DNA of 64,000 nucleotides, taken from NCBI GenBank assembly GCA_028708575.1, contig JAQVYQ010000001.1, positions 116-64,115 on the forward strand, in the 5' to 3' direction. The position numbers and the translations under genes are program-made. Shown piece by piece: positions 1 through 64,000 of this stretch; positions within the stretch are counted from its first letter, which is position 1; each line of letters begins with the position of its first letter. The stretch comes from Tissierellia bacterium (GTDB taxonomy: Bacteria > Bacillota > Clostridia > Tissierellales > Tissierellaceae). The notes under the pieces were generated by a model. That model did not search any database and was not told the origin of the DNA. It was given only the letters and a program-made list of their open reading frames with translations.

Positions 1-287
1 TTTCAAATATTGTCTTTGAATGCGTTGATAAGGGCTTCTTTAAGGATGAACTCATAGAAGTTGTAATTAGACCTGAAGATATTGATATATTTCCAGCAGG
101 CCAAGGAAAATTAAAAGGAATAGTTGAATCTGTGACCTTTAAAGGTGTTCACTATGAAATGATTGTTAGAAGCAATGAGATGAAATGGAAGATACATTCT
201 ACTATAATGAAAGAAGTAGGTACTGAAATTGGTATGGATATTTTGCCTGAAAATATACACATTATGAAGAAGGTGATAGAAGAATGA
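1..287 (+). CDS. potA: Spermidine/putrescine ABC transporter ATP-binding subunit, C-terminal part (5' truncated by window)
   Basis: Open frame from nt 3 (SNIVFECVDKG...VIRPEDI...TFKGVHYEM...) ends at TGA 285-287 overlapping the potB ATG; TOBE-like tail; precedes potBCD. Confidence 0.9.
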   Translation, partial: SNIVFECVDKGFFKDELIEVVIRPEDIDIFPAGQGKLKGIVESVTFKGVHYEMIVRSNEMKWKIHSTIMKEVGTEIGMDILPENIHIMKKVIEE

Positions 288-1126
288 AGCTTAAGAAATT
301 TACCTTTCCATATATTATTTGGTTGACAATATTCATAGTAATACCTTTGTTTTTAGTATTATTATATGCTTTCACAATAGGTGATAGTAAAGACATTTCA
401 ACCTTCCAATTTAGTCTAAATAATCTAGAAAGATTTTTTTCTTCACCTGTGTATATTCAAGTATTGTTAAGATCTGTAAGGCTAGCATTCATTTCTACAG
501 TTATATGTTTGCTAATCGGATATCCAATTGCATACATAATATCAAGAGAAAATCCTAAAAAGAGAAATACAATGATTTTAATGTTTGTCATTCCAATGTG
601 GATGAACTTTTTATTAAGGACATATGCTTGGTTGACTCTATTAGGTAGAAATGGGATTATAAATATAATCATAACTAAATTGGGATTTCAACAAATTAAT
701 TTTCTATATAATGATAATGCAGTACTATTAGGAATGGTATATAATTTTTTACCTTTTATGGTATTACCTATCTTCTCAATACTTACAAAAATGAATATAA
801 ACTTAATTGAAGCGGCTGAAGATTTAGGTGCTGATAAGACAACTACATTTAAAAAAGTAATATTTCCTTTAAGTTTGCCTGGAGTAATGACTGGAGTATC
901 AATGGTATTTATACCAGCAGTAAGTACATTTATAATATCAAGCTTATTAGGTGGAAATAAATCAAGTTTAATAGGCAATCTTATTGAGCAACAGTTCATG
1001 TATACTGGAGATTGGCATTTCGGTTCTACTATGTCAATTATATTAATGGTATTTATATTGATATCAATGGCTGTAACTTCTAGATTTGATAAGCAAAAAG
1101 AAGGAGAGGGTGGAGGTCTATGGTAG
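284..1126 (+). CDS. potB: Spermidine/putrescine ABC transporter permease
   Basis: Multi-TM, EAA loop (LIEAAEDLGA), WMNFLLRTYAW motif, operon context. Confidence 0.93.
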   Translation: MKLKKFTFPYIIWLTIFIVIPLFLVLLYAFTIGDSKDISTFQFSLNNLERFFSSPVYIQVLLRSVRLAFISTVICLLIGYPIAYIISRENPKKRNTMILMFVIPMWMNFLLRTYAWLTLLGRNGIINIIITKLGFQQINFLYNDNAVLLGMVYNFLPFMVLPIFSILTKMNINLIEAAEDLGADKTTTFKKVIFPLSLPGVMTGVSMVFIPAVSTFIISSLLGGNKSSLIGNLIEQQFMYTGDWHFGSTMSIILMVFILISMAVTSRFDKQKEGEGGGLW

Positions 1127-1902
1127 ATAGAATAATAAAAAAACTATATACTTTTACGATATTTTTATTTTTGTACGCCCCAATTATTATTCTGATAATA
1201 TTCTCCTTTAATAATTCGAAATCTAGAGGAACTTGGGATGGCTTTACTCTTAAATGGTATGTGGAATTGTTTCAAGATAGACAGGTTTTAAAAGCATTCT
1301 ACAATACTCTTTTGATTGCTATATCATCATCAATTATATCTACAATAATAGGTACTGTTGCAGCAATAGGAATTCACTATATGAATGGTTTTAGCAAAAA
1401 AGCTATTTTAAATCTAAACTATTTGCCCGTTCTAAATCCTGATATTGTAACAGCTGTATCACTAATGACATTGTATAGAATGTTAAAAATAGATTTTGGG
1501 TTACTTACAATGCTATTATCACATATTACATTTTGTGTTCCATATGTAATATTGTCTATATTGCCTAAGCTTAAGCAGATGAACAAACATCTGCCAGAAG
1601 CAGCAATGGACTTAGGGGCTACTCCTATGTATGCTTTAAGAAAAGTAGTATTGCCAGAAATTATGCCAGGTATAGTAACAGGGGCTTTAATGGCGTTTAC
1701 TTTATCAATTGATGACTTCGTTATTAGCTTTTTTAACACAGGACATGGAGTATCAAATTTGAGTATTACAATATTCTCAATGGCAAGAAGAGGTATAAAT
1801 CCAGTCATTAATGCATTATCTACTTTGATGTTTGGTGCAATGATGATTTTATTGTTGATAATTAATAAAAGAACAGATAAGACTATTAAAGAAAGAGGGT
1901 AG
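1120..1902 (+). CDS. potC: Spermidine/putrescine ABC transporter permease
   Basis: EAAMDLGA loop, FTLSIDDFVIS motif, overlaps potB. Confidence 0.93.
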   Translation: MVDRIIKKLYTFTIFLFLYAPIIILIIFSFNNSKSRGTWDGFTLKWYVELFQDRQVLKAFYNTLLIAISSSIISTIIGTVAAIGIHYMNGFSKKAILNLNYLPVLNPDIVTAVSLMTLYRMLKIDFGLLTMLLSHITFCVPYVILSILPKLKQMNKHLPEAAMDLGATPMYALRKVVLPEIMPGIVTGALMAFTLSIDDFVISFFNTGHGVSNLSITIFSMARRGINPVINALSTLMFGAMMILLLIINKRTDKTIKERG

Positions 1903-1905
1903 GAA

Positions 1906-2949
1906 ATGAGAAAAAATAGATTAATCGCATTAGTACTTGTAGTTCTATCTATTTCCATAATTATTGCTGGATGCAGTGAAGATAAACCAAAGGTAAATGT
2001 CTACAACTGGGGGGATTATATAGATGTTGATGTATTATCAATGTTTGAAGAAGAATATGGCATTGAAGTAGTTTATGATACATTCGCAACAAATGAGGAC
2101 TTATATGTAAAGTTATCACAAGGCGGAAGCAGTTTTGATGTTATTTTTCCCTCTGATTATATGATTGAAAGAATGATAAGAGAAGATCTCTTAGTAAAAA
2201 TAAATAAAGATAATATACCTAATTTACAAAAAGTAGACGACCAGTTTTTAAACCATTCATATGATCAGAATAACGAATATTCAGTTCCTTATATGTGGGG
2301 TACGGTAGGAATAATATATAATACATCAATGATAGATGAATATCCAGATAGCTGGGCAGACCTATGGGATGAAATATATGAGGGACAAATCATAATGTAT
2401 AATAGCCAAAGGGATACATTAGCTGTAGCCCTAAGAAAATTAGGGTATTCTCTAAATAGTAGAGATGAAAGGGAACTAGAAGAAGCAAAAGTAGAGCTAA
2501 TAAAACAAAAGCCATTAGTATATGCATATATGGGTGATGAAATAAAGGATGCAATGATAAGTGGTGAAGCTGCCATAGGAGTAGTATATTCTGGAGATGC
2601 AGTATATATGAAGTGGGAAAATCCGGATTTAGAATATGTTATACCTGAAGAAGGAACAAATCTATGGTTTGATGCTATGGTTGTACCTAAGAATGCGCAA
2701 AACAAAGATGCTGCTGAAAAGTTCATTGACTTTATGACAAGACCTGACATAGCAGCTAAAAATGCTGAATATATTGGTTATTCATCTCCAATTCCTGAAG
2801 CAGTAGAACTATTAGATGAGGAAGTACAAAATGATCCTGTTTCGTATCCAACTTATGAAGAAATTGAAAATACAGAAATATTTAATGATGTTGCAGATGT
2901 TATTCAAATTTATGATAGAATTTGGACTGAAATAATGAGTGCGGAATAA
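1906..2949 (+). CDS. potD: Spermidine/putrescine-binding lipoprotein
   Basis: Lipobox IIAGC; VYNWGDYID, PSDYMI, PYMWGTVG, EGTNLWFD motifs. Confidence 0.93.
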   Translation: MRKNRLIALVLVVLSISIIIAGCSEDKPKVNVYNWGDYIDVDVLSMFEEEYGIEVVYDTFATNEDLYVKLSQGGSSFDVIFPSDYMIERMIREDLLVKINKDNIPNLQKVDDQFLNHSYDQNNEYSVPYMWGTVGIIYNTSMIDEYPDSWADLWDEIYEGQIIMYNSQRDTLAVALRKLGYSLNSRDERELEEAKVELIKQKPLVYAYMGDEIKDAMISGEAAIGVVYSGDAVYMKWENPDLEYVIPEEGTNLWFDAMVVPKNAQNKDAAEKFIDFMTRPDIAAKNAEYIGYSSPIPEAVELLDEEVQNDPVSYPTYEEIENTEIFNDVADVIQIYDRIWTEIMSAE

Positions 2950-2952
2950 TAA

Positions 2953-2981
2953 AAAAAACCTCAATTTAATTTGGAGTTTTT
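2953..2981 (+). terminator. Probable intrinsic terminator after potD
   Basis: Imperfect hairpin AAAAACCTCAA-tttaat-TTGGAGTTTTT directly after the stop. Confidence 0.5.
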
Positions 2982-3008
2982 GTCATTTAGGGGTAGTATA
3001 TATATAAA
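2980..3008 (+). promoter_or_regulatory. sigmaA-type promoter of the beta-CASP gene
   Basis: TTGTCA-N17-TATAAA. Confidence 0.55.
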
Positions 3009-3054
3009 GTGTATTTTATAAATGTTAATACGAAAAGACTAGGGGGACGATGCT

Positions 3055-4683
3055 ATGGATATTCAATTTTTTGGCTCGGCAAAAATGGTTACTGGTTCTA
3101 ATTTTTTAATTACTACTGATAAATCTAAGATATTAGTAGATTGCGGAATGTTTCAAGGAAGTAATGAAATAGAGAAGATGAATTTCTTGGATTTTCCATT
3201 TGATCCTAAAGAGATAAATTTCTTGATTTTAACTCATTCCCATATAGACCATAGTGGTAGAATACCAAAATTAGTCAAAGATGGATTTAGAGGGAGAATT
3301 ATAAGTACAAAAGCAACTCGAGATTTATGTGAAATAATGCTTAAAGATAGTGCAAATATACAAGAGTCTGATGCACGTTGGGAAAACAAAAAAAGAATTA
3401 GGGCAGGATTACCTGAAGTTGAACCATTATATACAACTGCAGATGCAGAAGCTAGTTTAAAGTATTTTGAGCCTTATTATTATAATCAAGATATAAATAT
3501 AGGTGATGATATTTCTATACGATTTAAGGACGCTGGACATATACTAGGTTCATCTATACTAGAGTTATGGGTTAAAGAAGGTGTAAGCAATACTAAAATT
3601 GTTTTTTCTGGAGATTTAGGAATGCCAGGAAGACCTATCATAAATAATCCTGAATTTATTGAAGATGCAGACTATGTAATTATGGAGTCTACATATGGCG
3701 ATACTATACATGAACCATTTGAAGAGAGTACAAAAGAATTAATTGAAATAATAAACAGAACAGCTTTAAGAGGTGGTACTGTTCTTATTCCCTCCTTTGC
3801 TATTGGAAGAACACAAGAATTGATTCATGAACTTAACAAATATTATGAATACAATGATGTTGAAGAATATATGAAAATTCCAATATATGTGGATAGTCCA
3901 CTTGGTGTAAGTGCAACAGAAGTATTTGTAAAGAATTCCTATGACTTTAATAAAGAAACTAGAGAAATGATTTTAAAAGGAGATAATCCTTTTACATTTA
4001 GTAATTTGAGATATATAAAAAGTCAGGAAGAATCAATATTATTGAATAAAGCTAATTACCCTAAAGTAATAATATCCTCAAGTGGAATGGCTACAGCAGG
4101 TAGAATAAGGCATCATCTTAAACATAATTTGTGGAATCCATTAAATAGTTTAATCTTTATTGGATATCAAGCAGAAGGATCCTTAGGAAGAATACTACTA
4201 AATGGAGCTAAAAAAGTAAAATTATTAGGTGAAGAAATAAATGTTGCACTAGAAATATATGATTTAGAAGGATTTTCTGCCCATGCAGATCAAAAAATGT
4301 TGATTAAGTGGTTGTCTAGATTTAGTAAAAAGCCAAAAAAAGTATTTTTAGTACATGGAGAAGAAGAATCATCAAAAGCCCTATCAGATATTATTGAAAA
4401 CGAGTTAAATATTGAGACAATTATCCCAAGTATTGGTGATAAAATAAATATAGAAAAAGACTACGTAGAAATGTGGAAGAGTACAAACATGAGTTCTCTT
4501 AAATTAAAAGAAGATATTGAAAATGAACTAGGAAATGTATATAATAAATTTGATGCTTTATTTAATAGAACTGACGATATATATGATGATAAAGTATTGG
4601 AGAAAAACTACCATAGTTTAAAAAACAAACTTATTGAGATTCAAGGACAATTAATGGATCTTAATATCTTAATAAGTAAATAA
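3055..4683 (+). CDS. MBL-fold metallo-hydrolase with beta-CASP/RNA-specificity domain (putative ribonuclease)
   Basis: THSHIDHSG, DAGHILGS, FSGDLG, MESTYGD, FSAHAD, VHGE motifs. Confidence 0.9.
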   Translation: MDIQFFGSAKMVTGSNFLITTDKSKILVDCGMFQGSNEIEKMNFLDFPFDPKEINFLILTHSHIDHSGRIPKLVKDGFRGRIISTKATRDLCEIMLKDSANIQESDARWENKKRIRAGLPEVEPLYTTADAEASLKYFEPYYYNQDINIGDDISIRFKDAGHILGSSILELWVKEGVSNTKIVFSGDLGMPGRPIINNPEFIEDADYVIMESTYGDTIHEPFEESTKELIEIINRTALRGGTVLIPSFAIGRTQELIHELNKYYEYNDVEEYMKIPIYVDSPLGVSATEVFVKNSYDFNKETREMILKGDNPFTFSNLRYIKSQEESILLNKANYPKVIISSSGMATAGRIRHHLKHNLWNPLNSLIFIGYQAEGSLGRILLNGAKKVKLLGEEINVALEIYDLEGFSAHADQKMLIKWLSRFSKKPKKVFLVHGEEESSKALSDIIENELNIETIIPSIGDKINIEKDYVEMWKSTNMSSLKLKEDIENELGNVYNKFDALFNRTDDIYDDKVLEKNYHSLKNKLIEIQGQLMDLNILISK

Positions 4684-4907
4684 TTAACATATTAAAACAA
4701 TAAATTTGGGGGTGATAGATTTGATGGTTTTAGTTTTAGTGAAAACGTATTCAAGTTTATTATGAAAAACTTTCAATAAATTAATATTCCATTTATTTGA
4801 AAGTGTATTTTTGAACGTTTTAATAATCAGAATATTCTGAAAAATGACATGAATGCTTCTCGATGGTTTCAATACGAAAAAAATCCTTTAATTATCAGAT
4901 TTTATTG

Positions 4908-4935
4908 TTGAATTTATTGAAATGTATGTTATTAT
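4908..4935 (+). promoter_or_regulatory. Probable sigmaA promoter of the glutamate mutase operon
   Basis: TTGAAT-N16-TATTAT with extended -10 TG. Confidence 0.45.
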
Positions 4936-5009
4936 TGTATTAGGTAAAGATATATATTTCACATATCTATTATATTTAAATATTTATTAAAATCCAGGAG
5001 GTTGTAAAT

Positions 5010-5426
5010 GTGGAAAAAAAGAAAATAGTATTAGGAGTAATAGGCTCGGATTGCCATGCTGTAGGCAATAAAATTTTAGATTATTCCCTTACAGACGCAG
5101 GATTCAAAGTAGTAAATATAGGTGTATTGTCACCACAAGAAGACTTCATAAATGCAGCTTTAGAAACTAGTGCAGAAGCAATATTTGTATCTTCTCTTTA
5201 TGGTCATGGAGAGATTGACTGCAAGGGATTAAGAGAAAAATGTGATGAAGCTGGACTAAACAATATTTTGTTATATGTTGGAGGAAATATTGTAGTTGGT
5301 AAGCAAGAATGGAAAGACGTTGAGAAAAGATTTTTAGATATGGGTTTTGATAGGGTATATCCACCAGGAACATCTGCTGAAAAAGGTATTAGCGACTTAC
5401 GAGAAGATTTAGGCAAAAGAGGATAG
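5010..5426 (+). CDS. glmS: Glutamate (methylaspartate) mutase S subunit, B12-binding
   Basis: DxHxxG motif (SDCHAVG), SSLYGHG, VGGN; GGAGG RBS; also named mutS/mamA. Confidence 0.96.
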
Positions 5427-5432
5427 GGTGAT

Positions 5433-6818
5433 ATGATGGATGCATATCTTTTTATAGACTTTGGCAGTACGTTTACCAAACTTACACTAGTGGATATAGA
5501 AAGAGAAGAAATTATTGCAACTGAAAAGGCTTATACAACAGTCGAAACTGATGTTACTATTGGATATGATAAAGCTTTAAAAAAGCTTAAAGAAAAGGTA
5601 GCGGTTGAGTATAATATTACAAATAAGTTAGCATGTTCATCTGCTGCTGGTGGATTAAAAATAATTGCTATAGGATTTGTTCCAGAACTCACTTCTGAAG
5701 CTGCTAAAAGAGCAGCATTAGGTGCGGGAGCAAAAGTAATAAAGACATATAGTTTCAAACTCAATGAATCTGAATTAGAAGAGATTAAAAATTCTAATGC
5801 AGATATAATATTACTTTCTGGTGGAACAGATGGCGGTAACAGTGAAACAATAATTCATAATGCAGAGATGATTAATAAATTCAATCTAAAGATACCAGTA
5901 GTAGTTGCAGGAAACAAAAGTTGTGATGATGAAATAAAAAGTATATTCGGTGATAATATTGAATATCATATCACAGAAAATACAATGCCAAATCTAAATC
6001 ATATAAATGTTGATCCGGCGAGAGAAACCATTAGAAATATATTTATGGAAAAAATTGTACATGCTAAGGGCATGGAAAATGTAGAAGATTCAATTTCTGG
6101 AATATTAATGCCTACACCAGCATCTGTTTTAAAGGCCGCGGAAGTTTTGTCTATGGGTTCAAGAGATGAAGAAGGTATAGGCGATCTAGCAGTTCTAGAT
6201 ATTGGTGGAGCAACCACTGATGTCCACTCAATTGCAGATGGGCATCCAACTAATGCTGGAATATTCTTGAGAGGACTAGAAGAACCTCATTCTAAAAGAA
6301 CTGTCGAAGGAGACTTAGGAATGAGATATTCTGCCATATCAGTATTTGAAGCCGCTGGAGCAAAAACTATAAAGAAATATTTAAAATATGATGATTTGGA
6401 TATTGAAGAAGAAGTTAATAATAGAAATACAAATACAAGTTTTGTTGCTATTGATGAAAAAGAAATAGATTTCGATGAGGCTATGGCAAAAGTCTGTGCA
6501 AATATTTCTATGAAAAGACATGCTGGTTTTTTAGACACTGTATATTCTCCTCTTGGAAATATCCATACCCAAGAAGGGAAAGATTTAATGAAATTACCAT
6601 ATTTACTTGGAACAGGTGGGGTAATTGTAAACAGTAGAAATCCTAAAGATATTCTTTCAGCAGCAACATTTACAATGGAAGACCCTACATCTTTAAAGCC
6701 AAGGGAACCAAAAATTTTGCTTGATAAAGAGTATATATTATCAGCTATGGGGCTACTCGCAATGGTTAATGCCAATATGGCTGTTCGGATGTTAAAAAAA
6801 TATATTGTTGAAATATAG
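5433..6818 (+). CDS. glmL: Glutamate mutase accessory/reactivating protein GlmL (MutL)
   Basis: [39 protein letters not shown] motifs; between S and E subunits. Confidence 0.95.
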
Positions 6819-6829
6819 GAGGAGAATTC

Positions 6830-8278
6830 ATGAATTTAAAGAATAAAAGAATTTCTGATGAAGATTTTTTTAAAGAAAGAGAAGAGGTGTTGGTTGGCTG
6901 GCCAACAGGAAAAGAAGTAGATCTTCAAGAAGCAGTAGATTATTTAAAAAAAGTTCCAGTGGAAAAGAACTTTGCTAAAGTATTAGAAAATGCAAAGAAT
7001 GCTGGAATTACATTAGCTCAACCAAGAGCAGGTGTACCTTTGATAGATAAGCATATTGAATTATTAAATCACTTATCTAAAGAGGGTGGAGCAGATCTTT
7101 TACCTTCAACAATAGATGCATATTCAAGATTAAATAGATATGCTGAATGTCAAGTTGGTATAGATGAATCCATCAAAGCAGGCAGAGCAATGATGAATGG
7201 ATTTCCAGCAGTTAACCACGGCGTAAAAGGATGTAGAGAAGTATATGAAAGTGTAGATAAACCATTACAAGCAAGACATGGTACTCCAGATTCTAGACTT
7301 TTAGCTGAAATAATCCACGCTGGTGGTTGGACTTCAAACGAAGGTGGCGGAATTTCTTATAATGTTCCATATGCAAAAGATGTATCTATTGAAAAATCAC
7401 TTTCTGACTGGATGTATTGTGATAGACTTGTTGGATTCTACGCAGAGCAAGGTATTATCATAAACAGAGAACCATTTGGACCATTAACTGGTACATTAGT
7501 ACCTCCATCAATGGCAATTGTAACAGGAATTATTGAAGCACTTTTAGCTGCTGAACAAGGAGTAAAGAGTATTACTGTAGGTTTCGGACAATGTGGAAAT
7601 CTTGTTCAAGACGTTGCTGCTATAAGAGCTCTAGAAGAATTAACAGAAGAATACTTAAAAGAATATGGATATGATGATGTTGTTGTAACAACAGTATTCC
7701 ATCAATGGATGGGAGGATTCCCAGAAGATGAGGCAAAAGCATTTGGCGTTATTTCCTTTGGTTCAGCTACTGCAGCATTAGCAGGAGCAACAAAGGTTAT
7801 TGTTAAGACTCCTCATGAAGCTATAGGAATACCTACTAAGGAAGCAAATGCTTCTGGTATAAAAGCTACTAAAATGGTATTAAACATGTTAGAAGGTCAA
7901 AGATTACCATCAAGTAAAGCGTTAGAAGCTGAAATAGAAATGATTAAAGCAGAGACAAAATGTATTATGGATAAAACATTTGAACTTGGTAATGGTGATT
8001 TAATTGTAGGTACAGTTAAAGGATTTGAAACTGGTGTTATTGATATTCCATTTGCTCCATCAAAATACAATGCTGGTAAAATTATGCCTGCTAGAGATAA
8101 TAACGGAGCAGTTAGATATTTCATGACTGGTAATGTACCTTTTACTAAAGATATACTTGATTTCAATAAAGCAAAATTAGAAGAAAGGGCAAAATTTGAG
8201 AAGAGAGAAATAAGCTTCCAAATGACAATAGATGATATTTTTGCCGTAGGTAAAGGAAAACTTATAGGAAGACCGTAG
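6830..8278 (+). CDS. glmE: Glutamate mutase E (epsilon) subunit
   Basis: [44 protein letters not shown] motifs. Confidence 0.97.
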
Positions 8279-8316
8279 TTAAAGAAAAATCATTGAAAAA
8301 ATCGGAGGTAATGTAA

Positions 8317-9564
8317 ATGAAAATTGTTGATTTAGTATGTTCTGAAGGAAAAACAGGTTTTTATTTTGATGACCAAAAGGCTATCAAAGCTGGTGCTAAA
8401 CATGATGGATTATTTTATCTTGGTGAACCACAATTAGAAGGTTTTACTTCTATTAGGCAAGCAGGAGAAAGTATTTCAGTTATGTTAATACTTGAAGATG
8501 GTCAAGTAGCTTATGGAGATTGTGCTGCAGTACAATACTCAGGAGCTGGCGGACGTGACCCATTATTCTTAGCTAAAGATTTTATTCCTGTTATTGAAAA
8601 TGACATCAAACCATTATTAATTGGTAGAGAACTTAATAGTTTTAAAGCATTAGCTGATGAATTTGATCACTTAGAAGTAAATGGTAAGAGATTACACACA
8701 GCTATTAGATATGGTATTACTCAAGCTTTATTAGATGCTGTAGCAAAAACAAAGAAAACAACTATGGCAGAAGTAGTAAGAGAAGAATATAACACAGGTG
8801 TTGAAATAAAAAGAATTCCTATATTTACTCAATCAGGTGATGATAGATATATTAACGCTGACAAGATGATAATCAAAAGTGCTGACGTATTACCTCACGG
8901 CTTATTCAACAGTGTTGAAGAAAAGTTAGGTTTTAAAGGTGAAAAGTTATTAGCTTATGTTGAATGGTTAAGAGACAGAGTAAAACAATATAAGACAACA
9001 GAAGATTACAACCCTATATTCCATATAGATGTTTATGGAACTATAGGAGATGCTTTTAACAATGATACTAAAGTTATGGCAGACTACTTAAAAACTCTTG
9101 AAGAAGCAGCTAAACCATATGCATTAAGAATAGAAGGACCTATGGATGTAGGAAATAGAGAAGGTCAAATTAAAGCAATGGCTGATTTAAGAGTAGAATT
9201 AGATACAAGAGGAATAAATGTAGAATTAGTTGCAGACGAATGGTGTAATACACTTCAAGATGTAAAAGATTTTACTGATAACAAAGCTGGTCATATGATT
9301 CAAATCAAAACTCCTGACCTAGGTGGAGTTAACAACACAATTGAAGCCGTTTTATATTGTAATGAAAAGGGTTTAGGAGCATATACTGGTGGTACTTGTA
9401 ATGAAACAAATAGAAGTGCTGAAATTTGCTGTAATATAGTATTAGCTTGTGGAGCAACTCAAGTACTTGCAAAACCAGGTATGGGTGTTGATGAAGGATA
9501 TATGTTAATCAATAATGAAATGAATAGAGTTGTAGCTTTAGCTAACAGAAATAAAGCTAACTAA
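8317..9564 (+). CDS. mal: Methylaspartate ammonia-lyase
   Basis: GDCAAVQYSGAGGRDP, HIDVYG, IEGPMD, VADEWCNT, GGTCNET, AKPGMG motifs. Confidence 0.97.
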   Translation: MKIVDLVCSEGKTGFYFDDQKAIKAGAKHDGLFYLGEPQLEGFTSIRQAGESISVMLILEDGQVAYGDCAAVQYSGAGGRDPLFLAKDFIPVIENDIKPLLIGRELNSFKALADEFDHLEVNGKRLHTAIRYGITQALLDAVAKTKKTTMAEVVREEYNTGVEIKRIPIFTQSGDDRYINADKMIIKSADVLPHGLFNSVEEKLGFKGEKLLAYVEWLRDRVKQYKTTEDYNPIFHIDVYGTIGDAFNNDTKVMADYLKTLEEAAKPYALRIEGPMDVGNREGQIKAMADLRVELDTRGINVELVADEWCNTLQDVKDFTDNKAGHMIQIKTPDLGGVNNTIEAVLYCNEKGLGAYTGGTCNETNRSAEICCNIVLACGATQVLAKPGMGVDEGYMLINNEMNRVVALANRNKAN

Positions 9565-9591
9565 TATTTTTATAGGAAGACAAAACATTGG

Positions 9592-9628
9592 AATCAGTGG
9601 GAAAGCAAATTTCCCTCTGATTTTGTTT
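9592..9628 (+). terminator. Intra-operon stem-loop between mal and the hydratase genes
   Basis: AATCAGTGGGAAA-gcaaa-TTTCCCTCTGATT (one mismatch) then TTGTTT. Confidence 0.55.
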
Positions 9629-9656
9629 AAGTAAAAAAATTAGAAGGAAGTGTGAA

Positions 9657-10499
9657 ATGAGAACTATAGACGCGAGTAAGATAACTTCTGAAGTTAAAAG
9701 AATGGTAATGGAAGCCAATTACTTTCTCCCTAAAGATGTAATGCAAGCTCTAAAAGATGCTCGGGAAAATGATGATTGGGAACTATCAAGAGATATACTT
9801 GATAAGATTATTGAAAACGCAAAAATTGCAAATGATGAAAATGTTCCTATGTGTCAAGATACAGGTATGGTAGTTGCATTTGTTAAAATTGGACAAGAAG
9901 TAATAATAGAAAATGGATTTATTGAAGATGCAATTAACGAAGGTGTAAGACAAGGTTATGAAGAAGGATTTTTAAGAAAATCCGTAGTAGGAGATCCATT
10001 AGATAGAGTTAATACTAAAGATAATACTCCAGCAGTAGTACACTATGAAGTAGTACCTGGAGATAAGTTAAATATAATGGTTGCTTCAAAAGGATTTGGC
10101 TCTGAAAACATGTCAAGACTTGCAATGCTTAAACCTTCTGATGGATTAGAAGGAGTAAAAAAATTCATATTAGAAACTGTTGAATTAGCTGGTCCGAATC
10201 CATGTCCTCCAATTGTTGTAGGCGTAGGTGTTGGCGGTACTTTTGACAAAGTAACACTTTTAGCTAAAAAAGCACTTATGAGGGAACTTGATAAATATAA
10301 TGAAAATTCTTTCTATGCTGATTTGGAAAAGGAAATGCTTGAAAAAATAAACGCACTAGGTATAGGACCACAAGGATTTGGTGGGAAAACAACTGCTTTA
10401 AAGGTAAACATTGAGTATTATCCAACACATATTGCTGGTTTACCTGTAGCTGTAAATATTAATTGCCATGCTACTAGGCATAAAGAAGTTACACTTTAG
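9657..10499 (+). CDS. Class I fumarate hydratase-like alpha subunit; probable mesaconase alpha by context
   Basis: CQDTG, KGFGSEN, PCPP, GGTFD, NCHATRH Fe-S hydro-lyase motifs; directly after mal. Confidence 0.9.
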   Translation: MRTIDASKITSEVKRMVMEANYFLPKDVMQALKDARENDDWELSRDILDKIIENAKIANDENVPMCQDTGMVVAFVKIGQEVIIENGFIEDAINEGVRQGYEEGFLRKSVVGDPLDRVNTKDNTPAVVHYEVVPGDKLNIMVASKGFGSENMSRLAMLKPSDGLEGVKKFILETVELAGPNPCPPIVVGVGVGGTFDKVTLLAKKALMRELDKYNENSFYADLEKEMLEKINALGIGPQGFGGKTTALKVNIEYYPTHIAGLPVAVNINCHATRHKEVTL

Positions 10500-10509
10500 G
10501 AGGGTTGAA

Positions 10510-11070
10510 ATGGATTATAAATTGAAAACACCGTTTACTAGAGAAGACTTAAAAGATTTAAAAGCGGGAGATAATGTTTATATTACTGGATATATGTACA
10601 CTGCAAGAGATGCAGCGCATAAAAGATTAGTTGATTTAATTGAACAAGGAAAGGAATTACCATTAGATGTTAAGGGAGCTTGTATATACTATGTAGGACC
10701 AGCTCCTGCAAAAGAAGGTCAAGCACTTGGTTCAGCTGGACCAACTACAAGTTATAGAATGGATGCTTATAGCCCACAATTATTGGATTTAGGATTAATG
10801 GGCATGGTTGGTAAAGGGAAAAGAGGACCAGAAGTAGTAGATAAGATTGTTGAACATGGGGCTGTATATTTTGCAGCTATCGGTGGTGCAGCAGCTTTAA
10901 TTGCAAAGTCAATTAAGACTGCTGAAATAATAGCTTATGAAGACTTGGGGGCAGAAGCTATTAGAAAAATTTATGCGGAAGATTTTCCAGCAACAGTAGT
11001 TATAGACTCAAAAGGAAACAATCTATACGAATTAGGTAGAAAGGAGTATCTAAATGGCAGTAATAAATAA
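10510..11070 (+). CDS. Class I fumarate hydratase-like beta subunit; probable mesaconase beta
   Basis: TARDAAHKR, AGPTTSYRMD, GKGKR, EDLGAEAI; ATG 10510 has the RBS. Confidence 0.9.
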   Translation: MDYKLKTPFTREDLKDLKAGDNVYITGYMYTARDAAHKRLVDLIEQGKELPLDVKGACIYYVGPAPAKEGQALGSAGPTTSYRMDAYSPQLLDLGLMGMVGKGKRGPEVVDKIVEHGAVYFAAIGGAAALIAKSIKTAEIIAYEDLGAEAIRKIYAEDFPATVVIDSKGNNLYELGRKEYLNGSNK

Positions 11071-11329
11071 GATGGCAAAAGCTGGTTCTGTTGAATCAAA
11101 TGACATTCTTGTTATGATGTCACCAGGTGATGGGGGAATCGACTTAGAAATTGAAAGCATCGTATATAATCAATATGGTGATGATATCAAAAAAACAATA
11201 TTAGATACTTTGAAAGAAGAAAATATAACTGATGTAAAAGTAATTATAAATGATAAGGGAGCCTTAGACTTTACAATTAGAGCGAGGGTTAAAGCCTGTA
11301 TAAGAAGGGGGAGTGTTCAAGATGTATAA
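11054..11329 (+). CDS. citD: Citrate/citramalate lyase acyl carrier protein (gamma)
   Basis: AGSVESND (prosthetic-group Ser), DKGALDFTIRARV. Confidence 0.9.
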   Translation: MAVINKMAKAGSVESNDILVMMSPGDGGIDLEIESIVYNQYGDDIKKTILDTLKEENITDVKVIINDKGALDFTIRARVKACIRRGSVQDV

Positions 11330-12179
11330 AACATTACTTTTTATGCCAGGAAACAATCCAGGAATGCTCGTCAGTTCAGATGTATTAGGAACAGATGCGG
11401 TACTTATAGATTTAGAAGATGCAGTAGCTATAAATGAAAAAGATGCAGCTAGAGTATTAGTAGTAGAATATTTAAAGACATTTAAAAACCAAACAGATGT
11501 ATTTGTTAGAATAAATCCACTTGATACTCCATTTTTCTATGATGATTTAGATGCTATTATTGATTCAGAAATTGAAGGTATAGTATTACCTAAGGCAAGT
11601 GTTGAATCTATGGAAGCATTGGATAAATATTTAACTGAAAAAAATTCAGATTTTAAAATTATAGGCTTAATAGAAACCTCATTAGGCTTAGAAATGGCTA
11701 TGGAAATCTTAAGCAAATCTAAAAAAGTTATTGGAGTATTACTAGGAGCAGAAGATTTAACATTGGATTTGGGAGCTAAAAGAACTAAAGAATCAGAAGA
11801 AATCGCTTATGCGAGATCTAAAATTATTGCTATATCTAAAGCTTTACAAATAGAAGCTATAGATACACCTTTTACAGATACAGATGATTATGAAGGATTA
11901 AAGAAAGATTCATTAAATGCTAAGGATTTAGGTATGACCGGAAAGGCACTTATTAGTCCAAGACATGTAGACATTGTGAATAATGTATTTGCTCCATCAC
12001 AAGCTGAAATAGAATATGCATTAAGAGTAGTAGAAGGTCAAAAAGAAGCAATACAAATAGGTTTAGGTGCTTTCTCCTTAGATGGTAAAATGGTTGATGC
12101 ACCAATAATTAAAAGAGCTCTTAATTTGTTAAAAATGAGTGGAGATTATAAGGAGGAATATGATGAATTACTTAAATAA
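11322..12179 (+). CDS. citE: Citryl/citramalyl-ACP lyase beta subunit (HpcH/HpaI family)
   Basis: LFMPGNNP, IDLEDAV, VRINPL, LIET, GAEDL, ISPRH, GKMVDAP. Confidence 0.9.
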   Translation: MYKTLLFMPGNNPGMLVSSDVLGTDAVLIDLEDAVAINEKDAARVLVVEYLKTFKNQTDVFVRINPLDTPFFYDDLDAIIDSEIEGIVLPKASVESMEALDKYLTEKNSDFKIIGLIETSLGLEMAMEILSKSKKVIGVLLGAEDLTLDLGAKRTKESEEIAYARSKIIAISKALQIEAIDTPFTDTDDYEGLKKDSLNAKDLGMTGKALISPRHVDIVNNVFAPSQAEIEYALRVVEGQKEAIQIGLGAFSLDGKMVDAPIIKRALNLLKMSGDYKEEYDELLK

Positions 12180-13641
12180 TTTTAATATTGATTCCATAAA
12201 AGTCATAGATAAGTCCGAATATCCCACAAAGGGTCAAAAGAAAAATAAAGTAACGGAAAATATAGATGATCTATTTAAAGAATTAAACATAAAAGACGGA
12301 TCTGTATTATCTTTCCATCACCATCTAAGAAATGGGGACCATGTTACAAATTTAATTTTGAAACAAGTTCAAAAATTAGGAATAAAGGATATTACACTTG
12401 TTGCAAGTTCTTTGTTCCCAACAAATAAGGAACTTATTCCATTGCTAAAAGATGGAACTATAAAAAATGTTGTAGCATCATATATATCAGGTGAACTAGC
12501 AGAAGCAATTAGCCATGGAGAACTAAAAGGCAATATTATAATGCAATCTCATGGTGGAAGAGCAAGATCTATCGCCAATGGAGAATTAAAAATAGATGTT
12601 GCATTTATTGCATCACCAAGTAGTGATGATAAAGGAAATATATCTGGAGTTAATGGTATAAACTCTTGTGGTTCAATGGGATATGCAATCGCAGATAGTA
12701 TGATGTCAGAAAAGGTTGTTGCTGTTACTGATTCATTAGTAGAATATCCAAATTATCCTACTGATATAACTGAAGACTATGTAGACCATATACTACTAGT
12801 AGACTCTATTGGTTTAAAATCAGGTATAGTATCAGGTACAACTCAGGTTACCAAAGATCCAATAGGACTAAAGATTGCCAAAGACACACTAAAAGTTATG
12901 GAAGCATCAGGACTCTTAAAGGAAGGATTTAGCTATCAAAGTGGTGCAGGGGGTATATCATTAGCAGTTACATCTTTCCTAAGGGATTACATGCTTGAAA
13001 ATGATTTAAAAGGCGGATTCGCATCAGGTGGTATTACTGGATATCTAACAGACATGCTTGAAGAAGGATTATTTGAATCATTATATGATGTTCAATGCTT
13101 TGATTTAGAAGCTATAGAATCATTAAAGAAAAATCCAACTCACTTAAGAATGAGTGCATCACAATATGGTAACCCAGAAGTATCTGCAGTTGTAGATAAT
13201 CTTGATATTGTAATACTTGGAGCAACCGAAATAGATACAGATTTCAACGTAAATGTAATGACAGGTTCTCATGGTATGTTAATGGGCGGATCAGGTGGAC
13301 ATCAAGATACTGCAGCTGGTAGCAAATTATCCATTATAGTATCAAAATTGTTCTCATCTAGAATTCCTTTGATAAAGGATAAAGTTGATGTTATAACAAC
13401 ACCAGGAACTACTGTTGATGTTTTAGTTACCGAAAGAGGTATCTGCGTAAATCCATTAAGACAGGATTTAATAAAACAATTTAACGAGGCAAAATTAAAT
13501 GTTGTAGATATCAAAGAATTAAAAGAGTATTCAGAGGAAATAATGGGTAAAGCTAAACCTATTGAGAAAACAGACAGAGTAATTGGTATTTCTGAATATA
13601 GGGACGGTAAAATATTAGATTATATATACGAAGTTAAGTAA
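12160..13641 (+). CDS. citF: Citrate/citramalate lyase alpha subunit (ACP transferase)
   Basis: SFHHHLRNGD, SHGGRAR, QSGAGG, GGSGGHQD, TTPG, EYRDG; GGAGG RBS before ATG 12160/12163. Confidence 0.92.
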   Translation: MMNYLNNFNIDSIKVIDKSEYPTKGQKKNKVTENIDDLFKELNIKDGSVLSFHHHLRNGDHVTNLILKQVQKLGIKDITLVASSLFPTNKELIPLLKDGTIKNVVASYISGELAEAISHGELKGNIIMQSHGGRARSIANGELKIDVAFIASPSSDDKGNISGVNGINSCGSMGYAIADSMMSEKVVAVTDSLVEYPNYPTDITEDYVDHILLVDSIGLKSGIVSGTTQVTKDPIGLKIAKDTLKVMEASGLLKEGFSYQSGAGGISLAVTSFLRDYMLENDLKGGFASGGITGYLTDMLEEGLFESLYDVQCFDLEAIESLKKNPTHLRMSASQYGNPEVSAVVDNLDIVILGATEIDTDFNVNVMTGSHGMLMGGSGGHQDTAAGSKLSIIVSKLFSSRIPLIKDKVDVITTPGTTVDVLVTERGICVNPLRQDLIKQFNEAKLNVVDIKELKEYSEEIMGKAKPIEKTDRVIGISEYRDGKILDYIYEVK

Positions 13642-13708
13642 TGAGTTAGTAAAAACTAAATGATTAATAAAAGAGTTGCTATGCAACTCTTTTATTATGT
13701 ATATAAAT

Positions 13709-14767
13709 ATGGTAAAATTAGATATATTTTTAAAAGGTTGTGATACTATTTTTTTTAGTGATAATTTAAATCAAAATAATCCATTTGAAGTAGAAGAAAT
13801 AAAGAAGTTCTTAAGTATTTTTGGTGTAGAATATGATTTTCCAGATATTACATATGTAATTCGAGATAATGATGAAATAATAGCAACAGGTTCTGCATCA
13901 GGAAATATACTTAAATACTTTTTTGCTAAATGTACTTATAGTGGGCAAGGAGCAATAGGTATAATATATAATTCCTTATTAGAGTATGTAATAGAAAAAG
14001 GTTATAATTCTTATTTCATATTTACTACACCTAATAATAAGGCAATATTTAGTTCTCTTGGGCTAAATGAAGTATATTCAACGAATAGCGTAATTCTTTT
14101 AGAAGGTGGCTTTTACAATTATTCTAATTGGATAAGAAAAGTAAAAGATTATGTAGGTGTGAAAAATGGAAAGCGTGGTGTCATTGTTGTAAATTGCAAT
14201 CCAATGACATTAGGACATAAGTATTTAATGAATGAAGCTTTAAAAAAAGTAGATGAACTTATTATATTTGTAGTTGAAGAAGATTTGTCAATATTTCCAT
14301 TTGAGACAAGATATAATATTGTTGTTAATGAATTTAAAGGTGATGATAGAGTAAAAATTATTAAAGGTGGACCTTACATAATTTCTAGAGGAACATTCCC
14401 AACTTACTTTATCAAACAAAAAGATAAAATGTTAGATATATATACAGAATTAGATGCTAGCATATTTGCTAATAAAATTGCAAAAGATTTAGAGATTGAT
14501 ATTAGATTTCTAGGCTCAGAACCTATAGATGTAGTTACATTAGCCTATAATAAATCCTTAAAAGAAATATTAGAGGATAAAGATATTGAAGTAAAGATTG
14601 TTGATAGAAAAGAAGAGGCAAATGAACCAATTAGTGCATCCTATGTAAGAAAGCTTTTAAAAGAAGATAAGGTTGAAGATGCATATAAATTGCTCCCTAA
14701 AAGTACAATTGAGTTTTTAAATTCTAAAGAAGGAATGCAAATTATTGATAAAATAAAAACTGTATAA
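13709..14767 (+). CDS. citC: [Citrate/citramalate lyase] ligase (ACP acetylating); start uncertain
   Basis: VNCNPMTLGH, FVVEED, GGPYIISRGTFPTYF, RFLGSEP, ISASYVR; best SD points to ATT 13748 (see findings). Confidence 0.88.
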   Translation: MVKLDIFLKGCDTIFFSDNLNQNNPFEVEEIKKFLSIFGVEYDFPDITYVIRDNDEIIATGSASGNILKYFFAKCTYSGQGAIGIIYNSLLEYVIEKGYNSYFIFTTPNNKAIFSSLGLNEVYSTNSVILLEGGFYNYSNWIRKVKDYVGVKNGKRGVIVVNCNPMTLGHKYLMNEALKKVDELIIFVVEEDLSIFPFETRYNIVVNEFKGDDRVKIIKGGPYIISRGTFPTYFIKQKDKMLDIYTELDASIFANKIAKDLEIDIRFLGSEPIDVVTLAYNKSLKEILEDKDIEVKIVDRKEEANEPISASYVRKLLKEDKVEDAYKLLPKSTIEFLNSKEGMQIIDKIKTV

Positions 14768-14780
14768 TAAAATATATGAT

Positions 14781-14817
14781 AAAAAGGAGTAAGACCATAC
14801 TGGTTTTGCTCCTTTTT
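14781..14817 (+). terminator. Intrinsic terminator ending the glutamate fermentation locus
   Basis: AAAAAGGAGTAAGACC-atact-GGTTTTGCTCCTTTTT. Confidence 0.85.
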
Positions 14818-15062
14818 AACTTTATTCACCACTGAGTGCTACTGCATATTTGGGTAACGGCCAAACAATTAGACCTTTATACAAGCTATTAAAAACAAAT
14901 GATTTACTATGTTGTATTAACAAGTTACAACTGAGATTTAAAATTACCATAAGATTGAAAAATGTAGTATTATATACATGTGAAGTTTAGTAAAAAACCA
15001 AGTGTGACAGTTATGAAATTGAATTTTCTAATATTAGTCAAATATTGTTGGAGGAATAAATT

Positions 15063-16529
15063 ATGGGCTACAAAATTGCAATAGGTGGTATACATATAGA
15101 ATCTTCTACATTTACTCCTTATATATCAGGTGAAAGTGACTTCAAGATTAAACGTGGTCAAGAATTATTGAATTCATATTCATGGTTAAAGGACTTTAGT
15201 CCTGATATTGAATGTATACCTTTAGTATATGCAAGAGCAATACCAGGTGGTATTGTAAGTAAAGCTTTTTATAGTGATTGGCATAAAGAATTCATCAGTT
15301 TGTTAAAGAAAGCTATATCTGAAAATCAAATTGATGGTTTACTGTTTGATATACATGGAGCAATGAGCGTTGAAGGGATGCAAGATGCTGAAGGAATAAT
15401 TTTAGAAGAGATTAGAGAAATTGTAGGAAAAAGTACAGTTATTTCAACTACAATGGACTTGCATGGAAATGTATCTGATAAATTATTTTATTCAAGCGAT
15501 TTATTAAATTGCCACAGGACTGCACCACACATAGATACAGTAGAAACAAAAAAGCGAGCTTTTGAAAATCTTATAAAAGTATTGAAAAATAATCGAGATA
15601 AATTAGTAAGAGCTAAGGTAGACATTCCTATTCTTTTGCCTGGGGAAAAAACATCAACTGAAGTAGAACCTGGGAAGTCTCTATATGCAAAACTAGATGA
15701 GATATGCAACAACGATGATATTATAGATGCTTCTATATGGATGGGATTTCCTTGGGCTGATCAACCCCGTTGCCATGCTGCTATTGTAATTACAGGCATT
15801 GATAAAGAACTTATTAAAATAGAAGCAGAAAAATTAGCTGACAAGTTTTGGAATCTAAGAAATGAATTTAAGTTCGTTGGGCCCGTTGAAAAGGCAGATG
15901 AAGCCATTAGTCTGGCATTATCTTCAAAAGTGAAACCTTTCTTTCTTTCTGATACAGGTGATAATCCTGGAGCTGGTGGCGTAGGTGATATGAATTTATT
16001 ATTAAAAAAATTTTTGGAATTAAATAAGTCTAATAAAATTGATAAAAGAATTCTGTTTTCTTCTATTTTTGATTCTAAATCAATTGAAGTATTATATGAG
16101 AATAAAATAGGTTCAAATGTTTTATTATCCTTAGGTGGCAAGTCAGATTTATCATTTGGAGGACCTGCAGAAATCGAGGTTACTATTGACTTTTTTTTCA
16201 GAGACTATATGGCAGGAAGATCCGCTGTTGTATGTATAGACAATATTTCAGTCATTATTACTGAAAATAGGTATCAATATGGAACACGGGAGGCATTTAT
16301 TAAGGCTGGTATAAATAATCTTACAAATTATGATATTATTGTTGTAAAAATGGGATATCTTGAACCTGATCTTAGTAAGGTTGCCAAAGGCTGGATAATG
16401 GCATTGACACCAGGTTCTGTTAGACAAGATATAATAAATATTCAATATAAATACTTAAAAAGACCATTGTTTCCACTAGAATCTCAAGAGTTTAAACCCG
16501 AATTACATGCAAATATAGTAATTGGATAA
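15063..16529 (+). CDS. M81 family metallopeptidase (MlrC-like)
   Basis: KIAIGGIHIESSTF, FDIHGAM, DLHGN, HRTAPHID, LLPGEK, GFPWAD, SDTGDNPGAGG, VVKMGY; GGAGG RBS. Confidence 0.9.
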   Translation: MGYKIAIGGIHIESSTFTPYISGESDFKIKRGQELLNSYSWLKDFSPDIECIPLVYARAIPGGIVSKAFYSDWHKEFISLLKKAISENQIDGLLFDIHGAMSVEGMQDAEGIILEEIREIVGKSTVISTTMDLHGNVSDKLFYSSDLLNCHRTAPHIDTVETKKRAFENLIKVLKNNRDKLVRAKVDIPILLPGEKTSTEVEPGKSLYAKLDEICNNDDIIDASIWMGFPWADQPRCHAAIVITGIDKELIKIEAEKLADKFWNLRNEFKFVGPVEKADEAISLALSSKVKPFFLSDTGDNPGAGGVGDMNLLLKKFLELNKSNKIDKRILFSSIFDSKSIEVLYENKIGSNVLLSLGGKSDLSFGGPAEIEVTIDFFFRDYMAGRSAVVCIDNISVIITENRYQYGTREAFIKAGINNLTNYDIIVVKMGYLEPDLSKVAKGWIMALTPGSVRQDIINIQYKYLKRPLFPLESQEFKPELHANIVIG

Positions 16530-16634
16530 ATGTATCATAGAATAAATAGTTCATAATGAACAATTGATAATAAAAAATATGGCAGAAAGGAGAGTGTTGA
16601 TGCATTTACATTAAATGTTCAACACAGTTAAGTT

Positions 16635-18884
16635 ATGTTAAGTTTGAATGAACATAAAAGTATATTGGTAATATATGATGCGCTGGAAATGTTAAGACAA
16701 CCTCATGCAGATAATCATAGTTTTATGGAAAGCATAATTTCGAATCTGTTTTTGGAATCACAGGCTTATAGCCTTGAATTCGCCCATGGTAATTATGCTG
16801 AGGAAATATTAAATACTCTTAATGAAGCTAAATATGATCTGATAATATTTGCTTCAAATGCAATTATAAGAAGAGATAGCAATATATATAGAATACTTGA
16901 CAAAAACAAGAACAGTTTAGAGAATTTTATTGAATCAGGTAAGAGCCTTGTAGTATTTCATCAAGGTTTTGCGGGAGTAAATTCAGAAGTTGATTTTTTA
17001 GAATTTGCTGGTGCCAAACAATGGGTTTGTGCAGATACGGAGAGCGCAAATGTTGACTTTAGTGTAAATCTGGAACATCCTATAATGCAGTTTCCAAATA
17101 GGATAAGTAAGCAGAACTTCATCGATAATATAAATAAATCTCAGTTTTATTTATGTTATAACGGTATTGAATTACCTTCTGATGCCGCAGATAGTAGAAT
17201 CTCTAAAGCTGTATGGCTTGAATCTCCAACTCAGTGTGTTGCTTTGATGACATATGAAAACATAGGTAGGCTAGTCTTGTGTCCATATCCTGCCGATTGG
17301 ATAAGAGATGGGGCATTAGCATCAAATATTCTTTATTATGCAATTTATGGCCTTCCTAAAATAGTGTCTATAAATAATAATGGACAAGTTAATGAAGAAT
17401 ATTATAATATGCTATGTACTCGTATATCTGGAATAGAAACAGTAACAAAGTATTATGATTCTGACGAGATAGAAAATAATCCTAGGTTTAATTATTTGGT
17501 TAAACATGCTAAACTATTTATATTTCCATCGAATGATTTAAAAGAAAAGTACTTAGAAACAAATATAATGAAAAGAGCAATAGAAAACGGATCCAAATTA
17601 GTAGTAGCAAATTCGTATAGGATAGACAACATTAATGTAGAGAACTTAAATATTCTAATTGGTCGAACAAACTATAATCAGAATAACATAGTGTTTAACT
17701 CGATTTTATCAGATTTAAAGATTTCAAACTGGTTTGGAAATGCTTTGTTACATGATATTCATGATGTGTTACTATCTGTTTATGATTCATCTTTTGATAA
17801 TTCTATATTTAGTTCAAGAATATTTCAAGATAAAATTTTAAACTTTAAACATCTGATTTATGAAAGAGCACAATTGTGGATAGGAAATAATTCTATAGAA
17901 CAAGATCCTATAACCGGTATAATGGCAGTATGGTTAATTAAGGTTTCAGAAAAAGACAAGAAAATTAGTAATAACATTTTAGATAAACTTAATTTATTAA
18001 GAGAGGACAAGAGATGTCAAGATTTTAGGTTGACTCTTCAGGCATTAATAAGTGAGGGAATCGATGATGTCTATAAACTTACAATAGATTATGAGAACCA
18101 AGCGGAGAATTCATTAGGAACCATTGTACGTAGATTAGATGATATTAATATGTGCAGAATATTAGGTAAGGAAATAGAAATCTCACCTAAAGAGTATGAA
18201 AAAATATATTTTCAGATTGTTCAATGCCATAAAGAAAAACCAAATTTCTTTGATAAAAGTGATTCTACAATACCTACTATTATTTCAATAACTAGGTTTA
18301 TATTAGATATTCCATCTCATTTAGATATAAAAATGGATACAAATATTTTATTAAATGATTTTGTGTGCTTTTTATCCAAGTATAGTAGTCAAAGCAGCGA
18401 TATAATCAGTAACAATGATATTATCTCCTTAAATATTGCTAATTCTAAATTATCTTTATTGATGTCATTAGGAATCTTATTGAAAGTCGATAACATTTAT
18501 CCTAGAGGGCTATTCGAGTCGCTTTCTTCAATTGGAGAATTTGATAATGTAGCTTACAGCTCAGAAGAAAAGTTAGAATTATTACATAAAGGTATAATTA
18601 ACAGAGATGAATTAATAGAGAATTTGAAATCAGGAATGGAAGAACTTCAGACTAAGTCAAATAAAGAATTATCTGAAATGCGTGCACGATCATCAATTGG
18701 TGGAGTTACTATTGTAGTTTCTATGGTAATATTGCTTGCTCTAAATATATATTATATTATCCGAGTAATTTTATTAAAAGGCAGTGGATTTACTGAAGAT
18801 TTAGGTATATTATTAGCTTTATTACCTGTTACAATTGGCTATATTGCTTTTGTTATCAAATCTAAATTATATGTTATTAAATAA
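16635..18884 (+). CDS. Hypothetical 749-aa protein: GATase-like N-terminal module, helical middle, coiled coil, two C-terminal TM helices
   Basis: Long ORF; YDLIIFASN...LENFIESGKSLVVFHQ, EHPI, GRLVL...ASNILYYA resemble class I GATase-like folds; hydrophobic segments near aa 690-715 and 722-745. Confidence 0.8.
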   Translation: MLSLNEHKSILVIYDALEMLRQPHADNHSFMESIISNLFLESQAYSLEFAHGNYAEEILNTLNEAKYDLIIFASNAIIRRDSNIYRILDKNKNSLENFIESGKSLVVFHQGFAGVNSEVDFLEFAGAKQWVCADTESANVDFSVNLEHPIMQFPNRISKQNFIDNINKSQFYLCYNGIELPSDAADSRISKAVWLESPTQCVALMTYENIGRLVLCPYPADWIRDGALASNILYYAIYGLPKIVSINNNGQVNEEYYNMLCTRISGIETVTKYYDSDEIENNPRFNYLVKHAKLFIFPSNDLKEKYLETNIMKRAIENGSKLVVANSYRIDNINVENLNILIGRTNYNQNNIVFNSILSDLKISNWFGNALLHDIHDVLLSVYDSSFDNSIFSSRIFQDKILNFKHLIYERAQLWIGNNSIEQDPITGIMAVWLIKVSEKDKKISNNILDKLNLLREDKRCQDFRLTLQALISEGIDDVYKLTIDYENQAENSLGTIVRRLDDINMCRILGKEIEISPKEYEKIYFQIVQCHKEKPNFFDKSDSTIPTIISITRFILDIPSHLDIKMDTNILLNDFVCFLSKYSSQSSDIISNNDIISLNIANSKLSLLMSLGILLKVDNIYPRGLFESLSSIGEFDNVAYSSEEKLELLHKGIINRDELIENLKSGMEELQTKSNKELSEMRARSSIGGVTIVVSMVILLALNIYYIIRVILLKGSGFTEDLGILLALLPVTIGYIAFVIKSKLYVIK

Positions 18885-18964
18885 TCCAACCCCAATTGAG
18901 AATGAATGGTTTGAATTAAAGTCATATCATCAAAATTAATAGATAGCTTGAAGGGAAGGCTTTT

Positions 18965-20143
18965 ATGAAGAAACGAATCTATGCAATTTTATTTATAACA
19001 ACGATTTTACTACTTGTATCTTGTGGCTTTAATAATATTCAAGTAGAGGACAAGCAAGATACCGAAGTTTGGGTCAATCAAAACACTCAAGTAGTGGAAA
19101 AACAAACTGTTAAAGAGCAAATCACTCTTGAGACTCAAAAAGATAGGATTACAATTTTGGCTGCGGGAGATATAATGTTTCACATGCCTCAAGTAAATGG
19201 AGCAAAAATTGGTGATACTTACGATTTTAGTAATTCCTTTAAAAATGTAAAAGAACACATTAAAAATAGCGATTTGGCTTTAGTTAATTTTGAGACTGTA
19301 GTTGCTGGAAATGAAAAAGGTTTTAGTGGATTTCCAAGGTTCAATAGTCCAACAGAAACTGTTAAGGCTTTGAAGGATGCTGGATTTGATGTTCTCTCAA
19401 CTGCAAATAATCACAGTATGGACCAGGGAGTAAATGGACTCATATCTACAATAGATACTATTAATAATAATGGTCTTGAAAATATTGGAACATACAAAGA
19501 TGAAAATAGATCAGGCTTAATTAAAGAAGTAAATAATATTAAAATCGGACTATTGTCATACACATATGGTATTAATGGGCTTGATTCATTACTACCAAGT
19601 GATAAATCATACATGGTAAATTTAATTGATGAAGAATTGATACAAAATGACATAGATGAATTAAATGATAAAGTAGACTTAACAATTGTATTTATTCATT
19701 GGGGTAATGAATATCAAAAACAACCTTCTAACTATCAGGTGGACCTAGGTAACAAGTTAATTGAATGGGGGGCGGATATTATTTTAGGTAGTCACTCTCA
19801 TGTAATTCAAAAAGCTGCAGTAGTAAATTATGAAGGTGAAGATAAATATATCATATATTCCATGGGAAATTTTTTATCAAACCAAAGAAAGAATAATACA
19901 GACAATCATTATACTGAAGATGGTGTTATGGTATTATTAAATATTGAAAAAGAAGAAAAGGCTATTATCAAAGATATAGAATATATTCCAACATGGGTTA
20001 ATAGATATTTAGTTGGTAATAGTTTTGCTCATGAGATATTGCCAGTTGAGGAAGCAATGAATAGTAATAACTATAATGATATTGAATTAAGGCTTGAAAA
20101 GTCCATGGAGGATACAATTACTACATTGAATCCGATAAATTAG
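18965..20143 (+). CDS. CapA family (PGA_cap, metallophosphoesterase-like) lipoprotein
   Basis: Lipobox LLVSC; AAGDIMFH, NFET, ANNHSMD, IHWGNEY, GSHSHV, YSMGNF. Confidence 0.88.
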   Translation: MKKRIYAILFITTILLLVSCGFNNIQVEDKQDTEVWVNQNTQVVEKQTVKEQITLETQKDRITILAAGDIMFHMPQVNGAKIGDTYDFSNSFKNVKEHIKNSDLALVNFETVVAGNEKGFSGFPRFNSPTETVKALKDAGFDVLSTANNHSMDQGVNGLISTIDTINNNGLENIGTYKDENRSGLIKEVNNIKIGLLSYTYGINGLDSLLPSDKSYMVNLIDEELIQNDIDELNDKVDLTIVFIHWGNEYQKQPSNYQVDLGNKLIEWGADIILGSHSHVIQKAAVVNYEGEDKYIIYSMGNFLSNQRKNNTDNHYTEDGVMVLLNIEKEEKAIIKDIEYIPTWVNRYLVGNSFAHEILPVEEAMNSNNYNDIELRLEKSMEDTITTLNPIN

Positions 20144-20291
20144 ATGTAAAAAGTTTTAACAAGATACAAAGATTATTAAGGTAGAATTTATATAAATTCA
20201 CAGTATTAATAAGATTATTTAATTCTAAATAATAAACTTAGACCAGAATTTATTCAAATGGTTTGTGAAATTTAAGCATTGGAGAGATTTG

Positions 20292-20942
20292 ATGGTAATT
20301 AACAAGTTAGATAAAAGTGAGAAGTTGGATAGTGTTATCTTTGATTTGGATGGAACCTTATGGGATTCAACCAGGGAGGTTTTTATTTCTTGGAATCAAG
20401 TATTAGACAAGTATGATGAAGTAACAAAAAAACTTACAAAAAAAGATATAGAAAATTTTATGGGTACTCCAACAGCAAAGATATTTGAGGATTTTTTACA
20501 TTATTTAGATCACGATAAGATAGATGAAATAGGGAATGAATGCAGTAAAAATGAAATTAAATATATCAAAGAACATGGAGGTATTTTATATCCTGGACTT
20601 GAGAATGTGTTAAAGAAACTTTCAACTAGATTCAAGTTGTCCATTGTTAGTAACTGTCAAGAAGGATATATTGAAGCATTCTTAAATTATTATGGATTTG
20701 AAAAATATTTTATGGATTTTGAAAGCATAGGTAGAACTGGACTATCTAAAGCTGAAAACATCAAACTTGTAATTAATAGAAATAATCTGAAGAAATCCAT
20801 ATATGTAGGAGATGTTGATGGTGACAGTAATGCAGCAAGATTAGCTGGGATTTCATTTATATACGCTAGATATGGTTTTGGTAAAGTTGAGAAATATGAT
20901 TATGTAGTTGACAATATAGTAGAATTGTTGAAAGTGATTTAA
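20292..20942 (+). CDS. HAD family hydrolase
   Basis: FDLDGTLWDS, IVSN, YVGD motifs; GGAGAG RBS before TTG/ATG 20289/20292. Confidence 0.88.
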   Translation: MVINKLDKSEKLDSVIFDLDGTLWDSTREVFISWNQVLDKYDEVTKKLTKKDIENFMGTPTAKIFEDFLHYLDHDKIDEIGNECSKNEIKYIKEHGGILYPGLENVLKKLSTRFKLSIVSNCQEGYIEAFLNYYGFEKYFMDFESIGRTGLSKAENIKLVINRNNLKKSIYVGDVDGDSNAARLAGISFIYARYGFGKVEKYDYVVDNIVELLKVI

Positions 20943-20966
20943 TTAAAATTAAATGCATACAATAAT

Positions 20967-20999
20967 AAAAATTAAGCATGAAAAATGCTTAATTTTTTT
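20967..20999 (+). terminator. Intrinsic terminator after the HAD gene
   Basis: AAAAATTAAGCAT-gaaaa-ATGCTTAATTTTT plus T tract. Confidence 0.8.
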
Positions 21000-21183
21000 A
21001 AATTATTTAATTTTATTAATTAAACTTTTAAAAAAATATTTTACTAAGTTGTATTTAACTACCTTCATAGAAGATATAAATAAGGGTAAAGTAAAATTAT
21101 AAATATTCTATTATTAATTTAACATTAATATTTTTGATAATAGATCAATTTTAAGGATACTAATATTAAAAAGGAGAATGTTT

Positions 21184-22356
21184 ATGGATATATTAACTGT
21201 TCAAGAATTGAATGAATTAGTGAATAAAGATAGTAATTTAATTGTATCCATTTATATGCCTACAATTAAAAGTGGAGTAGATATAAGGCAAAATCATATA
21301 AAATTCAAACAATTATTAAGAGAAGCAGAGGCAGAACTATACAATATGGAAATGGCTAAAAGTGAAATAGAAGAATTATTAAAACCAGCAACTAATATTA
21401 TTACTGAAACAAAATTTTGGCAGAATCAAGGAGATGGCCTAGCTTTATTTATACATTCAGATGGTATAGATTACTATAGACTAGCTATTGAATTTAATGA
21501 GACAGTAAAAATAAGCAATAAAATCTATATAAAACCATTACTTCCTCTGTTTACTGGGAATGGACAGTTTAATATTTTAGCATTAAGTAAAAATCAAGTT
21601 AGATTATTTAGATGTAGTAGGCATACAGTCAATGAGATTGAACTAAAGGATGCCCCTGATAGTATGCATGATATGCAAGTTGATGATGAGGCTGATAGTC
21701 CTAGAAGAGATCTAGCAATGCGTACCTCTAGAAATGTAGGCAAAAACCAATTAACTTATAATAAAGTCACTCAAGCTCAATCTAATGAAGATGACTATGA
21801 ACGTAATGAATTAACTCGTTATTTTAGAGCAATTGATGAATCTTTAGTTGATATGCATGAAGGCGAAGTAGTACCTCTTGTATTAACAGGTGTAGAGTAT
21901 TTAATACCAATATATAGGGAAAAGAGTAAGTATCCTTATATTGTTGATGATTTTATAAGAGGAAATCCCGAACTACTAAATGGAGAAGAGCTTCATAAAT
22001 TAGCTTGGGAAATTGTAGAACCACTTTTCAATAAGGACAAAAAATTAGCAGAAGAAAGATACAAACAATACCATGGTCAAAAAAATCATTTATTTGCAAA
22101 TTCTCTAGATAAAATAATTCCAGCTGCCTATGGAGGTCAAATAGATGCACTATTCTTAGAAGATGGATTGCAACAATGGGGTAAGTACAGTTTAGATAAG
22201 AACAAAGTCGAAATCCATGATGAACCTAGGGATGGTGATGAAGATTTAATTGAATATGTATCATTACTAACCTTGTCTAGAGGTGGAAAGGTGTTCTCAG
22301 TCAGTTCCAGTGATTTACCAGACGAAAGTCCAGTTGCTGCTGTTTTAAGATTTTAA
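21184..22356 (+). CDS. baeRF (bacterial aeRF1-like release factor family) protein
   Basis: VSIYMPT, QNHIKFKQLLREAE, GDGLALF, YIKPLLP, ILALSKNQVRLF, YFRAID, LVLTG, RGG-KV C-terminus. Confidence 0.8.
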   Translation: MDILTVQELNELVNKDSNLIVSIYMPTIKSGVDIRQNHIKFKQLLREAEAELYNMEMAKSEIEELLKPATNIITETKFWQNQGDGLALFIHSDGIDYYRLAIEFNETVKISNKIYIKPLLPLFTGNGQFNILALSKNQVRLFRCSRHTVNEIELKDAPDSMHDMQVDDEADSPRRDLAMRTSRNVGKNQLTYNKVTQAQSNEDDYERNELTRYFRAIDESLVDMHEGEVVPLVLTGVEYLIPIYREKSKYPYIVDDFIRGNPELLNGEELHKLAWEIVEPLFNKDKKLAEERYKQYHGQKNHLFANSLDKIIPAAYGGQIDALFLEDGLQQWGKYSLDKNKVEIHDEPRDGDEDLIEYVSLLTLSRGGKVFSVSSSDLPDESPVAAVLRF

Positions 22357-22357
22357 C

Positions 22358-22393
22358 AAGAAGGCTTTGGAATTTATCCAAAGCCTCTTTTTT
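22358..22393 (+). terminator. Intrinsic terminator after the baeRF gene
   Basis: AGGCTTTGGA-attta-TCCAAAGCCT-CTTTTTT. Confidence 0.85.
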
Positions 22394-22461
22394 ATAACTA
22401 CTATAACAAATAATGGCTTTAAAAAAAGCTTTTCTTACTGTAGTGTAGATGCTTCTTAGTA

Positions 22462-22490
22462 TTGCAATATCTATTTGCTATTGGTATATT
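22462..22490 (+). promoter_or_regulatory. sigmaA-type promoter of mltG
   Basis: TTGCAA-N17-TATATT with extended -10 TG. Confidence 0.5.
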
Positions 22491-22519
22491 ATAATTATGG
22501 CGAATTTATGGAGGTATAT

Positions 22520-23515
22520 ATGAAAAAATTATCAATATTTATAGTTGTAGTTTTATTATTTACTATTGGACTAATAAATTATTTGCCTGGTTATCTTTCT
22601 GAGTCGACTAATATGGAACTTGTAGAAATTGTTATATCAGGGGGTTCTACATTATCAGATGTGGCTGAGGATTTATACAATAATGGAATTATTAGAAGTA
22701 ATTTATGGTTTAGATACAAAGGGCGTGATATAGCTCATAATATTAAACCAGGAACTTATACTATTGAACCAAACTCAAATATAGAGGAAATATATGAAAT
22801 CATACAACAAGGTGAACAAGAAGAGCAAATTAAGGTAACATTTCCAGAAGGATTTACACTTTATCAATTTGCAGAAAAGATTGAAGAAAAAGGATTAGGA
22901 AGCGCTGAAGAATTCATAAACGCTACAAATGAATACTATTATAGCAAGAATTATGATTTTGATACTACGGATTTATATTTTAATATGGAAGGATATTTAT
23001 TTCCAGATACATATCTTTTTACTAGGGATCAATCTATGGAGGATATAGTCACAATTCTTGTTAGTACTATGGAAAACGTGTTTACCGAAGAGTATAATAA
23101 TAGATCTAAAGAACTAAATTTAACAAGGCATCAAGTCTTAACGATTGCATCATTAATTGAAAGGGAAGCGTATAATGATGAAGAAAGAGCTGCAATAAGC
23201 GGTGTTATATACAACAGATTAAAAGTGGACATGCCGCTACAAATTGATGCCACAGTAATCTATGGAAAAGGAGAAGGGAAAGAGCATATGACTCGAGTTC
23301 TTTACAAGGATTTAGAGATAGATAATCCTTTTAATACTTATAAGAATAGTGGACTACTACCAGGACCGATTGCTTCTCCTGGTAAAAATTCAATTTATGC
23401 AGCCTTGTACCGTGAAGATCATGATTATTTTTATTATGTATTAGGAGATAATGGTCATGTATTCTCTAGAACTTTTGATGAACATAAACAAAATGTAAGT
23501 AAATATATAAATTGA
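22520..23515 (+). CDS. mltG: Endolytic transglycosylase MltG (YceG family)
   Basis: N-terminal TM, VTFPEG, EGYLFPDTY, IASLIEREA (catalytic Glu), LQIDATV, NPFNTY, PGPIASPG; GGAGG RBS before ATG 22520. Confidence 0.9.
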   Translation: MKKLSIFIVVVLLFTIGLINYLPGYLSESTNMELVEIVISGGSTLSDVAEDLYNNGIIRSNLWFRYKGRDIAHNIKPGTYTIEPNSNIEEIYEIIQQGEQEEQIKVTFPEGFTLYQFAEKIEEKGLGSAEEFINATNEYYYSKNYDFDTTDLYFNMEGYLFPDTYLFTRDQSMEDIVTILVSTMENVFTEEYNNRSKELNLTRHQVLTIASLIEREAYNDEERAAISGVIYNRLKVDMPLQIDATVIYGKGEGKEHMTRVLYKDLEIDNPFNTYKNSGLLPGPIASPGKNSIYAALYREDHDYFYYVLGDNGHVFSRTFDEHKQNVSKYIN

Positions 23516-23547
23516 AACCAAGGAACTGACGACTAGGAGATGAATAG

Positions 23548-23826
23548 ATGTCACAAATATTAGAGGTTATAATGGTATTAGCATTTGGATTTGCATGGCC
23601 TACTTCAATTATCAATAGTATAAAAGCAAGGACTGCAAAAGGCAAAAGCCCTTTCTTCTTAGCTATCATTATTTTTGGGTATGTATGTGGTATTGGATCT
23701 AAGTTTCTATCAGGAAATTTAAACTATGTAGTAATATTTTATATAATAAATTTAATAATGGTATCAACTGATTTGCTTATTTATTTTAGAAATAAAAAAT
23801 TAGATAAAGAAAAGGAATCTGAATAA
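23548..23826 (+). CDS. Small 3-TM membrane protein, PQ-loop/SemiSWEET-like
   Basis: Three hydrophobic segments; FAWPTSIINSIKARTAKGKS pattern; AGGAG RBS. Confidence 0.65.
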   Translation: MSQILEVIMVLAFGFAWPTSIINSIKARTAKGKSPFFLAIIIFGYVCGIGSKFLSGNLNYVVIFYIINLIMVSTDLLIYFRNKKLDKEKESE

Positions 23827-23870
23827 AAAAAGCTCATAAAGACGCTGTAAGCATCTTTATGAGCTTTATA
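23826..23870. terminator. Bidirectional terminator between the membrane-protein gene and convergent tRNA-Leu
   Basis: AAAGCTCATAAAGA...TCTTTATGAGCTTT perfect 14-bp arms with A and T flanks. Confidence 0.85.
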
Positions 23871-23873
23871 TTT

Positions 23874-23960
23874 TGGTGCCGAAGGCGGGAGTCGAACCCG
23901 CACGGTGTCGCCACCGCTGGATTTTGAGTCCAGTACGTCTGCCAATTCCATCACTTCGGC
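23874..23960 (-). tRNA. tRNA-Leu(CAA)
   Basis: Reverse complement GCCGAAG...CTGGA-CT-CAA-AA-TCCAG, long variable arm, GGTTCGACTCC, encoded CCA. Confidence 0.97.
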
Positions 23961-23975
23961 ATATTCACAAGAAAT

Positions 23976-24004
23976 ATACTAACATATAATAACTGAAAAT
24001 GCAA
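23976..24004 (-). promoter_or_regulatory. sigmaA promoter of tRNA-Leu(CAA)
   Basis: Minus strand TTGCAT-N17-TAGTAT with extended TG. Confidence 0.6.
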
Positions 24005-24135
24005 TTGTTATTTAATATCCCCTTGATTTTAACGATTATTATTATCTTAGAACAATATATAATGAAACGATAATATTTTTCTGCTATAATAGGTAATATA
24101 GTTCTATATAATAGATTGAAGTTTGGAGTGGTTAG

Positions 24136-26808
24136 ATGAATAGTGAAAATATTATGATTATAGATGGCAGTTCATTATTACATAGGGCATTCTATGCATT
24201 GCCTTTATTAACAACTAAGAGAGGACTATATACAAATGGTGTATATGGATTTTTAACAATGCTTTATAAAATCAAAGATGAATATAATCCAAATTATATT
24301 TGTGTAGCATTTGATAAAAAAGGTCCAACTTTTAGACATAAAGAATATGAACAGTATAAAGGAACAAGGCAGCCTACACCATCTGAATTAGCCCAACAAT
24401 TCCCACTAATTAAGGAAATATTATCAGATATGCACATTACTACTATTGAAATGTCACAATTTGAAGCTGATGATATAGCTGGAACTCTAGCAAGAATTGG
24501 AGAAGAACATTCTTTAGATGTAATATTAGTAACAGGTGATAAAGATTATTTACAGCTTGCTACAGACAATGCTAAAGTACTTCTAACAAAGAAAGGTATT
24601 ACTGAATTAGATATTTATGATAAAGATAGAATAATTCAAGATTATGGAATTGAGCCTAAACAGTTTATAGATTTAAAAGGTCTTATGGGGGATAAATCAG
24701 ATAACATCCCAGGTGTACCAGGTATTGGGGAAAAAACAGGATTAAAGCTTATTAAAGAATATGGGACAATAGAGAATATCTATGAAAACATAGATGTCTT
24801 AGGTGGTAAAAAGTTAAAAGAAAATCTTGTTGAAAATGAAAATATAGCATATATGAGCAGAAAACTAGGAGAAATAATTACAAATGTTCCTATAGACCAC
24901 AAATTGGAAGATTTAAAGGTTAAAGAACCAAATTGGGAAGAGTTAAAGTCAAAATATGATGAACTTGAATTCAAAAGTTTATTAAATAAAATACCTAAAG
25001 AATATTCTGGTAAAGTAGAAGAAATAATAAAAAAATTTGAAGTAAAAGAAATAAATGAAGTTAATTATGATAAATTAATTGATGAAATAGTATCAAATAA
25101 AAAATTTGCATTTAAATTTATTATTGATGAATCCAACTATATTGAGAACCCAATAATAGGAATTGGAATTAAAACTATTAATGATGTTACTCATTATATA
25201 GATCTTCAACATGGATATGAAAAGTTTGCAGATGCTTTTAAATCAATATTTGAAGACAAATCCATAGAGAAAATTGGTCATAATTTAAAGATAGACATAG
25301 TACAATTATTTAGAATGGGAATTGAAATTGAATGCTTTACATTTGACTCGATGATTGCTCAATATTTAATAAATCCTAGTCAATCAAATTATTCTATAAA
25401 TAAATTAAGTGAAGAATATCTTGATTACTATGGCATTGATAAAGAAGAGCTATTAGGTAAGGGTAAAAAGGCTAAAAGCTTTATGGATATAAGTAAAGAC
25501 AGTATCATGAATCACATTGCATATGTACTTGAGGCAATATATGAATTAGAACCGATTATGCTAGAGATGATTAATATTCAAAGGATGGATAAACTTTACT
25601 TAGACATTGAATTACCGTTAATTCAAGTGCTTGCTAATATGGAATTCTTAGGGTTTAAAATAAATGCAAGTGAACTTGAGAAGCTTGGGGTTGAATATGA
25701 TAAAGAAATAGATACTCTTACATATACAATATACGAACTTGCAGGTGAGGAATTTAATATCAATTCCCCAAAACAAATTGGAGAAGTTTTATTTGAAAGG
25801 TTGAGTTTACCTGTTATTAAGAAGACAAAGACTGGGTATTCTACAGATGTTGAAGTTCTAGAGAAGTTAGAAGATAAACATCCTATTGCAAGTAAAATTC
25901 TAAGATATAGACAAATAGTTAAATTAAAATCCACATATATAGATGGTTTATTGAATCTAATTAATAAAAGTACCAATAGAATTCACTCAAGTTTTAATCA
26001 GACTATTGCTTCTACAGGTAGGATATCAAGTACTGAACCAAATTTGCAGAATATACCTGTTAGAACTGAAGATGGAAGAAGGATTAGAAAGGCTTTTGTT
26101 GCTGAATCCCCAGAATATAGACTATTAGATGGAGATTATTCACAGATAGAGCTTAGGGTATTAGCTCATATTTCTAAAGATCCTAAATTTATAGAAGCAT
26201 TTAGTAAAGGTGAGGATATTCATAAGAAAACCGCATCAGAAGTTTTTCATGTGGATTTAGAAGATGTTACTACTGAGTTAAGATATAGGGCTAAGGCTGT
26301 TAACTTTGGAATTGTTTACGGTATATCCGATTATGGACTAGCAAAAGATTTAGATATATCAAGAAAAGAAGCAAAAGAGTATATAGATAATTACTTTAAC
26401 AAATTTAAACTTGTTAGAAAGTATATGGATGATATCGTAGAAAAAGGAAAAGAAGCTGGGTACGTTGAGACGATTTTAAATAGAAGAAGATATGTACCAG
26501 AATTAAGTGCAAAAAACTTTAATGTAAGATCCTTTGGAGAACGTATAGCAATGAATACTCCAATACAAGGTAGTGCTGCTGATATTATTAAATTGGCTAT
26601 GGTTAGAGTATATAATGAACTGAAGAATAGAAAATTTAAATCAAGATTAATATTAACAGTTCATGACGAATTAATAATAGAAGTTCATAGAGATGAAGTC
26701 GAAGAAGTGAAAAACCTAGTTATTGATATAATGGAAAATTCAATTGCTTTAATAGTTCCATTAAAAGTTGATTTTACTATAGGGGATAGTTGGTATGACA
26801 CTAAATAA
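24136..26808 (+). CDS. polA: DNA polymerase I
   Basis: IDGSSLLHRAFYALP 5'-exo, GDKSDNIPGVPGIGEKT, TGRISSTEPNLQNIP, DYSQIELR, KAVNFGIVYG, VHDEL. Confidence 0.98.
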   Translation: MNSENIMIIDGSSLLHRAFYALPLLTTKRGLYTNGVYGFLTMLYKIKDEYNPNYICVAFDKKGPTFRHKEYEQYKGTRQPTPSELAQQFPLIKEILSDMHITTIEMSQFEADDIAGTLARIGEEHSLDVILVTGDKDYLQLATDNAKVLLTKKGITELDIYDKDRIIQDYGIEPKQFIDLKGLMGDKSDNIPGVPGIGEKTGLKLIKEYGTIENIYENIDVLGGKKLKENLVENENIAYMSRKLGEIITNVPIDHKLEDLKVKEPNWEELKSKYDELEFKSLLNKIPKEYSGKVEEIIKKFEVKEINEVNYDKLIDEIVSNKKFAFKFIIDESNYIENPIIGIGIKTINDVTHYIDLQHGYEKFADAFKSIFEDKSIEKIGHNLKIDIVQLFRMGIEIECFTFDSMIAQYLINPSQSNYSINKLSEEYLDYYGIDKEELLGKGKKAKSFMDISKDSIMNHIAYVLEAIYELEPIMLEMINIQRMDKLYLDIELPLIQVLANMEFLGFKINASELEKLGVEYDKEIDTLTYTIYELAGEEFNINSPKQIGEVLFERLSLPVIKKTKTGYSTDVEVLEKLEDKHPIASKILRYRQIVKLKSTYIDGLLNLINKSTNRIHSSFNQTIASTGRISSTEPNLQNIPVRTEDGRRIRKAFVAESPEYRLLDGDYSQIELRVLAHISKDPKFIEAFSKGEDIHKKTASEVFHVDLEDVTTELRYRAKAVNFGIVYGISDYGLAKDLDISRKEAKEYIDNYFNKFKLVRKYMDDIVEKGKEAGYVETILNRRRYVPELSAKNFNVRSFGERIAMNTPIQGSAADIIKLAMVRVYNELKNRKFKSRLILTVHDELIIEVHRDEVEEVKNLVIDIMENSIALIVPLKVDFTIGDSWYDTK

Positions 26809-27412
26809 TTGTACCATAATAGGCATTACTGGTGGTATTGCTTCAGGGAAATCTACATTAACTAATATGCTTAGAAAAAAGGGATATATTGTAATAGACG
26901 CTGATAGTATATCAAGGGATGTTACAAAAATTGGTAAACCATCCTATTATGAAATAATTGAACATTTCGGATATGAAATACTTTTGGAAGATAAAAGTAT
27001 CGATAGAAAACTTTTAGGCAAGCTTATATTTGAAAATTTACAACTAAGAGAAGAGTTAAATGGTATAGTACATTCAAGAGTTTTTGAAGAACTACAATTA
27101 TTAATAAATAAATATTGTAATGATAATGAGATTATTTTTATAGATATACCCCTTTTATTTGAAACAATAGAAGTTGCGAAATCATTTGGTTTAATATTTG
27201 ATGAAATATGGGTAGTTTATGTAGATAATGATATACAGTTAAAAAGATTAATGAGTAGAGATGATATTACAAAAGAAGAAGCACTCTTAAAGATAAAATC
27301 ACAGATGAGTTTAGATGAAAAGGCAAAGATTGCAAATAGAGTACTATATAATAATGGGAAGTTAAATGAATTAGAGAATGATTTAGAACAAATACTAAGC
27401 AAATTGAGGTAA
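26795..27412 (+). CDS. coaE: Dephospho-CoA kinase
   Basis: GITGGIASGKST P-loop, IDAD, DIPLLFE; follows polA. Confidence 0.95.
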   Translation: MTLNNCTIIGITGGIASGKSTLTNMLRKKGYIVIDADSISRDVTKIGKPSYYEIIEHFGYEILLEDKSIDRKLLGKLIFENLQLREELNGIVHSRVFEELQLLINKYCNDNEIIFIDIPLLFETIEVAKSFGLIFDEIWVVYVDNDIQLKRLMSRDDITKEEALLKIKSQMSLDEKAKIANRVLYNNGKLNELENDLEQILSKLR

Positions 27413-27430
27413 TGATGGAGGTATCGCTTA

Positions 27431-28072
27431 TTGTATTTATTAAAAAGCAGTGTAAAATTCATATTTAAATTTATTATTAATATTTTAATAATTTTAATCA
27501 TTATTGGTTTGGTAATATCTTTATTCTTTCCAATATCTTATATAGATTATATTTATAAATATTCTTTGGAAAATGATTTGGATCCTTTTTTAGTTGCTGC
27601 AATAATAAATGTTGAAAGTAAATACGAAAAAGATGCATTATCAAATAAAGATGCAAAAGGACTTATGCAAATAGGTGGTCAAACAGGTGAATGGGGAGCA
27701 GAAGTTTTAGGTATTAGAGAATACAATAGTAGTATGTTATTTGACCCGGAAATAAATATAAGGATAGGAACTTGGTATCTAAGACAACTAAGAAGTGAAT
27801 TTGGTAACAATTTTGATCTAATATTATCCGCATATAATGCGGGAAGTGGTAATGTTACTAAATGGTTAAGAGATGAAAAATATAGTAAAGATGGAACGAT
27901 TCTAGATAATATTCCCTTTGAAGAAACAGATACATATCTGGATAAAGTAAAATTTAATCATAGAGTATATAAGACTATATATAAGAACTATATGGAAAAA
28001 CCTGAAACTGTACATAGTCTTTATTTTGATGTTATAATATACATTAGAGCTTTTATAACAGGATTCATATAA
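27431..28072 (+). CDS. Lytic transglycosylase (SLT domain)
   Basis: AIINVES (catalytic Glu), GLMQI, NIRIGTWYL, AYNAG, PFEET. Confidence 0.9.
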   Translation: MYLLKSSVKFIFKFIINILIILIIIGLVISLFFPISYIDYIYKYSLENDLDPFLVAAIINVESKYEKDALSNKDAKGLMQIGGQTGEWGAEVLGIREYNSSMLFDPEINIRIGTWYLRQLRSEFGNNFDLILSAYNAGSGNVTKWLRDEKYSKDGTILDNIPFEETDTYLDKVKFNHRVYKTIYKNYMEKPETVHSLYFDVIIYIRAFITGFI

Positions 28073-28098
28073 AGTTTTTTCATGAAAAAACTTATCAG

Positions 28099-28121
28099 AG
28101 CCTTTCGACGAGGCTGGTTTT
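28099..28121 (+). terminator. Possible terminator after the lytic transglycosylase
   Basis: AGCCT-ttcgacg-AGGCT-GGTTTT. Confidence 0.4.
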
Positions 28122-28162
28122 ATTAGTTGTAAAATATATTTTAAATTTTAAGGAGTGATAGC

Positions 28163-29857
28163 TTGAATTCTAGGAGATGTATTTATTTTCTTCTTATTGT
28201 ATTATTGGCAGTTTTTTCTACTGGTTGTAGTGCAGATGTAGAATCTATTCTAAATGTTAATAATGAAGAAATAAAATTAGAATATATGATTGTTGAAGGA
28301 GGAGAAGTAGTTTTACCACTAACACCTTTTAATACTTTAAACCCCTTAATGACAAGCAATCTAAGCTATTATTATTTTAGTAAATTAATATTTGAGGGAT
28401 TATTTGAATACAATGAAAATATGGAGCCTGTTGAACAATTAGCAGAGAGATACGATATAGTAAATGATGGCAAAACTATTTTAGTGACCTTGAGAAAAGA
28501 TGTATATTGGCATGATGGAGAGAAATTTACTTCAGAGGATGTTTCTTTTACCATAAATGCATTAATTAATTCAAATACTGAAACTGCATATAATAGTCTT
28601 AATAATTCAACTTCAAGTATACAAAGTACAAATATTATTGATGACTACAATATAGAAATAAACTTTAGTAATGGTTCAGCTAACAATTTGGACTTGCTTA
28701 CTTTTTTAATTATACCAAGTCATAGGTTTTCATCTACTAAGATTAAGACAAGCTATTCTATGGCATTACAATTAGATGATTATATACCAATAGGTACAGG
28801 TCCTTATAAATTTGAAAGCTTTAATAAGCATAAAAATATTAGTTTAAATGCTAATGACAATTACAGATTTGGGAAACCAAGTTTAGAAAAAGTATTGGGA
28901 AAGGTTCTCGATAATGAAGAACTCTTTATTACAGCATATGAGGCTGGTCAAATTAATATAACGCCTGTTACAGGAGTAGATAGGGACAAGTATAAGGAAA
29001 ATTCGAGAATAAGAGTTTTAGAATATGTGTCTAATGAATATGAGTTTTTAGGGTTTAATTTTGAAAATCCTATTTTTTCCGGAGAGAACGGAGCTATTAT
29101 AAGAAAAGCAATTTATTATGGAATTAATAGACAAGAAATTATTCAAAAAAATTATCTGGGACATGCTACTCAAAATGATGTGCCCTTACATCCAAATTCA
29201 TATTTATTATCTGAGGACGCTAATAAATATGGTTATAATCCAGCTGAAAGCATAGATTTATTAAAATCAGTAAATATCATAGATCGAGATGGAGACGGTG
29301 TAGTTGAAGATAAAGACGGTAATATATTGACCTTTAGATTAGCAACTAATCCTTCAAATCTATATAGACAAAGGGTTGCAGAGATGATTCGTGATGATTT
29401 AATGGAAATAGGGATAGAAGTAATTTATGATTATGATAACACTTATGAAAAGGATATTAGCTTGGAACAAAGAGCAGATGAATGGAATAAATTAAGTTCT
29501 AAAGTTTCTTCTGGGGATTATGACATAGTATTATTAGGATGGCAATTTTCTTTTATGCCAGATTTGTATAGTATTTATCATAGTACACAAATAGGATTAG
29601 ATAATTTTATTAGTTACAATAATCCTTATATGGATGAACTACTTACTAGTGTAGATAAAGCATACAAAAGAGAAGAAAAAGTATCATCTTACGAGGATTT
29701 GCAAAGTTTTATTGTCGATGATTTACCCTATATTAGTTTGTTTTATAAAAACAAGGCTATATTAGTTGATAATATAATTTTAGGAGAATTAGCTCCTAAT
29801 GTAGCTAATCCTTATAATGGATTAGAGAAATGCATTATTGCCTTAGAAGCAGATTAA
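28163..29857 (+). CDS. Peptide/nickel ABC transporter substrate-binding lipoprotein (family 5), orphan
   Basis: Lipobox FSTGC; LNPL, LIFEGLF, WHDGEKFTSEDV, PIGTGPYKF, DLPYISL. Confidence 0.88.
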   Translation: MNSRRCIYFLLIVLLAVFSTGCSADVESILNVNNEEIKLEYMIVEGGEVVLPLTPFNTLNPLMTSNLSYYYFSKLIFEGLFEYNENMEPVEQLAERYDIVNDGKTILVTLRKDVYWHDGEKFTSEDVSFTINALINSNTETAYNSLNNSTSSIQSTNIIDDYNIEINFSNGSANNLDLLTFLIIPSHRFSSTKIKTSYSMALQLDDYIPIGTGPYKFESFNKHKNISLNANDNYRFGKPSLEKVLGKVLDNEELFITAYEAGQINITPVTGVDRDKYKENSRIRVLEYVSNEYEFLGFNFENPIFSGENGAIIRKAIYYGINRQEIIQKNYLGHATQNDVPLHPNSYLLSEDANKYGYNPAESIDLLKSVNIIDRDGDGVVEDKDGNILTFRLATNPSNLYRQRVAEMIRDDLMEIGIEVIYDYDNTYEKDISLEQRADEWNKLSSKVSSGDYDIVLLGWQFSFMPDLYSIYHSTQIGLDNFISYNNPYMDELLTSVDKAYKREEKVSSYEDLQSFIVDDLPYISLFYKNKAILVDNIILGELAPNVANPYNGLEKCIIALEAD

Positions 29858-29861
29858 AAAG

Positions 29862-29889
29862 TTGATATTTATGAGAAAAGTATTATAAT
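29862..29889 (+). promoter_or_regulatory. sigmaA promoter of tRNA-Leu(GAG)
   Basis: TTGATA-N16-TATAAT 18 nt upstream of the tRNA. Confidence 0.65.
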
Positions 29890-29907
29890 ATATTTGTATG
29901 CACATGA

Positions 29908-29991
29908 GCAGGGGTGGTGGAATTGGTAGACACGATAGCTTGAGGGGCTATTGCTTTAAGAAGCATGAGGGTTCGAGTCCCTTCTCCTGCA
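29908..29991 (+). tRNA. tRNA-Leu(GAG)
   Basis: GCAGGGG acceptor, GGAATTGGTAGAC D arm, ATAGC-TT-GAG-GG-GCTAT, variable arm, GGTTCGAGTCC; CCA not encoded. Confidence 0.95.
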
Positions 29992-30145
29992 TTTGTTTAT
30001 GCCAATGTTCGTCAAAAAACAAACAATATTTATCTGTTTATGTACAGGGCAACTGTTTAGTGTTATAATATTAGGGAAATGCCATGAATTATTGGTTTTT
30101 TCTTTTATGATTATTATAAAATATATAGTAAAGAGGTGGAATTCA

Positions 30146-31477
30146 TTGAGTACAATACTTGAAAATCTTACTTTTAAAGGTGGAGTTCATATTCCTGAGA
30201 ATAAAGACTTAACTAGTTCAAAAGCTATTGAAAGAGCTAGAGAGCCAAAAACAGTATATATACCTTTACAACAACATGTAGGCGCACCTTGTGAAGCCAT
30301 AGTAAAAGTTGGCGATAATGTAAAAGTAGGACAAAAAATTGGAGATTCAAAGGCAGGATTAACAGCACCAGTTCATTCTAGCGTATCTGGAGTAGTAAAG
30401 AGTATTAAAAAGATGCATACAACACAGGGGATAAAATGTGATTGTATTGAAATTGAATCAGATGGTCTAAACGAATTAGATGAATCAATAGGCGTTAAAG
30501 GCGATTTGACCAATCTTTCTAAGGAAGATATTGTAAACAAAATCAGAGAAGCAGGAATTGTAGGATTAGGTGGAGCCGGTTTCCCAACACATTCTAAATT
30601 GACTTCAGCTGCAGATAGCAATATAGATTCTTTTATACTTAATGGTGCAGAATGTGAACCATACTTAACATGTGATCACAGAATAATGATTGAAGAGCCA
30701 GAAAAGGTTATTTTTGGTCTTGAAGTTTTTATGAAATATTTTGATAATTGTGCTGGGTACATAGCTATTGAAGACAATAAAAAAGATGCTATTGATATTT
30801 TAAGCAAAGCATCTAATGACAAAAACATTAAAATTGCAAGTTTAAAAACTAAATTTCCACAAGGAGAATCATATAGGATAGTAGATTCTGTATTGAAAAG
30901 GGTTGTTCCTCAAGGTGGACGATGTAAGGATGCCAATTCAGTAGTAACAAATATTAATACTGCTTATGCTGTTGCTGAGGTAATTCAGGATAGTAAACCT
31001 TTATATGAAAGGGTAATTACAGTAACTGGAAGTGGCATTAAAGAGCCTAAGAATTTATTGGTCAAAATAGGTTCGACTATTGGTGAAATAATAGAGCAAT
31101 GTGGTGGCTTTAAAGGCAAACCTGGTAAAATAATTGCTGGTGGACCAATGACTGGAATAGCACAATATACACTTGATGCACCAATAGTTAAAGAAGTTTC
31201 TGGAATAGTCGTGTTTACAGAGGAAGAAGTAAAGATAGACAAAGTTCAACCATGTATAAAATGTGGTAAATGTATTGAAGTATGTCCTGTATTTTTAGAG
31301 CCATTATATATTTCAGCTTATTCTCTAGTTGGCAATATGGAAATGGCGGAAAAATATGATGCTTTAGCATGTGTATCTTGTGGAAGCTGTTCATATGCAT
31401 GTCCATCTAAACGTCCTCTTAAAGAATCAATTAATCATGCACAAAATGAAATAAAATCCAATAGAAAAAAATCGTAG
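30146..31477 (+). CDS. rnfC: Rnf electron transport complex subunit C
   Basis: TFKGGVH, GLGGAGFPT, NGAECEPYLTCD, two 4Fe-4S motifs (CIKCGKCIEVCP, CVSCGSCSYACP); GAGGTG RBS before TTG 30146 (ORF-track start 29993 is over-extended). Confidence 0.95.
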   Translation: MSTILENLTFKGGVHIPENKDLTSSKAIERAREPKTVYIPLQQHVGAPCEAIVKVGDNVKVGQKIGDSKAGLTAPVHSSVSGVVKSIKKMHTTQGIKCDCIEIESDGLNELDESIGVKGDLTNLSKEDIVNKIREAGIVGLGGAGFPTHSKLTSAADSNIDSFILNGAECEPYLTCDHRIMIEEPEKVIFGLEVFMKYFDNCAGYIAIEDNKKDAIDILSKASNDKNIKIASLKTKFPQGESYRIVDSVLKRVVPQGGRCKDANSVVTNINTAYAVAEVIQDSKPLYERVITVTGSGIKEPKNLLVKIGSTIGEIIEQCGGFKGKPGKIIAGGPMTGIAQYTLDAPIVKEVSGIVVFTEEEVKIDKVQPCIKCGKCIEVCPVFLEPLYISAYSLVGNMEMAEKYDALACVSCGSCSYACPSKRPLKESINHAQNEIKSNRKKS

Positions 31478-31504
31478 CTAATAGTAGCTTAAGGAGGAGA
31501 AAAA

Positions 31505-32473
31505 ATGGAAGGAATGAATCAAGATTCAGTAACCTTAGATAATTTGCTTATCGTATCAGAAGGTCCACATATCCGTTCTAACCAGACGGTTAGAAGAACA
31601 ATGTTAGATGTAATAATTGCTTTGGCACCTGCTATGGTAGGAAGTATATATTTCTTTGGCTTTGATGCTATAAGATTAATTTTAGTTTCTTGTATATCAT
31701 GTGTTGTTTTTGAAGCTGGTATCCAAAAGCTATTAAAAAGAGAAGTCAGAATAGGAGATTTAAGTGCAGTTGTTACTGGATTACTTTTAGCTTTTAACTT
31801 ACCAGCACCAACTCCATGGTGGGTTGCTGTATTTGGAGCTGCATTTGCAATTATTATTGTAAAGGAATTATTTGGAGGAATAGGTTCTAATTTTATGAAC
31901 CCTGCTTTAGGAGCAAGAGCTGCAATAATGGCGTCATGGCCAGAAATTGCAACAAATTATGTAAATCCAGATGGTATCAGTTCAGCGACACCTCTTGCTA
32001 TATTAAAAGCAGGAGAAGGGTCATTACCTTCATTACAAAGAATGTTTATTGGCGATATTGGTGGAGTTATTGGAGAAACATCGGCTTTATTATTATTAAT
32101 TGGCGCTGTTTATTTAATAATTAGAAAAGTAATAGATTGGAAAATTCCAGTATTTTATATAGGTACAACTGCTATTTTATTATTATTATTAGGCGTAGAA
32201 GCAAATAATATAATTTATCATATTTTAGCTGGAGGATTAATACTTGGAGCTTTCTTTATGGCTACTGATTATTCAACATCACCGGTTACGCCAAAGGGAA
32301 GAATAATCTTTGCTATAGGCTGTGGTTTATTAACTGCATTAATTAGAGTAAAAGGAAGTATGGCAGAATCAGTATCTTATTCTATACTTCTAATGAATGT
32401 AGCTGCTCCAGTTATTGAGAAATGGACTAAGCCAAGAGTATTTGGGGAGGTAAAGAAAAATGAAAGCCGTTAG
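31505..32473 (+). CDS. rnfD: Rnf subunit D
   Basis: GPHIR, DLSAVVTG, FGGIGSNFMNPAL, SSATPL (FMN-Thr), FFMATDYSTSP. Confidence 0.95.
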   Translation: MEGMNQDSVTLDNLLIVSEGPHIRSNQTVRRTMLDVIIALAPAMVGSIYFFGFDAIRLILVSCISCVVFEAGIQKLLKREVRIGDLSAVVTGLLLAFNLPAPTPWWVAVFGAAFAIIIVKELFGGIGSNFMNPALGARAAIMASWPEIATNYVNPDGISSATPLAILKAGEGSLPSLQRMFIGDIGGVIGETSALLLLIGAVYLIIRKVIDWKIPVFYIGTTAILLLLLGVEANNIIYHILAGGLILGAFFMATDYSTSPVTPKGRIIFAIGCGLLTALIRVKGSMAESVSYSILLMNVAAPVIEKWTKPRVFGEVKKNESR

Positions 32474-33035
32474 ATATGCATTAGTATTACTTATTGTAGG
32501 TGTGGTTGCAGGTGGAGTGTTAGCATACTCTAACAGTTTAACAGCGCCGATTATCGCAGAACAAGAGAAAGCAGGAAGTTTTGCAGCATTTCAAGAAATA
32601 TTTACAGATGCTGATGACTTTGTTGCTATAGATGAAGCATTACTTAGTAAAATAATTGCTCAACATGGAACTATACAGGAAATACTTGAAGTTAAATCAG
32701 GCGATGATATAGTTGCCTATGTGTTTAATACTATTTCAGGTGGATATGGTGGAGGAATTACAACAATATCAGGTTTTAATTTAGATGGTACTGTTGAGGG
32801 TATTAGAATAACTGAAAACTCAGAGACTCCTGGTTTGGGTACGAGAGTTGTTGATGACCCAGCTTATCAGGAATCATATATAGGTAAATCTATTTCAGAA
32901 GAATTAGTACTATCAGGTTCACCAGCTTCAGATAGTGAAGTATTATTACTTTCAGGAGCAACGGTTTCTTCACAAGGTGTACTTAATGGGGTAAATGACG
33001 CAAGAGAAGCTTTTGTTAACTTTCTTGCGAATTAG
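32460..33035 (+). CDS. rnfG: Rnf subunit G
   Basis: N-terminal anchor, GYGG, ETPGLG, SGAT (FMN-Thr). Confidence 0.93.
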   Translation: MKAVRYALVLLIVGVVAGGVLAYSNSLTAPIIAEQEKAGSFAAFQEIFTDADDFVAIDEALLSKIIAQHGTIQEILEVKSGDDIVAYVFNTISGGYGGGITTISGFNLDGTVEGIRITENSETPGLGTRVVDDPAYQESYIGKSISEELVLSGSPASDSEVLLLSGATVSSQGVLNGVNDAREAFVNFLAN

Positions 33036-33053
33036 TAATTGGAGGTGTCTAAT

Positions 33054-33656
33054 ATGAAATTTTCAGAAATAATTAAAAATGGGATAATTAATGAGAATCC
33101 AATTTTCGTTCAACTTGTAGGTATGTGTTCTGTACTAGCGGTTTCTTCTAGTGCTACTAATAGCTTAGCAATGGGTTTTTCTGTTATGGCAGTTTTAACT
33201 TGTTCTAATATTGTAATATCACTTTTAAGAAAGTTTATACCAGATGAGATTCGTATACCTGTATTTATTGTTGTAATAGCTACATTTGTTACTATAGTAG
33301 ATATGTTTTTAAAGGCATATGCACCAGATATATATGGTGCGCTAGGAATATTTATACCACTTATAGTTGTAAACTGTGTAATTTTAGCTAGAGCTGAAGC
33401 ATTTGCTTATTCTAACGGAGTTATTTTATCAGCTATAGATGGTCTAAGTATGGGTGTTGGTTTTACTTTAGCGATAACGATATTAGGTATTTTAAGAGAG
33501 TTTTTCGGTGCTGGATCAATATTTGGTATAGCTATATATGGTGAAAGTATGATAAAACCAGCAGGGATATTTGTTGCTGCGCCAGGGGCATTTATACTGT
33601 TAGGAATACTTGTAGGTATATTTAGAACATTGCAAAAGAAAGTAGCTGCAAATTAA
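33054..33656 (+). CDS. rnfE: Rnf subunit E
   Basis: ENPIFVQLVGMCSVLAV, IPLIVVNC, LGILRE; GGAGGTG RBS before ATG 33054. Confidence 0.95.
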   Translation: MKFSEIIKNGIINENPIFVQLVGMCSVLAVSSSATNSLAMGFSVMAVLTCSNIVISLLRKFIPDEIRIPVFIVVIATFVTIVDMFLKAYAPDIYGALGIFIPLIVVNCVILARAEAFAYSNGVILSAIDGLSMGVGFTLAITILGILREFFGAGSIFGIAIYGESMIKPAGIFVAAPGAFILLGILVGIFRTLQKKVAAN

Positions 33657-33680
33657 TATAAATAGAGGAGGAAGAATAAA

Positions 33681-34256
33681 ATGAGTAGTATTTTTACTAT
33701 ATTGATATCAACAATACTTGTCAACAACTACGTATTTGCTAAGTTCTTAGGGATCTGTCCTTTTCTAGGTGTATCTGGCAAAATGGAAACAGCTACTGGT
33801 ATGGGTGTTGCTGTAACATTTGTTACGACTTTAGCAGGTATAGTTACATATATATTACAAAAATATGTTCTTGATTCTTTAGGACTTGGATATTTACAAA
33901 CAATTGTATTTATACTAGTTATTGCTTCATTAGTACAATTTGTTGAAATGGCAATAAAAAAAATGAGCCCTACATTATATAATGCATTAGGAGTTTATTT
34001 ACCTTTAATCACAACAAATTGTATAGTATTAGGTGTTTCAATATTAAACATTCAAGAAGGTTATACATTGATTGAAACAATTACGAGTTCAGTTGGTGCT
34101 GCTCTGGGATTTTTCTTGGCATTGGTATTAATGGCAGGTTTAAGAGAAAAATTAGAACTTGCTGATATACCGGAGGCATTAGAAGGATTTCCAATTACGT
34201 TGATAGCTACTGGTTTAATGTCCATTGCCTTTTCAGGCTTTGCTGGACTTGTTTAG
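33681..34256 (+). CDS. rnfA: Rnf subunit A
   Basis: NNYVFAKFLGICPFLGVS, LPLITTNC, LMAGLRE. Confidence 0.96.
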   Translation: MSSIFTILISTILVNNYVFAKFLGICPFLGVSGKMETATGMGVAVTFVTTLAGIVTYILQKYVLDSLGLGYLQTIVFILVIASLVQFVEMAIKKMSPTLYNALGVYLPLITTNCIVLGVSILNIQEGYTLIETITSSVGAALGFFLALVLMAGLREKLELADIPEALEGFPITLIATGLMSIAFSGFAGLV

Positions 34257-34267
34257 GGGGTGAAGAT

Positions 34268-35086
34268 ATGACAGATATAATTAATCCTGTATTGGTATTA
34301 GGGAGTCTAGCTGCAGCTTTTGGCGTAATATTAGCAATTGCATCAAAGGTATTCTTTGTTCCTACTGATCCAAAGGTTGCACAATTACAAAATGTTTTAC
34401 CAGGAGCTAATTGCGGTGCATGTGGTTATCCAGGATGTTCTGGCTTAGCAAATGCATTAGCAGCAGGAAAAGCACCAGTAAATGCATGTAGTATTGGTGG
34501 TCAAAAAGTCGCAGATTTGGTAGCTGATATTTTAGGAGCCGATTCTGCAGATATAGATAAAGAAGTTGCTGTTGTTTTATGCCAAGGCGATTGTGATAAA
34601 GCCAAAGATAAGTATATATATGAAGGAATACAAGATTGTAGAATATCAGATAAACTATCAGATGGACAAAAATCTTGTTCATATGGATGTTTAGGATGTG
34701 GAACTTGTCGAGATGTATGTCAATTTGATGCTATTGATATGATTAACGGTATAGCATATATTGATAGAGAAAAATGCACAGCTTGTAGAAAATGTGTTGA
34801 AGTTTGTCCTAAACATATAATCGAAATGGTACCTTATGATAATCATGTAGCAGTAAAATGTAAGAGTGAAGATCCAGGTAAAGTTGTTAGAGGCAACTGT
34901 GAAATAGGATGTATCGGATGTAAAATATGCGTTAAAAATTGTCCAGAAGATGCATTTTCATTTGAAAATAATCTTGCAAAGATTAATTATGAGAAGTGTA
35001 CAAACTGTTTAGTATGTGTAGAAAAATGTCCTACAAAATGTATCAATCTTATGGTCGAAGAAGAATCTGATAATATAGCAATTTAA
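34268..35086 (+). CDS. rnfB: Rnf subunit B (polyferredoxin)
   Basis: LPGANCGACGYPGC plus several CxxCxxCxxxCP motifs. Confidence 0.95.
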   Translation: MTDIINPVLVLGSLAAAFGVILAIASKVFFVPTDPKVAQLQNVLPGANCGACGYPGCSGLANALAAGKAPVNACSIGGQKVADLVADILGADSADIDKEVAVVLCQGDCDKAKDKYIYEGIQDCRISDKLSDGQKSCSYGCLGCGTCRDVCQFDAIDMINGIAYIDREKCTACRKCVEVCPKHIIEMVPYDNHVAVKCKSEDPGKVVRGNCEIGCIGCKICVKNCPEDAFSFENNLAKINYEKCTNCLVCVEKCPTKCINLMVEEESDNIAI

Positions 35087-35099
35087 AAACTGGAATTTA

Positions 35100-35128
35100 A
35101 GAACGAGACCTTGTGGTCTCGTTTTTTT
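35100..35128 (+). terminator. Intrinsic terminator after rnfB
   Basis: AACGAGACC-ttgt-GGTCTCGTT-TTTTT. Confidence 0.9.
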
Positions 35129-35168
35129 ATATTGTAACTTGTAAATGAAATACAGAAATGATAAACTA

Positions 35169-35198
35169 TACAATATGATAATGACTTATCATATTGTA
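35169..35198. promoter_or_regulatory. Perfect 13-4-13 inverted repeat, candidate operator
   Basis: TACAATATGATAA-tgac-TTATCATATTGTA abutting the SD of the NusG-II gene. Confidence 0.6.
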
Positions 35199-35202
35199 AA
35201 GG

Positions 35203-35592
35203 GTGATATTTTTGACAAAAGGAGACAAATTGTTAATTGTCTTTATAATTTTAATCAGTTTTTCTTTCATGGGGTATATTCAAATGCAAGCATTTTCGAA
35301 GGATGAAAAATATGTAAGCATTCAGGTGAATGGTGAAGAGATAAAGAGATTTATTTTCGATTCCAAATTAGTTGGGCAAACTATACCTATTGAAACTGAA
35401 TATGGTTATAATCTTGTAGAGATAGGCGATAAAGAAGTCAGAGTTATAGAAGCTGATTGTCCAGATAAAATAGACGTTAAACAAGGGTATATATCAAATA
35501 TTGGGGAAACTATAGTTTGTTTACCCAATAGATTAGTAATTGAAATCAAAGGAATAGAAAACAGCTCGGAGACTGACATTATTGTCCGCTAG
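35203..35592 (+). CDS. NusG domain II-containing protein (DUF1312-like); likely start TTG 35212
   Basis: TKGDK + N-terminal TM, ADCPDKIDV, IVCLPNRLVIEI. Confidence 0.85.
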   Translation: MIFLTKGDKLLIVFIILISFSFMGYIQMQAFSKDEKYVSIQVNGEEIKRFIFDSKLVGQTIPIETEYGYNLVEIGDKEVRVIEADCPDKIDVKQGYISNIGETIVCLPNRLVIEIKGIENSSETDIIVR

Positions 35593-35604
35593 GAAGAGGA
35601 AAAT

Positions 35605-36123
35605 ATGAATAAATTACATAGAATGATATTTATTTCAATATTAGTGGCTATAGGACTAGCATTAAGTGTTTTAGAATCAGCAATCCCTTTACCAATTGCA
35701 ATGCCAGGAGCAAGATTAGGTTTATCAAATATAGTTGTATTAGTTTCAATTGTAGTATTTGGTTTTAAAGATGGGTTAAAAGTATCAGCATTAAAAAGTA
35801 CTGTCCTTATGTTAGTAACTGGAAGCGTATCTAGCTTTATTTATAGTATTTTTGGGGCAATACTAAGCTGTATAATGATGTATATTGCCTATAGATATAT
35901 GAGTAAAATATTCAGCCTTATAGGAGTAAGCATAATTGGAGCAGTATCACATAATTTTGCTCAAGTCTCGGTTGCTTCTTTTGTAATGAATAACTTTCGT
36001 ATCTTTTCATATCTTCCATTTTTAATGCTTATTGGATTGTTTACAGGATATTTTGTAGGCTTAGCATCTATATATATTGTTAAAAATCTAAAGAAAAATT
36101 TCAGAGAAGTTTTTGAAAGGTAA
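35605..36123 (+). CDS. Gx transporter family / heptaprenyl-PP synthase component I-like membrane protein
   Basis: LESAIPLP, PGARLGLSN, SHNFAQ motifs; all-TM. Confidence 0.88.
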   Translation: MNKLHRMIFISILVAIGLALSVLESAIPLPIAMPGARLGLSNIVVLVSIVVFGFKDGLKVSALKSTVLMLVTGSVSSFIYSIFGAILSCIMMYIAYRYMSKIFSLIGVSIIGAVSHNFAQVSVASFVMNNFRIFSYLPFLMLIGLFTGYFVGLASIYIVKNLKKNFREVFER

Positions 36124-36713
36124 TGATGGTAATGGAGCGAATTGTTTTAGCATCAGGCTCTCCAAGAAGAAGAGAGATTATGGAAAAGTATAATATAGAC
36201 TTAATTGTAGAAAAGAGTAATGTGGATGAGAATATAAATAGAGGTGAAACTCCAGAACAAGTTTCCATGACATTATCCTTAATAAAAGCTTTAGATGTAA
36301 GCAATAGATTTCCTAAAGATATTGTCATAGGCGCTGACACAATTGTTGTAGTAGATGGCAAAATACTAGGAAAGCCCAAAGGTAAAGAAGATGCCTATGA
36401 CATGCTTAATATCCTTAGTGGGAGAATTCATGAGGTAATTACAGGGGTAGCCTTAATTAAGGCTGATATGAATATAAAAATCATAGATTATGAAAAAACA
36501 AGAGTAAAGTTCAGGAAACTAACTGATGATATGATTTATAGATATATTGGTACAAATGAACCTTTTGATAAAGCAGGAGCATATGCAATTCAAGGAGTAG
36601 GTCAAATACTTGTGGAAAATATTGATGGTTGTTTTTTTAATGTAGTTGGGTTACCATTAACCAAAATAGACAAACTTTTAAGCAAGTATTTTAATTGTTA
36701 CATTTTAAAATAG
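36123..36713 (+). CDS. maf: Maf family nucleoside triphosphate pyrophosphatase
   Basis: LASGSPRR, IGADTIV, LGKP, DKAGAYAIQ, NVVGLP. Confidence 0.95.
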   Translation: MMVMERIVLASGSPRRREIMEKYNIDLIVEKSNVDENINRGETPEQVSMTLSLIKALDVSNRFPKDIVIGADTIVVVDGKILGKPKGKEDAYDMLNILSGRIHEVITGVALIKADMNIKIIDYEKTRVKFRKLTDDMIYRYIGTNEPFDKAGAYAIQGVGQILVENIDGCFFNVVGLPLTKIDKLLSKYFNCYILK

Positions 36714-36731
36714 GAAAAAGCAGGTGTATAA

Positions 36732-37439
36732 ATGAATGGTAAAATATTAAATGAAAATAGTTATACTATTAAAGATTTACCTATCAGTGAAAGACCTAGG
36801 GAAAAAATGTACAGTCAAGGTGTCCATGCATTATCTAATGCAGAATTATTAGCAGTTATTATTGGTTCTGGTAGCAAAGGAGATACAGCTATTGATTTAG
36901 CTAGAAGGATTTTAAGTTTAGACAATCGTGGTATTGCATTACTTTCTGATGTATCTTTGGAAGAACTGATAGAACTTAAAGGCATTGGACTTTCTAAAGC
37001 TTGTCAAGTTTTAGCTGCCATTGAAATTGGGAAAAGACTAAATAAAGTAGGACCCCACGATAAAGTTAGAATTACCAATCCATCCATAGTGGCAGATATT
37101 TTAATGGATGAAATGAGGTATTTAAATAAAGAATATTTTAAAATAGCTATATTAGACACTAAAAATCAAATTTTATCAATTGAAAACATTTCTGTAGGAA
37201 CATTAAATGCATCAATAGTTCATCCTAGAGATGTTTTTAAAGTTGCAATTAAGAGAAATGCAAATTCTATAATATTAATACATAACCACCCAAGTGGTGA
37301 TACTAAACCAAGTGGCGAAGATATTAGTATAACTAATAGATTGATTGATGCTGGCAATTTACTTGGTATTCGAGTATTAGACCATATTATTATAGGGGAT
37401 AATACATTTTTAAGTTTTAAAGAAAAAAATTTAATTTGA
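36732..37439 (+). CDS. radC: RadC family JAB-domain protein
   Basis: [34 protein letters not shown]. Confidence 0.95.
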
Positions 37440-37449
37440 CATATGGAAG

Positions 37450-38490
37450 GTGAAGAAAATGGGTTTACTAAGTGGTTTTAGTAAAGATATGGGCATAGAT
37501 TTAGGAACTGCCAATACACTAGTTTTTTTGAAAGGAAAAGGTATAGTTGCTCGTGAACCATCAGTAGTGGCTATACAATCAAATACAAATCAAGTTCTTG
37601 CAGTAGGTGAAGAGGCAAAAAAGATGATAGGTAGAACACCAGGTAATATTATTGCAATTAGACCATTGAAGGATGGAGTAATAGCAGACTTTGACATTAC
37701 TCAAAGTATGTTGAAATATTTTTTAGGTAAAGCAATGCAAAGAAAGTCAATATTTCAGCCAAGAGTAGTTGTTTGTGTACCAAGTGGTGTTACAGAAGTA
37801 GAAAAACGTGCTGTAGAAGAGGCTGCTATTCATGCTGGAGCAAAAGAAGCATTTCTTATTGAAGAGCCAATGGCAGCGGCTATTGGTGCAGGATTACCAG
37901 TTCAAGAGCCAACAGGTAGTATGGTAGTTGACATTGGTGGTGGAACTACAGAAGTAGCAATTATTTCCTTAGGCGGTATAGTGACTAGTAAATCAATTAG
38001 AGTTGCTGGTGATGAAATGGATTCAGCTATAGTAACATATATAAAAAGAGAATATAATCTGATGATAGGAGATAGAACATCAGAAGATATTAAGATAAAA
38101 ATAGGTTCTGCTGATAATGAGTCAGAAGTTACAAGAATGGATGTAACAGGTAGAGATTTAGTCAGTGGATTACCTAAAACATTAGAAATAACATCTAAAG
38201 AAATTTATGATGCTTTAAGAGAGACGGTAGTGAATATAATAGATGCTATAAAGTCCACATTAGAAAAAACGCCTCCAGAATTAGCATCAGACGTTATGGA
38301 ACAAGGAATAATGTTAACAGGTGGTGGAGCATTACTTAATGGACTCGATAGATTAATAATGAGAGAAACAGGGATGCCTGTCCATATTGCTGAGGATCCT
38401 TTGGATTGTGTTGCAATTGGAACTGGAAAGTCATTAGATAGTATTGATATATTGAAAAAGACGGTGAATAATTATAAAAGAAGGAACTAA
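37450..38490 (+). CDS. mreB: Rod shape-determining protein MreB
   Basis: [36 protein letters not shown]. Confidence 0.97.
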
Positions 38491-38501
38491 GCGGTGATTA
38501 T

Positions 38502-39338
38502 ATGCATTTTTTAAAGAAATACAAGAACAGGATATTAATAATATTAGTCATCATTATTATGCTTACTATTATAAGTAATACAAGTGATGAGAGAAATGCT
38601 ATAACAATAGCAGAAAAAATTGTAGGCAATCTGTTAACGCCTATTAGTAAAGTTACCTATAGTATAGGTAATAATGTGGCCGATTATTTTGGTTCCGTAT
38701 TTGATTTTATTAATGCAAAAGAAGAAAATGATATGCTAAAGGAGCATGTATCTGCTCTGGAAAGTCATATTAGAGATTTAGAAAATATAATTGGTAAGAC
38801 TGATTATTTGAGAAATGAAGCTGAAATTTTGAAGGAAACTAAACATACAACTGTTTCCAGCCAAATAGTTGGCATGGAACCTGGAAATTGGTATTATCGA
38901 TTTACGATAGATAAAGGTAGTAATGAGCGTATTGTTAAGGGTGCAACAGTCATCCAAGGTGTTGAAGTTGAACAAGGTGTATTTCAAGAAGGTATTGTTG
39001 GACGAGTTGTAGATGTAGGGGATAATTGGTCCAAAGTCATATCTATTGTTGATGAGCTAAGTAGCGTCTCTTTCAAAGTAATAAGAACACAAGATGGCGG
39101 TGTCTTATCTGGTAGTATAGAAGGGACTGTTAGTGGTTACTTATTTGACAATGAAGCCGATGTCATAGTAGGGGATAAGTTGTATACTTCTGGCCTTGGT
39201 GGTACATATGTAAAGGATATATATATTGGAGAAGTGAGTGATGTAGAAAGTAGTGAAAAGGAACTTACTAAAAGAATAACAATTACACCAGCAATAGATT
39301 TTAAAAAGTTATATAAAGTCCTTGTTATTATTGATTGA
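38502..39338 (+). CDS. mreC: Rod shape-determining protein MreC
   Basis: N-terminal TM, coiled coil, IDKGS, GRVV, TSGLGG; position after mreB. Confidence 0.92.
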   Translation: MHFLKKYKNRILIILVIIIMLTIISNTSDERNAITIAEKIVGNLLTPISKVTYSIGNNVADYFGSVFDFINAKEENDMLKEHVSALESHIRDLENIIGKTDYLRNEAEILKETKHTTVSSQIVGMEPGNWYYRFTIDKGSNERIVKGATVIQGVEVEQGVFQEGIVGRVVDVGDNWSKVISIVDELSSVSFKVIRTQDGGVLSGSIEGTVSGYLFDNEADVIVGDKLYTSGLGGTYVKDIYIGEVSDVESSEKELTKRITITPAIDFKKLYKVLVIID

Positions 39339-39358
39339 TTTAAGGGGTATGATTTACT

Positions 39359-39850
39359 ATGCTAATTATTCTTGTAATAATATTGAATTTAATAATACAA
39401 AGCACAATACTACCTTATTTTTCTATAATGGGAGTGGTTCCAAATACTTCTTTAGTATTATTAGTTCTGATTTCTCTTGCCAAAGGTAAGGTTTATGGCA
39501 GCGTGTCTGGCTTAATAATAGGAATGTTACAAGATATAATGTTCTCTGTTACATTAGGTATTAACTCTCTAATTTATTTTCTTATTGGATATTTTATCGG
39601 ATTTATAGAAGATACGTTTGCTAGAGATAATATTATTAATCCAATTATTTTCACTGCTTCAAGCACTATGTTTTATAATATTGTATATTCGATTTTTTTA
39701 TATTTCTTATCAATAAAAATTACTTTTACAGAAGTGATATCAGCTACCTTTTCTGTAGAGATAGTATACAATTGTTTAATTTCTGTAATTGTATATAAAT
39801 TATTTCGGAGATTTATTTTGGAACCTAAAATTAGATTTAGTAAGAGGTAG
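39359..39850 (+). CDS. mreD: Rod shape-determining protein MreD
   Basis: QSTI, PN, GMLQD, multi-TM; position after mreC. Confidence 0.9.
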   Translation: MLIILVIILNLIIQSTILPYFSIMGVVPNTSLVLLVLISLAKGKVYGSVSGLIIGMLQDIMFSVTLGINSLIYFLIGYFIGFIEDTFARDNIINPIIFTASSTMFYNIVYSIFLYFLSIKITFTEVISATFSVEIVYNCLISVIVYKLFRRFILEPKIRFSKR

Positions 39851-39862
39851 AGGTGAAAGAAG

Positions 39863-42800
39863 TTGAAGCTAATTGAAAAAATTAAAAATAGATACAATAT
39901 AGTTTCAATTATTTTGCTTTTATTAGTGATGCTTTTAGTATCACAATTATCCATATTGACTATTGCTCAAGGAGATTATTATAGAGATATTTCTGATAAC
40001 AAGAGATTAAAAGAGGTTTATACGACAGCTCCAAGAGGTGAAATAAGGGACAGGTACGGCAGACTTCTTGCTGGGAATAAACCTAGCTTTACTGTTCAGA
40101 TTCTTAAAGATGAAATAAACACATTGGATCAAGTTAAAAAGAATGATGGAGTATTAAAATTAGTTAGATTATTAGAAGAAGATGGAGTAAGATATGAGGA
40201 TGAATATCCATTATCCATTAATGTCTTTAAATATAGAAATGAAAGTGATTATTATAGTAACGATTTAGAACCAATGAATAATGTAATAGATATAATAGTC
40301 AAAAATAATTTATTACCAGAAATATTGAATCTGTATTATATTCATGAAGGCTATGAAGATCACTATCAGTTTATCGCAATAAACAAAGCAATAAACGCAT
40401 TAAAAAGTAAAAACATTAAAGTCCCAATTGAAACTTACTTAGATGAAAGCGGACTTAAATTACAATACAATATTACTGACAATATTGAAAATTGGAAGAA
40501 TGAAAATGATATTCCACTAGAGTATACTCCAATCCAATCTTTATTAAAACTTATAGATAATGACAAAACTATAATAAGAAAAATTATCGATCATCCCATA
40601 AGTAGACTTATGGTATATAACTTAATAGCTAGTAAAGGATTAGCAGGAAGTTTAGCTCTTGATGAATATTCTTTAACTTATTATGAAGAATATTTAAGTC
40701 AAAAAAGATCTTTGATGAATAAATATAATAATATTACAATGGAAACCAGTGCAAAAGAAGATTTTGTTAACATATTTATTGAAACTTCAATAAATTCTTT
40801 TTTAGATAAAATCATTACTGATGAAAAAAATAGCGTTAGTATTATTCCAGGGAATGTATTAATACAATTATTAGAAGGTAAAGGCGTAGAAGTAAATATA
40901 GACGTTGAAGTAACTGAAAATTATGATAGAATTATATACAAATATTCAGGAGTAGAAGATATAGGCAATAAAAGCCCGAAAGATGTTTTAATTAGTATTG
41001 CTAAAGAACATGATGTCTTGACTGAATTTATTACAATGGATTACGTTAAAGGACATGCTCAAAGCCAATTATTATCTGATGGAGTAAATCCGAAAATTTC
41101 TATAGCTGATGATTTTGAATATGTGGCTATTAACAATTTAATGAACTGGTATACAGAAAATGGTATAGATGAAGATAAATCAGTGGAAGATGCCTTCCTG
41201 AAAATAAGAGAAAATTATAATATAGATAGCAATTTAAGTAAATATGAAGCCAGATCTATGCTTGTTATTTATGATCAAATTATTAAACAAGGTCATTTAG
41301 CGTATCAGCCTATTAATCTGGCATATGGTATCAAAGAGTCAACAGTTGCAAAAATTGAAGAAAGACTTATTGACATGCCTGGTGTAGATGTATCAATCGA
41401 ACCGGTCAGATACTATCCTGAAGGTGCGACTGCTGCACATATATTAGGGTATTTGGGGAAGATTAGCCAAGCTAGTGAAATACAAAAATACATAGAAGAT
41501 ATAGGTTATTCTCCAAGTGCTATTATAGGTAAAACAGGTATTGAAGAAAGTTATGAAGATGTATTAAGTGGTGAAAGTGGTATTAAAAAAGTTGAGGTTG
41601 ACTCAATAGGAAATACAACGAATGTATTAGAAGAAATAGAGCCTATACCTGGAGACAATGTATACCTTTCTATTGACCTAGAAGTTCAAAAGGTTGCTGA
41701 AGCATCTTTAAAGCAAACCCTTGAACAACTTCAAGTAGGTGGTACTTATGAAAGCAAATGGGGAGATTTCAAATTTGGAATCAATAAATCTAAAAGGAAA
41801 CCCTATGATAATGCTACATCTGGTGCTACAGTAGCAATAGATGTAAAAACTGGACAAGTAATTGCAATGGCAAGTTACCCGTCATATAATCCAAACCTTT
41901 TTTCTACGGGTATATCAAGCACGGATTGGGAAAGTTTATTTCCTGAAGATGAGCTAAATCCATTAGCACCTAGACCATTATATAATATCGCTACTCAGAC
42001 AGCAATACAGCCAGGTTCGACTTTTAAAATGGTTACTGCTTTAGCAGCCTTAGATAAAGGCTTAGATCCAAAAACAAAGATAAGGGATATGGGTTATGTA
42101 ACTGTTGGAACTAGCAAGTTTAGATGCTTAATTTGGACTACTAGCGGTAGAACTCATGGCTATGAAAATGTTGCTGAAGCCTTAAGAGATTCATGTAACT
42201 ATTTCTTTTATACTTTAGCGATAGGATACAATCAAAGAACAGGCCAATCAATAGGAGTGAAACTTGAGATTGAAGATATAGTTAATTTATCAAAACAACT
42301 TGGATTAAATGACAAATCAGGGATTGAAATAAATGTACCATCTGAATTTTCTGGTGGTGTCCCAGATCCACAGCAAAAAACTATCACAACAAAATATTTA
42401 TTAAGACAATATTTAGTCGGGAATATTGAAAAGTATCTAAAAGATGGTGTATTATTAGAACAAGAAGAAAAGGATTCTATAATTGAAGAAATTCTTACTT
42501 GGATTGAGTATGAAGAGCCCATAACAAGAAATGAAGTAAGACGTAGACTAGATAAATTAGGAATAGACCCTGATAAGAGACTCCCTGGTGAAAGAAACAG
42601 CTTAACTGATAAGATAAAATATACTTATTTAAATCAAGTTGGTTGGAACCTTTCTGATACCCTAAATGTTACTATAGGACAGGGCTTAAATGCTTATACA
42701 ACAATCCAAATGGCAAATTTCATTTCAACCCTTTCTAATGGAGGCTATAGACACGAAGTATCTCTGATTGAAAGTGTTAAGAATTATAATAATACTATTT

Positions 42801-43195
42801 CAAAATATGAACATGAGGCAAACCCTGAAAGAATTGTTCTTAATGATTATGAAAACTTAGAACATGTAAAGAAAGGAATGGGAATGGTATCATCAGAAGG
42901 GACAGCGAGGAGTATATTTAGAAATTTCCCTGTGAATGTAGCCTCAAAGACTGGTACAGCCCAAAGAAGCGGTGTAAATCCTTCAACTGGAGAAAATTTT
43001 GATGATTTTGCGTGGTTTGTAGCTTTTGCTCCATATGAAGACCCTGAGATTGCTATTGCAACTGTTTTATTTCAAGGAGGGAGTGGTGGATATGCAGGTC
43101 CCCTTTCTAGAGATATAATTGCTGAATATTTGGGTTTAAATAATGTAGAATCAAATAATACTCTACCACATGAAAATATTTTAATTAATGAATGA
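39863..43195 (+). CDS. mrdA: Class B penicillin-binding protein 2 with large insertions
   Basis: APRGEIRDRYG, RYYP, GKTGIE, GSTFK (SxxK), SCN, IGQG, KTGTAQ. Confidence 0.92.
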   Translation: MKLIEKIKNRYNIVSIILLLLVMLLVSQLSILTIAQGDYYRDISDNKRLKEVYTTAPRGEIRDRYGRLLAGNKPSFTVQILKDEINTLDQVKKNDGVLKLVRLLEEDGVRYEDEYPLSINVFKYRNESDYYSNDLEPMNNVIDIIVKNNLLPEILNLYYIHEGYEDHYQFIAINKAINALKSKNIKVPIETYLDESGLKLQYNITDNIENWKNENDIPLEYTPIQSLLKLIDNDKTIIRKIIDHPISRLMVYNLIASKGLAGSLALDEYSLTYYEEYLSQKRSLMNKYNNITMETSAKEDFVNIFIETSINSFLDKIITDEKNSVSIIPGNVLIQLLEGKGVEVNIDVEVTENYDRIIYKYSGVEDIGNKSPKDVLISIAKEHDVLTEFITMDYVKGHAQSQLLSDGVNPKISIADDFEYVAINNLMNWYTENGIDEDKSVEDAFLKIRENYNIDSNLSKYEARSMLVIYDQIIKQGHLAYQPINLAYGIKESTVAKIEERLIDMPGVDVSIEPVRYYPEGATAAHILGYLGKISQASEIQKYIEDIGYSPSAIIGKTGIEESYEDVLSGESGIKKVEVDSIGNTTNVLEEIEPIPGDNVYLSIDLEVQKVAEASLKQTLEQLQVGGTYESKWGDFKFGINKSKRKPYDNATSGATVAIDVKTGQVIAMASYPSYNPNLFSTGISSTDWESLFPEDELNPLAPRPLYNIATQTAIQPGSTFKMVTALAALDKGLDPKTKIRDMGYVTVGTSKFRCLIWTTSGRTHGYENVAEALRDSCNYFFYTLAIGYNQRTGQSIGVKLEIEDIVNLSKQLGLNDKSGIEINVPSEFSGGVPDPQQKTITTKYLLRQYLVGNIEKYLKDGVLLEQEEKDSIIEEILTWIEYEEPITRNEVRRRLDKLGIDPDKRLPGERNSLTDKIKYTYLNQVGWNLSDTLNVTIGQGLNAYTTIQMANFISTLSNGGYRHEVSLIESVKNYNNTISKYEHEANPERIVLNDYENLEHVKKGMGMVSSEGTARSIFRNFPVNVASKTGTAQRSGVNPSTGENFDDFAWFVAFAPYEDPEIAIATVLFQGGSGGYAGPLSRDIIAEYLGLNNVESNNTLPHENILINE

Positions 43196-43258
43196 TATAA
43201 TAAAAATTATTAACAAATGTAGAATTATTTAAAGATGGTATTTATGGAGGGTAAAGAC

Positions 43259-43906
43259 TTGAAAAGGGATTTAGTAGCGTTTAAAGGTGTTTCAGAAGGT
43301 GTTTATTTAGATGTTGTAGGTAACGACCTTAAAGCTATAAAAGATGAGTTAAATACAAAATTAGTAAGCTCTTCTAATTTTTTTAAAGGTGCTAAATTTT
43401 TAGGGGTTAGAAGTGATGAATTAAGTAAAGACGAAATAATAGAGATAAAGTTGACTTTAAAATACAAATATGAAATGAATATCTCTAATGATGGAATACC
43501 AGAATACATCGAAGAATACTATTCTGAAAACAAGAATGATACAAGCACTGAACCTTTTGAGGGAATACAAGAGGGTATGACAAAGTTTGTTCATGGCACT
43601 CTTAGAAGTGGACAAGAAGTAGAATTTAATGGTAATATTGTAATAATAGGTGATGTAAATCCAGGAGCTTTTCTAAAAGCAAAAGGAAACATAATTGTTT
43701 TAGGATCTTTAAGGGGAGTAGCTCATGCTGGCATTGGTGGCAATTATGATTCTATAGTAGCAGCATATAATTTATTGCCTATGCAGTTAAGGATTGGAGA
43801 TATTATTGCAAGACCTCCAGATGACGATATACAGTATAAATTACCAGAAGTAGCAAGGATAATTCAGGGGGAAGTATTTATAGAACCATACTTACCTAAT
43901 AAATAG
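43259..43906 (+). CDS. minC: Septum site-determining protein MinC
   Basis: TLRSGQ, GDVNPGA, GNIIVLGSLRGVAHAG; GGAGGG RBS before TTG 43259. Confidence 0.93.
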   Translation: MKRDLVAFKGVSEGVYLDVVGNDLKAIKDELNTKLVSSSNFFKGAKFLGVRSDELSKDEIIEIKLTLKYKYEMNISNDGIPEYIEEYYSENKNDTSTEPFEGIQEGMTKFVHGTLRSGQEVEFNGNIVIIGDVNPGAFLKAKGNIIVLGSLRGVAHAGIGGNYDSIVAAYNLLPMQLRIGDIIARPPDDDIQYKLPEVARIIQGEVFIEPYLPNK

Positions 43907-43921
43907 TAGGGGGAAAAGTTT

Positions 43922-44734
43922 ATGGATGATCAAAAAAAGGGAAAAGCGATTGTTATTACTTCAGGAAAAGGCGGTGTAGGTAAGACTACAACAAGTGCAA
44001 ATATAGGAACTGGATTGGCAATGAATGGAAATTCAGTTGTAATATTAGATGCAGACATAGGTTTAAGAAATCTTGATGTGGTTATGGGGCTTGAAAATAG
44101 AATTGTATATGATATCGTAGACGTAGTTGAAAAAAATTGTAGATTAAAACAGGCTCTTATAAAGGATAAAAGATTTGAAAAATTATTCCTGCTACCTGCT
44201 GCACAAACAAGGGATAAAACTGCAATTAAACCTGAACAAATGATAGAACTAATTGATGAATTAAAAAAAGATTATGATTATATAATCATAGATTGTCCTG
44301 CTGGTATAGAGCAAGGGTTCCAATATTCAATTGCAGGAGCTGATGAAGCTATTATAGTTACAACTCCAGAAATATCTGCAGTAAGAGATGCTGATAGAGT
44401 AATAGGAATATTGGAAGCAAAAGAAATACATAACCCAAAACTAATTATTAACAGAATTAGGCCTGATATGGTTAAAAAAGGCGATATGATGAATATTGAT
44501 GATATTGTGGATATTTTAGCAATTGATTTATTAGGTATTGTACCTGACGATGAAGCTATTGTTATATCTACTAATAAAGGAGAACCTGTTGTAATGGAAG
44601 AAAAAGCATTAGCAGGACAAGCATATAAGAATATTACAAACAGGATTATGGGTGAAGAAGTTGGATTATTAAACCTTGAAACTGAAGAAGAAGGCAAGCT
44701 TAGTAAAATATTGAAGTTAATATTTGGTAAATAA
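43922..44734 (+). CDS. minD: Septum site-determining ATPase MinD
   Basis: SGKGGVGKTTT, DIGLRNLD, DCPAGIE, VRDADR. Confidence 0.97.
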   Translation: MDDQKKGKAIVITSGKGGVGKTTTSANIGTGLAMNGNSVVILDADIGLRNLDVVMGLENRIVYDIVDVVEKNCRLKQALIKDKRFEKLFLLPAAQTRDKTAIKPEQMIELIDELKKDYDYIIIDCPAGIEQGFQYSIAGADEAIIVTTPEISAVRDADRVIGILEAKEIHNPKLIINRIRPDMVKKGDMMNIDDIVDILAIDLLGIVPDDEAIVISTNKGEPVVMEEKALAGQAYKNITNRIMGEEVGLLNLETEEEGKLSKILKLIFGK

Positions 44735-44745
44735 GGAGGGATATC

Positions 44746-45021
44746 ATGGATTTATTCGGTTTGTTTGGAAAAAGAAAAGAACAGAGTAAAAATGTTGCAA
44801 AAGAAAGATTGAAATTAGTCTTAGTTCATGATAGAGCTGACTTATCTCCAAAATTATTAGAAATGATGAAAAGTGATATCATCAGAGTAATTTCAGAATA
44901 TGCTGAGATTGATAAGAATGGAATTGATATAAAACTTACAAGAATGAAAAAAGAAGGAGAGAATTCACCAGTATCTGCACTAGTTGCAAATATTCCTATA
45001 ATAAAAGTAAAAGATAAGTAA
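44746..45021 (+). CDS. minE: Cell division topological specificity factor MinE
   Basis: SKNVAKERLKLVLVHDR, ANIPI. Confidence 0.95.
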   Translation: MDLFGLFGKRKEQSKNVAKERLKLVLVHDRADLSPKLLEMMKSDIIRVISEYAEIDKNGIDIKLTRMKKEGENSPVSALVANIPIIKVKDK

Positions 45022-45028
45022 ACTAGCT

Positions 45029-45056
45029 AAAGAACTCTAACATTGTTAGGGCTTTT
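45029..45056 (+). terminator. Probable terminator after minE
   Basis: CTCTAAC-att-GTTAGGG followed by CTTTT. Confidence 0.55.
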
Positions 45057-45112
45057 ATATCAAATAGTATTGCCTATCTTATAAAACTTGCAATTTATGT
45101 AAATTATTATAA

Positions 45113-45148
45113 AAAAGAGCTACATCTAATATTTTTAGGAGCTCTTTT
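45113..45148. terminator. Second hairpin in the minE-M23 spacer
   Basis: AAAAGAGCT...CTAA-tattt-TTAG...AGCTCTTTT. Confidence 0.45.
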
Positions 45149-45213
45149 ATTACTTTATGGAATAAAATCTACCTTATAGAAATATCATATTAGTAAATAA
45201 GGTAGGTGAAAAC

Positions 45214-45885
45214 ATGAAAAACAAAGTACAAAGTCCTGTAATTCTGAATAAAGTTAATATAATGAAATTTTTTAAGCGATTGCTTTATAAATCATTAGTT
45301 GTACTAGCTATTATATTTATTTTAGCAATCATACAAAAACTAAATTTTGCAAGTACAAATAATCTTTTAGAAGGTTTAAAGAATAATGTTGAATACGAAT
45401 ACGATATAGTGCAGGATAGCAAAGTAATTTATAATAATGTGAGAAATTTTATTGATGCATCATTACAAACTGTAGAAGTTTTTACAGGTTCTACTGGGAA
45501 GTATGATTCACCAGTGGTTGGTACTATTCACAGGACATATGATCAGTTATTATTAATTAATGGGGAAAAAGTAAGAAATGGTGGAGTAGATATTAAGGTA
45601 TCAAACGAAGCAGAACCGAAATCAATAATAAGTGGGATAGTATCAGAAGTATATGAAAATGATAATAAAGGCTATTATGTTATGATCCAAAACGAAGGAT
45701 TAGAACTTACTTATGGATATTTGTCAGCTTCTTATGTAAAAGAAGGTGATATTGTAAAAACTGGTCAAATAATAGGTCGCACAGGAACTAGTAAGGATGG
45801 GAATTATTATCTAAGAATAGAGCTTACCGTTAATGGTAAAGAAGTTGATCCAGTAGATTATATTAACTTTCCAAAAAGTATATAA
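45214..45885 (+). CDS. M23 peptidase-fold membrane protein, probably inactive (SpoIVFA-like)
   Basis: N-terminal TM; SPVVG, VKEGDIVKTGQIIG, VDPVDY; zinc ligands replaced (RNGGVD for HxxxD, YGYL for HxH). Confidence 0.75.
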   Translation: MKNKVQSPVILNKVNIMKFFKRLLYKSLVVLAIIFILAIIQKLNFASTNNLLEGLKNNVEYEYDIVQDSKVIYNNVRNFIDASLQTVEVFTGSTGKYDSPVVGTIHRTYDQLLLINGEKVRNGGVDIKVSNEAEPKSIISGIVSEVYENDNKGYYVMIQNEGLELTYGYLSASYVKEGDIVKTGQIIGRTGTSKDGNYYLRIELTVNGKEVDPVDYINFPKSI

Positions 45886-45892
45886 TGAAAAG

Positions 45893-45923
45893 AAGCCTTG
45901 TTTATAAAAGGCTTTATTTTTTT
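45893..45923 (+). terminator. Terminator after the M23 gene
   Basis: AAGCCTT-gtttataa-AAGGCTT-TATTTTTTT. Confidence 0.7.
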
Positions 45924-45998
45924 ATTAAAGGTTTAATATGAATTATGTTCAAATTTCACATAAAAAATGATAATATAGAATGTGAATACAAATGAAAG

Positions 45999-47852
45999 GT
46001 GAATACTATGATAAATAAGCTGAAGTTGGATAAAGTACTGATGAAGGTTGAAAAACCAGCAAGATATATTGGTATGGAGAAGAACTCCTATAAAAAGGAT
46101 TTAAATAAAGTGAACGTTAAATTTGCATTTTCATTTCCTGATGTATATGAAGTAGGTATGTCACATTTAGGTTTGCAAATTATATATAATTTAATAAATA
46201 GTGTGGAGAGCTTTGCATGTGAAAGAGTATTTGCACCATGGGTAGATATGGAAAGAGAAATGCGTAAAGAAGGAATTCCATTATATTCTCTTGAAAGCAA
46301 AGAAGAAGTTAAGAATTTTGATTTTTTAGGTTTTACACTTCAATATGAAATGAGTTATACAAATATATTAAATATACTTGATCTTTCTCATATACCATTT
46401 AATTCCAAAGATAGAGATGAAAGTTTTCCGATTATAATTGCTGGAGGATCTTGTGCGTATAATCCAGAGCCATTAGCAAACTTTTTTGACTTATTTGTTA
46501 TTGGGGAAGGGGAAGAGGTTATATTAGAATTATTAAATCTTTATGATGAACTAAAAAAAGGGCCTTATAGTAAAGATTCTTTTTTAATGGAAGCGTCAAA
46601 GATAGAGGGAGTTTATGTACCCAAATTCTATAATGTTTCCTATAATGAAGATGGAACAATTAATGAAATGTACCCTCTTGTTGCTAATCTACCAAAGGTA
46701 ATAAATAAAAGGTATGTTATAGACCTAGATAGGATGTACACGCCTGATAAATTGATTGTACCTTATATTGATACAGTGCATGACAGAATAGCTCTGGAGC
46801 TTTTTAGGGGCTGTACAAGGGGATGTAGATTTTGCCAAGCAGGAATTCTATATAGGCCAATAAGGGAAAAATCAGTTGAGAACTTAGTGAAAATTTCAGA
46901 AAACCTAGTTAATAACACAGGATATGATTCGATTTCATTAATGTCCTTAAGTTCTTGTGATTATTCACAGCTATTGCTATTGACAAAGGAACTAATGAGA
47001 AAGTATGAAGACAAAAAAATCGGCCTATCTTTGCCATCATTGAGACTGGATTCCTTTAGTATTGATATATTGAAAGAAATTGAAAAGGTAAGAAAAAGTG
47101 GATTAACATTTGCTCCTGAGGCAGGAAGCCAAAGATTGAGGGATGTAATAAATAAAGGTGTTACAGAAGACGATTTAGTTAATGCTGTTACTTACGCATT
47201 TGAAGAAGGTTGGTCAAGGGTCAAGCTATATTTTATGATTGGATTACCTACTGAAACAGATGAAGATATTATGGGAATAAAGGACTTAGCTTATCTTGTT
47301 AAAGATATATTTTTTAATAGACCAAATGAAGAAAGAAAAGGTAATTTTAAGGTGACAGCTAGTGCATCATGTTTTGTACCCAAGCCTTTTACTCCTTTTC
47401 AATGGTACGGCCAAGATACAATTGATGAATTCTTGAGAAAAATATATATGGTGAAAAATAGTATTAAGGATAAAAAAGTTGTTTTTAATTATCATGATGC
47501 AGACTTGAGTTATATCGAGGCAATATTTGCTAGAGGCGATAGACGCCTTTCAGATTTGTTAGTTAATGCTTGGAGAAAAGGCTGTAAATTTGATGGGTGG
47601 TCAGATTTATTTAGATATGATTTATGGTTAGAAGCTTTAGAAGAATCTAATATAGATGGAAGCTTTTATGCAAATAGAACTAGGGATATAAATGAAGTTT
47701 TGCCATGGGATTTTATTAATTCTGGTGTATCAAAAGAGTTTTTGATTAGAGAATATAAAAATGCTATTGATGGTAAGACAACAGATGATTGTAGAAATGG
47801 ATGTAGGGCTTGTGGTATTACAGATTGTTCAATGAGAGGTGCATACAATTGA
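45999..47852 (+). CDS. TIGR03960-type B12-binding radical SAM protein
   Basis: EKPARY, FPDVYEVGMSHLG, CERVFAPWVD, RGCTRGCRFCQAG (CxxxCxxC), FAPEAGSQRLR, KPFTPFQW. Confidence 0.9.
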   Translation: MNTMINKLKLDKVLMKVEKPARYIGMEKNSYKKDLNKVNVKFAFSFPDVYEVGMSHLGLQIIYNLINSVESFACERVFAPWVDMEREMRKEGIPLYSLESKEEVKNFDFLGFTLQYEMSYTNILNILDLSHIPFNSKDRDESFPIIIAGGSCAYNPEPLANFFDLFVIGEGEEVILELLNLYDELKKGPYSKDSFLMEASKIEGVYVPKFYNVSYNEDGTINEMYPLVANLPKVINKRYVIDLDRMYTPDKLIVPYIDTVHDRIALELFRGCTRGCRFCQAGILYRPIREKSVENLVKISENLVNNTGYDSISLMSLSSCDYSQLLLLTKELMRKYEDKKIGLSLPSLRLDSFSIDILKEIEKVRKSGLTFAPEAGSQRLRDVINKGVTEDDLVNAVTYAFEEGWSRVKLYFMIGLPTETDEDIMGIKDLAYLVKDIFFNRPNEERKGNFKVTASASCFVPKPFTPFQWYGQDTIDEFLRKIYMVKNSIKDKKVVFNYHDADLSYIEAIFARGDRRLSDLLVNAWRKGCKFDGWSDLFRYDLWLEALEESNIDGSFYANRTRDINEVLPWDFINSGVSKEFLIREYKNAIDGKTTDDCRNGCRACGITDCSMRGAYN

Positions 47853-48550
47853 TAATCAGAGCAAAATTCACTAAGAGAAATTATTTAAAATATTTATCTC
47901 ATTTGGATTTAATGAGATTATTTCAAAGGAGTTTTAGTACTATACAAATGCCAATAAAGTATTCCGAAGGGTTTAATCCACATCCTAAATTTTCAATAGC
48001 TAACCCTTTGTCTTTAGGTTTAGAGAGTGAATGTGAATATATGGATATAGATATCACCGAGCATATAGACATTGATGATTTTATAAAAGAAATAAATATG
48101 GTATTGCCTGAGGATATTCAGATAACTAAAGCAATATGCTTAGAAAAAGGAGAAAGTATTTCATCAGTTTTATCATGGGCTTATTATGAGATTAAAGTTG
48201 ATTTAAATCAAGAAGAAAGCGTGGAATCTTTAGAAGAAAGTATTAGTAAATGGTTGAAAAAAGAAGAAGTATTAATAACTAGATTGAAGAAGAAAGGAAA
48301 AAATAAAGTCCCTACGGAAATTAACATAGTACCACTTCTTGGTAATATAACAATAAAAGGGCTTGATGAAAACAATTATATTGTAATTAATGCCTTATTA
48401 AGGACTGGAGAAGGTGGAAATCTAAAACCGGTTCAACTAATGGAAGCTATGAGTAGAGATTTAAACTTAAATTTAGATCTTGATTCTTTGCTAATAAAAA
48501 GAATAGCTTTATATGCGGAAAAAGATAAAAATATTTATTGTCCGCTTTAA
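47849..48550 (+). CDS. TIGR03936-type radical SAM-linked protein
   Basis: YLSHLDLMR, YSEGFNPHPK, LSLGLES, LPEDI; GAGGTG RBS before TTG 47849. Confidence 0.88.
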   Translation: MIIRAKFTKRNYLKYLSHLDLMRLFQRSFSTIQMPIKYSEGFNPHPKFSIANPLSLGLESECEYMDIDITEHIDIDDFIKEINMVLPEDIQITKAICLEKGESISSVLSWAYYEIKVDLNQEESVESLEESISKWLKKEEVLITRLKKKGKNKVPTEINIVPLLGNITIKGLDENNYIVINALLRTGEGGNLKPVQLMEAMSRDLNLNLDLDSLLIKRIALYAEKDKNIYCPL

Positions 48551-48563
48551 CGGAGGAATTGTA

Positions 48564-49799
48564 ATGAATTATATATTTATTGATTCTGATGGGGAAAATA
48601 CAAAAGTAGGAATCGTAGAAGAAGGTAGATTGGCTGAATTTTATTCTGAAGATAATAATAAGGCTGGATTGTATGGCAATGTATATAGGGGAAGAGTGGC
48701 TAATGTCCTAAAAGGCATGGATGCTGCTTTTGTAGATATTGGTCAAGAAAAGAATGCATATTTACACTTAAATGATGCATTACATTTAGATCAGTTATAT
48801 ACAAAAGAGAAATATAACTTAGAAGATGTAATAAGAGGCGGAGAAGAAATAATAGTACAAGTTATTAAGGAACCTCTTGGTACTAAAGGAGCAAAAGTTA
48901 CTACACATATTAGTTTACCTGGCAGGTATTTGGTTTTGACTCCTTATTCAAACAAGATAAATATATCAAAGAAAATCTTAAATAATAATGAAATAAGTAG
49001 ATTGAAGGAAATAGGAAAGAAAATAAGGAAAGATAATATAGGTATTATCTTTAGGACGGTTTCAGTGGGAGTGGATAAAAGCCTTCTTGAGGATGAATAT
49101 CAGGCTCTTATGGAAATATACCAAAAAATAGAAGGCCAAAGAAATTTCTTACCTACTCCTAAACTACTATATAAAGATTTAGATTTAGTGTATCAAATAG
49201 TAAGAGATAAATTTAATGATAGAGATTCAAAGATTATAGTAAATAATAAAGAAATATATAAAAACTTACTATTATTAGATGATTATTTTTTAGATAAATT
49301 GGTGGAAAGAATTGAATTAAATTTAGATTTTTCTGTAGATAATCACATGAGTATTCAAATGGATATCAAAGAAGCATTGGATAGGAAAGTATCCCTAAAA
49401 AGTGGTGGATATATAGTAATTGACGAGACTGAGGCTCTAACAGCTATAGATGTTAATACAGGAAAATACATCGGCGCTTTTTCCTTAGATGATACTGTAC
49501 TTAGAACAAATTTAGAGGCAGCGGTGGAAATTTCTAGGCAGATTAGATTAAGAGATATTGGCGGAATAGTTATTATTGATTTTATAGATATGAAAGATGA
49601 TGAACATATTTCTAATGTATTATCAAAATTATCAAAGGCTTTTAGTAAAGATAGAAATAAACCAGTTATTGTAGATGTAACTAAGTTATGTTTAGTTGAA
49701 ATAACAAGAAAGAAAACAAGACCTACATTAGATTCGCAAGTTACCACAATTTGTCCTACTTGCAATGGAATAGGTAGGGTAAGGATTAATAAGTATTGA
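48564..49799 (+). CDS. RNase E/G family ribonuclease
   Basis: GNVYRGRV, AAFVDIG, KGAKVT, TEALTAIDVNTG, DIGGIVIIDFID, CPTCNG. Confidence 0.92.
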   Translation: MNYIFIDSDGENTKVGIVEEGRLAEFYSEDNNKAGLYGNVYRGRVANVLKGMDAAFVDIGQEKNAYLHLNDALHLDQLYTKEKYNLEDVIRGGEEIIVQVIKEPLGTKGAKVTTHISLPGRYLVLTPYSNKINISKKILNNNEISRLKEIGKKIRKDNIGIIFRTVSVGVDKSLLEDEYQALMEIYQKIEGQRNFLPTPKLLYKDLDLVYQIVRDKFNDRDSKIIVNNKEIYKNLLLLDDYFLDKLVERIELNLDFSVDNHMSIQMDIKEALDRKVSLKSGGYIVIDETEALTAIDVNTGKYIGAFSLDDTVLRTNLEAAVEISRQIRLRDIGGIVIIDFIDMKDDEHISNVLSKLSKAFSKDRNKPVIVDVTKLCLVEITRKKTRPTLDSQVTTICPTCNGIGRVRINKY

Positions 49800-49824
49800 C
49801 ATATTTCAAGGAGTTTGGTAAACT
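49796..49824 (+). promoter_or_regulatory. sigmaA promoter of rplU-prp-rpmA
   Basis: TTGACA-N17-TAAACT with extended TG. Confidence 0.8.
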
Positions 49825-49831
49825 AATTAAA

Positions 49832-49906
49832 TGTAGAGCCGCACAATGTGGGTATTAAAGCATAGTCACCTGACATTGGCGAGACTAGGTTAGAGGAGGT
49901 GCGATT
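49832..49906 (+). ncRNA. Probable L21 leader cis-regulatory RNA
   Basis: GC-richer 5' UTR of rplU with GCCGCAC...CACCT...GGCGAG elements recalled from Firmicute L21 leaders; no covariance test run. Confidence 0.6.
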
Positions 49907-50218
49907 ATGTACGCAGTAATAGAAACTGGTGGTAAACAATACAGAGTACAAGAAGGAGATACGGTTTTTGTAGAAAAACTAGATGTCGCAGAAGGTGAAA
50001 CTGTAAATTTTGACAAAGTTCTTTTACTTTCAAACGAAGGTAATTTAAATGCTGGAAAACCATATGTTGAAGGTGCAAATGTTGAAGGCACTGTTTTAGA
50101 ACAAGGTAAAGCAAAGAAAATTATTGTATTTAAATATAAGTCTAAAAAGAATTATAGAAAGAAAAAAGGTCATCGTCAACCATTTACAAAAATTAAAATC
50201 GATAAGATTGTAGGTTAG
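49907..50218 (+). CDS. rplU: 50S ribosomal protein L21
   Basis: [23 protein letters not shown]. Confidence 0.98.
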
Positions 50219-50220
50219 TA

Positions 50221-50580
50221 ATGATTGATGTAATGGTTATTATGGATTCTAAAGGTTTTATTAACCAATATACCATAAGAGGTCATGCAAATCATGGTAA
50301 ATATGGTGAAGATATAGTTTGTGCTGCTGTATCAATTTTAGGGCATACTGCCTTAAGATCTTTAGTAGACGTTTGCGACTTAGATGAAGATGAAATATCT
50401 TACTCAGTTGATGATGAATCAGGTTACTTAGACGTAAAGGTATTAATAAATCTTGATGATTTAAGAATAGAGAGCGTTCAAATTGTATTAAAAACTTTTA
50501 TAACTGGAATAAAATCCATGGTAGAAAATTATTCTGAAAATATTACACTAGAATATAGAGGAGGTGTAATGAATGCTTAA
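50221..50580 (+). CDS. prp: Ribosomal-processing cysteine protease Prp
   Basis: GHA...DIVCAAVS catalytic His/Cys; between rplU and rpmA. Confidence 0.93.
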
Positions 50581-50863
50581 ATTAAATTTGCAACTATTTG
50601 CTTCTAAGAAAGGAGTAGGTAGCTCAAGAAACGGTAGAGATAGTCAAGCTAAAAGACTAGGAACAAAAAGAGGCGATGGCCAATTTGTTCTAGCAGGCAA
50701 TATATTAGTTAGACAAAGAGGCACAAAAATCCACCCTGGAAATAATGTTGGAAGAGGTGGAGATGATACTCTATTTGCAACTGTTGATGGCGTTGTAAAA
50801 TTCGAAAGAAAAGGCAGAGATAGAAAACAAGTAAGTGTATATCCTGTTGAAGAATTAGCATAG
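50573..50863 (+). CDS. rpmA: 50S ribosomal protein L27 with Prp-cleaved N-terminal extension
   Basis: [33 protein letters not shown]. Confidence 0.98.
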
Positions 50864-50869
50864 TTAATT

Positions 50870-50898
50870 AAGCTTACCTCCTGGTAAGCTTTTATTTT
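50870..50898 (+). terminator. Terminator after rpmA
   Basis: AAGCTTACC-tcct-GGTAAGCTT plus T tract. Confidence 0.85.
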
Positions 50899-50939
50899 TT
50901 CTAAAATTGTTTAATAATGCTTATACTTGAAGAAACTAA

Positions 50940-50967
50940 TTGACATAGATAGAAAAGCAAGTATAAT
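50940..50967 (+). promoter_or_regulatory. Consensus sigmaA promoter of obgE
   Basis: TTGACA-N16-TATAAT. Confidence 0.8.
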
Positions 50968-50997
50968 AATTTCAAATAGACTTAAAAGAAAATAAGG

Positions 50998-52275
50998 ATG
51001 ATGAATATGTTCATAGATGTTGCCAATATTAAAGTTAGGGCAGGTAAAGGTGGCGATGGAGTAGTTGCTTGGAGGAGAGAAAAATTTGAACCTTCAGGGG
51101 GACCTTATGGTGGTGACGGTGGTAATGGAGGTTCAATTATACTACAAGTTGATCAAGGGATTAGAACTTTAATGGACTTCCGTTATAAGCGTGTCTATAA
51201 AGGTGAAAATGGAGAAAATGGTAGGACCAAAAAGCAATATGGGAAAAATGGTCAAGATGTCATTTTAAAGGTGCCAGTTGGGACTTTAGTAAAAGATGAG
51301 GAAACAGGAAAAGTAATTGTAGATTTAAAAGAAAAGGGACAAAGTTACGTAATAGCAAAGGGTGGAAGAGGCGGTAGAGGAAACGCTAAGTTTGCTACTT
51401 CTACAAGGCAAGCCCCCACTTTTGCAGAAGCAGGTACTAAAGGACAAGAAAAAGACATTGTTTTAGAACTGAAATTATTAGCTGATGTAGGGTTAATAGG
51501 ATTTCCTAATGTAGGTAAATCTACTATTTTGTCAATAGTATCAGCAGCAAAGCCTAAGATAGCTAATTATCACTTTACGACTCTAAAACCAAATTTAGGA
51601 GTAGTAAGAATAGATGAAGCCAAAAGCTTTGTAATTGCAGATATACCTGGGTTAATAGAAGGAGCGTCAGAAGGTGCTGGATTGGGCCATGATTTCTTAA
51701 AACATATTGAACGAACTAGAGTATTAGTACATGTAATAGATGCCGCTAGTAGTGAAGGGAGAAACCCTATTGACGATTTTTATAAGATAAATGATGAATT
51801 AAATCAGTATAATGATAAATTAAGTGAAAAGCCTCAAATTATTGTAGCTAATAAAATGGATTTGCCTAATGCAGAAGAGGGGCTTGATGCTATTAGAAAA
51901 GAATTTGAACCTAAGGGATATAGTATATACCCAATATCAGCTGCAACAAGAGCTGGTATAGATGAGTTGAAATATGCAATGTGGGAAATAGTTGAAAATT
52001 CTGATACACCTTATGATACTTATGACGAAGAATTTTTTGAATCAGAAAAACAAGAAGAAACAATAATTGTTAAGTATGAAGAAGGTAAGTATATAGTAGA
52101 AGGTTCATATATTGAAAGACTATTATATTTAACTTATTTTGATGATGCTGATTCCTTGAGATTTTTCCAAGAAAATCTAAGAAAAAAAGGAGTCGTTGAC
52201 CAATTAGAGAAACTTGGAATTAAAGAAGGAGATGCTGTTTTTATTTGTGATAATGAATTTGAATTCTATTTTTAA
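50998..52275 (+). CDS. obgE: GTPase ObgE
   Basis: Gly-rich Obg fold, GFPNVGKST, YHFTTL, DIPGLIEGAS, NKMD, OCT domain. Confidence 0.98.
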   Translation: MMNMFIDVANIKVRAGKGGDGVVAWRREKFEPSGGPYGGDGGNGGSIILQVDQGIRTLMDFRYKRVYKGENGENGRTKKQYGKNGQDVILKVPVGTLVKDEETGKVIVDLKEKGQSYVIAKGGRGGRGNAKFATSTRQAPTFAEAGTKGQEKDIVLELKLLADVGLIGFPNVGKSTILSIVSAAKPKIANYHFTTLKPNLGVVRIDEAKSFVIADIPGLIEGASEGAGLGHDFLKHIERTRVLVHVIDAASSEGRNPIDDFYKINDELNQYNDKLSEKPQIIVANKMDLPNAEEGLDAIRKEFEPKGYSIYPISAATRAGIDELKYAMWEIVENSDTPYDTYDEEFFESEKQEETIIVKYEEGKYIVEGSYIERLLYLTYFDDADSLRFFQENLRKKGVVDQLEKLGIKEGDAVFICDNEFEFYF

Positions 52276-52378
52276 TTAGGTGAAAAGCGTCCGCCTGGTT
52301 AAAATGGTCATTTAAAGACACTCTGACATGTAGTTGCATCAGTAAAAAAACTATTATAAAATCTTGTTATAACAAGGG

Positions 52379-52681
52379 GTGGATATATTGTTATCTGGAA
52401 AACAAAGAAGTTATTTAAAGGGATTAGCTAATAATATAGATCCAATATTTCAATTGGGGAAAAGCGGATTAACAGATAATTTCATTAAACAAATTGATGG
52501 TGCATTAGAAACTAGGGAATTATTAAAAGTCAATGTATTAAAAAGTTGTGATTTAGATCCTACAGAAGTTGCAAATTACTTAATTAATGAATTATCTGCA
52601 GAATTTGTGCAAAGTATTGGAAGAAGATTTGTGATATATAGAGAATCAAAAGAAAATAAAAAAATTGAACTGCCAGGTTAG
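52379..52681 (+). CDS. yhbY: YhbY/CRM family RNA-binding protein
   Basis: LSGKQRSYLK, QLGKSG, RELLKVNV, VQSIG; start may be TTG 52388. Confidence 0.93.
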   Translation: MDILLSGKQRSYLKGLANNIDPIFQLGKSGLTDNFIKQIDGALETRELLKVNVLKSCDLDPTEVANYLINELSAEFVQSIGRRFVIYRESKENKKIELPG

Positions 52682-52688
52682 TATATGA

Positions 52689-52711
52689 CATCAGAACGCT
52701 TTGTTCTGATG
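52689..52711 (+). other. Perfect 9-bp hairpin between yhbY and nadD
   Basis: CATCAGAAC-gcttt-GTTCTGATG followed by a weak TTTAATTT tract. Confidence 0.5.
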
Positions 52712-52732
52712 TTTAATTTAGGGGGGATTATC

Positions 52733-53341
52733 ATGAAAATTGGTTTACTTGGAGGTACATTTAATCCCATACATATGGGCCATCTGATAATAAGTGAATA
52801 TATCAGAGAAGTCTTCCCACTAGATAAAGTTATTTTTATTCCAACTGGTGATCCTCCACATAAGAATGAAAGCACACTTATACCTGCACTTGATAGGTAT
52901 GAAATGACAAAATTGGCCATAAAAACTAATCCGTATTTTGATGTATCAGATATCGAATTAAAAAGAGTAGGCAAAAGCTATACATCTGATACTATAGATG
53001 CGTTTAAAGCTGAATTACCACAAGATGAGCTTTATTTTATTATTGGTGGTGATATTTTAGATGAACTAATAAGCTGGAAAGATATTAGAGATGTCTTCAA
53101 AAAAATTGGCTTTATTATGATTGGAAGAAATAGATTAAAAGATAATGAAATAATGAAAAAGATTAATGATTATAATAAAGAATATAATTCAACTATATAC
53201 TATATTGAAGGCCCACAAATTGAAATCTCTTCAACATTAATAAGAGAACTTATAAAAGAAAAAAAGTCAATTAGATATTTGGTTCCTAAAGAGATAGAAG
53301 ACTACATACTTTATCATGATTTGTATTTGATGGGGGATTAA
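52733..53341 (+). CDS. nadD: Nicotinate-nucleotide adenylyltransferase
   Basis: GGTFNPIHMGH, PPHK, SYT, FIIGGD, ISSTLIR. Confidence 0.96.
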   Translation: MKIGLLGGTFNPIHMGHLIISEYIREVFPLDKVIFIPTGDPPHKNESTLIPALDRYEMTKLAIKTNPYFDVSDIELKRVGKSYTSDTIDAFKAELPQDELYFIIGGDILDELISWKDIRDVFKKIGFIMIGRNRLKDNEIMKKINDYNKEYNSTIYYIEGPQIEISSTLIRELIKEKKSIRYLVPKEIEDYILYHDLYLMGD

Positions 53342-53342
53342 A

Positions 53343-53915
53343 TTGGATAATGTACAAGAAATTTTAATAGAAAAGATAGGCAAGAAGAGAGTCGAGCATT
53401 CAATAGGGGTAATGGAAACTGCCATGGAATTAGCAAAACTATATTATGTAGACATGGATAAGGCCAAAATAGCTGGGATACTTCATGATTGTGCAAAGTA
53501 TGGGGATAAGTCATATTTATTGAAAAGAGCTAGTGACTTTGATATAATACTAGATAAAATAATGATAGAAAACTATCAGCTTATTCATGGCCCTTTAGGT
53601 GCAGAAGTTGCAAAGGAAGATTTTGGGGTTAAGGATGAAGAAATACTAAATGCTATTAGATATCATACTACTGGTAGGGAAAATATGACTTTACTCGATA
53701 AGATTATATATTTAGCAGATTATATTGAACCAAGCAGAAATTTTCTGGGGGTTGAAAAGGCTCGGAAGCTTGCTTTTGAAAACTTAGATAAAAGTTTAAT
53801 ATATGCTATGGATAATACTGTAATACAGTTAATAAAGACGAGCAAGCTTATTCATTTAGATACTATTAAAGCACGAAATTATTTAGTTTTAAAAGAAAAC
53901 AGTATGGATCTTTAG
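53343..53915 (+). CDS. yqeK: YqeK HD-domain Ap4A hydrolase
   Basis: RVEHS, LHDCAK, HGPLGA, IRYHTTG, LADYIEPSR; after nadD. Confidence 0.92.
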   Translation: MDNVQEILIEKIGKKRVEHSIGVMETAMELAKLYYVDMDKAKIAGILHDCAKYGDKSYLLKRASDFDIILDKIMIENYQLIHGPLGAEVAKEDFGVKDEEILNAIRYHTTGRENMTLLDKIIYLADYIEPSRNFLGVEKARKLAFENLDKSLIYAMDNTVIQLIKTSKLIHLDTIKARNYLVLKENSMDL

Positions 53916-54011
53916 ATTTATAAGTTTAATTATGGAGAAGTGAGAAAGTTGAATAACAGTGTGTTTTTGTTAATCAATTATTAAAAAATAAAATAAGGAG
54001 AGGATAATTTA

Positions 54012-54353
54012 ATGGACAATATTGATAACCAATTATCAATAATTAAACAGGCTATAGAAGATAAAAAAGGTATAGATATGGAAATATTAAATATTTCTGA
54101 AATGACATCTATAGCTGACTACTTTGTTATAGTAAGTGGTAATTCGTCTATCCAAGTTACTTCCATAGCAGATGAAATAGAAAATAAAATGTTTTTAGCT
54201 GGTTTAGAAAAGGTAAACAAAGAAGGTTATGAAAGTGCAAGATGGATTTTATTAGATTATGGTGATATAATAGTACATGTATTTCATAAGGATGAACGGG
54301 AATTCTATAATTTAGAAAGATTATGGTCCCAATATGAAAGAAAGACAGAATAA
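54012..54353 (+). CDS. rsfS: Ribosome silencing factor RsfS
   Basis: EDKKG, IADYFVI, WILLDYGDIIVHVF, REFYNLERLW. Confidence 0.96.
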   Translation: MDNIDNQLSIIKQAIEDKKGIDMEILNISEMTSIADYFVIVSGNSSIQVTSIADEIENKMFLAGLEKVNKEGYESARWILLDYGDIIVHVFHKDEREFYNLERLWSQYERKTE

Positions 54354-54367
54354 GGAGGAGGAAGAAT

Positions 54368-54745
54368 ATGAGTTTAGAATTAATTTCAACAAAAGATGCA
54401 CCAGCAGCAATAGGTCCATATTCACAAGGAATTAAGGGAGGTAATCTAGTATTTACATCAGGACAACTTCCAATAAATCCAACTAATGGTGAACTTATTA
54501 TGGAAATTAAAGAAGCTACTAAGCAAAGTTTAGAAAATGTTAAGGCTGTTCTAGAGGATGTAGGAGCGACTTTAGAGGATGTAGCTAAAGTTACAATTTT
54601 CATATCTAATATGGACAATTTTGCAGCTGTAAATGAAGTTTATGGAGAGTATTTTAGCAGTCATAAACCTGCAAGAAGCTGTGTAGAAGTTGCGAAGCTT
54701 CCAAAGGAAGCACTTATTGAAATAGAAGCAATTGCTATAAAATAA
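54368..54745 (+). CDS. ridA: RidA/YjgF family enamine deaminase
   Basis: APAAIGPYSQ, FTSGQLP, NEVY, PARSCVEV, IEIEAIA. Confidence 0.92.
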   Translation: MSLELISTKDAPAAIGPYSQGIKGGNLVFTSGQLPINPTNGELIMEIKEATKQSLENVKAVLEDVGATLEDVAKVTIFISNMDNFAAVNEVYGEYFSSHKPARSCVEVAKLPKEALIEIEAIAIK

Positions 54746-54761
54746 TATTCTTAAAAAAAAC

Positions 54762-54782
54762 AAACCTGACTTTGTCAGGTTT
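54762..54782. terminator. Bidirectional terminator between ridA and the convergent dac gene
   Basis: AAACCTGAC-ttt-GTCAGGTTT with A-rich and T-rich flanks. Confidence 0.85.
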
Positions 54783-56049
54783 ATTTCATTTCATATGGTA
54801 CATTATACGATTTTCTATTTGCTCTTTTTCTACTACGTTTCTTCAGAACTACAACTCTTAAAATTATAAAAGCAGCAAAAACTATTAAATACCATTTGCT
54901 CAAAATTTTATTTGATGTCTTTGTCATAGGGTCAAGTTCTACATCCATAGTAGATATTATTTCCTTTTCTCCAATAGGCTCACCATCTAGGTTATACACC
55001 ACATTACCTAAAGTATCACCTTTGTTTATTGGAGCTACTAAACTTTCTCTAAGATTTAATTTCATTTCAATTTTATCCATATTGCCGTTTAAGAGCGGAT
55101 AAACAAAATCTTCGTTTAATACTCCGGCCACATAAGTTTGTACTCCGTCTTTAATCTCAATATTTTCTATAAATTCATTTTTAAAAGCAATAATTGTATT
55201 ATCAAAATTGTTAAAACCGTAATTCAATAGTTTATGAGTATCAGAGTATACCCCATGAACACTTGATTTAAGTACAACAGCAATCAACCTTTGGCCATTT
55301 TTTTCGGCATATGATGAAAGGCAAAACTGTGCTTGACTAGTAGTACCTGTTTTTACACCTGAAGCTCCCTCATATTTAGTAGGAATATAATTATCATCTA
55401 CATATATTTTGGTATGGTCACTTAGAAGTCTATTAGTGTTTTTAAAATACCTTGTTTCTTCTTTTAGATTTGTAGGTGGAATTTCATATGTTACAGTATT
55501 GACGATATTTTTAAATGTTTCATTTTGCATTGCGTACTGAGCAAACAAAGCAATATCATGGGCACTAGAATAATGATCGTCCTCATGAAGTCCGTTTGGA
55601 TTAACAAAATTAGTATTTGTAGCGCCTAATACCTTAGCTTTTTCATTCATCAAATTTACAAAACCATCAATAGAACCAGATATATGTTTAGCTATTGATA
55701 GTGCTGCGTCATTAGCAGATGGAATTAGTAGGGCATTTAACATTTGCTCCAAAGTAAGTTTTTCACCAGGCTCTAATGCAATATGACTTCCTTCTGTTAA
55801 ATCTACAATTTCTTGATCAACTGTCACTATTTCATTTAGTTTGCCTAGTTCCAGAGCCAAAATTGCAGTAGCAATTTTAGTAGTGCTCGCAGGATAAAGT
55901 CTCATATCCATATTTTTTTCATATAAGATTTCTTTAGTATCAAAATCCATAAGTATTGCTGCTTCACCTTCTAAAGATAGATTATCAGCAAAAGCAGTTG
56001 TGTATGTAAATAATAAAATAAATACTAATAAAAATACGATTTTTTTCAA
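54781..56049 (-). CDS. D-alanyl-D-alanine carboxypeptidase (peptidase S11)
   Basis: Signal peptide, PASTTK (SxxK), SANDAA, FVNPNGL, KTG, C-terminal TM anchor. Confidence 0.93.
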   Translation of the reverse strand: MKKIVFLLVFILLFTYTTAFADNLSLEGEAAILMDFDTKEILYEKNMDMRLYPASTTKIATAILALELGKLNEIVTVDQEIVDLTEGSHIALEPGEKLTLEQMLNALLIPSANDAALSIAKHISGSIDGFVNLMNEKAKVLGATNTNFVNPNGLHEDDHYSSAHDIALFAQYAMQNETFKNIVNTVTYEIPPTNLKEETRYFKNTNRLLSDHTKIYVDDNYIPTKYEGASGVKTGTTSQAQFCLSSYAEKNGQRLIAVVLKSSVHGVYSDTHKLLNYGFNNFDNTIIAFKNEFIENIEIKDGVQTYVAGVLNEDFVYPLLNGNMDKIEMKLNLRESLVAPINKGDTLGNVVYNLDGEPIGEKEIISTMDVELDPMTKTSNKILSKWYLIVFAAFIILRVVVLKKRSRKRANRKSYNVPYEMK

Positions 56050-56192
56050 AATATCACAGCCTTCTTATATTATACTAAATAGATTATAACAGAAATGCCT
56101 CTATATTTAAATAGATTAAATATTTTTACAAAAAAAAGGAATTTCAACAAATTAATAGAACTTAATACTATAATATAAATTAGGAGGTTTCT

Positions 56193-56858
56193 ATGGATTC
56201 CTTTACAAAAAAAGAACAAATAGTTATACTAATATTAGTTTTAGTAGTAATATTATCTTTGGGGGTTAGATTTGGATTAAGTAAGAATTCTAAACCTGAA
56301 GATGAGATCGAATTAGATGAAGAATCCCAAGTGTTAGAAGATTTTGAAGCAACAGTGAATAGCATTGATGAAAAGGTAGAAGATTTTGAAGCAAATCCGA
56401 TAATTATGGTTCATATTAGCGGAGAGGTCTACAATCCTGGGATTTATGAAATGGTAAATGGAGATAGAGTTAATGATGTTGTAAATCTAGCAGGTGGCTT
56501 AACAAAAAGTGCTGACGTTGATAGAATAAATTTAGCTAAGAAAATATTTGATGAAGAAAAGGTTCATATACCAAAAATTGGAGAAGAGATAAGTGATGGA
56601 AATACATCTGATATTTCAAATTTTAGTAGTTCTTCAGTAAATGAATCTTCTTACAATACTACTAATAATAAAATTGATTTAAATACATGCTCTAAAGATG
56701 AATTAATATCATTACCAGGTATCGGAAATATTACTGCAGATAAAATAATTGAATATAGAAATTCTAATAAATTTAGAAATATTGAAGAATTAAAGAATGT
56801 GTCTGGTATAGGAGATAAAAAATTTGAAAGTGTAAAAGAATTGATAAAAGTTAATTAG
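56193..56858 (+). CDS. comEA: ComEA family helix-hairpin-helix DNA-binding protein with SLBB domain
   Basis: TM anchor, VHISGEVYNPG, INLA, LPGIG, VSGIGDKKF. Confidence 0.88.
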   Translation: MDSFTKKEQIVILILVLVVILSLGVRFGLSKNSKPEDEIELDEESQVLEDFEATVNSIDEKVEDFEANPIIMVHISGEVYNPGIYEMVNGDRVNDVVNLAGGLTKSADVDRINLAKKIFDEEKVHIPKIGEEISDGNTSDISNFSSSSVNESSYNTTNNKIDLNTCSKDELISLPGIGNITADKIIEYRNSNKFRNIEELKNVSGIGDKKFESVKELIKVN

Positions 56859-56872
56859 TGGGGGTGTTTGCT

Positions 56873-57907
56873 ATGGAAAAAAGATTAACAGAATTGACAA
56901 AAAGCTCTGGTTGAGCAGCTAAAATCGGTCCCGATATATTGGCACAGGTCTTGTGCCATTTACCAAAAATGAATGATGATAACCTATTAGTCGGTTTTGA
57001 TACAGCTGATGATGCAGCAGTATATAAAATTACTGAAGATATAGCGCTTATTCAAACTCTAGACTTTTTTACACCAGTTGTTGATGATCCGTATACATTT
57101 GGTCAAATTGCTGCTGCAAATTCTCTCAGTGATGTGTACGCTATGGGCGGAGAACCAAAATTGGCAATGAATATCGTGTGTTTTCCAGATTGTTTAAAGC
57201 CTGAAGTATTAGGAGAAATATTAAGAGGCGGATCTGATAAGGTAATAGAAGCAGGTGCTGTATTAGTTGGTGGCCACACTGTTTCGGATGATGAGCCAAA
57301 GTACGGTTTATCTGTTTCAGGATTTGTACATCCAGATGAAGTGTTGACTAATAGCAATGCAAAGGTTGGAGATGTACTAGTTTTGACTAAACCTATTGGC
57401 TTAGGGGTTATAAACACAGCTATTAAGGCACAGCTGGCAGGAGAAGAAGTGTATAATGAGGCAGTAGTGGTCATGGCAACTTTGAACAAGTTTGGCAAAG
57501 AAGCTATAGATTCATCAGGGGGAGTTAATAGTCTAACAGACATAACTGGCTTTGGTCTATTAGGCCATGCATTAGAAATGGCAGAAGGGAGTTCTGTCAC
57601 AATAAAAATTAAATCTCAACAGGTACCAATTATCGAAGGTGCAGTAGAATTTGCAAATATGGGATTAGTTCCTGCAGGAGCATATTCAAATAAATATCAT
57701 GTTGGTGATAAAATCAAATTTGAGAACGAAATTCCCCAAAGTAGTAAAGATTTACTATTTGATCCACAAACATCAGGTGGTTTATTAATATCTATAAAGA
57801 AGGAAAATCTAGACGCATTATTAAAGGAATTAGAGAATTCACCTACTAAATATGCAATAATTGGAGAAGTAATAGAAAAAGGAGAATTCCCATTAATAGT
57901 TGAATAA
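56873..57907 (+). CDS. selD: Selenide, water dikinase; selenoprotein (Sec at codon 14)
   Basis: RBS then ATG 56873: [16 protein letters not shown](56912)-AAKIGP continuing in frame into the 56939 ORF; [35 protein letters not shown]. Confidence 0.96.
56915..56958 (+). promoter_or_regulatory. Bacterial SECIS-like element of selD
   Basis: TGGCACA-GGTCT-TGTGCCA perfect hairpin 26 nt after the UGA; GGUCU loop as in E. coli fdhF SECIS. Confidence 0.8.
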
Positions 57908-57924
57908 ATAAAGGATGGAATACT

Positions 57925-59340
57925 ATGGTAGAGAGAAATCTATTCAAATTGATTCCTAAAGTAGACGATATTTTAGGAAGAGACAATATAAAAAAAATAT
58001 TAGAAACAATTCCAAGAAATGTAGTTTTAGACTCAATAAGAGAAGAAACTAAATTAATTAGAGAAAAAATAAAAAATAATAAACAAGAAGAAGAAATTTT
58101 AGAAGTTATTAATAACTTAGAACTTAGTATTATAAGTAATGCAGAATATAAAAACTCTTATAAGCTTAGAAGAGTTATAAATGCAACTGGTGTAGTAGTT
58201 CATACAAATCTTGGAAGGTCTGTAATCAATGAAAAGATTATGGAAAATATAAATGATGTAGTTACTCATTATTCAAATTTAGAGTTTGATTTGTTGAAAG
58301 GTGTAAGAGGATCGAGATATAGCCATGTTGAAGAAATAATTGCAAAATGTACAGGTGCAGAAGCAGCAATGGTTGTAAATAATAATGCTGCAGCTGTTTT
58401 ATTAGTGCTAAATACTATGGCTAAAGGTAGAGATGTAATTGTATCAAGAGGAGAACTTATTGAAATAGGCGGTTCATTTAGAATTCCCGATGTTATGATA
58501 CAAAGCAGTGCTCATCTAGTTGAAGTTGGAACTACAAATAAAACACATCTGTTTGATTACGAAAAAGCTATAAGTGAGGATACTGCTGCTTTGTTAAAAG
58601 TACATACTTCTAATTATAGAATTTTAGGTTTTACTTCTTCTGTAGACGCTGTTGATCTAATTGAATTAAAAAATAAATATAATCTGCCTATTATAGAAGA
58701 TTTAGGTAGTGGTGTACTATTAGATTTATCGAAATATGGATTGGAGTATGAACCTACTGTACAGGATTCTATTAAAAATGGAATAGATATTGTAACTTTT
58801 AGCGGAGACAAATTATTAGGTGGACCTCAAGCAGGAATTATTGTGGGAAAGAAACAATACATAGAAGCTATGAAAAAGAATCAGCTTACTAGGGCTCTTA
58901 GAGTTGATAAATTCACTATTGCTGCATTAGAAGGAACACTAAAATATTATATGGATGAAGAAAATGTTGTTAATGAAATACCAACAATTCGAATGTTAAC
59001 AGACAGTATTGAAAGTATTAACAATAAAGCTTTGAAATTAAAGAGATATATTGATAATATAGAGATAGACTATTTTGATATTGCAATAGAAGATGAATTT
59101 TCAGAAGTTGGTGGTGGATCTTTACCTTTAGAGAGGATACCGACTAAATGCTTAGTTTTATCATTAGATGGAAAAGGTCTTCAAAAATTTGAAGAGTGTT
59201 TAAGAAGGTTTTCTATACCAATTATTGCAAGACTTTATAAAGATAGAGTATATTTTGATTTAAGAACCATAGAAGAAGATGAAATAAGTATTGTAGCTGA
59301 AGGAATAAAGTATGCTTTAGAACAGCTTAAGGAGTGTTAA
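57925..59340 (+). CDS. selA: L-seryl-tRNA(Sec) selenium transferase
   Basis: VINATGVVVHTNLGRS, VNNNAAAV, SRGELIEIGGSFR, FSGDKLLGGPQAG. Confidence 0.97.
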   Translation: MVERNLFKLIPKVDDILGRDNIKKILETIPRNVVLDSIREETKLIREKIKNNKQEEEILEVINNLELSIISNAEYKNSYKLRRVINATGVVVHTNLGRSVINEKIMENINDVVTHYSNLEFDLLKGVRGSRYSHVEEIIAKCTGAEAAMVVNNNAAAVLLVLNTMAKGRDVIVSRGELIEIGGSFRIPDVMIQSSAHLVEVGTTNKTHLFDYEKAISEDTAALLKVHTSNYRILGFTSSVDAVDLIELKNKYNLPIIEDLGSGVLLDLSKYGLEYEPTVQDSIKNGIDIVTFSGDKLLGGPQAGIIVGKKQYIEAMKKNQLTRALRVDKFTIAALEGTLKYYMDEENVVNEIPTIRMLTDSIESINNKALKLKRYIDNIEIDYFDIAIEDEFSEVGGGSLPLERIPTKCLVLSLDGKGLQKFEECLRRFSIPIIARLYKDRVYFDLRTIEEDEISIVAEGIKYALEQLKEC

Positions 59341-59343
59341 TTA

Positions 59344-61254
59344 GTGAAGCATGTTATTATAGGTACTGCAGGTCATATAGATCATGGGAAAACGACTCTT
59401 ATTAAAGCATTAACAGGTAGAAATACAGATAGATTGAAAGAAGAGCAAAATAGAGGGATCTCAATTGAATTAGGTTTTACATATTTTGATCTACCTAGTG
59501 GTAAAAGAGCTGGAATTATTGATGTGCCAGGACATGAAAAATTCATAAAAAACATGTTGGCTGGTGTAATAGGAATAGATATTGTTTTATTAGTAGTTGC
59601 AGCAGATGAAGGAATAATGCCACAAACAGTTGAACATCTTGCTATTTTAGATTTGTTAGGAATAAGAAAAGGTATCATAGTAATAACAAAAGCAGACTTG
59701 GCTGAAGATGATTGGATAGAATTAGTAGAAGAAGATATTTTAGAAGAAGTTGAAGGCACCTTTTTAGAAGGAAGCCCTATTGTTAGAGTATCATCGACTA
59801 AAAAATCTGGAATAGATGATTTAATTAAATTAGTAGATGAGTATTCCGATATTGTAGAAGAGCGAGATAGTAAAGATATGCCTAGACTTCCTGTTGATAG
59901 AGTATTTAGTATTTCTGGATTTGGGACTGTAGTTACAGGAACTCTCTTATCAGGCCAGTTTAATATAGGTGATCAAATCCAAATCTTCCCTGGAAATGCA
60001 ACTAGTCGTATAAGAACACTACAAGTACATGATGAAGATGCAGAAGCAGCTTTTGGAGGCCAGAGGGTAGCTATAAATCTAGCTGGGATAAAAAAGGATG
60101 AAGTAGAAAGAGGCTCTGTAATAGCCCCTGTTAATTCTATGAAGAATTCAATGATGATAGATGTTAAATTAAAAGCCCTTAAGTCTATAGATAGAAGTAT
60201 TGAAAATAGGACAAGATTACATCTTTATATTGGTACAAGAGAAGTGTTGTGCAGAATCGTACTATTAGATAGAGACCAGCTGAATCCAGGTGAAGAAGCA
60301 TATGCTCAATTAAGGCTAGAAGAGGAAATAGTATCTAAAAGAGGAGATAGGTTTATTTTAAGATTTTATTCACCTATGTTTACAATTGGTGGCGGTGAAA
60401 TCTTAGAGCCTAATGCAATAAAAAAGAAGAGATTTGATGAAAAAATAATAGAGGAATTAAAACTCATGGAGGCAGGGGATTCTAAGGATATTTTAGAAAA
60501 AATTGTTTGTAATAAAGGCAAAGATTTTCTATCTGTAAAAGAACTGTCACAGGAAACATCGATTCTAGAAGAAACTATTTTGAGAGATATAAATAAATTA
60601 GTTGATGAAGAAAAGGTTATTACTTTTACGTCTAGTAAAGATATTTATCCATTGCATAAAATATATTTTGAAGATTTGCACAAGGATATAATTATTGAGG
60701 TAGAATCGTATCATAAAAAGTATCCTCTTAGAATTGGCATGCCTAAAGAAGAGATAAGAAGTAAAATTTTAGGTAAAGCAAAGCAAAAAATAGCTGATCA
60801 AATTTTAGAAAAGTTATTTGAAATAGGTAGTATTGAACAAGTATATGAGTTTATTAGTTTAAGAAATTTCAAGATAAAATACTCTGAAGAACAATTGTTG
60901 ATTAGTAGGTTTATATTAGACAAGCTTAAAGCAAGTGAATATTTACCGCCTCGAAATGAAGATATTACGTCTGAATTAAAAGTAAATCTAGAGCAAGTAG
61001 AAGAGGTGTTAAACGCCTTAATAATTGAGGGCGAATTTATTAGAATAAGTGAAGATGTTTATATGTTAAGTAGTAGTTATAACAATGCTTTAGATATGCT
61101 TAGAAGTTTTATTAACACAAATGGAAGCATAACTCTAGGTGAGTTTAGGGATCTCTTAGGTACTAATAGAAAAGTCGCATTAAGTCTTTTAGATTATTAT
61201 GACCAATTAAAGATAACTAAAAGGGATGGAGAAAAGAGGGTTTTGATTAAATAG
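59344..61254 (+). CDS. selB: Selenocysteine-specific elongation factor
   Basis: GTAGHIDHGKT, DVPGHEKF, PVDRVF, winged-helix tail NRKVALSLLDYYD. Confidence 0.97.
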   Translation: MKHVIIGTAGHIDHGKTTLIKALTGRNTDRLKEEQNRGISIELGFTYFDLPSGKRAGIIDVPGHEKFIKNMLAGVIGIDIVLLVVAADEGIMPQTVEHLAILDLLGIRKGIIVITKADLAEDDWIELVEEDILEEVEGTFLEGSPIVRVSSTKKSGIDDLIKLVDEYSDIVEERDSKDMPRLPVDRVFSISGFGTVVTGTLLSGQFNIGDQIQIFPGNATSRIRTLQVHDEDAEAAFGGQRVAINLAGIKKDEVERGSVIAPVNSMKNSMMIDVKLKALKSIDRSIENRTRLHLYIGTREVLCRIVLLDRDQLNPGEEAYAQLRLEEEIVSKRGDRFILRFYSPMFTIGGGEILEPNAIKKKRFDEKIIEELKLMEAGDSKDILEKIVCNKGKDFLSVKELSQETSILEETILRDINKLVDEEKVITFTSSKDIYPLHKIYFEDLHKDIIIEVESYHKKYPLRIGMPKEEIRSKILGKAKQKIADQILEKLFEIGSIEQVYEFISLRNFKIKYSEEQLLISRFILDKLKASEYLPPRNEDITSELKVNLEQVEEVLNALIIEGEFIRISEDVYMLSSSYNNALDMLRSFINTNGSITLGEFRDLLGTNRKVALSLLDYYDQLKITKRDGEKRVLIK

Positions 61255-61267
61255 TTTTTGGGGTGAT

Positions 61268-61960
61268 TTGATGAGCGGTAAGATATTAATAGTAGATACT
61301 GATAATACATTTATTAAAGGTTTAAAATATAGTTTAGAACAGGATGAATACATTATAGATATATGTAATTCTGGGAAAGATGCTATTGATAAAGTAGAAA
61401 AAAACTCATATGAATTAATATTATTAGAATTAGAGATGCCTGATATGAATGGACTGACAATATGCCAAAATATTAGGAGCCTTTCAACAGTCCCAATAAT
61501 TTTCCTTACAGAGGTAGAAGAAGAAATAAAGAAAATTTTGGCTTTAGAATATGGTGGTGACGATTACTTGGTTAAACCATTTAATATTCTTGAATTGAAA
61601 GCTCGCATTAAGGCAATCTTAAGAAGGATAAACAGCCATAATGATATTAACAGCAAATATACTATAGAAACAAAAGATTTTACGATTAATACAATAGGTA
61701 GAAAAGTGATTTTAGGGGATAAAAATATTAATCTTACAGGTAAAGAATTTGATTTATTGTATGTATTAGCATCTAATCCTAGTGAAGTATTTACAAGACA
61801 AGAACTATTAGAAAAAGTATGGGGATATGCATATTATGGAGATTTAAGGACTGTAGATGTTCATATTAGAAGGATTCGTGAGAAAATAGAAAAGAATCCG
61901 AAAGAGTCAGCTTATGTTATGACTAAGTGGGGAGTAGGATACTATTTTAATGGAAAATAG
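61268..61960 (+). CDS. OmpR/PhoB family response regulator, atypical receiver (Glu at phospho-Asp site)
   Basis: KILIVD, LILLELEMP, DDYLVKPF, VWG, RTVDVHIRRIREKIE, WGVGY. Confidence 0.92.
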   Translation: MMSGKILIVDTDNTFIKGLKYSLEQDEYIIDICNSGKDAIDKVEKNSYELILLELEMPDMNGLTICQNIRSLSTVPIIFLTEVEEEIKKILALEYGGDDYLVKPFNILELKARIKAILRRINSHNDINSKYTIETKDFTINTIGRKVILGDKNINLTGKEFDLLYVLASNPSEVFTRQELLEKVWGYAYYGDLRTVDVHIRRIREKIEKNPKESAYVMTKWGVGYYFNGK

Positions 61961-62023
61961 TAATATTTGTGATTATTAATAAAGTCTTTTATATTCATAG
62001 AAATTTAATATATTTTGATAGAT

Positions 62024-62049
62024 ACCCGTTTGATTAGACGGGTTTTTTT
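62024..62049 (+). terminator. Terminator after the response regulator
   Basis: ACCCGTT...GACGGGT followed by TTTTTT. Confidence 0.8.
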
Positions 62050-62061
62050 ATGTGCATTTGT

Positions 62062-62224
62062 TTCTATATTATAGAATAAATTTAAAAATTAGAAAAAAAT
62101 ATTAAAAAATTATCACTGCTAATAAAAAAACATTATTTAAAGAAATTCTATAATTTAGAAAGTTGGATGATGAAAATTTGAATTATACATGCTTGTCAAA
62201 TGTTTATCTTTCTAAAATTTAAAA
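62062..62224. repeat. Three TTCTA-N5-TAGAA palindromes, candidate activator sites
   Basis: TTCTATATTATAGAA 62062, TTCTATAATTTAGAA 62146, TTCTAAAATTTAAAA 62210. Confidence 0.6.
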
Positions 62225-62245
62225 AAAAATAAATAAAGTAATTTT

Positions 62246-62261
62246 TGGCATAATTAATGCT
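62246..62261 (+). promoter_or_regulatory. sigma54 (-24/-12) promoter of the acyl-CoA dehydrogenase/etf operon
   Basis: TGGCATAATTAATGCT; GG and GC separated by exactly 10 nt. Confidence 0.75.
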
Positions 62262-62391
62262 TATATAGTACCTGAACATATCTGCCCATAAGTCTATTAA
62301 TAAGATATAAGACAATCTATTATAATAGCAATAATTTTAGTAAAAATTTACTGAAAAGCAGAAGAAAGAATTGATAATAAGGAGGTTTATT

Positions 62392-63534
62392 ATGGATTTT
62401 AAACTATCAAAAACTCATCTACTTCAACAAGAGCTATATAGAAAATTTGCAGAAACAGAAATTAAACCTATAGCTCGCGACATGGATGAATCAGAAGAAT
62501 ACTCAATGGAATTACTTGAAAAAATTCAAAAATGTGGTTTCTTAGGTATTCCATTTCCAAAGGAATATGGCGGTGCAGGCGGTGATGTATTATCTTATAC
62601 TTTGTGCATGGAAGAAGTATCAAAAGTTGATGCAAGTACTGGCATTACAATATCTGTACATACTTCCCTTTGTAGTACAAGTATATTTGATTATGGTTCA
62701 GAAGAACAAAAAGAAAAGTTCTTACGTCCACTAATTGATGGAAGTAAAGTAGGTTGCTTTGGACTTACTGAGCCTGGTGCAGGAAGTGATGCAGGTGGAG
62801 CACGTACAGTTGCTAATTTGGATGGAGACGAATATGTAATTACTGGTACTAAAGTTTTTACTACTAATGCAGGTTTTGCAGATACATTTTTAGTTTTTGC
62901 AATAACAGATAAGAGTAAAGGTACAAAAGGAATGTCTGCATTTATCGTAGAAAAAGGAACTCCAGGATTGTCAGTTAGCGCAAATATCCCACGTATGGGA
63001 ATTAGAGCTGCATCCAATTGTGAGGTAATATATGATAATGTAAAAGTTCCTGCAGCTAATAGAATTGGCAAAGAAGGCGATGGCTTTAAGATTGCAATGA
63101 AAGCCTTAGATGGTGGACGTATTGGTATTGGTGCTCAATCAGTTGGTATTGCACAGGGTGCCTTGAATGAAGCTATTAAATATGTAAAAGAAAGAAAACA
63201 ATTTGGAAGAACTATTTCCGCTTTTCAAAATACTCAGTTCAAAATCGCAGAAATGCAGACTAAAGTTGATGCTGCAAGATTATTGGTTTGGAGAGCAGCT
63301 AAAGCAAAAGATGATAAAGAGAATTTCGGTCCTTATGCTGCTATGTGTAAGCTATTTGCTTCTGAAGTAGCTAATGAAGTAACTAGAGGTAGCGTCCAAT
63401 TATTAGGTGGATACGGTTTCTCAAGAGAATACCCAGTAGAAAGAATGATGCGTGATGCAAAAATCACCGAGATATATGAAGGAACATCAGAAGTCATGAA
63501 AATGGTTATTGCAGGAAATATGAAAATAAAGTAA
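62392..63534 (+). CDS. Acyl-CoA dehydrogenase, Etf-coupled
   Basis: PKEYGGAG, GLTEPGAGSDA, GTKVFTTN, MGIRA, LDGGRIGI, RKQFG, ERMMRDAKITEIYEGTSE; GGAGG RBS before ATG 62392. Confidence 0.94.
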   Translation: MDFKLSKTHLLQQELYRKFAETEIKPIARDMDESEEYSMELLEKIQKCGFLGIPFPKEYGGAGGDVLSYTLCMEEVSKVDASTGITISVHTSLCSTSIFDYGSEEQKEKFLRPLIDGSKVGCFGLTEPGAGSDAGGARTVANLDGDEYVITGTKVFTTNAGFADTFLVFAITDKSKGTKGMSAFIVEKGTPGLSVSANIPRMGIRAASNCEVIYDNVKVPAANRIGKEGDGFKIAMKALDGGRIGIGAQSVGIAQGALNEAIKYVKERKQFGRTISAFQNTQFKIAEMQTKVDAARLLVWRAAKAKDDKENFGPYAAMCKLFASEVANEVTRGSVQLLGGYGFSREYPVERMMRDAKITEIYEGTSEVMKMVIAGNMKIK

Positions 63535-63560
63535 AACTTTAGTTTGAAAGGAGTTCGCAT

Positions 63561-64000
63561 ATGAGAATAGTTGTATGTATAAAACAAGTACCTGATACTA
63601 CAGAAGTTAAACTAGATCCCAAAACAAACACTTTAATTCGCGAAGGGGTTCCTAGTATTATAAATCCTGATGATAAAGCAGGTTTGGAAGCAGCACTTAG
63701 ATTAAGAGAACAAGTTGGTGGCACAGTAACTGTATTGTGTATGGGGCCACCTCAAGCAGATGTAGCTTTGAGAGAAGCGTTGGCAATGGGATGTGATGAA
63801 GCAGTATTGCTAAGTGCTCGTGAGTTTGGTGGTTCTGATACATGGGCAACAGCTTCTATAATAGCAGCTGGATTAAATAAAATTGGTTATGATTTAGTTA
63901 TTACAGGTCGTCAAGCAATTGATGGTGATACTGCTCAAGTTGGTCCTCAAATAGCTGAACAGCTAAAGGTTCCACAAATTAGTTATGCAGAGGAGCTATA
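63561..64000 (+). CDS. etfB: Electron transfer flavoprotein beta subunit (3' truncated by window)
   Basis: Not in ORF track; ATG 63561 MRIVVCIKQVPDT...NPDD...MGPPQA...GSDTWATA...GRQAIDGDTAQVGPQIAE, open to window end. Confidence 0.96.
   Translation, partial: MRIVVCIKQVPDTTEVKLDPKTNTLIREGVPSIINPDDKAGLEAALRLREQVGGTVTVLCMGPPQADVALREALAMGCDEAVLLSAREFGGSDTWATASIIAAGLNKIGYDLVITGRQAIDGDTAQVGPQIAEQLKVPQISYAEEL

Follow-up and report, generated by a model that had tools for sequence, protein, structure and literature searches.

Gene clusters that combine the methylaspartate pathway with homologs of fumarase and citrate lyase are already on record. Kronen & Berg 2015 (PMC4682846, section 18, Fig 4) describe the arrangement glmS-mutL-glmE-mal-mesAB-citDEF-citCXG in C. 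tetanomorphum, C. tetani, and others, with the same functional reading as that adopted here. From biochemical work, the lyase that cleaves citramalate in C. tetanomorphum is known to be a three-subunit acyl carrier protein (ACP) complex resembling citrate lyase (Buckel & Bobi 1976, as cited in PMC4682846 and PMC8473912), and the methylaspartate pathway and its lyase, as an ACP complex, are also treated in PMC8473912. A non-homologous system, CmlAB (DUF1446/AtuA plus DUF4387; PDB 9ERQ, 9EVF), is proposed to catalyze the same reaction as CitDEF at the same step of the pathway; the CmlAB of Raoultella planticola was used in a recent preprint (bioRxiv 10.64898/2026.01.16.699985).

The stretch of DNA analysed here (the window; 64,000 nucleotides from the genome of a Tissierellaceae bacterium) contains an operon of this type at positions 5010-14767. 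It comprises ten co-oriented genes on the + strand (glmS, glmL, glmE, mal, the two genes of a split class I Fe-S hydratase, citD, citE, citF, and citC), which overlap or are separated by gaps of no more than 92 bp. Gene families were called by comparing NCBIfam bit scores with the curated cut-offs, and the Pfam results agree with these assignments.

4908..4935, + strand: candidate sigma-70 promoter (TTGAAT-16-TATTAT with TG), from a consensus scan only; weak; about 75 bp 5' of glmS
5010..5426, + strand: glmS, glutamate (methylaspartate) mutase B12-binding subunit S (NF002612, 226 bits, cut-off 110; PF02310)
5433..6818, + strand: glmL (mutL), glutamate mutase accessory/reactivating protein (NF040745, 662 bits, cut-off 475)
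6830..8278, + strand: glmE, glutamate mutase catalytic subunit E (TIGR01503, 804 bits, cut-off 390)
8317..9564, + strand: mal, 3-methylaspartate ammonia-lyase (TIGR01502, 645 bits, cut-off 286)
9657..10499, + strand: mesA, split class I Fe-S hydro-lyase alpha subunit, probable mesaconase (NF004885, 438 bits, cut-off 276; PF05681)
10468..11070, + strand: mesB, hydro-lyase beta subunit (NF005310, 310 bits, cut-off 238; PF05683)
11054..11329, + strand: citD-like acyl carrier protein, gamma subunit (TIGR01608, 88 bits, cut-off 63.5)
11313..12179, + strand: citE-like beta subunit, probable citramalyl-ACP lyase (TIGR01588, 258 bits, below the cut-off of 443)
12139..13641, + strand: citF-like alpha subunit, probable citramalate:acetyl-ACP transferase (TIGR01584, 560 bits, cut-off 501)
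13676..14767, + strand: citC-like acetate:SH-ACP ligase (TIGR00124, 241 bits, below the cut-off of 262)
14780..14818, + strand: strong intrinsic terminator hairpin ending the operon (stem of 18 pairs, then a T-rich tail), directly 3' of citC

All ten genes lie where an earlier note on this DNA, made from the sequence alone, had placed them (glmS-glmL-glmE-mal, a fumarase-like pair, and citD-E-F-C, with overlaps or short gaps), and each is supported by a profile match. The glutamate mutase set is complete, with GlmS, GlmE, and the reactivase GlmL all above the NCBIfam equivalog cut-offs. The true start of mesB may lie slightly 3' of the listed ATG, as the profile match begins at residue 15. The scan for promoter consensus sequences in this region yielded no more sites than shuffled sequences, and no riboswitch or other RNA element was detected 5' of glmS at the Rfam gathering thresholds. 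The operon is preceded by potBCD-like genes and a gene for a beta-CASP nuclease and followed by genes for an MlrC/M81-like hydrolase and a 749-aa orphan; there is no glutamate transporter or regulator inside it. The earlier note's remark that a citrate transporter, an oxaloacetate decarboxylase, and a CitAB regulator are missing applies to the operon and its flanks, which also lack CitI, but not to the genome, which encodes a CitMHS symporter next to a second citDEF set on contig C40.

The operon shares with the clostridial cluster (PMC4682846) the same genes, the first nine of them in the same order, and the same proposed functions. It differs in its host, a member of Tissierellaceae, in the absence of an adjacent GntR regulator, and in the presence of only citC, with citX and citG located at a separate citrate lyase locus. 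It is an ordinary representative of an operon type that has already been described; through such an operon, an anaerobic member of Tissierellaceae can turn glutamate into pyruvate, acetate, and ammonia by fermentation.

There is strong reason to believe that the operon encodes glutamate fermentation via the methylaspartate route, with MesAB as mesaconase and CitDEF as an ACP-dependent citramalate lyase. GlmS and GlmE, kept active by GlmL, would convert L-glutamate to (2S,3S)-3-methylaspartate in an adenosylcobalamin-dependent reaction; Mal would remove ammonia to form mesaconate, and the split class I Fe-S hydratase MesAB would hydrate mesaconate to (S)-citramalate. CitF would then put citramalate in place of the acetyl group of the CitD carrier, which sets acetate free, and CitE would cleave the resulting citramalyl-ACP to pyruvate and regenerated acetyl-ACP, whereas CitC would re-acetylate any carrier that had lost its acetyl group. 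Pyruvate would presumably be oxidized by pyruvate:ferredoxin oxidoreductase (PFOR), which is encoded in the genome, and reduced ferredoxin by the Rnf complex, which is encoded in the window 15 kb downstream of the operon.

The same 2.0-Mb genome has a second, canonical citrate lyase locus on contig C40, which consists of GntR, citD, citE, citF, citG, the CitMHS symporter gene, and citX, with scores of 473 bits for CitE and 818 bits for CitF. The subunits encoded at the two loci are only distantly similar (42% identity for CitD, 38% for CitE, and 49% for CitF). Contamination was rejected as an explanation for contig C40, since its GC content and tetranucleotide usage are typical of the genome and both types of CitE occur in all three genomes of the same genus. 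The operon lacks citG and citX, which are present only on contig C40, whereas a whole-genome search found no citC beyond that in the operon, suggesting that the two lyase systems share their maturation enzymes: CitG and CitX from contig C40 would make and attach the prosthetic group of both carriers. In this genome, two paralogous lyase systems therefore appear to rely on a single set of maturation enzymes. All homologs of CitE in the genome (E ≤ 0.001) belong to the two citDEF sets, which means that a stand-alone lyase of the CitE type is absent.

The lyase of the operon has much in common with the citrate (pro-3S)-lyases of Klebsiella pneumoniae, E. coli, and lactic acid bacteria, namely the homologous three-subunit architecture, the carrier serine, the catalytic Arg/Glu/Asp of CitE, and a CitC ligase. 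CitD retains the serine that carries the prosthetic group in an E-S-N-D motif (aligned with the CitD of Klebsiella, Enterococcus, and contig C40), and CitE retains R64, E121, and D148. By contrast, the cit genes are located inside a methylaspartate operon that lacks a transporter and oxaloacetate decarboxylase, the scores of CitE and CitC do not reach the equivalog cut-offs, and two sites differ. In the reference citrate lyases from Klebsiella (in a citS-oad context), Enterococcus and Secundilactobacillus (both in a citM-citP context), and contig C40, CitE has the motif RLPK and CitF the motif SG-x-RG; the criterion used here, an arginine in CitE and Gly-x-Arg in CitF, was derived from these references in the present analysis. 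The window lyase falls outside it, with Val91 in place of the arginine in CitE and with Tyr115 and Ser117 in place of glycine and arginine in CitF (Gly125 and Arg127 in PDB 2HJ0, by alignment).

The substitutions are a consistent feature of the mal-linked lineages, all of which share with the window V, L, or M in CitE and Y/F-x-S/T/A/V/L in CitF. The signature without arginine is present in all five mal- or mes-linked lineages, of which two or more are phylogenetically distinct, and the changes in CitE and CitF always occur together; all remaining members of the canonical group keep the arginine and Gly-x-Arg. RipC and CLYBL, two structurally solved (S)-citramalyl-CoA lyases, have valine and methionine, respectively, at the signature position of CitE. 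RipC/Ccl (Yersinia, 3QLL), CLYBL (human, 5VXC), and Rv2498c (M. tuberculosis, 6AQ4; methyl-contacting residues reported as Met133, Gly135, and Val181) share the fold and catalytic residues of the window CitE, which also matches the NCBIfam model RipC_Ccl with 188 bits, but they are stand-alone enzymes that act on free CoA thioesters, whereas the window CitE would depend on the CitD carrier and the CitF transferase. The paired substitutions might represent the actual switch between citrate and citramalate specificity in ACP-dependent lyases, a tentative idea that we consider somewhat less probable than its opposite; the switch would lie in the loss of the charged partner of the extra carboxymethyl arm of citrate. 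The gain is a candidate signature of two positions for distinguishing the two lyases, which, if the idea is correct, would provide a sequence rule for re-annotating "citrate lyases".

The bit score of CitE was rejected as a classifier. Although the window CitE reaches only 258 bits with TIGR01588 (cut-off 443.4), compared with 473 bits for the CitE from contig C40, scores across 401 genomes range without a break from 120 to 473 bits, with many CitE of Firmicutes below the cut-off, so that a score in this range is not diagnostic at the scale of the phylum. In the family itself, they fall cleanly into two modes (234-268 and 465-495 bits).

Linkage of citDEF with mal is found in at least five lineages, with varied gene order. 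All complete loci retrieved from Tissierellaceae share the same ten genes, but the order is citDEF-mesAB-glmSLE-mal in Oscillospiraceae-like genomes and glmSLE-mal-citDEF-citCXG or mal-mesAB-citFED-citCXG in further lineages; in Peptoclostridium acidaminophilum, citDEF-gntR-glmSLE-mal adjoins hut genes. In the trees of CitE and CitF, the window copy is placed in the same group of 19 members (SH-aLRT 92 and 100, respectively), separate from the copy on contig C40 and from all ten transporter-linked (CitMHS/Tct) loci. A single clade of citramalate lyases was rejected because the mal-linked CitEF are spread over three or more lineages and loci in citrate-like contexts are found in the main group as well. 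Three of its members (L055, L068, and L082) have the same signature but come from genomes without mal, where they neighbor a CitA/CitB-like two-component system, a gene of the malic enzyme family (like the oxaloacetate decarboxylase CitM), and a 2HCT transporter, a context that looks like citrate fermentation. Orthology of the malic enzyme and the 2HCT transporter of such loci to CitM/CitP of Enterococcus or CitS of Klebsiella was set aside, as identities of 32-49% decide nothing. If the paired substitutions are indeed a specificity switch, these citC-DEF-XG loci would serve the uptake and cleavage of citramalate or another 2-hydroxy-2-alkyl acid rather than citrate fermentation.

The last step of the pathway is more commonly associated with CmlAB, which adjoins mal in most genomes of the phylum that carry this gene. 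Identified via matches to PDB 9ERQ (E values of 1e-155 and 2e-28), CmlAB is encoded within 10 kb of mal in about 48 of 79 such genomes and citDEF in six, whereas none of the 79 has both. CitDEF and CmlAB are alternative lyase types, and members of the phylum complete the pathway with one or the other but never with both beside mal. A search of the source genome for CmlA, validated on five other genomes, found no match to AtuA/DUF1446 (PF07287).

The hydratase pair (PF05681 and PF05683 on adjacent genes) begins 92 bp after mal, and linkage of mal with a two-component Fe-S hydratase of the oxygen-sensitive class I fumarase type recurs in at least 16 of the 79 mal genomes, among the matches listed. 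Class I fumarases are promiscuous (PMC4682846), so that nothing in the sequence of MesAB separates a mesaconase from a fumarase. A second hydratase pair, on contig C104, includes a paralog of mesA with 52% identity.

As we found no paper in which recombinant CitDEF of this type was assayed, its substrate specificity is an inference, like that of MesAB; the support for CitDEF is indirect and comes from the signature, the surrounding genes, and the alternation with CmlAB beside mal. The proposal of the earlier note that the fumarase pair is a mesaconase and the cit genes encode a citramalate lyase gains support from the conserved linkage with mal, the separate citrate lyase, the signature, and the mutual exclusion with CmlAB; the genes labelled "citrate lyase" and "fumarase" very probably encode citramalate lyase and mesaconase, respectively. 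The proposal is correct but no discovery because the same reading was published in Kronen & Berg 2015. The phylogeny of CitE and CitF, which the same note had pointed to, bears this out in that the window copy stands apart from contig C40 and the transporter-linked loci, but the group is not exclusive to mal.

It is conceivable, though unlikely, that CitDEF is a promiscuous lyase for both citramalate and citrate and that the signature marks a lineage of Firmicute citrate lyases rather than a change of substrate. The three loci in citrate-like contexts share the signature and are interleaved with the mal-linked lineages in both trees, and the score of the window CitF exceeds the NCBI equivalog cut-off for citrate lyase, which counts against the citramalate reading. 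However, a complete canonical citrate lyase and a symporter to go with it are already encoded elsewhere in the genome, and the arginines were lost again, in CitE and CitF jointly, in a separate mal- or mes-linked lineage (L063, L064, and L067). Moreover, in cell extracts, the citrate lyase of E. coli did not act as a citramalate lyase (PMC4682846), which indicates that cross-reactivity is not automatic.

That CitDEF is instead a second citrate lyase, located next to the glutamate genes by chance while another enzyme cleaves citramalate, is highly improbable. The automated family names do read citrate lyase, and the operon has neither citG nor citX of its own, but the cit genes overlap mesB in a single terminator-bounded operon, the linkage with mal recurs across lineages despite rearrangement, and CitE and CitC miss the citrate lyase cut-offs. 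Because CmlAB and a stand-alone CitE-type lyase are both absent, no known type of lyase for citramalate or citramalyl-CoA provides another candidate in the genome. Least credible of all is a non-catabolic role, in which the cluster is biosynthetic or processes exogenous mesaconate, citramalate, or methylaspartate and glutamate is not a growth substrate. Such a role would fit an operon without glutamate transporter or regulator and the function of mesaconase in the C5-dicarboxylate metabolism of other bacteria (PMC4682846), but the operon opens with the full glutamate mutase set including the reactivase, and the genome, which has no convincing match to 2-hydroxyglutaryl-CoA dehydratase and hence lacks the alternative hydroxyglutarate route, encodes PFOR and Rnf, as expected of a glutamate fermenter.

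Reading the operon as a citramalate-forming and citramalate-cleaving route of glutamate fermentation has consequences for annotation. Pipelines label such genes as citrate lyase and fumarase, so that a complete route of amino acid fermentation goes unseen when the metabolism of anaerobic digesters and gut communities, in which Tissierellaceae occur, is reconstructed. In Peptoclostridium, the PGAP label for CitE is simply "CoA ester lyase".

The ten-gene unit from glmS to citC that the earlier note had placed at 5010–14767 is borne out as written by gene calls, NCBIfam and Pfam, with all genes in one orientation and intergenic gaps or overlaps of at most 92 bp. GlmS, GlmL, GlmE and the methylaspartase Mal score far above the curated NCBIfam cut-offs, with Pfam used alongside, and the split class I hydratase pair (MesAB) is accompanied by homologues of CitD, CitE, CitF and CitC. 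In NCBIfam, CitE and CitC fall below their equivalog cut-offs (258 vs. 443 bits for citrate lyase CitE; 241 vs. 262 bits for CitC); CitF lies above the citrate lyase threshold (560 vs. 501 bits). CitE also matches the RipC_Ccl model for the citramalyl-CoA lyase of the itaconate pathway. An Rfam search ahead of the operon found no element, and the flanks are unrelated to the pathway.

Features of the source genome
Window, upstream flank: pot-type polyamine ABC transporter and beta-CASP nuclease
Window 5010–14767: ten-gene operon
Window 14780–14818: hairpin of 18 pairs with a T-rich tail, closing the operon
Window, downstream flank: MlrC/M81-like hydrolase and 749-aa orphan
Window 29993–35086: complete rnfCDGEAB operon, 15 kb downstream of the ten-gene unit
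Contig C40 (locus L005, 3163–15759): GntR regulator, citD, citE, citF, citG, divergent CitMHS citrate:proton symporter, citX
Contig C104 11996–14691, minus strand: second split class I fumarase pair, directly adjoining a LarA-like racemase homologue

The same ten genes occur in the same order in every Tissierellaceae locus fetched at sufficient length, and the nearest relatives of the window CitE-like protein (up to 92% identity) are from Tissierellaceae/Tissierellia genomes. In most Tissierellaceae loci, the upstream beta-CASP/MBL nuclease (542 aa; 3055–4683) is also kept; its top NCBIfam match is the type VII CRISPR Cas14 model, at 454 bits far under the cut-off of 800.

The earlier reading of the hydratase as mesaconase and of the cit products as citramalate lyase is very probably correct but not new, as clusters encoding GlmS, MutL, GlmE, Mal, MesAB, CitDEF and CitCXG have been described in anaerobes, clostridia among them (Kronen & Berg 2015, PMC4682846, section 18, Fig 4). 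The operon is an ordinary finding, a Tissierellaceae representative of a published type, to which a candidate specificity signature and an alternation between CitDEF and a non-homologous lyase are modest additions, directly testable by an enzymologist. Extracts of citrate-grown Escherichia coli are reported to have high citrate lyase but no citramalate lyase activity (PMC4682846).

The genome encodes a second, canonical-type lyase on C40 (CitE, 473 bits; CitF, 818 bits), whose GC content and tetranucleotide usage match the rest of the genome. The window subunits are 42% (CitD), 38% (CitE) and 49% (CitF) identical to it. Among 81 family genomes sampled, the low-scoring CitE type is present in 30 and the high-scoring type in 13; 12 have both, including all three same-genus genomes. 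In window CitD the serine for prosthetic-group attachment is retained, and the protein therefore needs CitG and CitX, the only genes for which are on C40; conversely, the single citC is in the window and the C40 locus has none of its own. We infer that the maturation enzymes are common to both systems. Upstream of the C40 lyase genes are a PrpD-like gene, a LarA-family malate racemase homologue (458 bits, just below the cut-off of 500) and TctCBA (TctABC)-like transporter genes.

Sixty CitE-bearing loci were fetched from a 401-genome phylum sample and their neighbourhoods labelled. Both the CitE and the CitF tree recover one 19-member group (SH-aLRT 92 and 100), which takes in the window cluster and 13 of the 14 mal-linked loci but none of the ten with an adjoining CitMHS or Tct transporter gene; the C40 copy groups with the transporter-linked citrate lyases. 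The group is, however, not purely mal-linked. Three members come from genomes without mal:

L055, 1588–11711: citC-DEF-XG, Arg-less signature
L068, 2140–12303: citC-DEF-XG, Arg-less signature
L082, 2820–12747: citC-DEF-XG, Arg-less signature

They adjoin a CitA/CitB-like two-component system, a malic-enzyme-family gene and a 2HCT transporter, a context that looks like a citrate fermentation locus; in L068, citF is immediately followed by genes for the large and small subunits of an aconitase-family protein. The mal- or mesAB-linked loci L063, L064 and L067 form a separate lineage that branches outside the group, so several lineages must have either acquired or retained the linkage of citDEF to methylaspartate genes. 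On the Peptoclostridium acidaminophilum megaplasmid (L101, NZ_CP007453.1), a hutU, ftcD, hutI operon adjoins citXG-citC / citDEF-gntR-glmSLE-mal-cobA, joining histidine breakdown to glutamate fermentation; this part of the megaplasmid contains no mesAB, and the PGAP annotation of its CitE reads just 'CoA ester lyase'. In L059 (G086:C25), mal fragments at 47770–48291 and 52638–53357 appear split by a ~4.3-kb insertion; the gene is intact in the sister genome G127 (L060).

A screen for columns conserved in citrate-context enzymes and altered in every mal/mes-linked lineage yielded one standout position per subunit. In CitE, the Arg of RLPK (C40 residue 95) is replaced by Val, Leu or Met (window Val91); in CitF, SG-x-RG becomes Tyr/Phe-x-Ser/Thr/Ala/Val/Leu (window Tyr115 and Ser117), the Gly and Arg being Gly127 and Arg129 of C40 and Gly125 and Arg127 of PDB 2HJ0. 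All reference citrate lyases compared, each with annotated context, have the Arg forms, namely those of Klebsiella pneumoniae (citS-oadGAB/citCDEFG) and Enterococcus faecium and Secundilactobacillus (citM-citP-citCDEFXG type), and the mal-linked P. acidaminophilum enzyme is Arg-less. The two changes always co-occur in the 41 clusters with both subunits readable, and PDB alignments place Val (RipC) or Met (CLYBL) at the CitE position in solved (S)-citramalyl-CoA lyases. Judged from sequence, loss of a cationic side chain in both acyl-recognising proteins would be expected if a carboxymethyl arm were replaced by methyl. The main caveat is that the L055-type loci share the same residues.

The sample includes 79 genomes that carry mal, only six of which encode a CitE homologue at a distance of 5 kb or less from it. 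In G362, the mal-adjacent genes match the PDB 9ERQ/9EVF chains "Citramalate lyase, subunit A (cmlA)" and "subunit B (cmlB)" (E 1e-155 and 2e-28), a newly solved enzyme not homologous to CitDEF; the Raoultella planticola CmlAB enzyme has been used as a direct citramalate lyase (preprint, bioRxiv 10.64898/2026.01.16.699985). By hand tally, ~48 of the 79 genomes carry a CmlA-family gene no further than 10 kb from mal, and none of these ~48 has citDEF there. Of the six citDEF-linked genomes, four, including the source genome, lack a CmlA-family gene genome-wide and two carry one on another contig. Among the contextual arguments for CitDEF as the citramalate lyase of this pathway, such mutually exclusive placement carries the most weight. 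Some mal genomes (e.g. G004, G137, G264, G367, G250, G277, G120 and G158) have neither system near mal and only stand-alone CitE-like genes elsewhere; these may cleave citramalate CoA-dependently. In G066, G152, G153 and G221, none of the three was seen.

The genome also encodes pyruvate:ferredoxin oxidoreductase and the complete Rnf operon, and has no convincing candidate for 2-hydroxyglutaryl-CoA dehydratase, so its gene content is consistent with glutamate fermentation via the methylaspartate route only. RnfG (32460–33035) has no NCBIfam match at E ≤ 1e-30. Among the rows listed, at least 16 of the 79 genomes have a class I fumarase 10 kb or less from mal. Class I fumarases are promiscuous towards mesaconate (PMC4682846), and the mesaconase assignment is accordingly based on gene context; no sequence feature contributes to it. 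The C104 paralogue of the window pair is 52% and 49% identical to it and, together with the LarA-like gene, may form a D/L-malate to fumarate module.

What the first reader, a model, noticed from the sequence alone, without database searches (positions are those of the whole stretch)
16635..18884. 749-aa orphan with tandem GATase-like modules, helical core, coiled coil and 2-TM tail
Seen: an internal repeat, YDLIIFASNA...LENFIESGKSLVVFHQ (aa 67-110, nt 16833-16964) versus AKLFIFPSND...MKRAIENGSKLVVANS (aa 292-327, nt 17508-17615). The first module also has HPI and GRLVL...NILYYA elements typical of class I GATase/ThuA-like folds but no nucleophile Cys at the elbow. A long helical region, a coiled coil (about aa 645-685) and two TM helices follow. 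I recognise no named family with this architecture. Enzyme-like domain plus C-terminal 2TM layouts occur in conflict/defence effectors and in membrane sensors; either role is inference.
Basis: partly seen in the sequence, partly recalled or inferred. Interest (0 to 1): 0.7.

Follow-up and report, generated by a model that had tools for sequence, protein, structure and literature searches.

The report
Membrane-tethered ThuA-like protein with M81 partner
The 749-residue gene is real and under selection; it founds a very rare, unnamed family of cytoplasmic proteins tied to the membrane by a C-terminal hairpin, and in this branch it always travels with its own zinc hydrolase, but its function is untested and nothing found here links it to phage defence.

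Summary
The ORF at 16635-18884 is intact and under purifying selection (dN/dS 0.22).

- **Domains.** There is an N-terminal class-I-GATase/ThuA-like head with His, not Cys, at the elbow. It is followed by a small alpha/beta domain, a roughly 12-helix domain with no structural match, a roughly 40-residue coiled-coil stalk and two C-terminal TM helices. The bulk of the protein is predicted to be cytoplasmic.
- **The "second GATase module".** This is only a degenerate half-copy. BLASTP finds nothing significant, and the profile-profile P is 0.006.
- **Not a strict orphan.** It belongs to a rare unnamed family: 37 cluster representatives among 1.84 billion proteins, 0 true hits in 400 genomes of its own phylum, and 1 more in 400 actinobacterial genomes.
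- **Main new result.** Every full-length relative of this branch whose locus I could read (25-59% GC) has a dedicated MlrC-like M81 zinc hydrolase immediately upstream. These linked hydrolases form one clade (100/99) and keep all five Zn-site residues.
- **Other branches.** They carry a PIG-L deacetylase or a GT4 glycosyltransferase instead, or no partner.
- **Links not found.** No PADLOC, PHROG, plasmid, viral or SLATT match was found.

Best reading (confidence 0.4): a membrane-anchored binding or docking subunit for a soluble amide hydrolase. Defence and sensor roles are unsupported. The scan has one earlier first-reader note on this same stretch of DNA (e1-5280672) and none on other DNA.

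The parts
14780..14818 (+). Terminator-like hairpin after citC; likely upstream boundary of the transcription unit
   Evidence: It is the only terminator-like site in 14600-20400. Promoter-like sites follow at 14917-14973. No terminator lies between the M81 gene, the target and the PGA_cap gene.
15063..16529 (+). Dedicated MlrC-like M81 zinc hydrolase (488 aa, no signal peptide), the conserved partner
   Evidence: Pfam DUF1485 scores 306 bits and MlrC_C 130 bits. PDB matches are 3iuu and 7ylq at E 1e-28 and 5e-27. E13, H98, D132, H134 and H156 align with the Zn-site residues Glu56, His150, Asp184, His186 and His208 of MlrC (PMC12474180). The gene lies immediately upstream of the target in the window and in L024, L011, L001-3, L007-9 and L004. 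The linked copies form one clade at 100/99 support.
16585..16641 (+). Conserved leader: strong SD (16585-16592), a 4-codon uORF (16600-16614) and an 8-codon uORF (16615-16641) whose stop overlaps the target ATG; the target ATG has no SD of its own
   Evidence: Read directly from the sequence. The leader is 84% identical to L024 and L011. In L011 an 8-nt deletion puts the SD-proximal start in frame. Its function was not tested.
16635..17360 (+). N-terminal ThuA-like (class I GATase fold) head, aa 1-242, with the conserved polar pocket residues R21, D26, N75, H109-Q110, D221-W222 and N231
   Evidence: Family-wide invariant columns come from alignment A2. Pfam ThuA is below its cut-off in 9 of 29 members. 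Foldseek finds 4jqs, 1t0b and 8khs. hhalign is collinear with real ThuA at P 0.0021. dN/dS is 0.19.
17361..17669 (+). Small alpha/beta domain, aa 243-345: a degenerate half-copy of the head
   Evidence: AlphaFold predicts a beta-alpha-beta-alpha-beta-alpha-alpha-beta-beta order. hhalign against domain 1 gives P 0.0057. There is no Pfam hit. dN/dS is 0.12.
17670..18554 (+). Helical domain of about 12 helices, aa 346-640, with conserved D374, D377, R411, W415, D424, T427, R499 and D502
   Evidence: The sub-model of aa 243-640 has pLDDT 81 and pTM 0.76. Foldseek against PDB gives a best E of 0.14, which is not significant. Invariant columns come from A1 and A4.
18555..18683 (+). Coiled-coil-like stalk, aa 641-683, continuous with TM1
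   Evidence: AlphaFold predicts a single helix at 643-713. The heptad count is 9 of 14. The family profile gives weak matches to coiled-coil chains in PDB.
18684..18869 (+). C-terminal TM hairpin (TM1 aa 684-717, TM2 aa 721-745), predicted N-in/C-in
   Evidence: Hydropathy supports both segments, and most full-length members checked keep at least one C-terminal TM segment. G689 is nearly invariant, and P731 and Y736 are invariant in A1. Lys and Arg flank both cytoplasmic ends. dN/dS is 0.13.
18965..20143 (+). PGA_cap (CapA-like) gene, linked to the pair only within this genus
   Evidence: Pfam PGA_cap scores 249 bits. It sits in the same position in L024 and G003 but not in L001, L011, L007 or L004. 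At the same slot G002 has neither the pair nor a PGA_cap gene; its only PGA_cap homologue (50% identity) lies about 0.9 Mb away.

Best explanation
**Shown**
- The gene encodes a selected, full-length member of a rare unnamed family of roughly 700-800-aa proteins.
- The protein has a ThuA-like head, a degenerate half-copy alpha/beta domain, a helical domain with no structural match, and a helix running into a C-terminal TM hairpin.
- In this branch the gene is an obligate neighbour of a dedicated M81 (MlrC-like) zinc hydrolase that has no signal peptide.

**Inferred**
- The protein sits on the inner face of the membrane with its bulk in the cytoplasm.
- It probably oligomerises through the coiled-coil stalk.
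- It probably uses the conserved polar pocket of the ThuA-like head (R21, D26, N75, H109-Q110, D221-W222, N231) to bind a polar ligand bearing a sugar or an amide.
- It would then dock or feed the soluble M81 hydrolase, so that an unusual amide-linked substrate is processed next to the membrane. That substrate could be a peptide with non-standard linkages or a glycoconjugate.

**Precedent and sister branches**
- Sister branches replace M81 with a PIG-L N-deacetylase or a GT4 glycosyltransferase. This points to a (glyco)conjugate substrate class.
- ThuA-like modules already serve as carbohydrate-binding or docking modules beside metal-dependent amide hydrolases in Agd3 and PelA.
For: **Real and selected gene**
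- dN/dS is 0.22 for the target and 0.20 for the partner, and every domain is below 0.33.
- Twelve of the 14 members of the 90% cluster are intact 749-aa copies, from NCBI, ENA and Logan assemblies.

**Architecture**.

**Obligate pair**
- M81 lies directly upstream (gaps of 10-105 nt) in six independent lineages from 25.5% to 59% GC.
- Within the genus, the target and the closely related (80% identical) M81 gene are both found in G000 and G003 and in neither G001 nor G002.
- Linked M81s are 46-80% identical to each other. Unlinked M81s are at most 35% identical in 26 of 400 phylum genomes, none of which has the target.
- The linked M81s form one clade at 100/99 support.
- Pairwise identities of the two proteins rise and fall together across the fifteen locus pairs.
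- No terminator lies between the two genes.

**Partner probably active**: all five Zn-site residues are kept.

**Partner swapping in sister branches**
- PIG-L overlaps the start of P0008.
- A GT4 gene lies 7 nt upstream in L050, and GT4 genes flank the member in L049.

**Literature precedent for ThuA-like modules beside amide hydrolases**
- The Agd3 N-domain is closest to 4JQS and was tested there as a carbohydrate-binding module (PMC7229062).
- The PelA alpha/beta domain resembles 4JQS (10.1101/2024.06.28.601253).
- The catalytic domain of DMFase has a ThuA-like core (PMC7686228).
Against: - There is no direct evidence of physical contact, of any substrate, or of binding by the pocket.
- The actinobacterial branch (Brachybacterium, Cryobacterium, Nocardioides) has no conserved partner. 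The family's core function therefore does not need M81.
- The conserved residues lie at the canonical active-site end of the GATase fold, so the head may itself be catalytic rather than a binding module.
- Sequence support for ThuA homology is weak. It is below the Pfam cut-off, hhalign probability is 13% against two ThuA sequences, and there is no signal against a mixed set of four.
- AlphaFold confidence for the full chain is moderate (pLDDT 72, pTM 0.45, 7-sequence alignment).
- The glycoconjugate idea rests on three sister loci only.
Confidence: 0.4

Rival explanations
1. Two-step catabolic enzyme pair. The ThuA-like head is itself a metal- or His-dependent hydrolase or lyase, and M81 carries out a second cleavage of an imported unusual peptide in this amino-acid-fermenting anaerobe. 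Membrane tethering places the pair next to a transporter.
For: - The invariant polar residues lie where GATase-fold active sites lie.
- The ThuA-like core of DMFase hosts an amidase site.
- The organism carries the methylaspartate glutamate-fermentation genes just upstream.
- MlrC acts in the cytoplasm on transported peptides (PMC12474180).
Against: - No transporter is conserved next to the pair.
- The family is far too rare for a general nutritional role: 0 of 400 phylum genomes and 1 of 3 congeners.
- No catalytic nucleophile or known metal triad was identified.
Confidence: 0.2
2. Conflict or anti-phage module. The coiled-coil 2TM protein is a membrane-perturbing effector, or a sensor-effector, controlled or processed by the adjacent M81 protease.
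For: - Distribution is very sparse, patchy and cross-phylum.
- The pair occupies a variable chromosomal slot that holds EcsC in a congener.
- Partner enzymes are swapped between branches.
- One sister locus has an HNH nuclease-domain gene 2 kb away, and the L050 GT4 scores 30.3 bits on the GT4-conflict model against a cut-off of 26.
Against: - The protein, its partner and the adjacent genes in the window give no PADLOC hit.
- No SLATT or other effector domain was found in six tails.
- No PHROG, plasmid, IMG/VR or BFVD relatives were found.
- Flanks are housekeeping or metabolic genes, with no integrase or defence island.
- M81 has no sensor domain.
- Selection on the TM tail is ordinary purifying selection.
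Confidence: 0.15
3. Poly-gamma-glutamate (PGA) accessory module. M81, the target and the CapA-like gene together process or anchor PGA made by the pgsBC genes elsewhere in the genome.
For: - The only PGA_cap-family gene of the genome lies directly downstream of the target.
- A pgsB-like plus pgsC locus without a PGA_cap-family gene (a 357-aa ORF with no Pfam match follows pgsC) lies on contig C43.
- The GATase fold includes gamma-glutamyl hydrolases (established knowledge).
Against: - PgsC was not found in G003, which has the pair and CapA, nor in G001 or G002.
- CapA is not linked to the pair outside this genus.
- The PGA_cap family is common in organisms that make no PGA; the control search finds it in 7 of 14 genomes.
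Confidence: 0.05
4. Membrane sensor or signalling protein.
For: The protein is membrane-anchored, has a coiled-coil stalk and has a conserved ligand pocket.
Against: - The predicted external loop is about 10 residues.
- No kinase, cyclase, HTH or other output domain was found.
- No regulator is conserved nearby.
Confidence: 0.05

Closest known systems
ThuA-like proteins (Pfam PF06283; structures 4JQS and 1T0B)
   Same: - The alpha/beta/alpha class-I-GATase-like fold (Foldseek probability 1.0, TM 0.52-0.54).
- His instead of Cys at the beta4 elbow, and the G..LVV(L/F)H, HPI..P and C-terminal Asn motifs align collinearly.
   Different: - The score is below the Pfam cut-off (28-31 bits against 33.4).
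- The protein has 749 aa and several domains, and is tethered to the membrane, whereas ThuA is a roughly 250-aa soluble protein.
- There is no ThuB-type oxidoreductase or sugar ABC transporter nearby.
- It has its own invariant RQxHAD, SN and DW motifs.
GATase1/ThuA-like accessory domains of the exopolysaccharide deacetylases Agd3 (CE18) and PelA
   Same: A triad-less ThuA-like module, closest to 4JQS, working beside a metal-dependent amide hydrolase. In those enzymes it was tested or proposed as a carbohydrate-binding or docking module.
   Different: - Those are single secreted or periplasmic polypeptides acting on exopolysaccharide.
- Here the module and the hydrolase are separate genes, the hydrolase is M81 rather than CE4/CE18, and the predicted location is the cytoplasmic face of the membrane.
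- No sequence relationship was tested.
MlrC microcystinase and the M81 family (partner gene)
   Same: The DUF1485 and MlrC_C domains, the five Zn-site residues, and a cytoplasmic location.
   Different: - It is only about 30% identical to MlrC.
- It scores 102 bits on NCBIfam micro_ase_MlrC against a cut-off of 999.
- There are no mlrA, mlrB or mlrD genes nearby.
- It forms a separate clade found only with the target.
2TM conflict effectors (SLATT-type)
   Same: An enzyme-like or sensor-like N-terminal part followed by two C-terminal TM helices.
   Different: - No SLATT profile hit at E <= 5 in six family tails.
- No CBASS, SMODS or SLOG neighbours, and no PADLOC hit.

Membership tests
ThuA (PF06283) | Pfam HMM score at or above the gathering cut-off (33.4 bits) | tested here: not met
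   The full protein scores 28.1 bits and the N-domain alone 30.8 bits. Nine of 29 family members hit the model, all below the cut-off.
ThuA (PF06283) | Class-I-GATase-like alpha/beta/alpha fold closest to solved ThuA-like structures | tested here: met
   Foldseek gives 4jqs at E 9.7e-4, probability 1.0 and TMt 0.54, and 1t0b at probability 1.0 and TMt 0.52. The model pLDDT is moderate at 72.
ThuA (PF06283) | His at the position of the GATase nucleophile, and collinear motif order | tested here: met
   hhalign of the family N-domain against two genuine ThuA sequences covers 1-243 against 3-237, with H109 aligned to the LHS His (P 0.0021, probability 13%). This is weak. A mixed four-sequence ThuA alignment gave no signal.
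ThuA (PF06283) | Genomic association with a ThuB-type oxidoreductase and sugar ABC transport (thuEFGKAB) | tested here: not met
   Neighbours are the M81 and PGA_cap genes and citramalate/citrate-lyase genes. No GFO/IDH/MocA gene or sugar transporter is linked to the gene in any locus of this branch.
Class I glutamine amidotransferase (catalytic) | Cys-His-Glu triad with Cys at the nucleophile elbow | tested here: not met
   The elbow is VVFHQG (H109-Q110), and no conserved Cys is found in the family.
SLATT / 2TM conflict effector | Profile match of the 2TM tail, and linkage to nucleotide-signalling or other defence genes | tested here: not met
   Six tails gave no SLATT hit at E <= 5. The protein and the genes next to it give no PADLOC hit.
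Known anti-phage defence systems (PADLOC-DB 2.0) | Any component model matched | tested here: not met
   No families matched P0001, the M81 partner or the genes next to them. This library dates from 2023, so newer systems are not covered.
M81 / MlrC family (partner gene 15063-16529) | DUF1485 and MlrC_C domains above the cut-offs, and the Glu/His/Asp/His/His Zn site | tested here: met
   The domains score 306 and 130 bits. E13, H98, D132, H134 and H156 align to the MlrC site residues.
Microcystinase MlrC (equivalog NF041767) | NCBIfam exception-model cut-off (999 bits) and an mlrABD context | tested here: not met
   The score is 102 bits, and no mlrA, mlrB or mlrD genes lie nearby.

The most novel reading that the evidence does not exclude
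The M81 gene and the 749-aa gene form a previously undescribed, horizontally mobile two-gene membrane system. A dedicated metallohydrolase acts on, or is gated by, a coiled-coil 2TM platform. Sister versions use a PIG-L or GT4 partner. The system would be either a new conflict or abortive-infection module, or a new machine for remodelling a membrane-proximal glycoconjugate.
Probability: 0.15. Interest if true: 0.8.

Novelty: new variant of a known kind. Interest (0 to 1): 0.5.

Why it matters
**An unnamed protein family.** The work defines a family with a clear domain plan and a set of invariant residues. No curated library covers it.

**A clean co-inherited gene pair.** The pair consists of a dedicated M81 clade and a membrane-tethered ThuA-like protein, and it is conserved from 25% to 59% GC. 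ThuA-like domains and M81 hydrolases other than microcystinase both have poorly understood biochemistry. A pair that always travels together gives an experimental handle on both: co-expression, an interaction test and a substrate screen.

**Possible outcomes.** If the ThuA-like head proves to be a ligand-binding or docking module for amide hydrolases, a theme seen in Agd3 and PelA would extend to the cytoplasmic membrane face. If the pair instead proves to be a conflict system, it would be of a new type.

Tried and rejected
- **Thin ThuA template.** hhalign of the N-domain profile against a mixed four-sequence ThuA alignment gave probability 0.3%. Only the two-sequence "type 2" template gave a collinear, weak match.
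- **Searches that added no relatives.** The search for homologous proteins with profiles A2 and A3 added almost nothing. The search for related loci with A1 failed for lack of a conserved stretch.
- **Middle region.** Foldseek of aa 243-640 against PDB gave a best E of 0.14. The Csm6, CARF and designed-helical-barrel rows have RMSD 12-23 and low probability, so I rejected them as meaningless.
- **Profile against PDB sequences.** Only coiled-coil/TM compositional matches appeared, such as 8qox at E 0.0035.
- **Poly-gamma-glutamate link.** The genome has a pgsB-like plus pgsC locus elsewhere, and its sole PGA_cap gene lies next to the target. PgsC was not found in the congener that also has the pair, and CapA is not linked outside the genus, so I rejected this link.
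- **Phage or plasmid origin.** Nothing was found in PHROGs, PLSDB, IMG/VR or BFVD.
- **Structured RNA.** Rfam found none in 14600-20400.
- **Proteins from the representatives search (P0009-P0041).** I did not submit these to the look-up of encoding contigs or structure prediction, because the tools' stated rule excludes them. The neighbourhoods of most distant members are therefore unread.
- **Model coordinates.** The structure models are not exposed as coordinates, so I could not check whether the invariant residues cluster in space.
Full report
**1. The observation**

The ORF 16635-18884 (+) is open and encodes 749 aa. The window has about 30% GC throughout, with no compositional break at the gene.

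The only library hit is Pfam ThuA. It scores 28.1 bits over aa 59-153, and 30.8 bits when the N-domain is scanned alone, against a gathering cut-off of 33.4. NCBIfam, PADLOC and PHROGs return nothing. phmmer against PDB sequences also finds nothing.

**2. Structure**

AlphaFold2 was run on a seven-sequence alignment and gave pLDDT 72 and pTM 0.45. It predicts:
- an alpha/beta domain at aa 8-240;
- a second small alpha/beta unit at aa 243-341;
- about twelve helices at aa 347-634;
- one long helix at aa 643-713;
- a last helix at aa 719-742.

Foldseek against PDB puts ThuA-like proteins first: 4jqs at E 9.7e-4, probability 1.0 and TMt 0.54, and 1t0b at TMt 0.52. The GATase DnfC (8khs) follows at TMt 0.54. 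The KaiC and iGluR-ATD rows have RMSD of about 20 and only reflect two tandem alpha/beta domains.

A separate model of aa 243-640 is better (pLDDT 81, pTM 0.76). It has no significant PDB neighbour, with a best E of 0.14. BFVD gives nothing either.

Hydropathy finds two C-terminal TM segments at 684-717 and 721-745. Lys and Arg lie before TM1 and after TM2, and the short loop between them is acidic. By the positive-inside rule this gives N-in/C-in, so the bulk of the protein faces the cytoplasm. This topology is inferred, not measured.

The segment 640-686 has 9 of 14 hydrophobic a/d positions in its best heptad register, against a background of 0.32. That fits a short coiled coil.

**3. The claimed internal repeat**

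BLASTP of aa 1-245 against 246-422 is not significant.

Profile-profile comparison of family columns 243-345 against 1-242 gives a collinear alignment to residues 10-122. The control against the helical domain gives P 0.65.

The second unit is therefore plausibly a degenerate duplicate of the first half of the head. It lacks the conserved polar residues and the C-terminal half of the fold, so it is not a second GATase-like module.

**4. Relation to ThuA**

No genuine ThuA gene was found in 60 related genomes. I therefore took four from two Brachybacterium genomes.
- Against all four, hhalign shows nothing.
- Against the two "type 2" sequences it gives a full-length collinear alignment: 1-243 against 3-237, P 0.0021, probability 13%.
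- In that alignment G102, H109, the HPI motif, P154 and N231 coincide with ThuA residues.

Together with the fold match, this makes the head a distant ThuA-like member of the class-I-GATase superfamily. It has His where amidotransferases have Cys. It fails the Pfam membership threshold.

**5. The family**

Word-seeded search of 5.8 billion proteins finds 7 relatives. Exhaustive phmmer over 1.84 billion representatives finds 37 at E <= 1e-3. Most are 700-800 aa with the same N-terminal motif and one or two C-terminal TM segments. Their composition ranges from very AT-rich to very GC-rich.

Across 29 full-length members the invariant residues are R21, D26, N75, Q110, P154, D221, W222, N231, G239 and P241. 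D15, E18, Q22, S74, G102 and H109 are at least 90% conserved. By the ThuA/GATase alignment these lie on the loops after beta1, beta3 and beta4 and after the late strand. That is the canonical pocket end of the sheet.

The family is very sparse:
- one copy in the window's genome;
- 1 of 3 congeners, 0 of 21 other genomes of the taxonomic family, and 0 of 16 of the order;
- no true hit in 400 genomes of the phylum;
- one additional hit in 400 actinobacterial genomes.

dN/dS against the 78% orthologue is 0.22, and every domain is below 0.33. Twelve of the 14 members of the 90% cluster are intact 749-aa copies drawn from NCBI, ENA and Logan assemblies.

**6. The partner**

Immediately upstream (15063-16529) is an MlrC-like M81 protein with DUF1485 and MlrC_C domains and no signal peptide. 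The same arrangement, with gaps of 10-105 nt, is found in every locus of this branch that could be read: L024, L011, L001-3, L007-9 and L004. These loci span 25.5-59% GC. The other neighbours differ between loci.

Evidence that this is a dedicated partner:
- Within the genus, the target and the closely related (80% identical) M81 gene are both found in G000 and G003 and in neither G001 nor G002.
- Linked M81 proteins are 46-80% identical to one another.
- M81 proteins in 26 of 400 genomes of the phylum are all at most 35% identical, and those genomes lack the target.
- In a maximum-likelihood tree the six linked M81s form one group at 100/99 support.
- Pairwise identities of the two proteins rise and fall together across the fifteen locus pairs.

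The partner keeps E13, H98, D132, H134 and H156. These align with the Zn-site residues reported for MlrC (PMC12474180).

A terminator-like hairpin follows citC at 14780-14818, and none separates the M81, target and PGA_cap genes.

**7. The chromosomal slot**

In the window and in L024 the order is citFC, M81, target, PGA_cap, then (HAD and baeRF in the window only), mltG and, further downstream, polA. The complete congener G002 has citC, EcsC on the reverse strand, baeRF, mltG and polA. The cassette therefore occupies a variable slot in an otherwise syntenic housekeeping region. No integrase or defence genes are present.

**8. Sister branches**

- P0008 (61% GC) has a PIG-L deacetylase overlapping its start.
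- Two metagenomic members have GT4 glycosyltransferases. One lies 7 nt upstream in L050. L049 has one divergent GT4, a second GT4 and a GNAT-SCP2 gene nearby.
- L049 also has a lone HNH-domain gene 2 kb away.
- The actinobacterial "DGLESTRQIHADGG" branch (Brachybacterium, Cryobacterium, Nocardioides) stands alone with no conserved neighbour.

**9. Interpretation**

What is shown:
- The gene is real and under selection, and it belongs to a rare unnamed family.
- The head is ThuA-like and has no Cys nucleophile.
- The protein ends in a C-terminal TM hairpin.
- The window's branch carries a dedicated and probably active M81 hydrolase as an obligate neighbour.

What is inferred:
- The topology is cytoplasm-facing.
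- The stalk drives oligomerisation.
- The conserved pocket binds a ligand.
- The protein acts as a membrane-anchored binding or docking subunit for the hydrolase.

The literature gives a precedent. Triad-less ThuA-like modules closest to 4JQS accompany the metal-dependent deacetylases Agd3 and PelA. In Agd3 the module was tested as a carbohydrate-binding module, and in PelA it was proposed to bind carbohydrate or a partner protein. A ThuA-like core also hosts the amidase site of DMFase, so catalysis by the head cannot be excluded.

The M81, PIG-L and GT4 partner set suggests substrates that are amide-bearing (glyco)conjugates. This rests on few loci.

**10. Rivals**

- **Defence.** Rarity, patchiness, the variable slot and partner swapping fit a defence role. 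Nothing else does. There are no PADLOC, SLATT, PHROG, plasmid, IMG/VR or BFVD links, and the flanks are housekeeping genes.
- **Sensor.** This is unlikely given the external loop of about 10 residues and the absence of an output domain.
- **Poly-gamma-glutamate.** The sole PGA_cap gene lies next to the target, and pgsBC lies on another contig. However, PgsC was not found in the congener that carries the pair, and the CapA linkage is limited to the genus.

**11. Limits**

- Only seven sequences were allowed into structure prediction.
- Most distant members could not be looked up for context.

**12. Verdict**

The layout is right, the "tandem GATase" description is overstated, and the protein is not a strict orphan. 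The defence and sensor readings are not. The gene pair is a new variant built on known parts, with its function still open. Interest is 0.5.

Noticed in passing
window 16530-16641: The 105-nt spacer before the target is 84% identical to two relatives. It holds a strong SD (16585-16592), then a 4-codon uORF (ATG 16600), then TAA-ATG into an 8-codon uORF whose stop overlaps the target ATG at 16635. The target ATG has no SD of its own. In L011 an 8-nt deletion puts the SD-proximal start in frame, giving an 11-aa N-terminal extension. This could be a termination-reinitiation relay, or simply a decayed start.
   Followed up: partly
G000 contig C43 (L058 5561-10154): A pgsB-like (Mur_ligase_M) and pgsC (CapC) pair is followed by a 357-aa ORF with no Pfam match. 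A two-component system lies downstream of it and two AstE/AspA-like zinc hydrolase-fold genes lie upstream of pgsB. There is no PGA_cap-family gene in this locus. PgsC was not found in three congeners.
   Followed up: partly
window 14768-21177 versus L047 (G002): The slot between citC and the baeRF/mltG genes is variable within the genus. This genome has M81, the target, PGA_cap and HAD there. The complete congener has a single reverse-strand EcsC gene.
   Followed up: yes
window 21178-22356: A baeRF-family protein matches the NCBIfam AOC03_06830-family ribosome hibernation factor model far below its cut-off (134 bits against 330). It is conserved in the same position in the congener G002.
   Followed up: no
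G440:C1 3303481-3305597 (L020/L022; Brachybacterium sp. Z12): The family member matches the profile in two separate pieces (positions 1-616 and 623-737) that overlap by 4 nt and lie in different frames. This may be a frameshift just before the TM tail, or a sequencing error.
   Followed up: no
L049 3200-3748 (-) and 4714-10620: In a 176-kb metagenome contig a family member lies among two GT4 glycosyltransferases and a GNAT-SCP2 acetyltransferase. A stand-alone HNH nuclease-domain gene lies 2 kb away and resembles CBASS effector HNH domains (PADLOC E 1e-20).
   Followed up: partly
L001 4603-5643: In the 38%-identical relative, a GHL6/alpha-L-fucosidase-like gene overlaps the stop of the family member by 8 nt. 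This is another carbohydrate-active neighbour, but it was seen in that lineage only.
   Followed up: no
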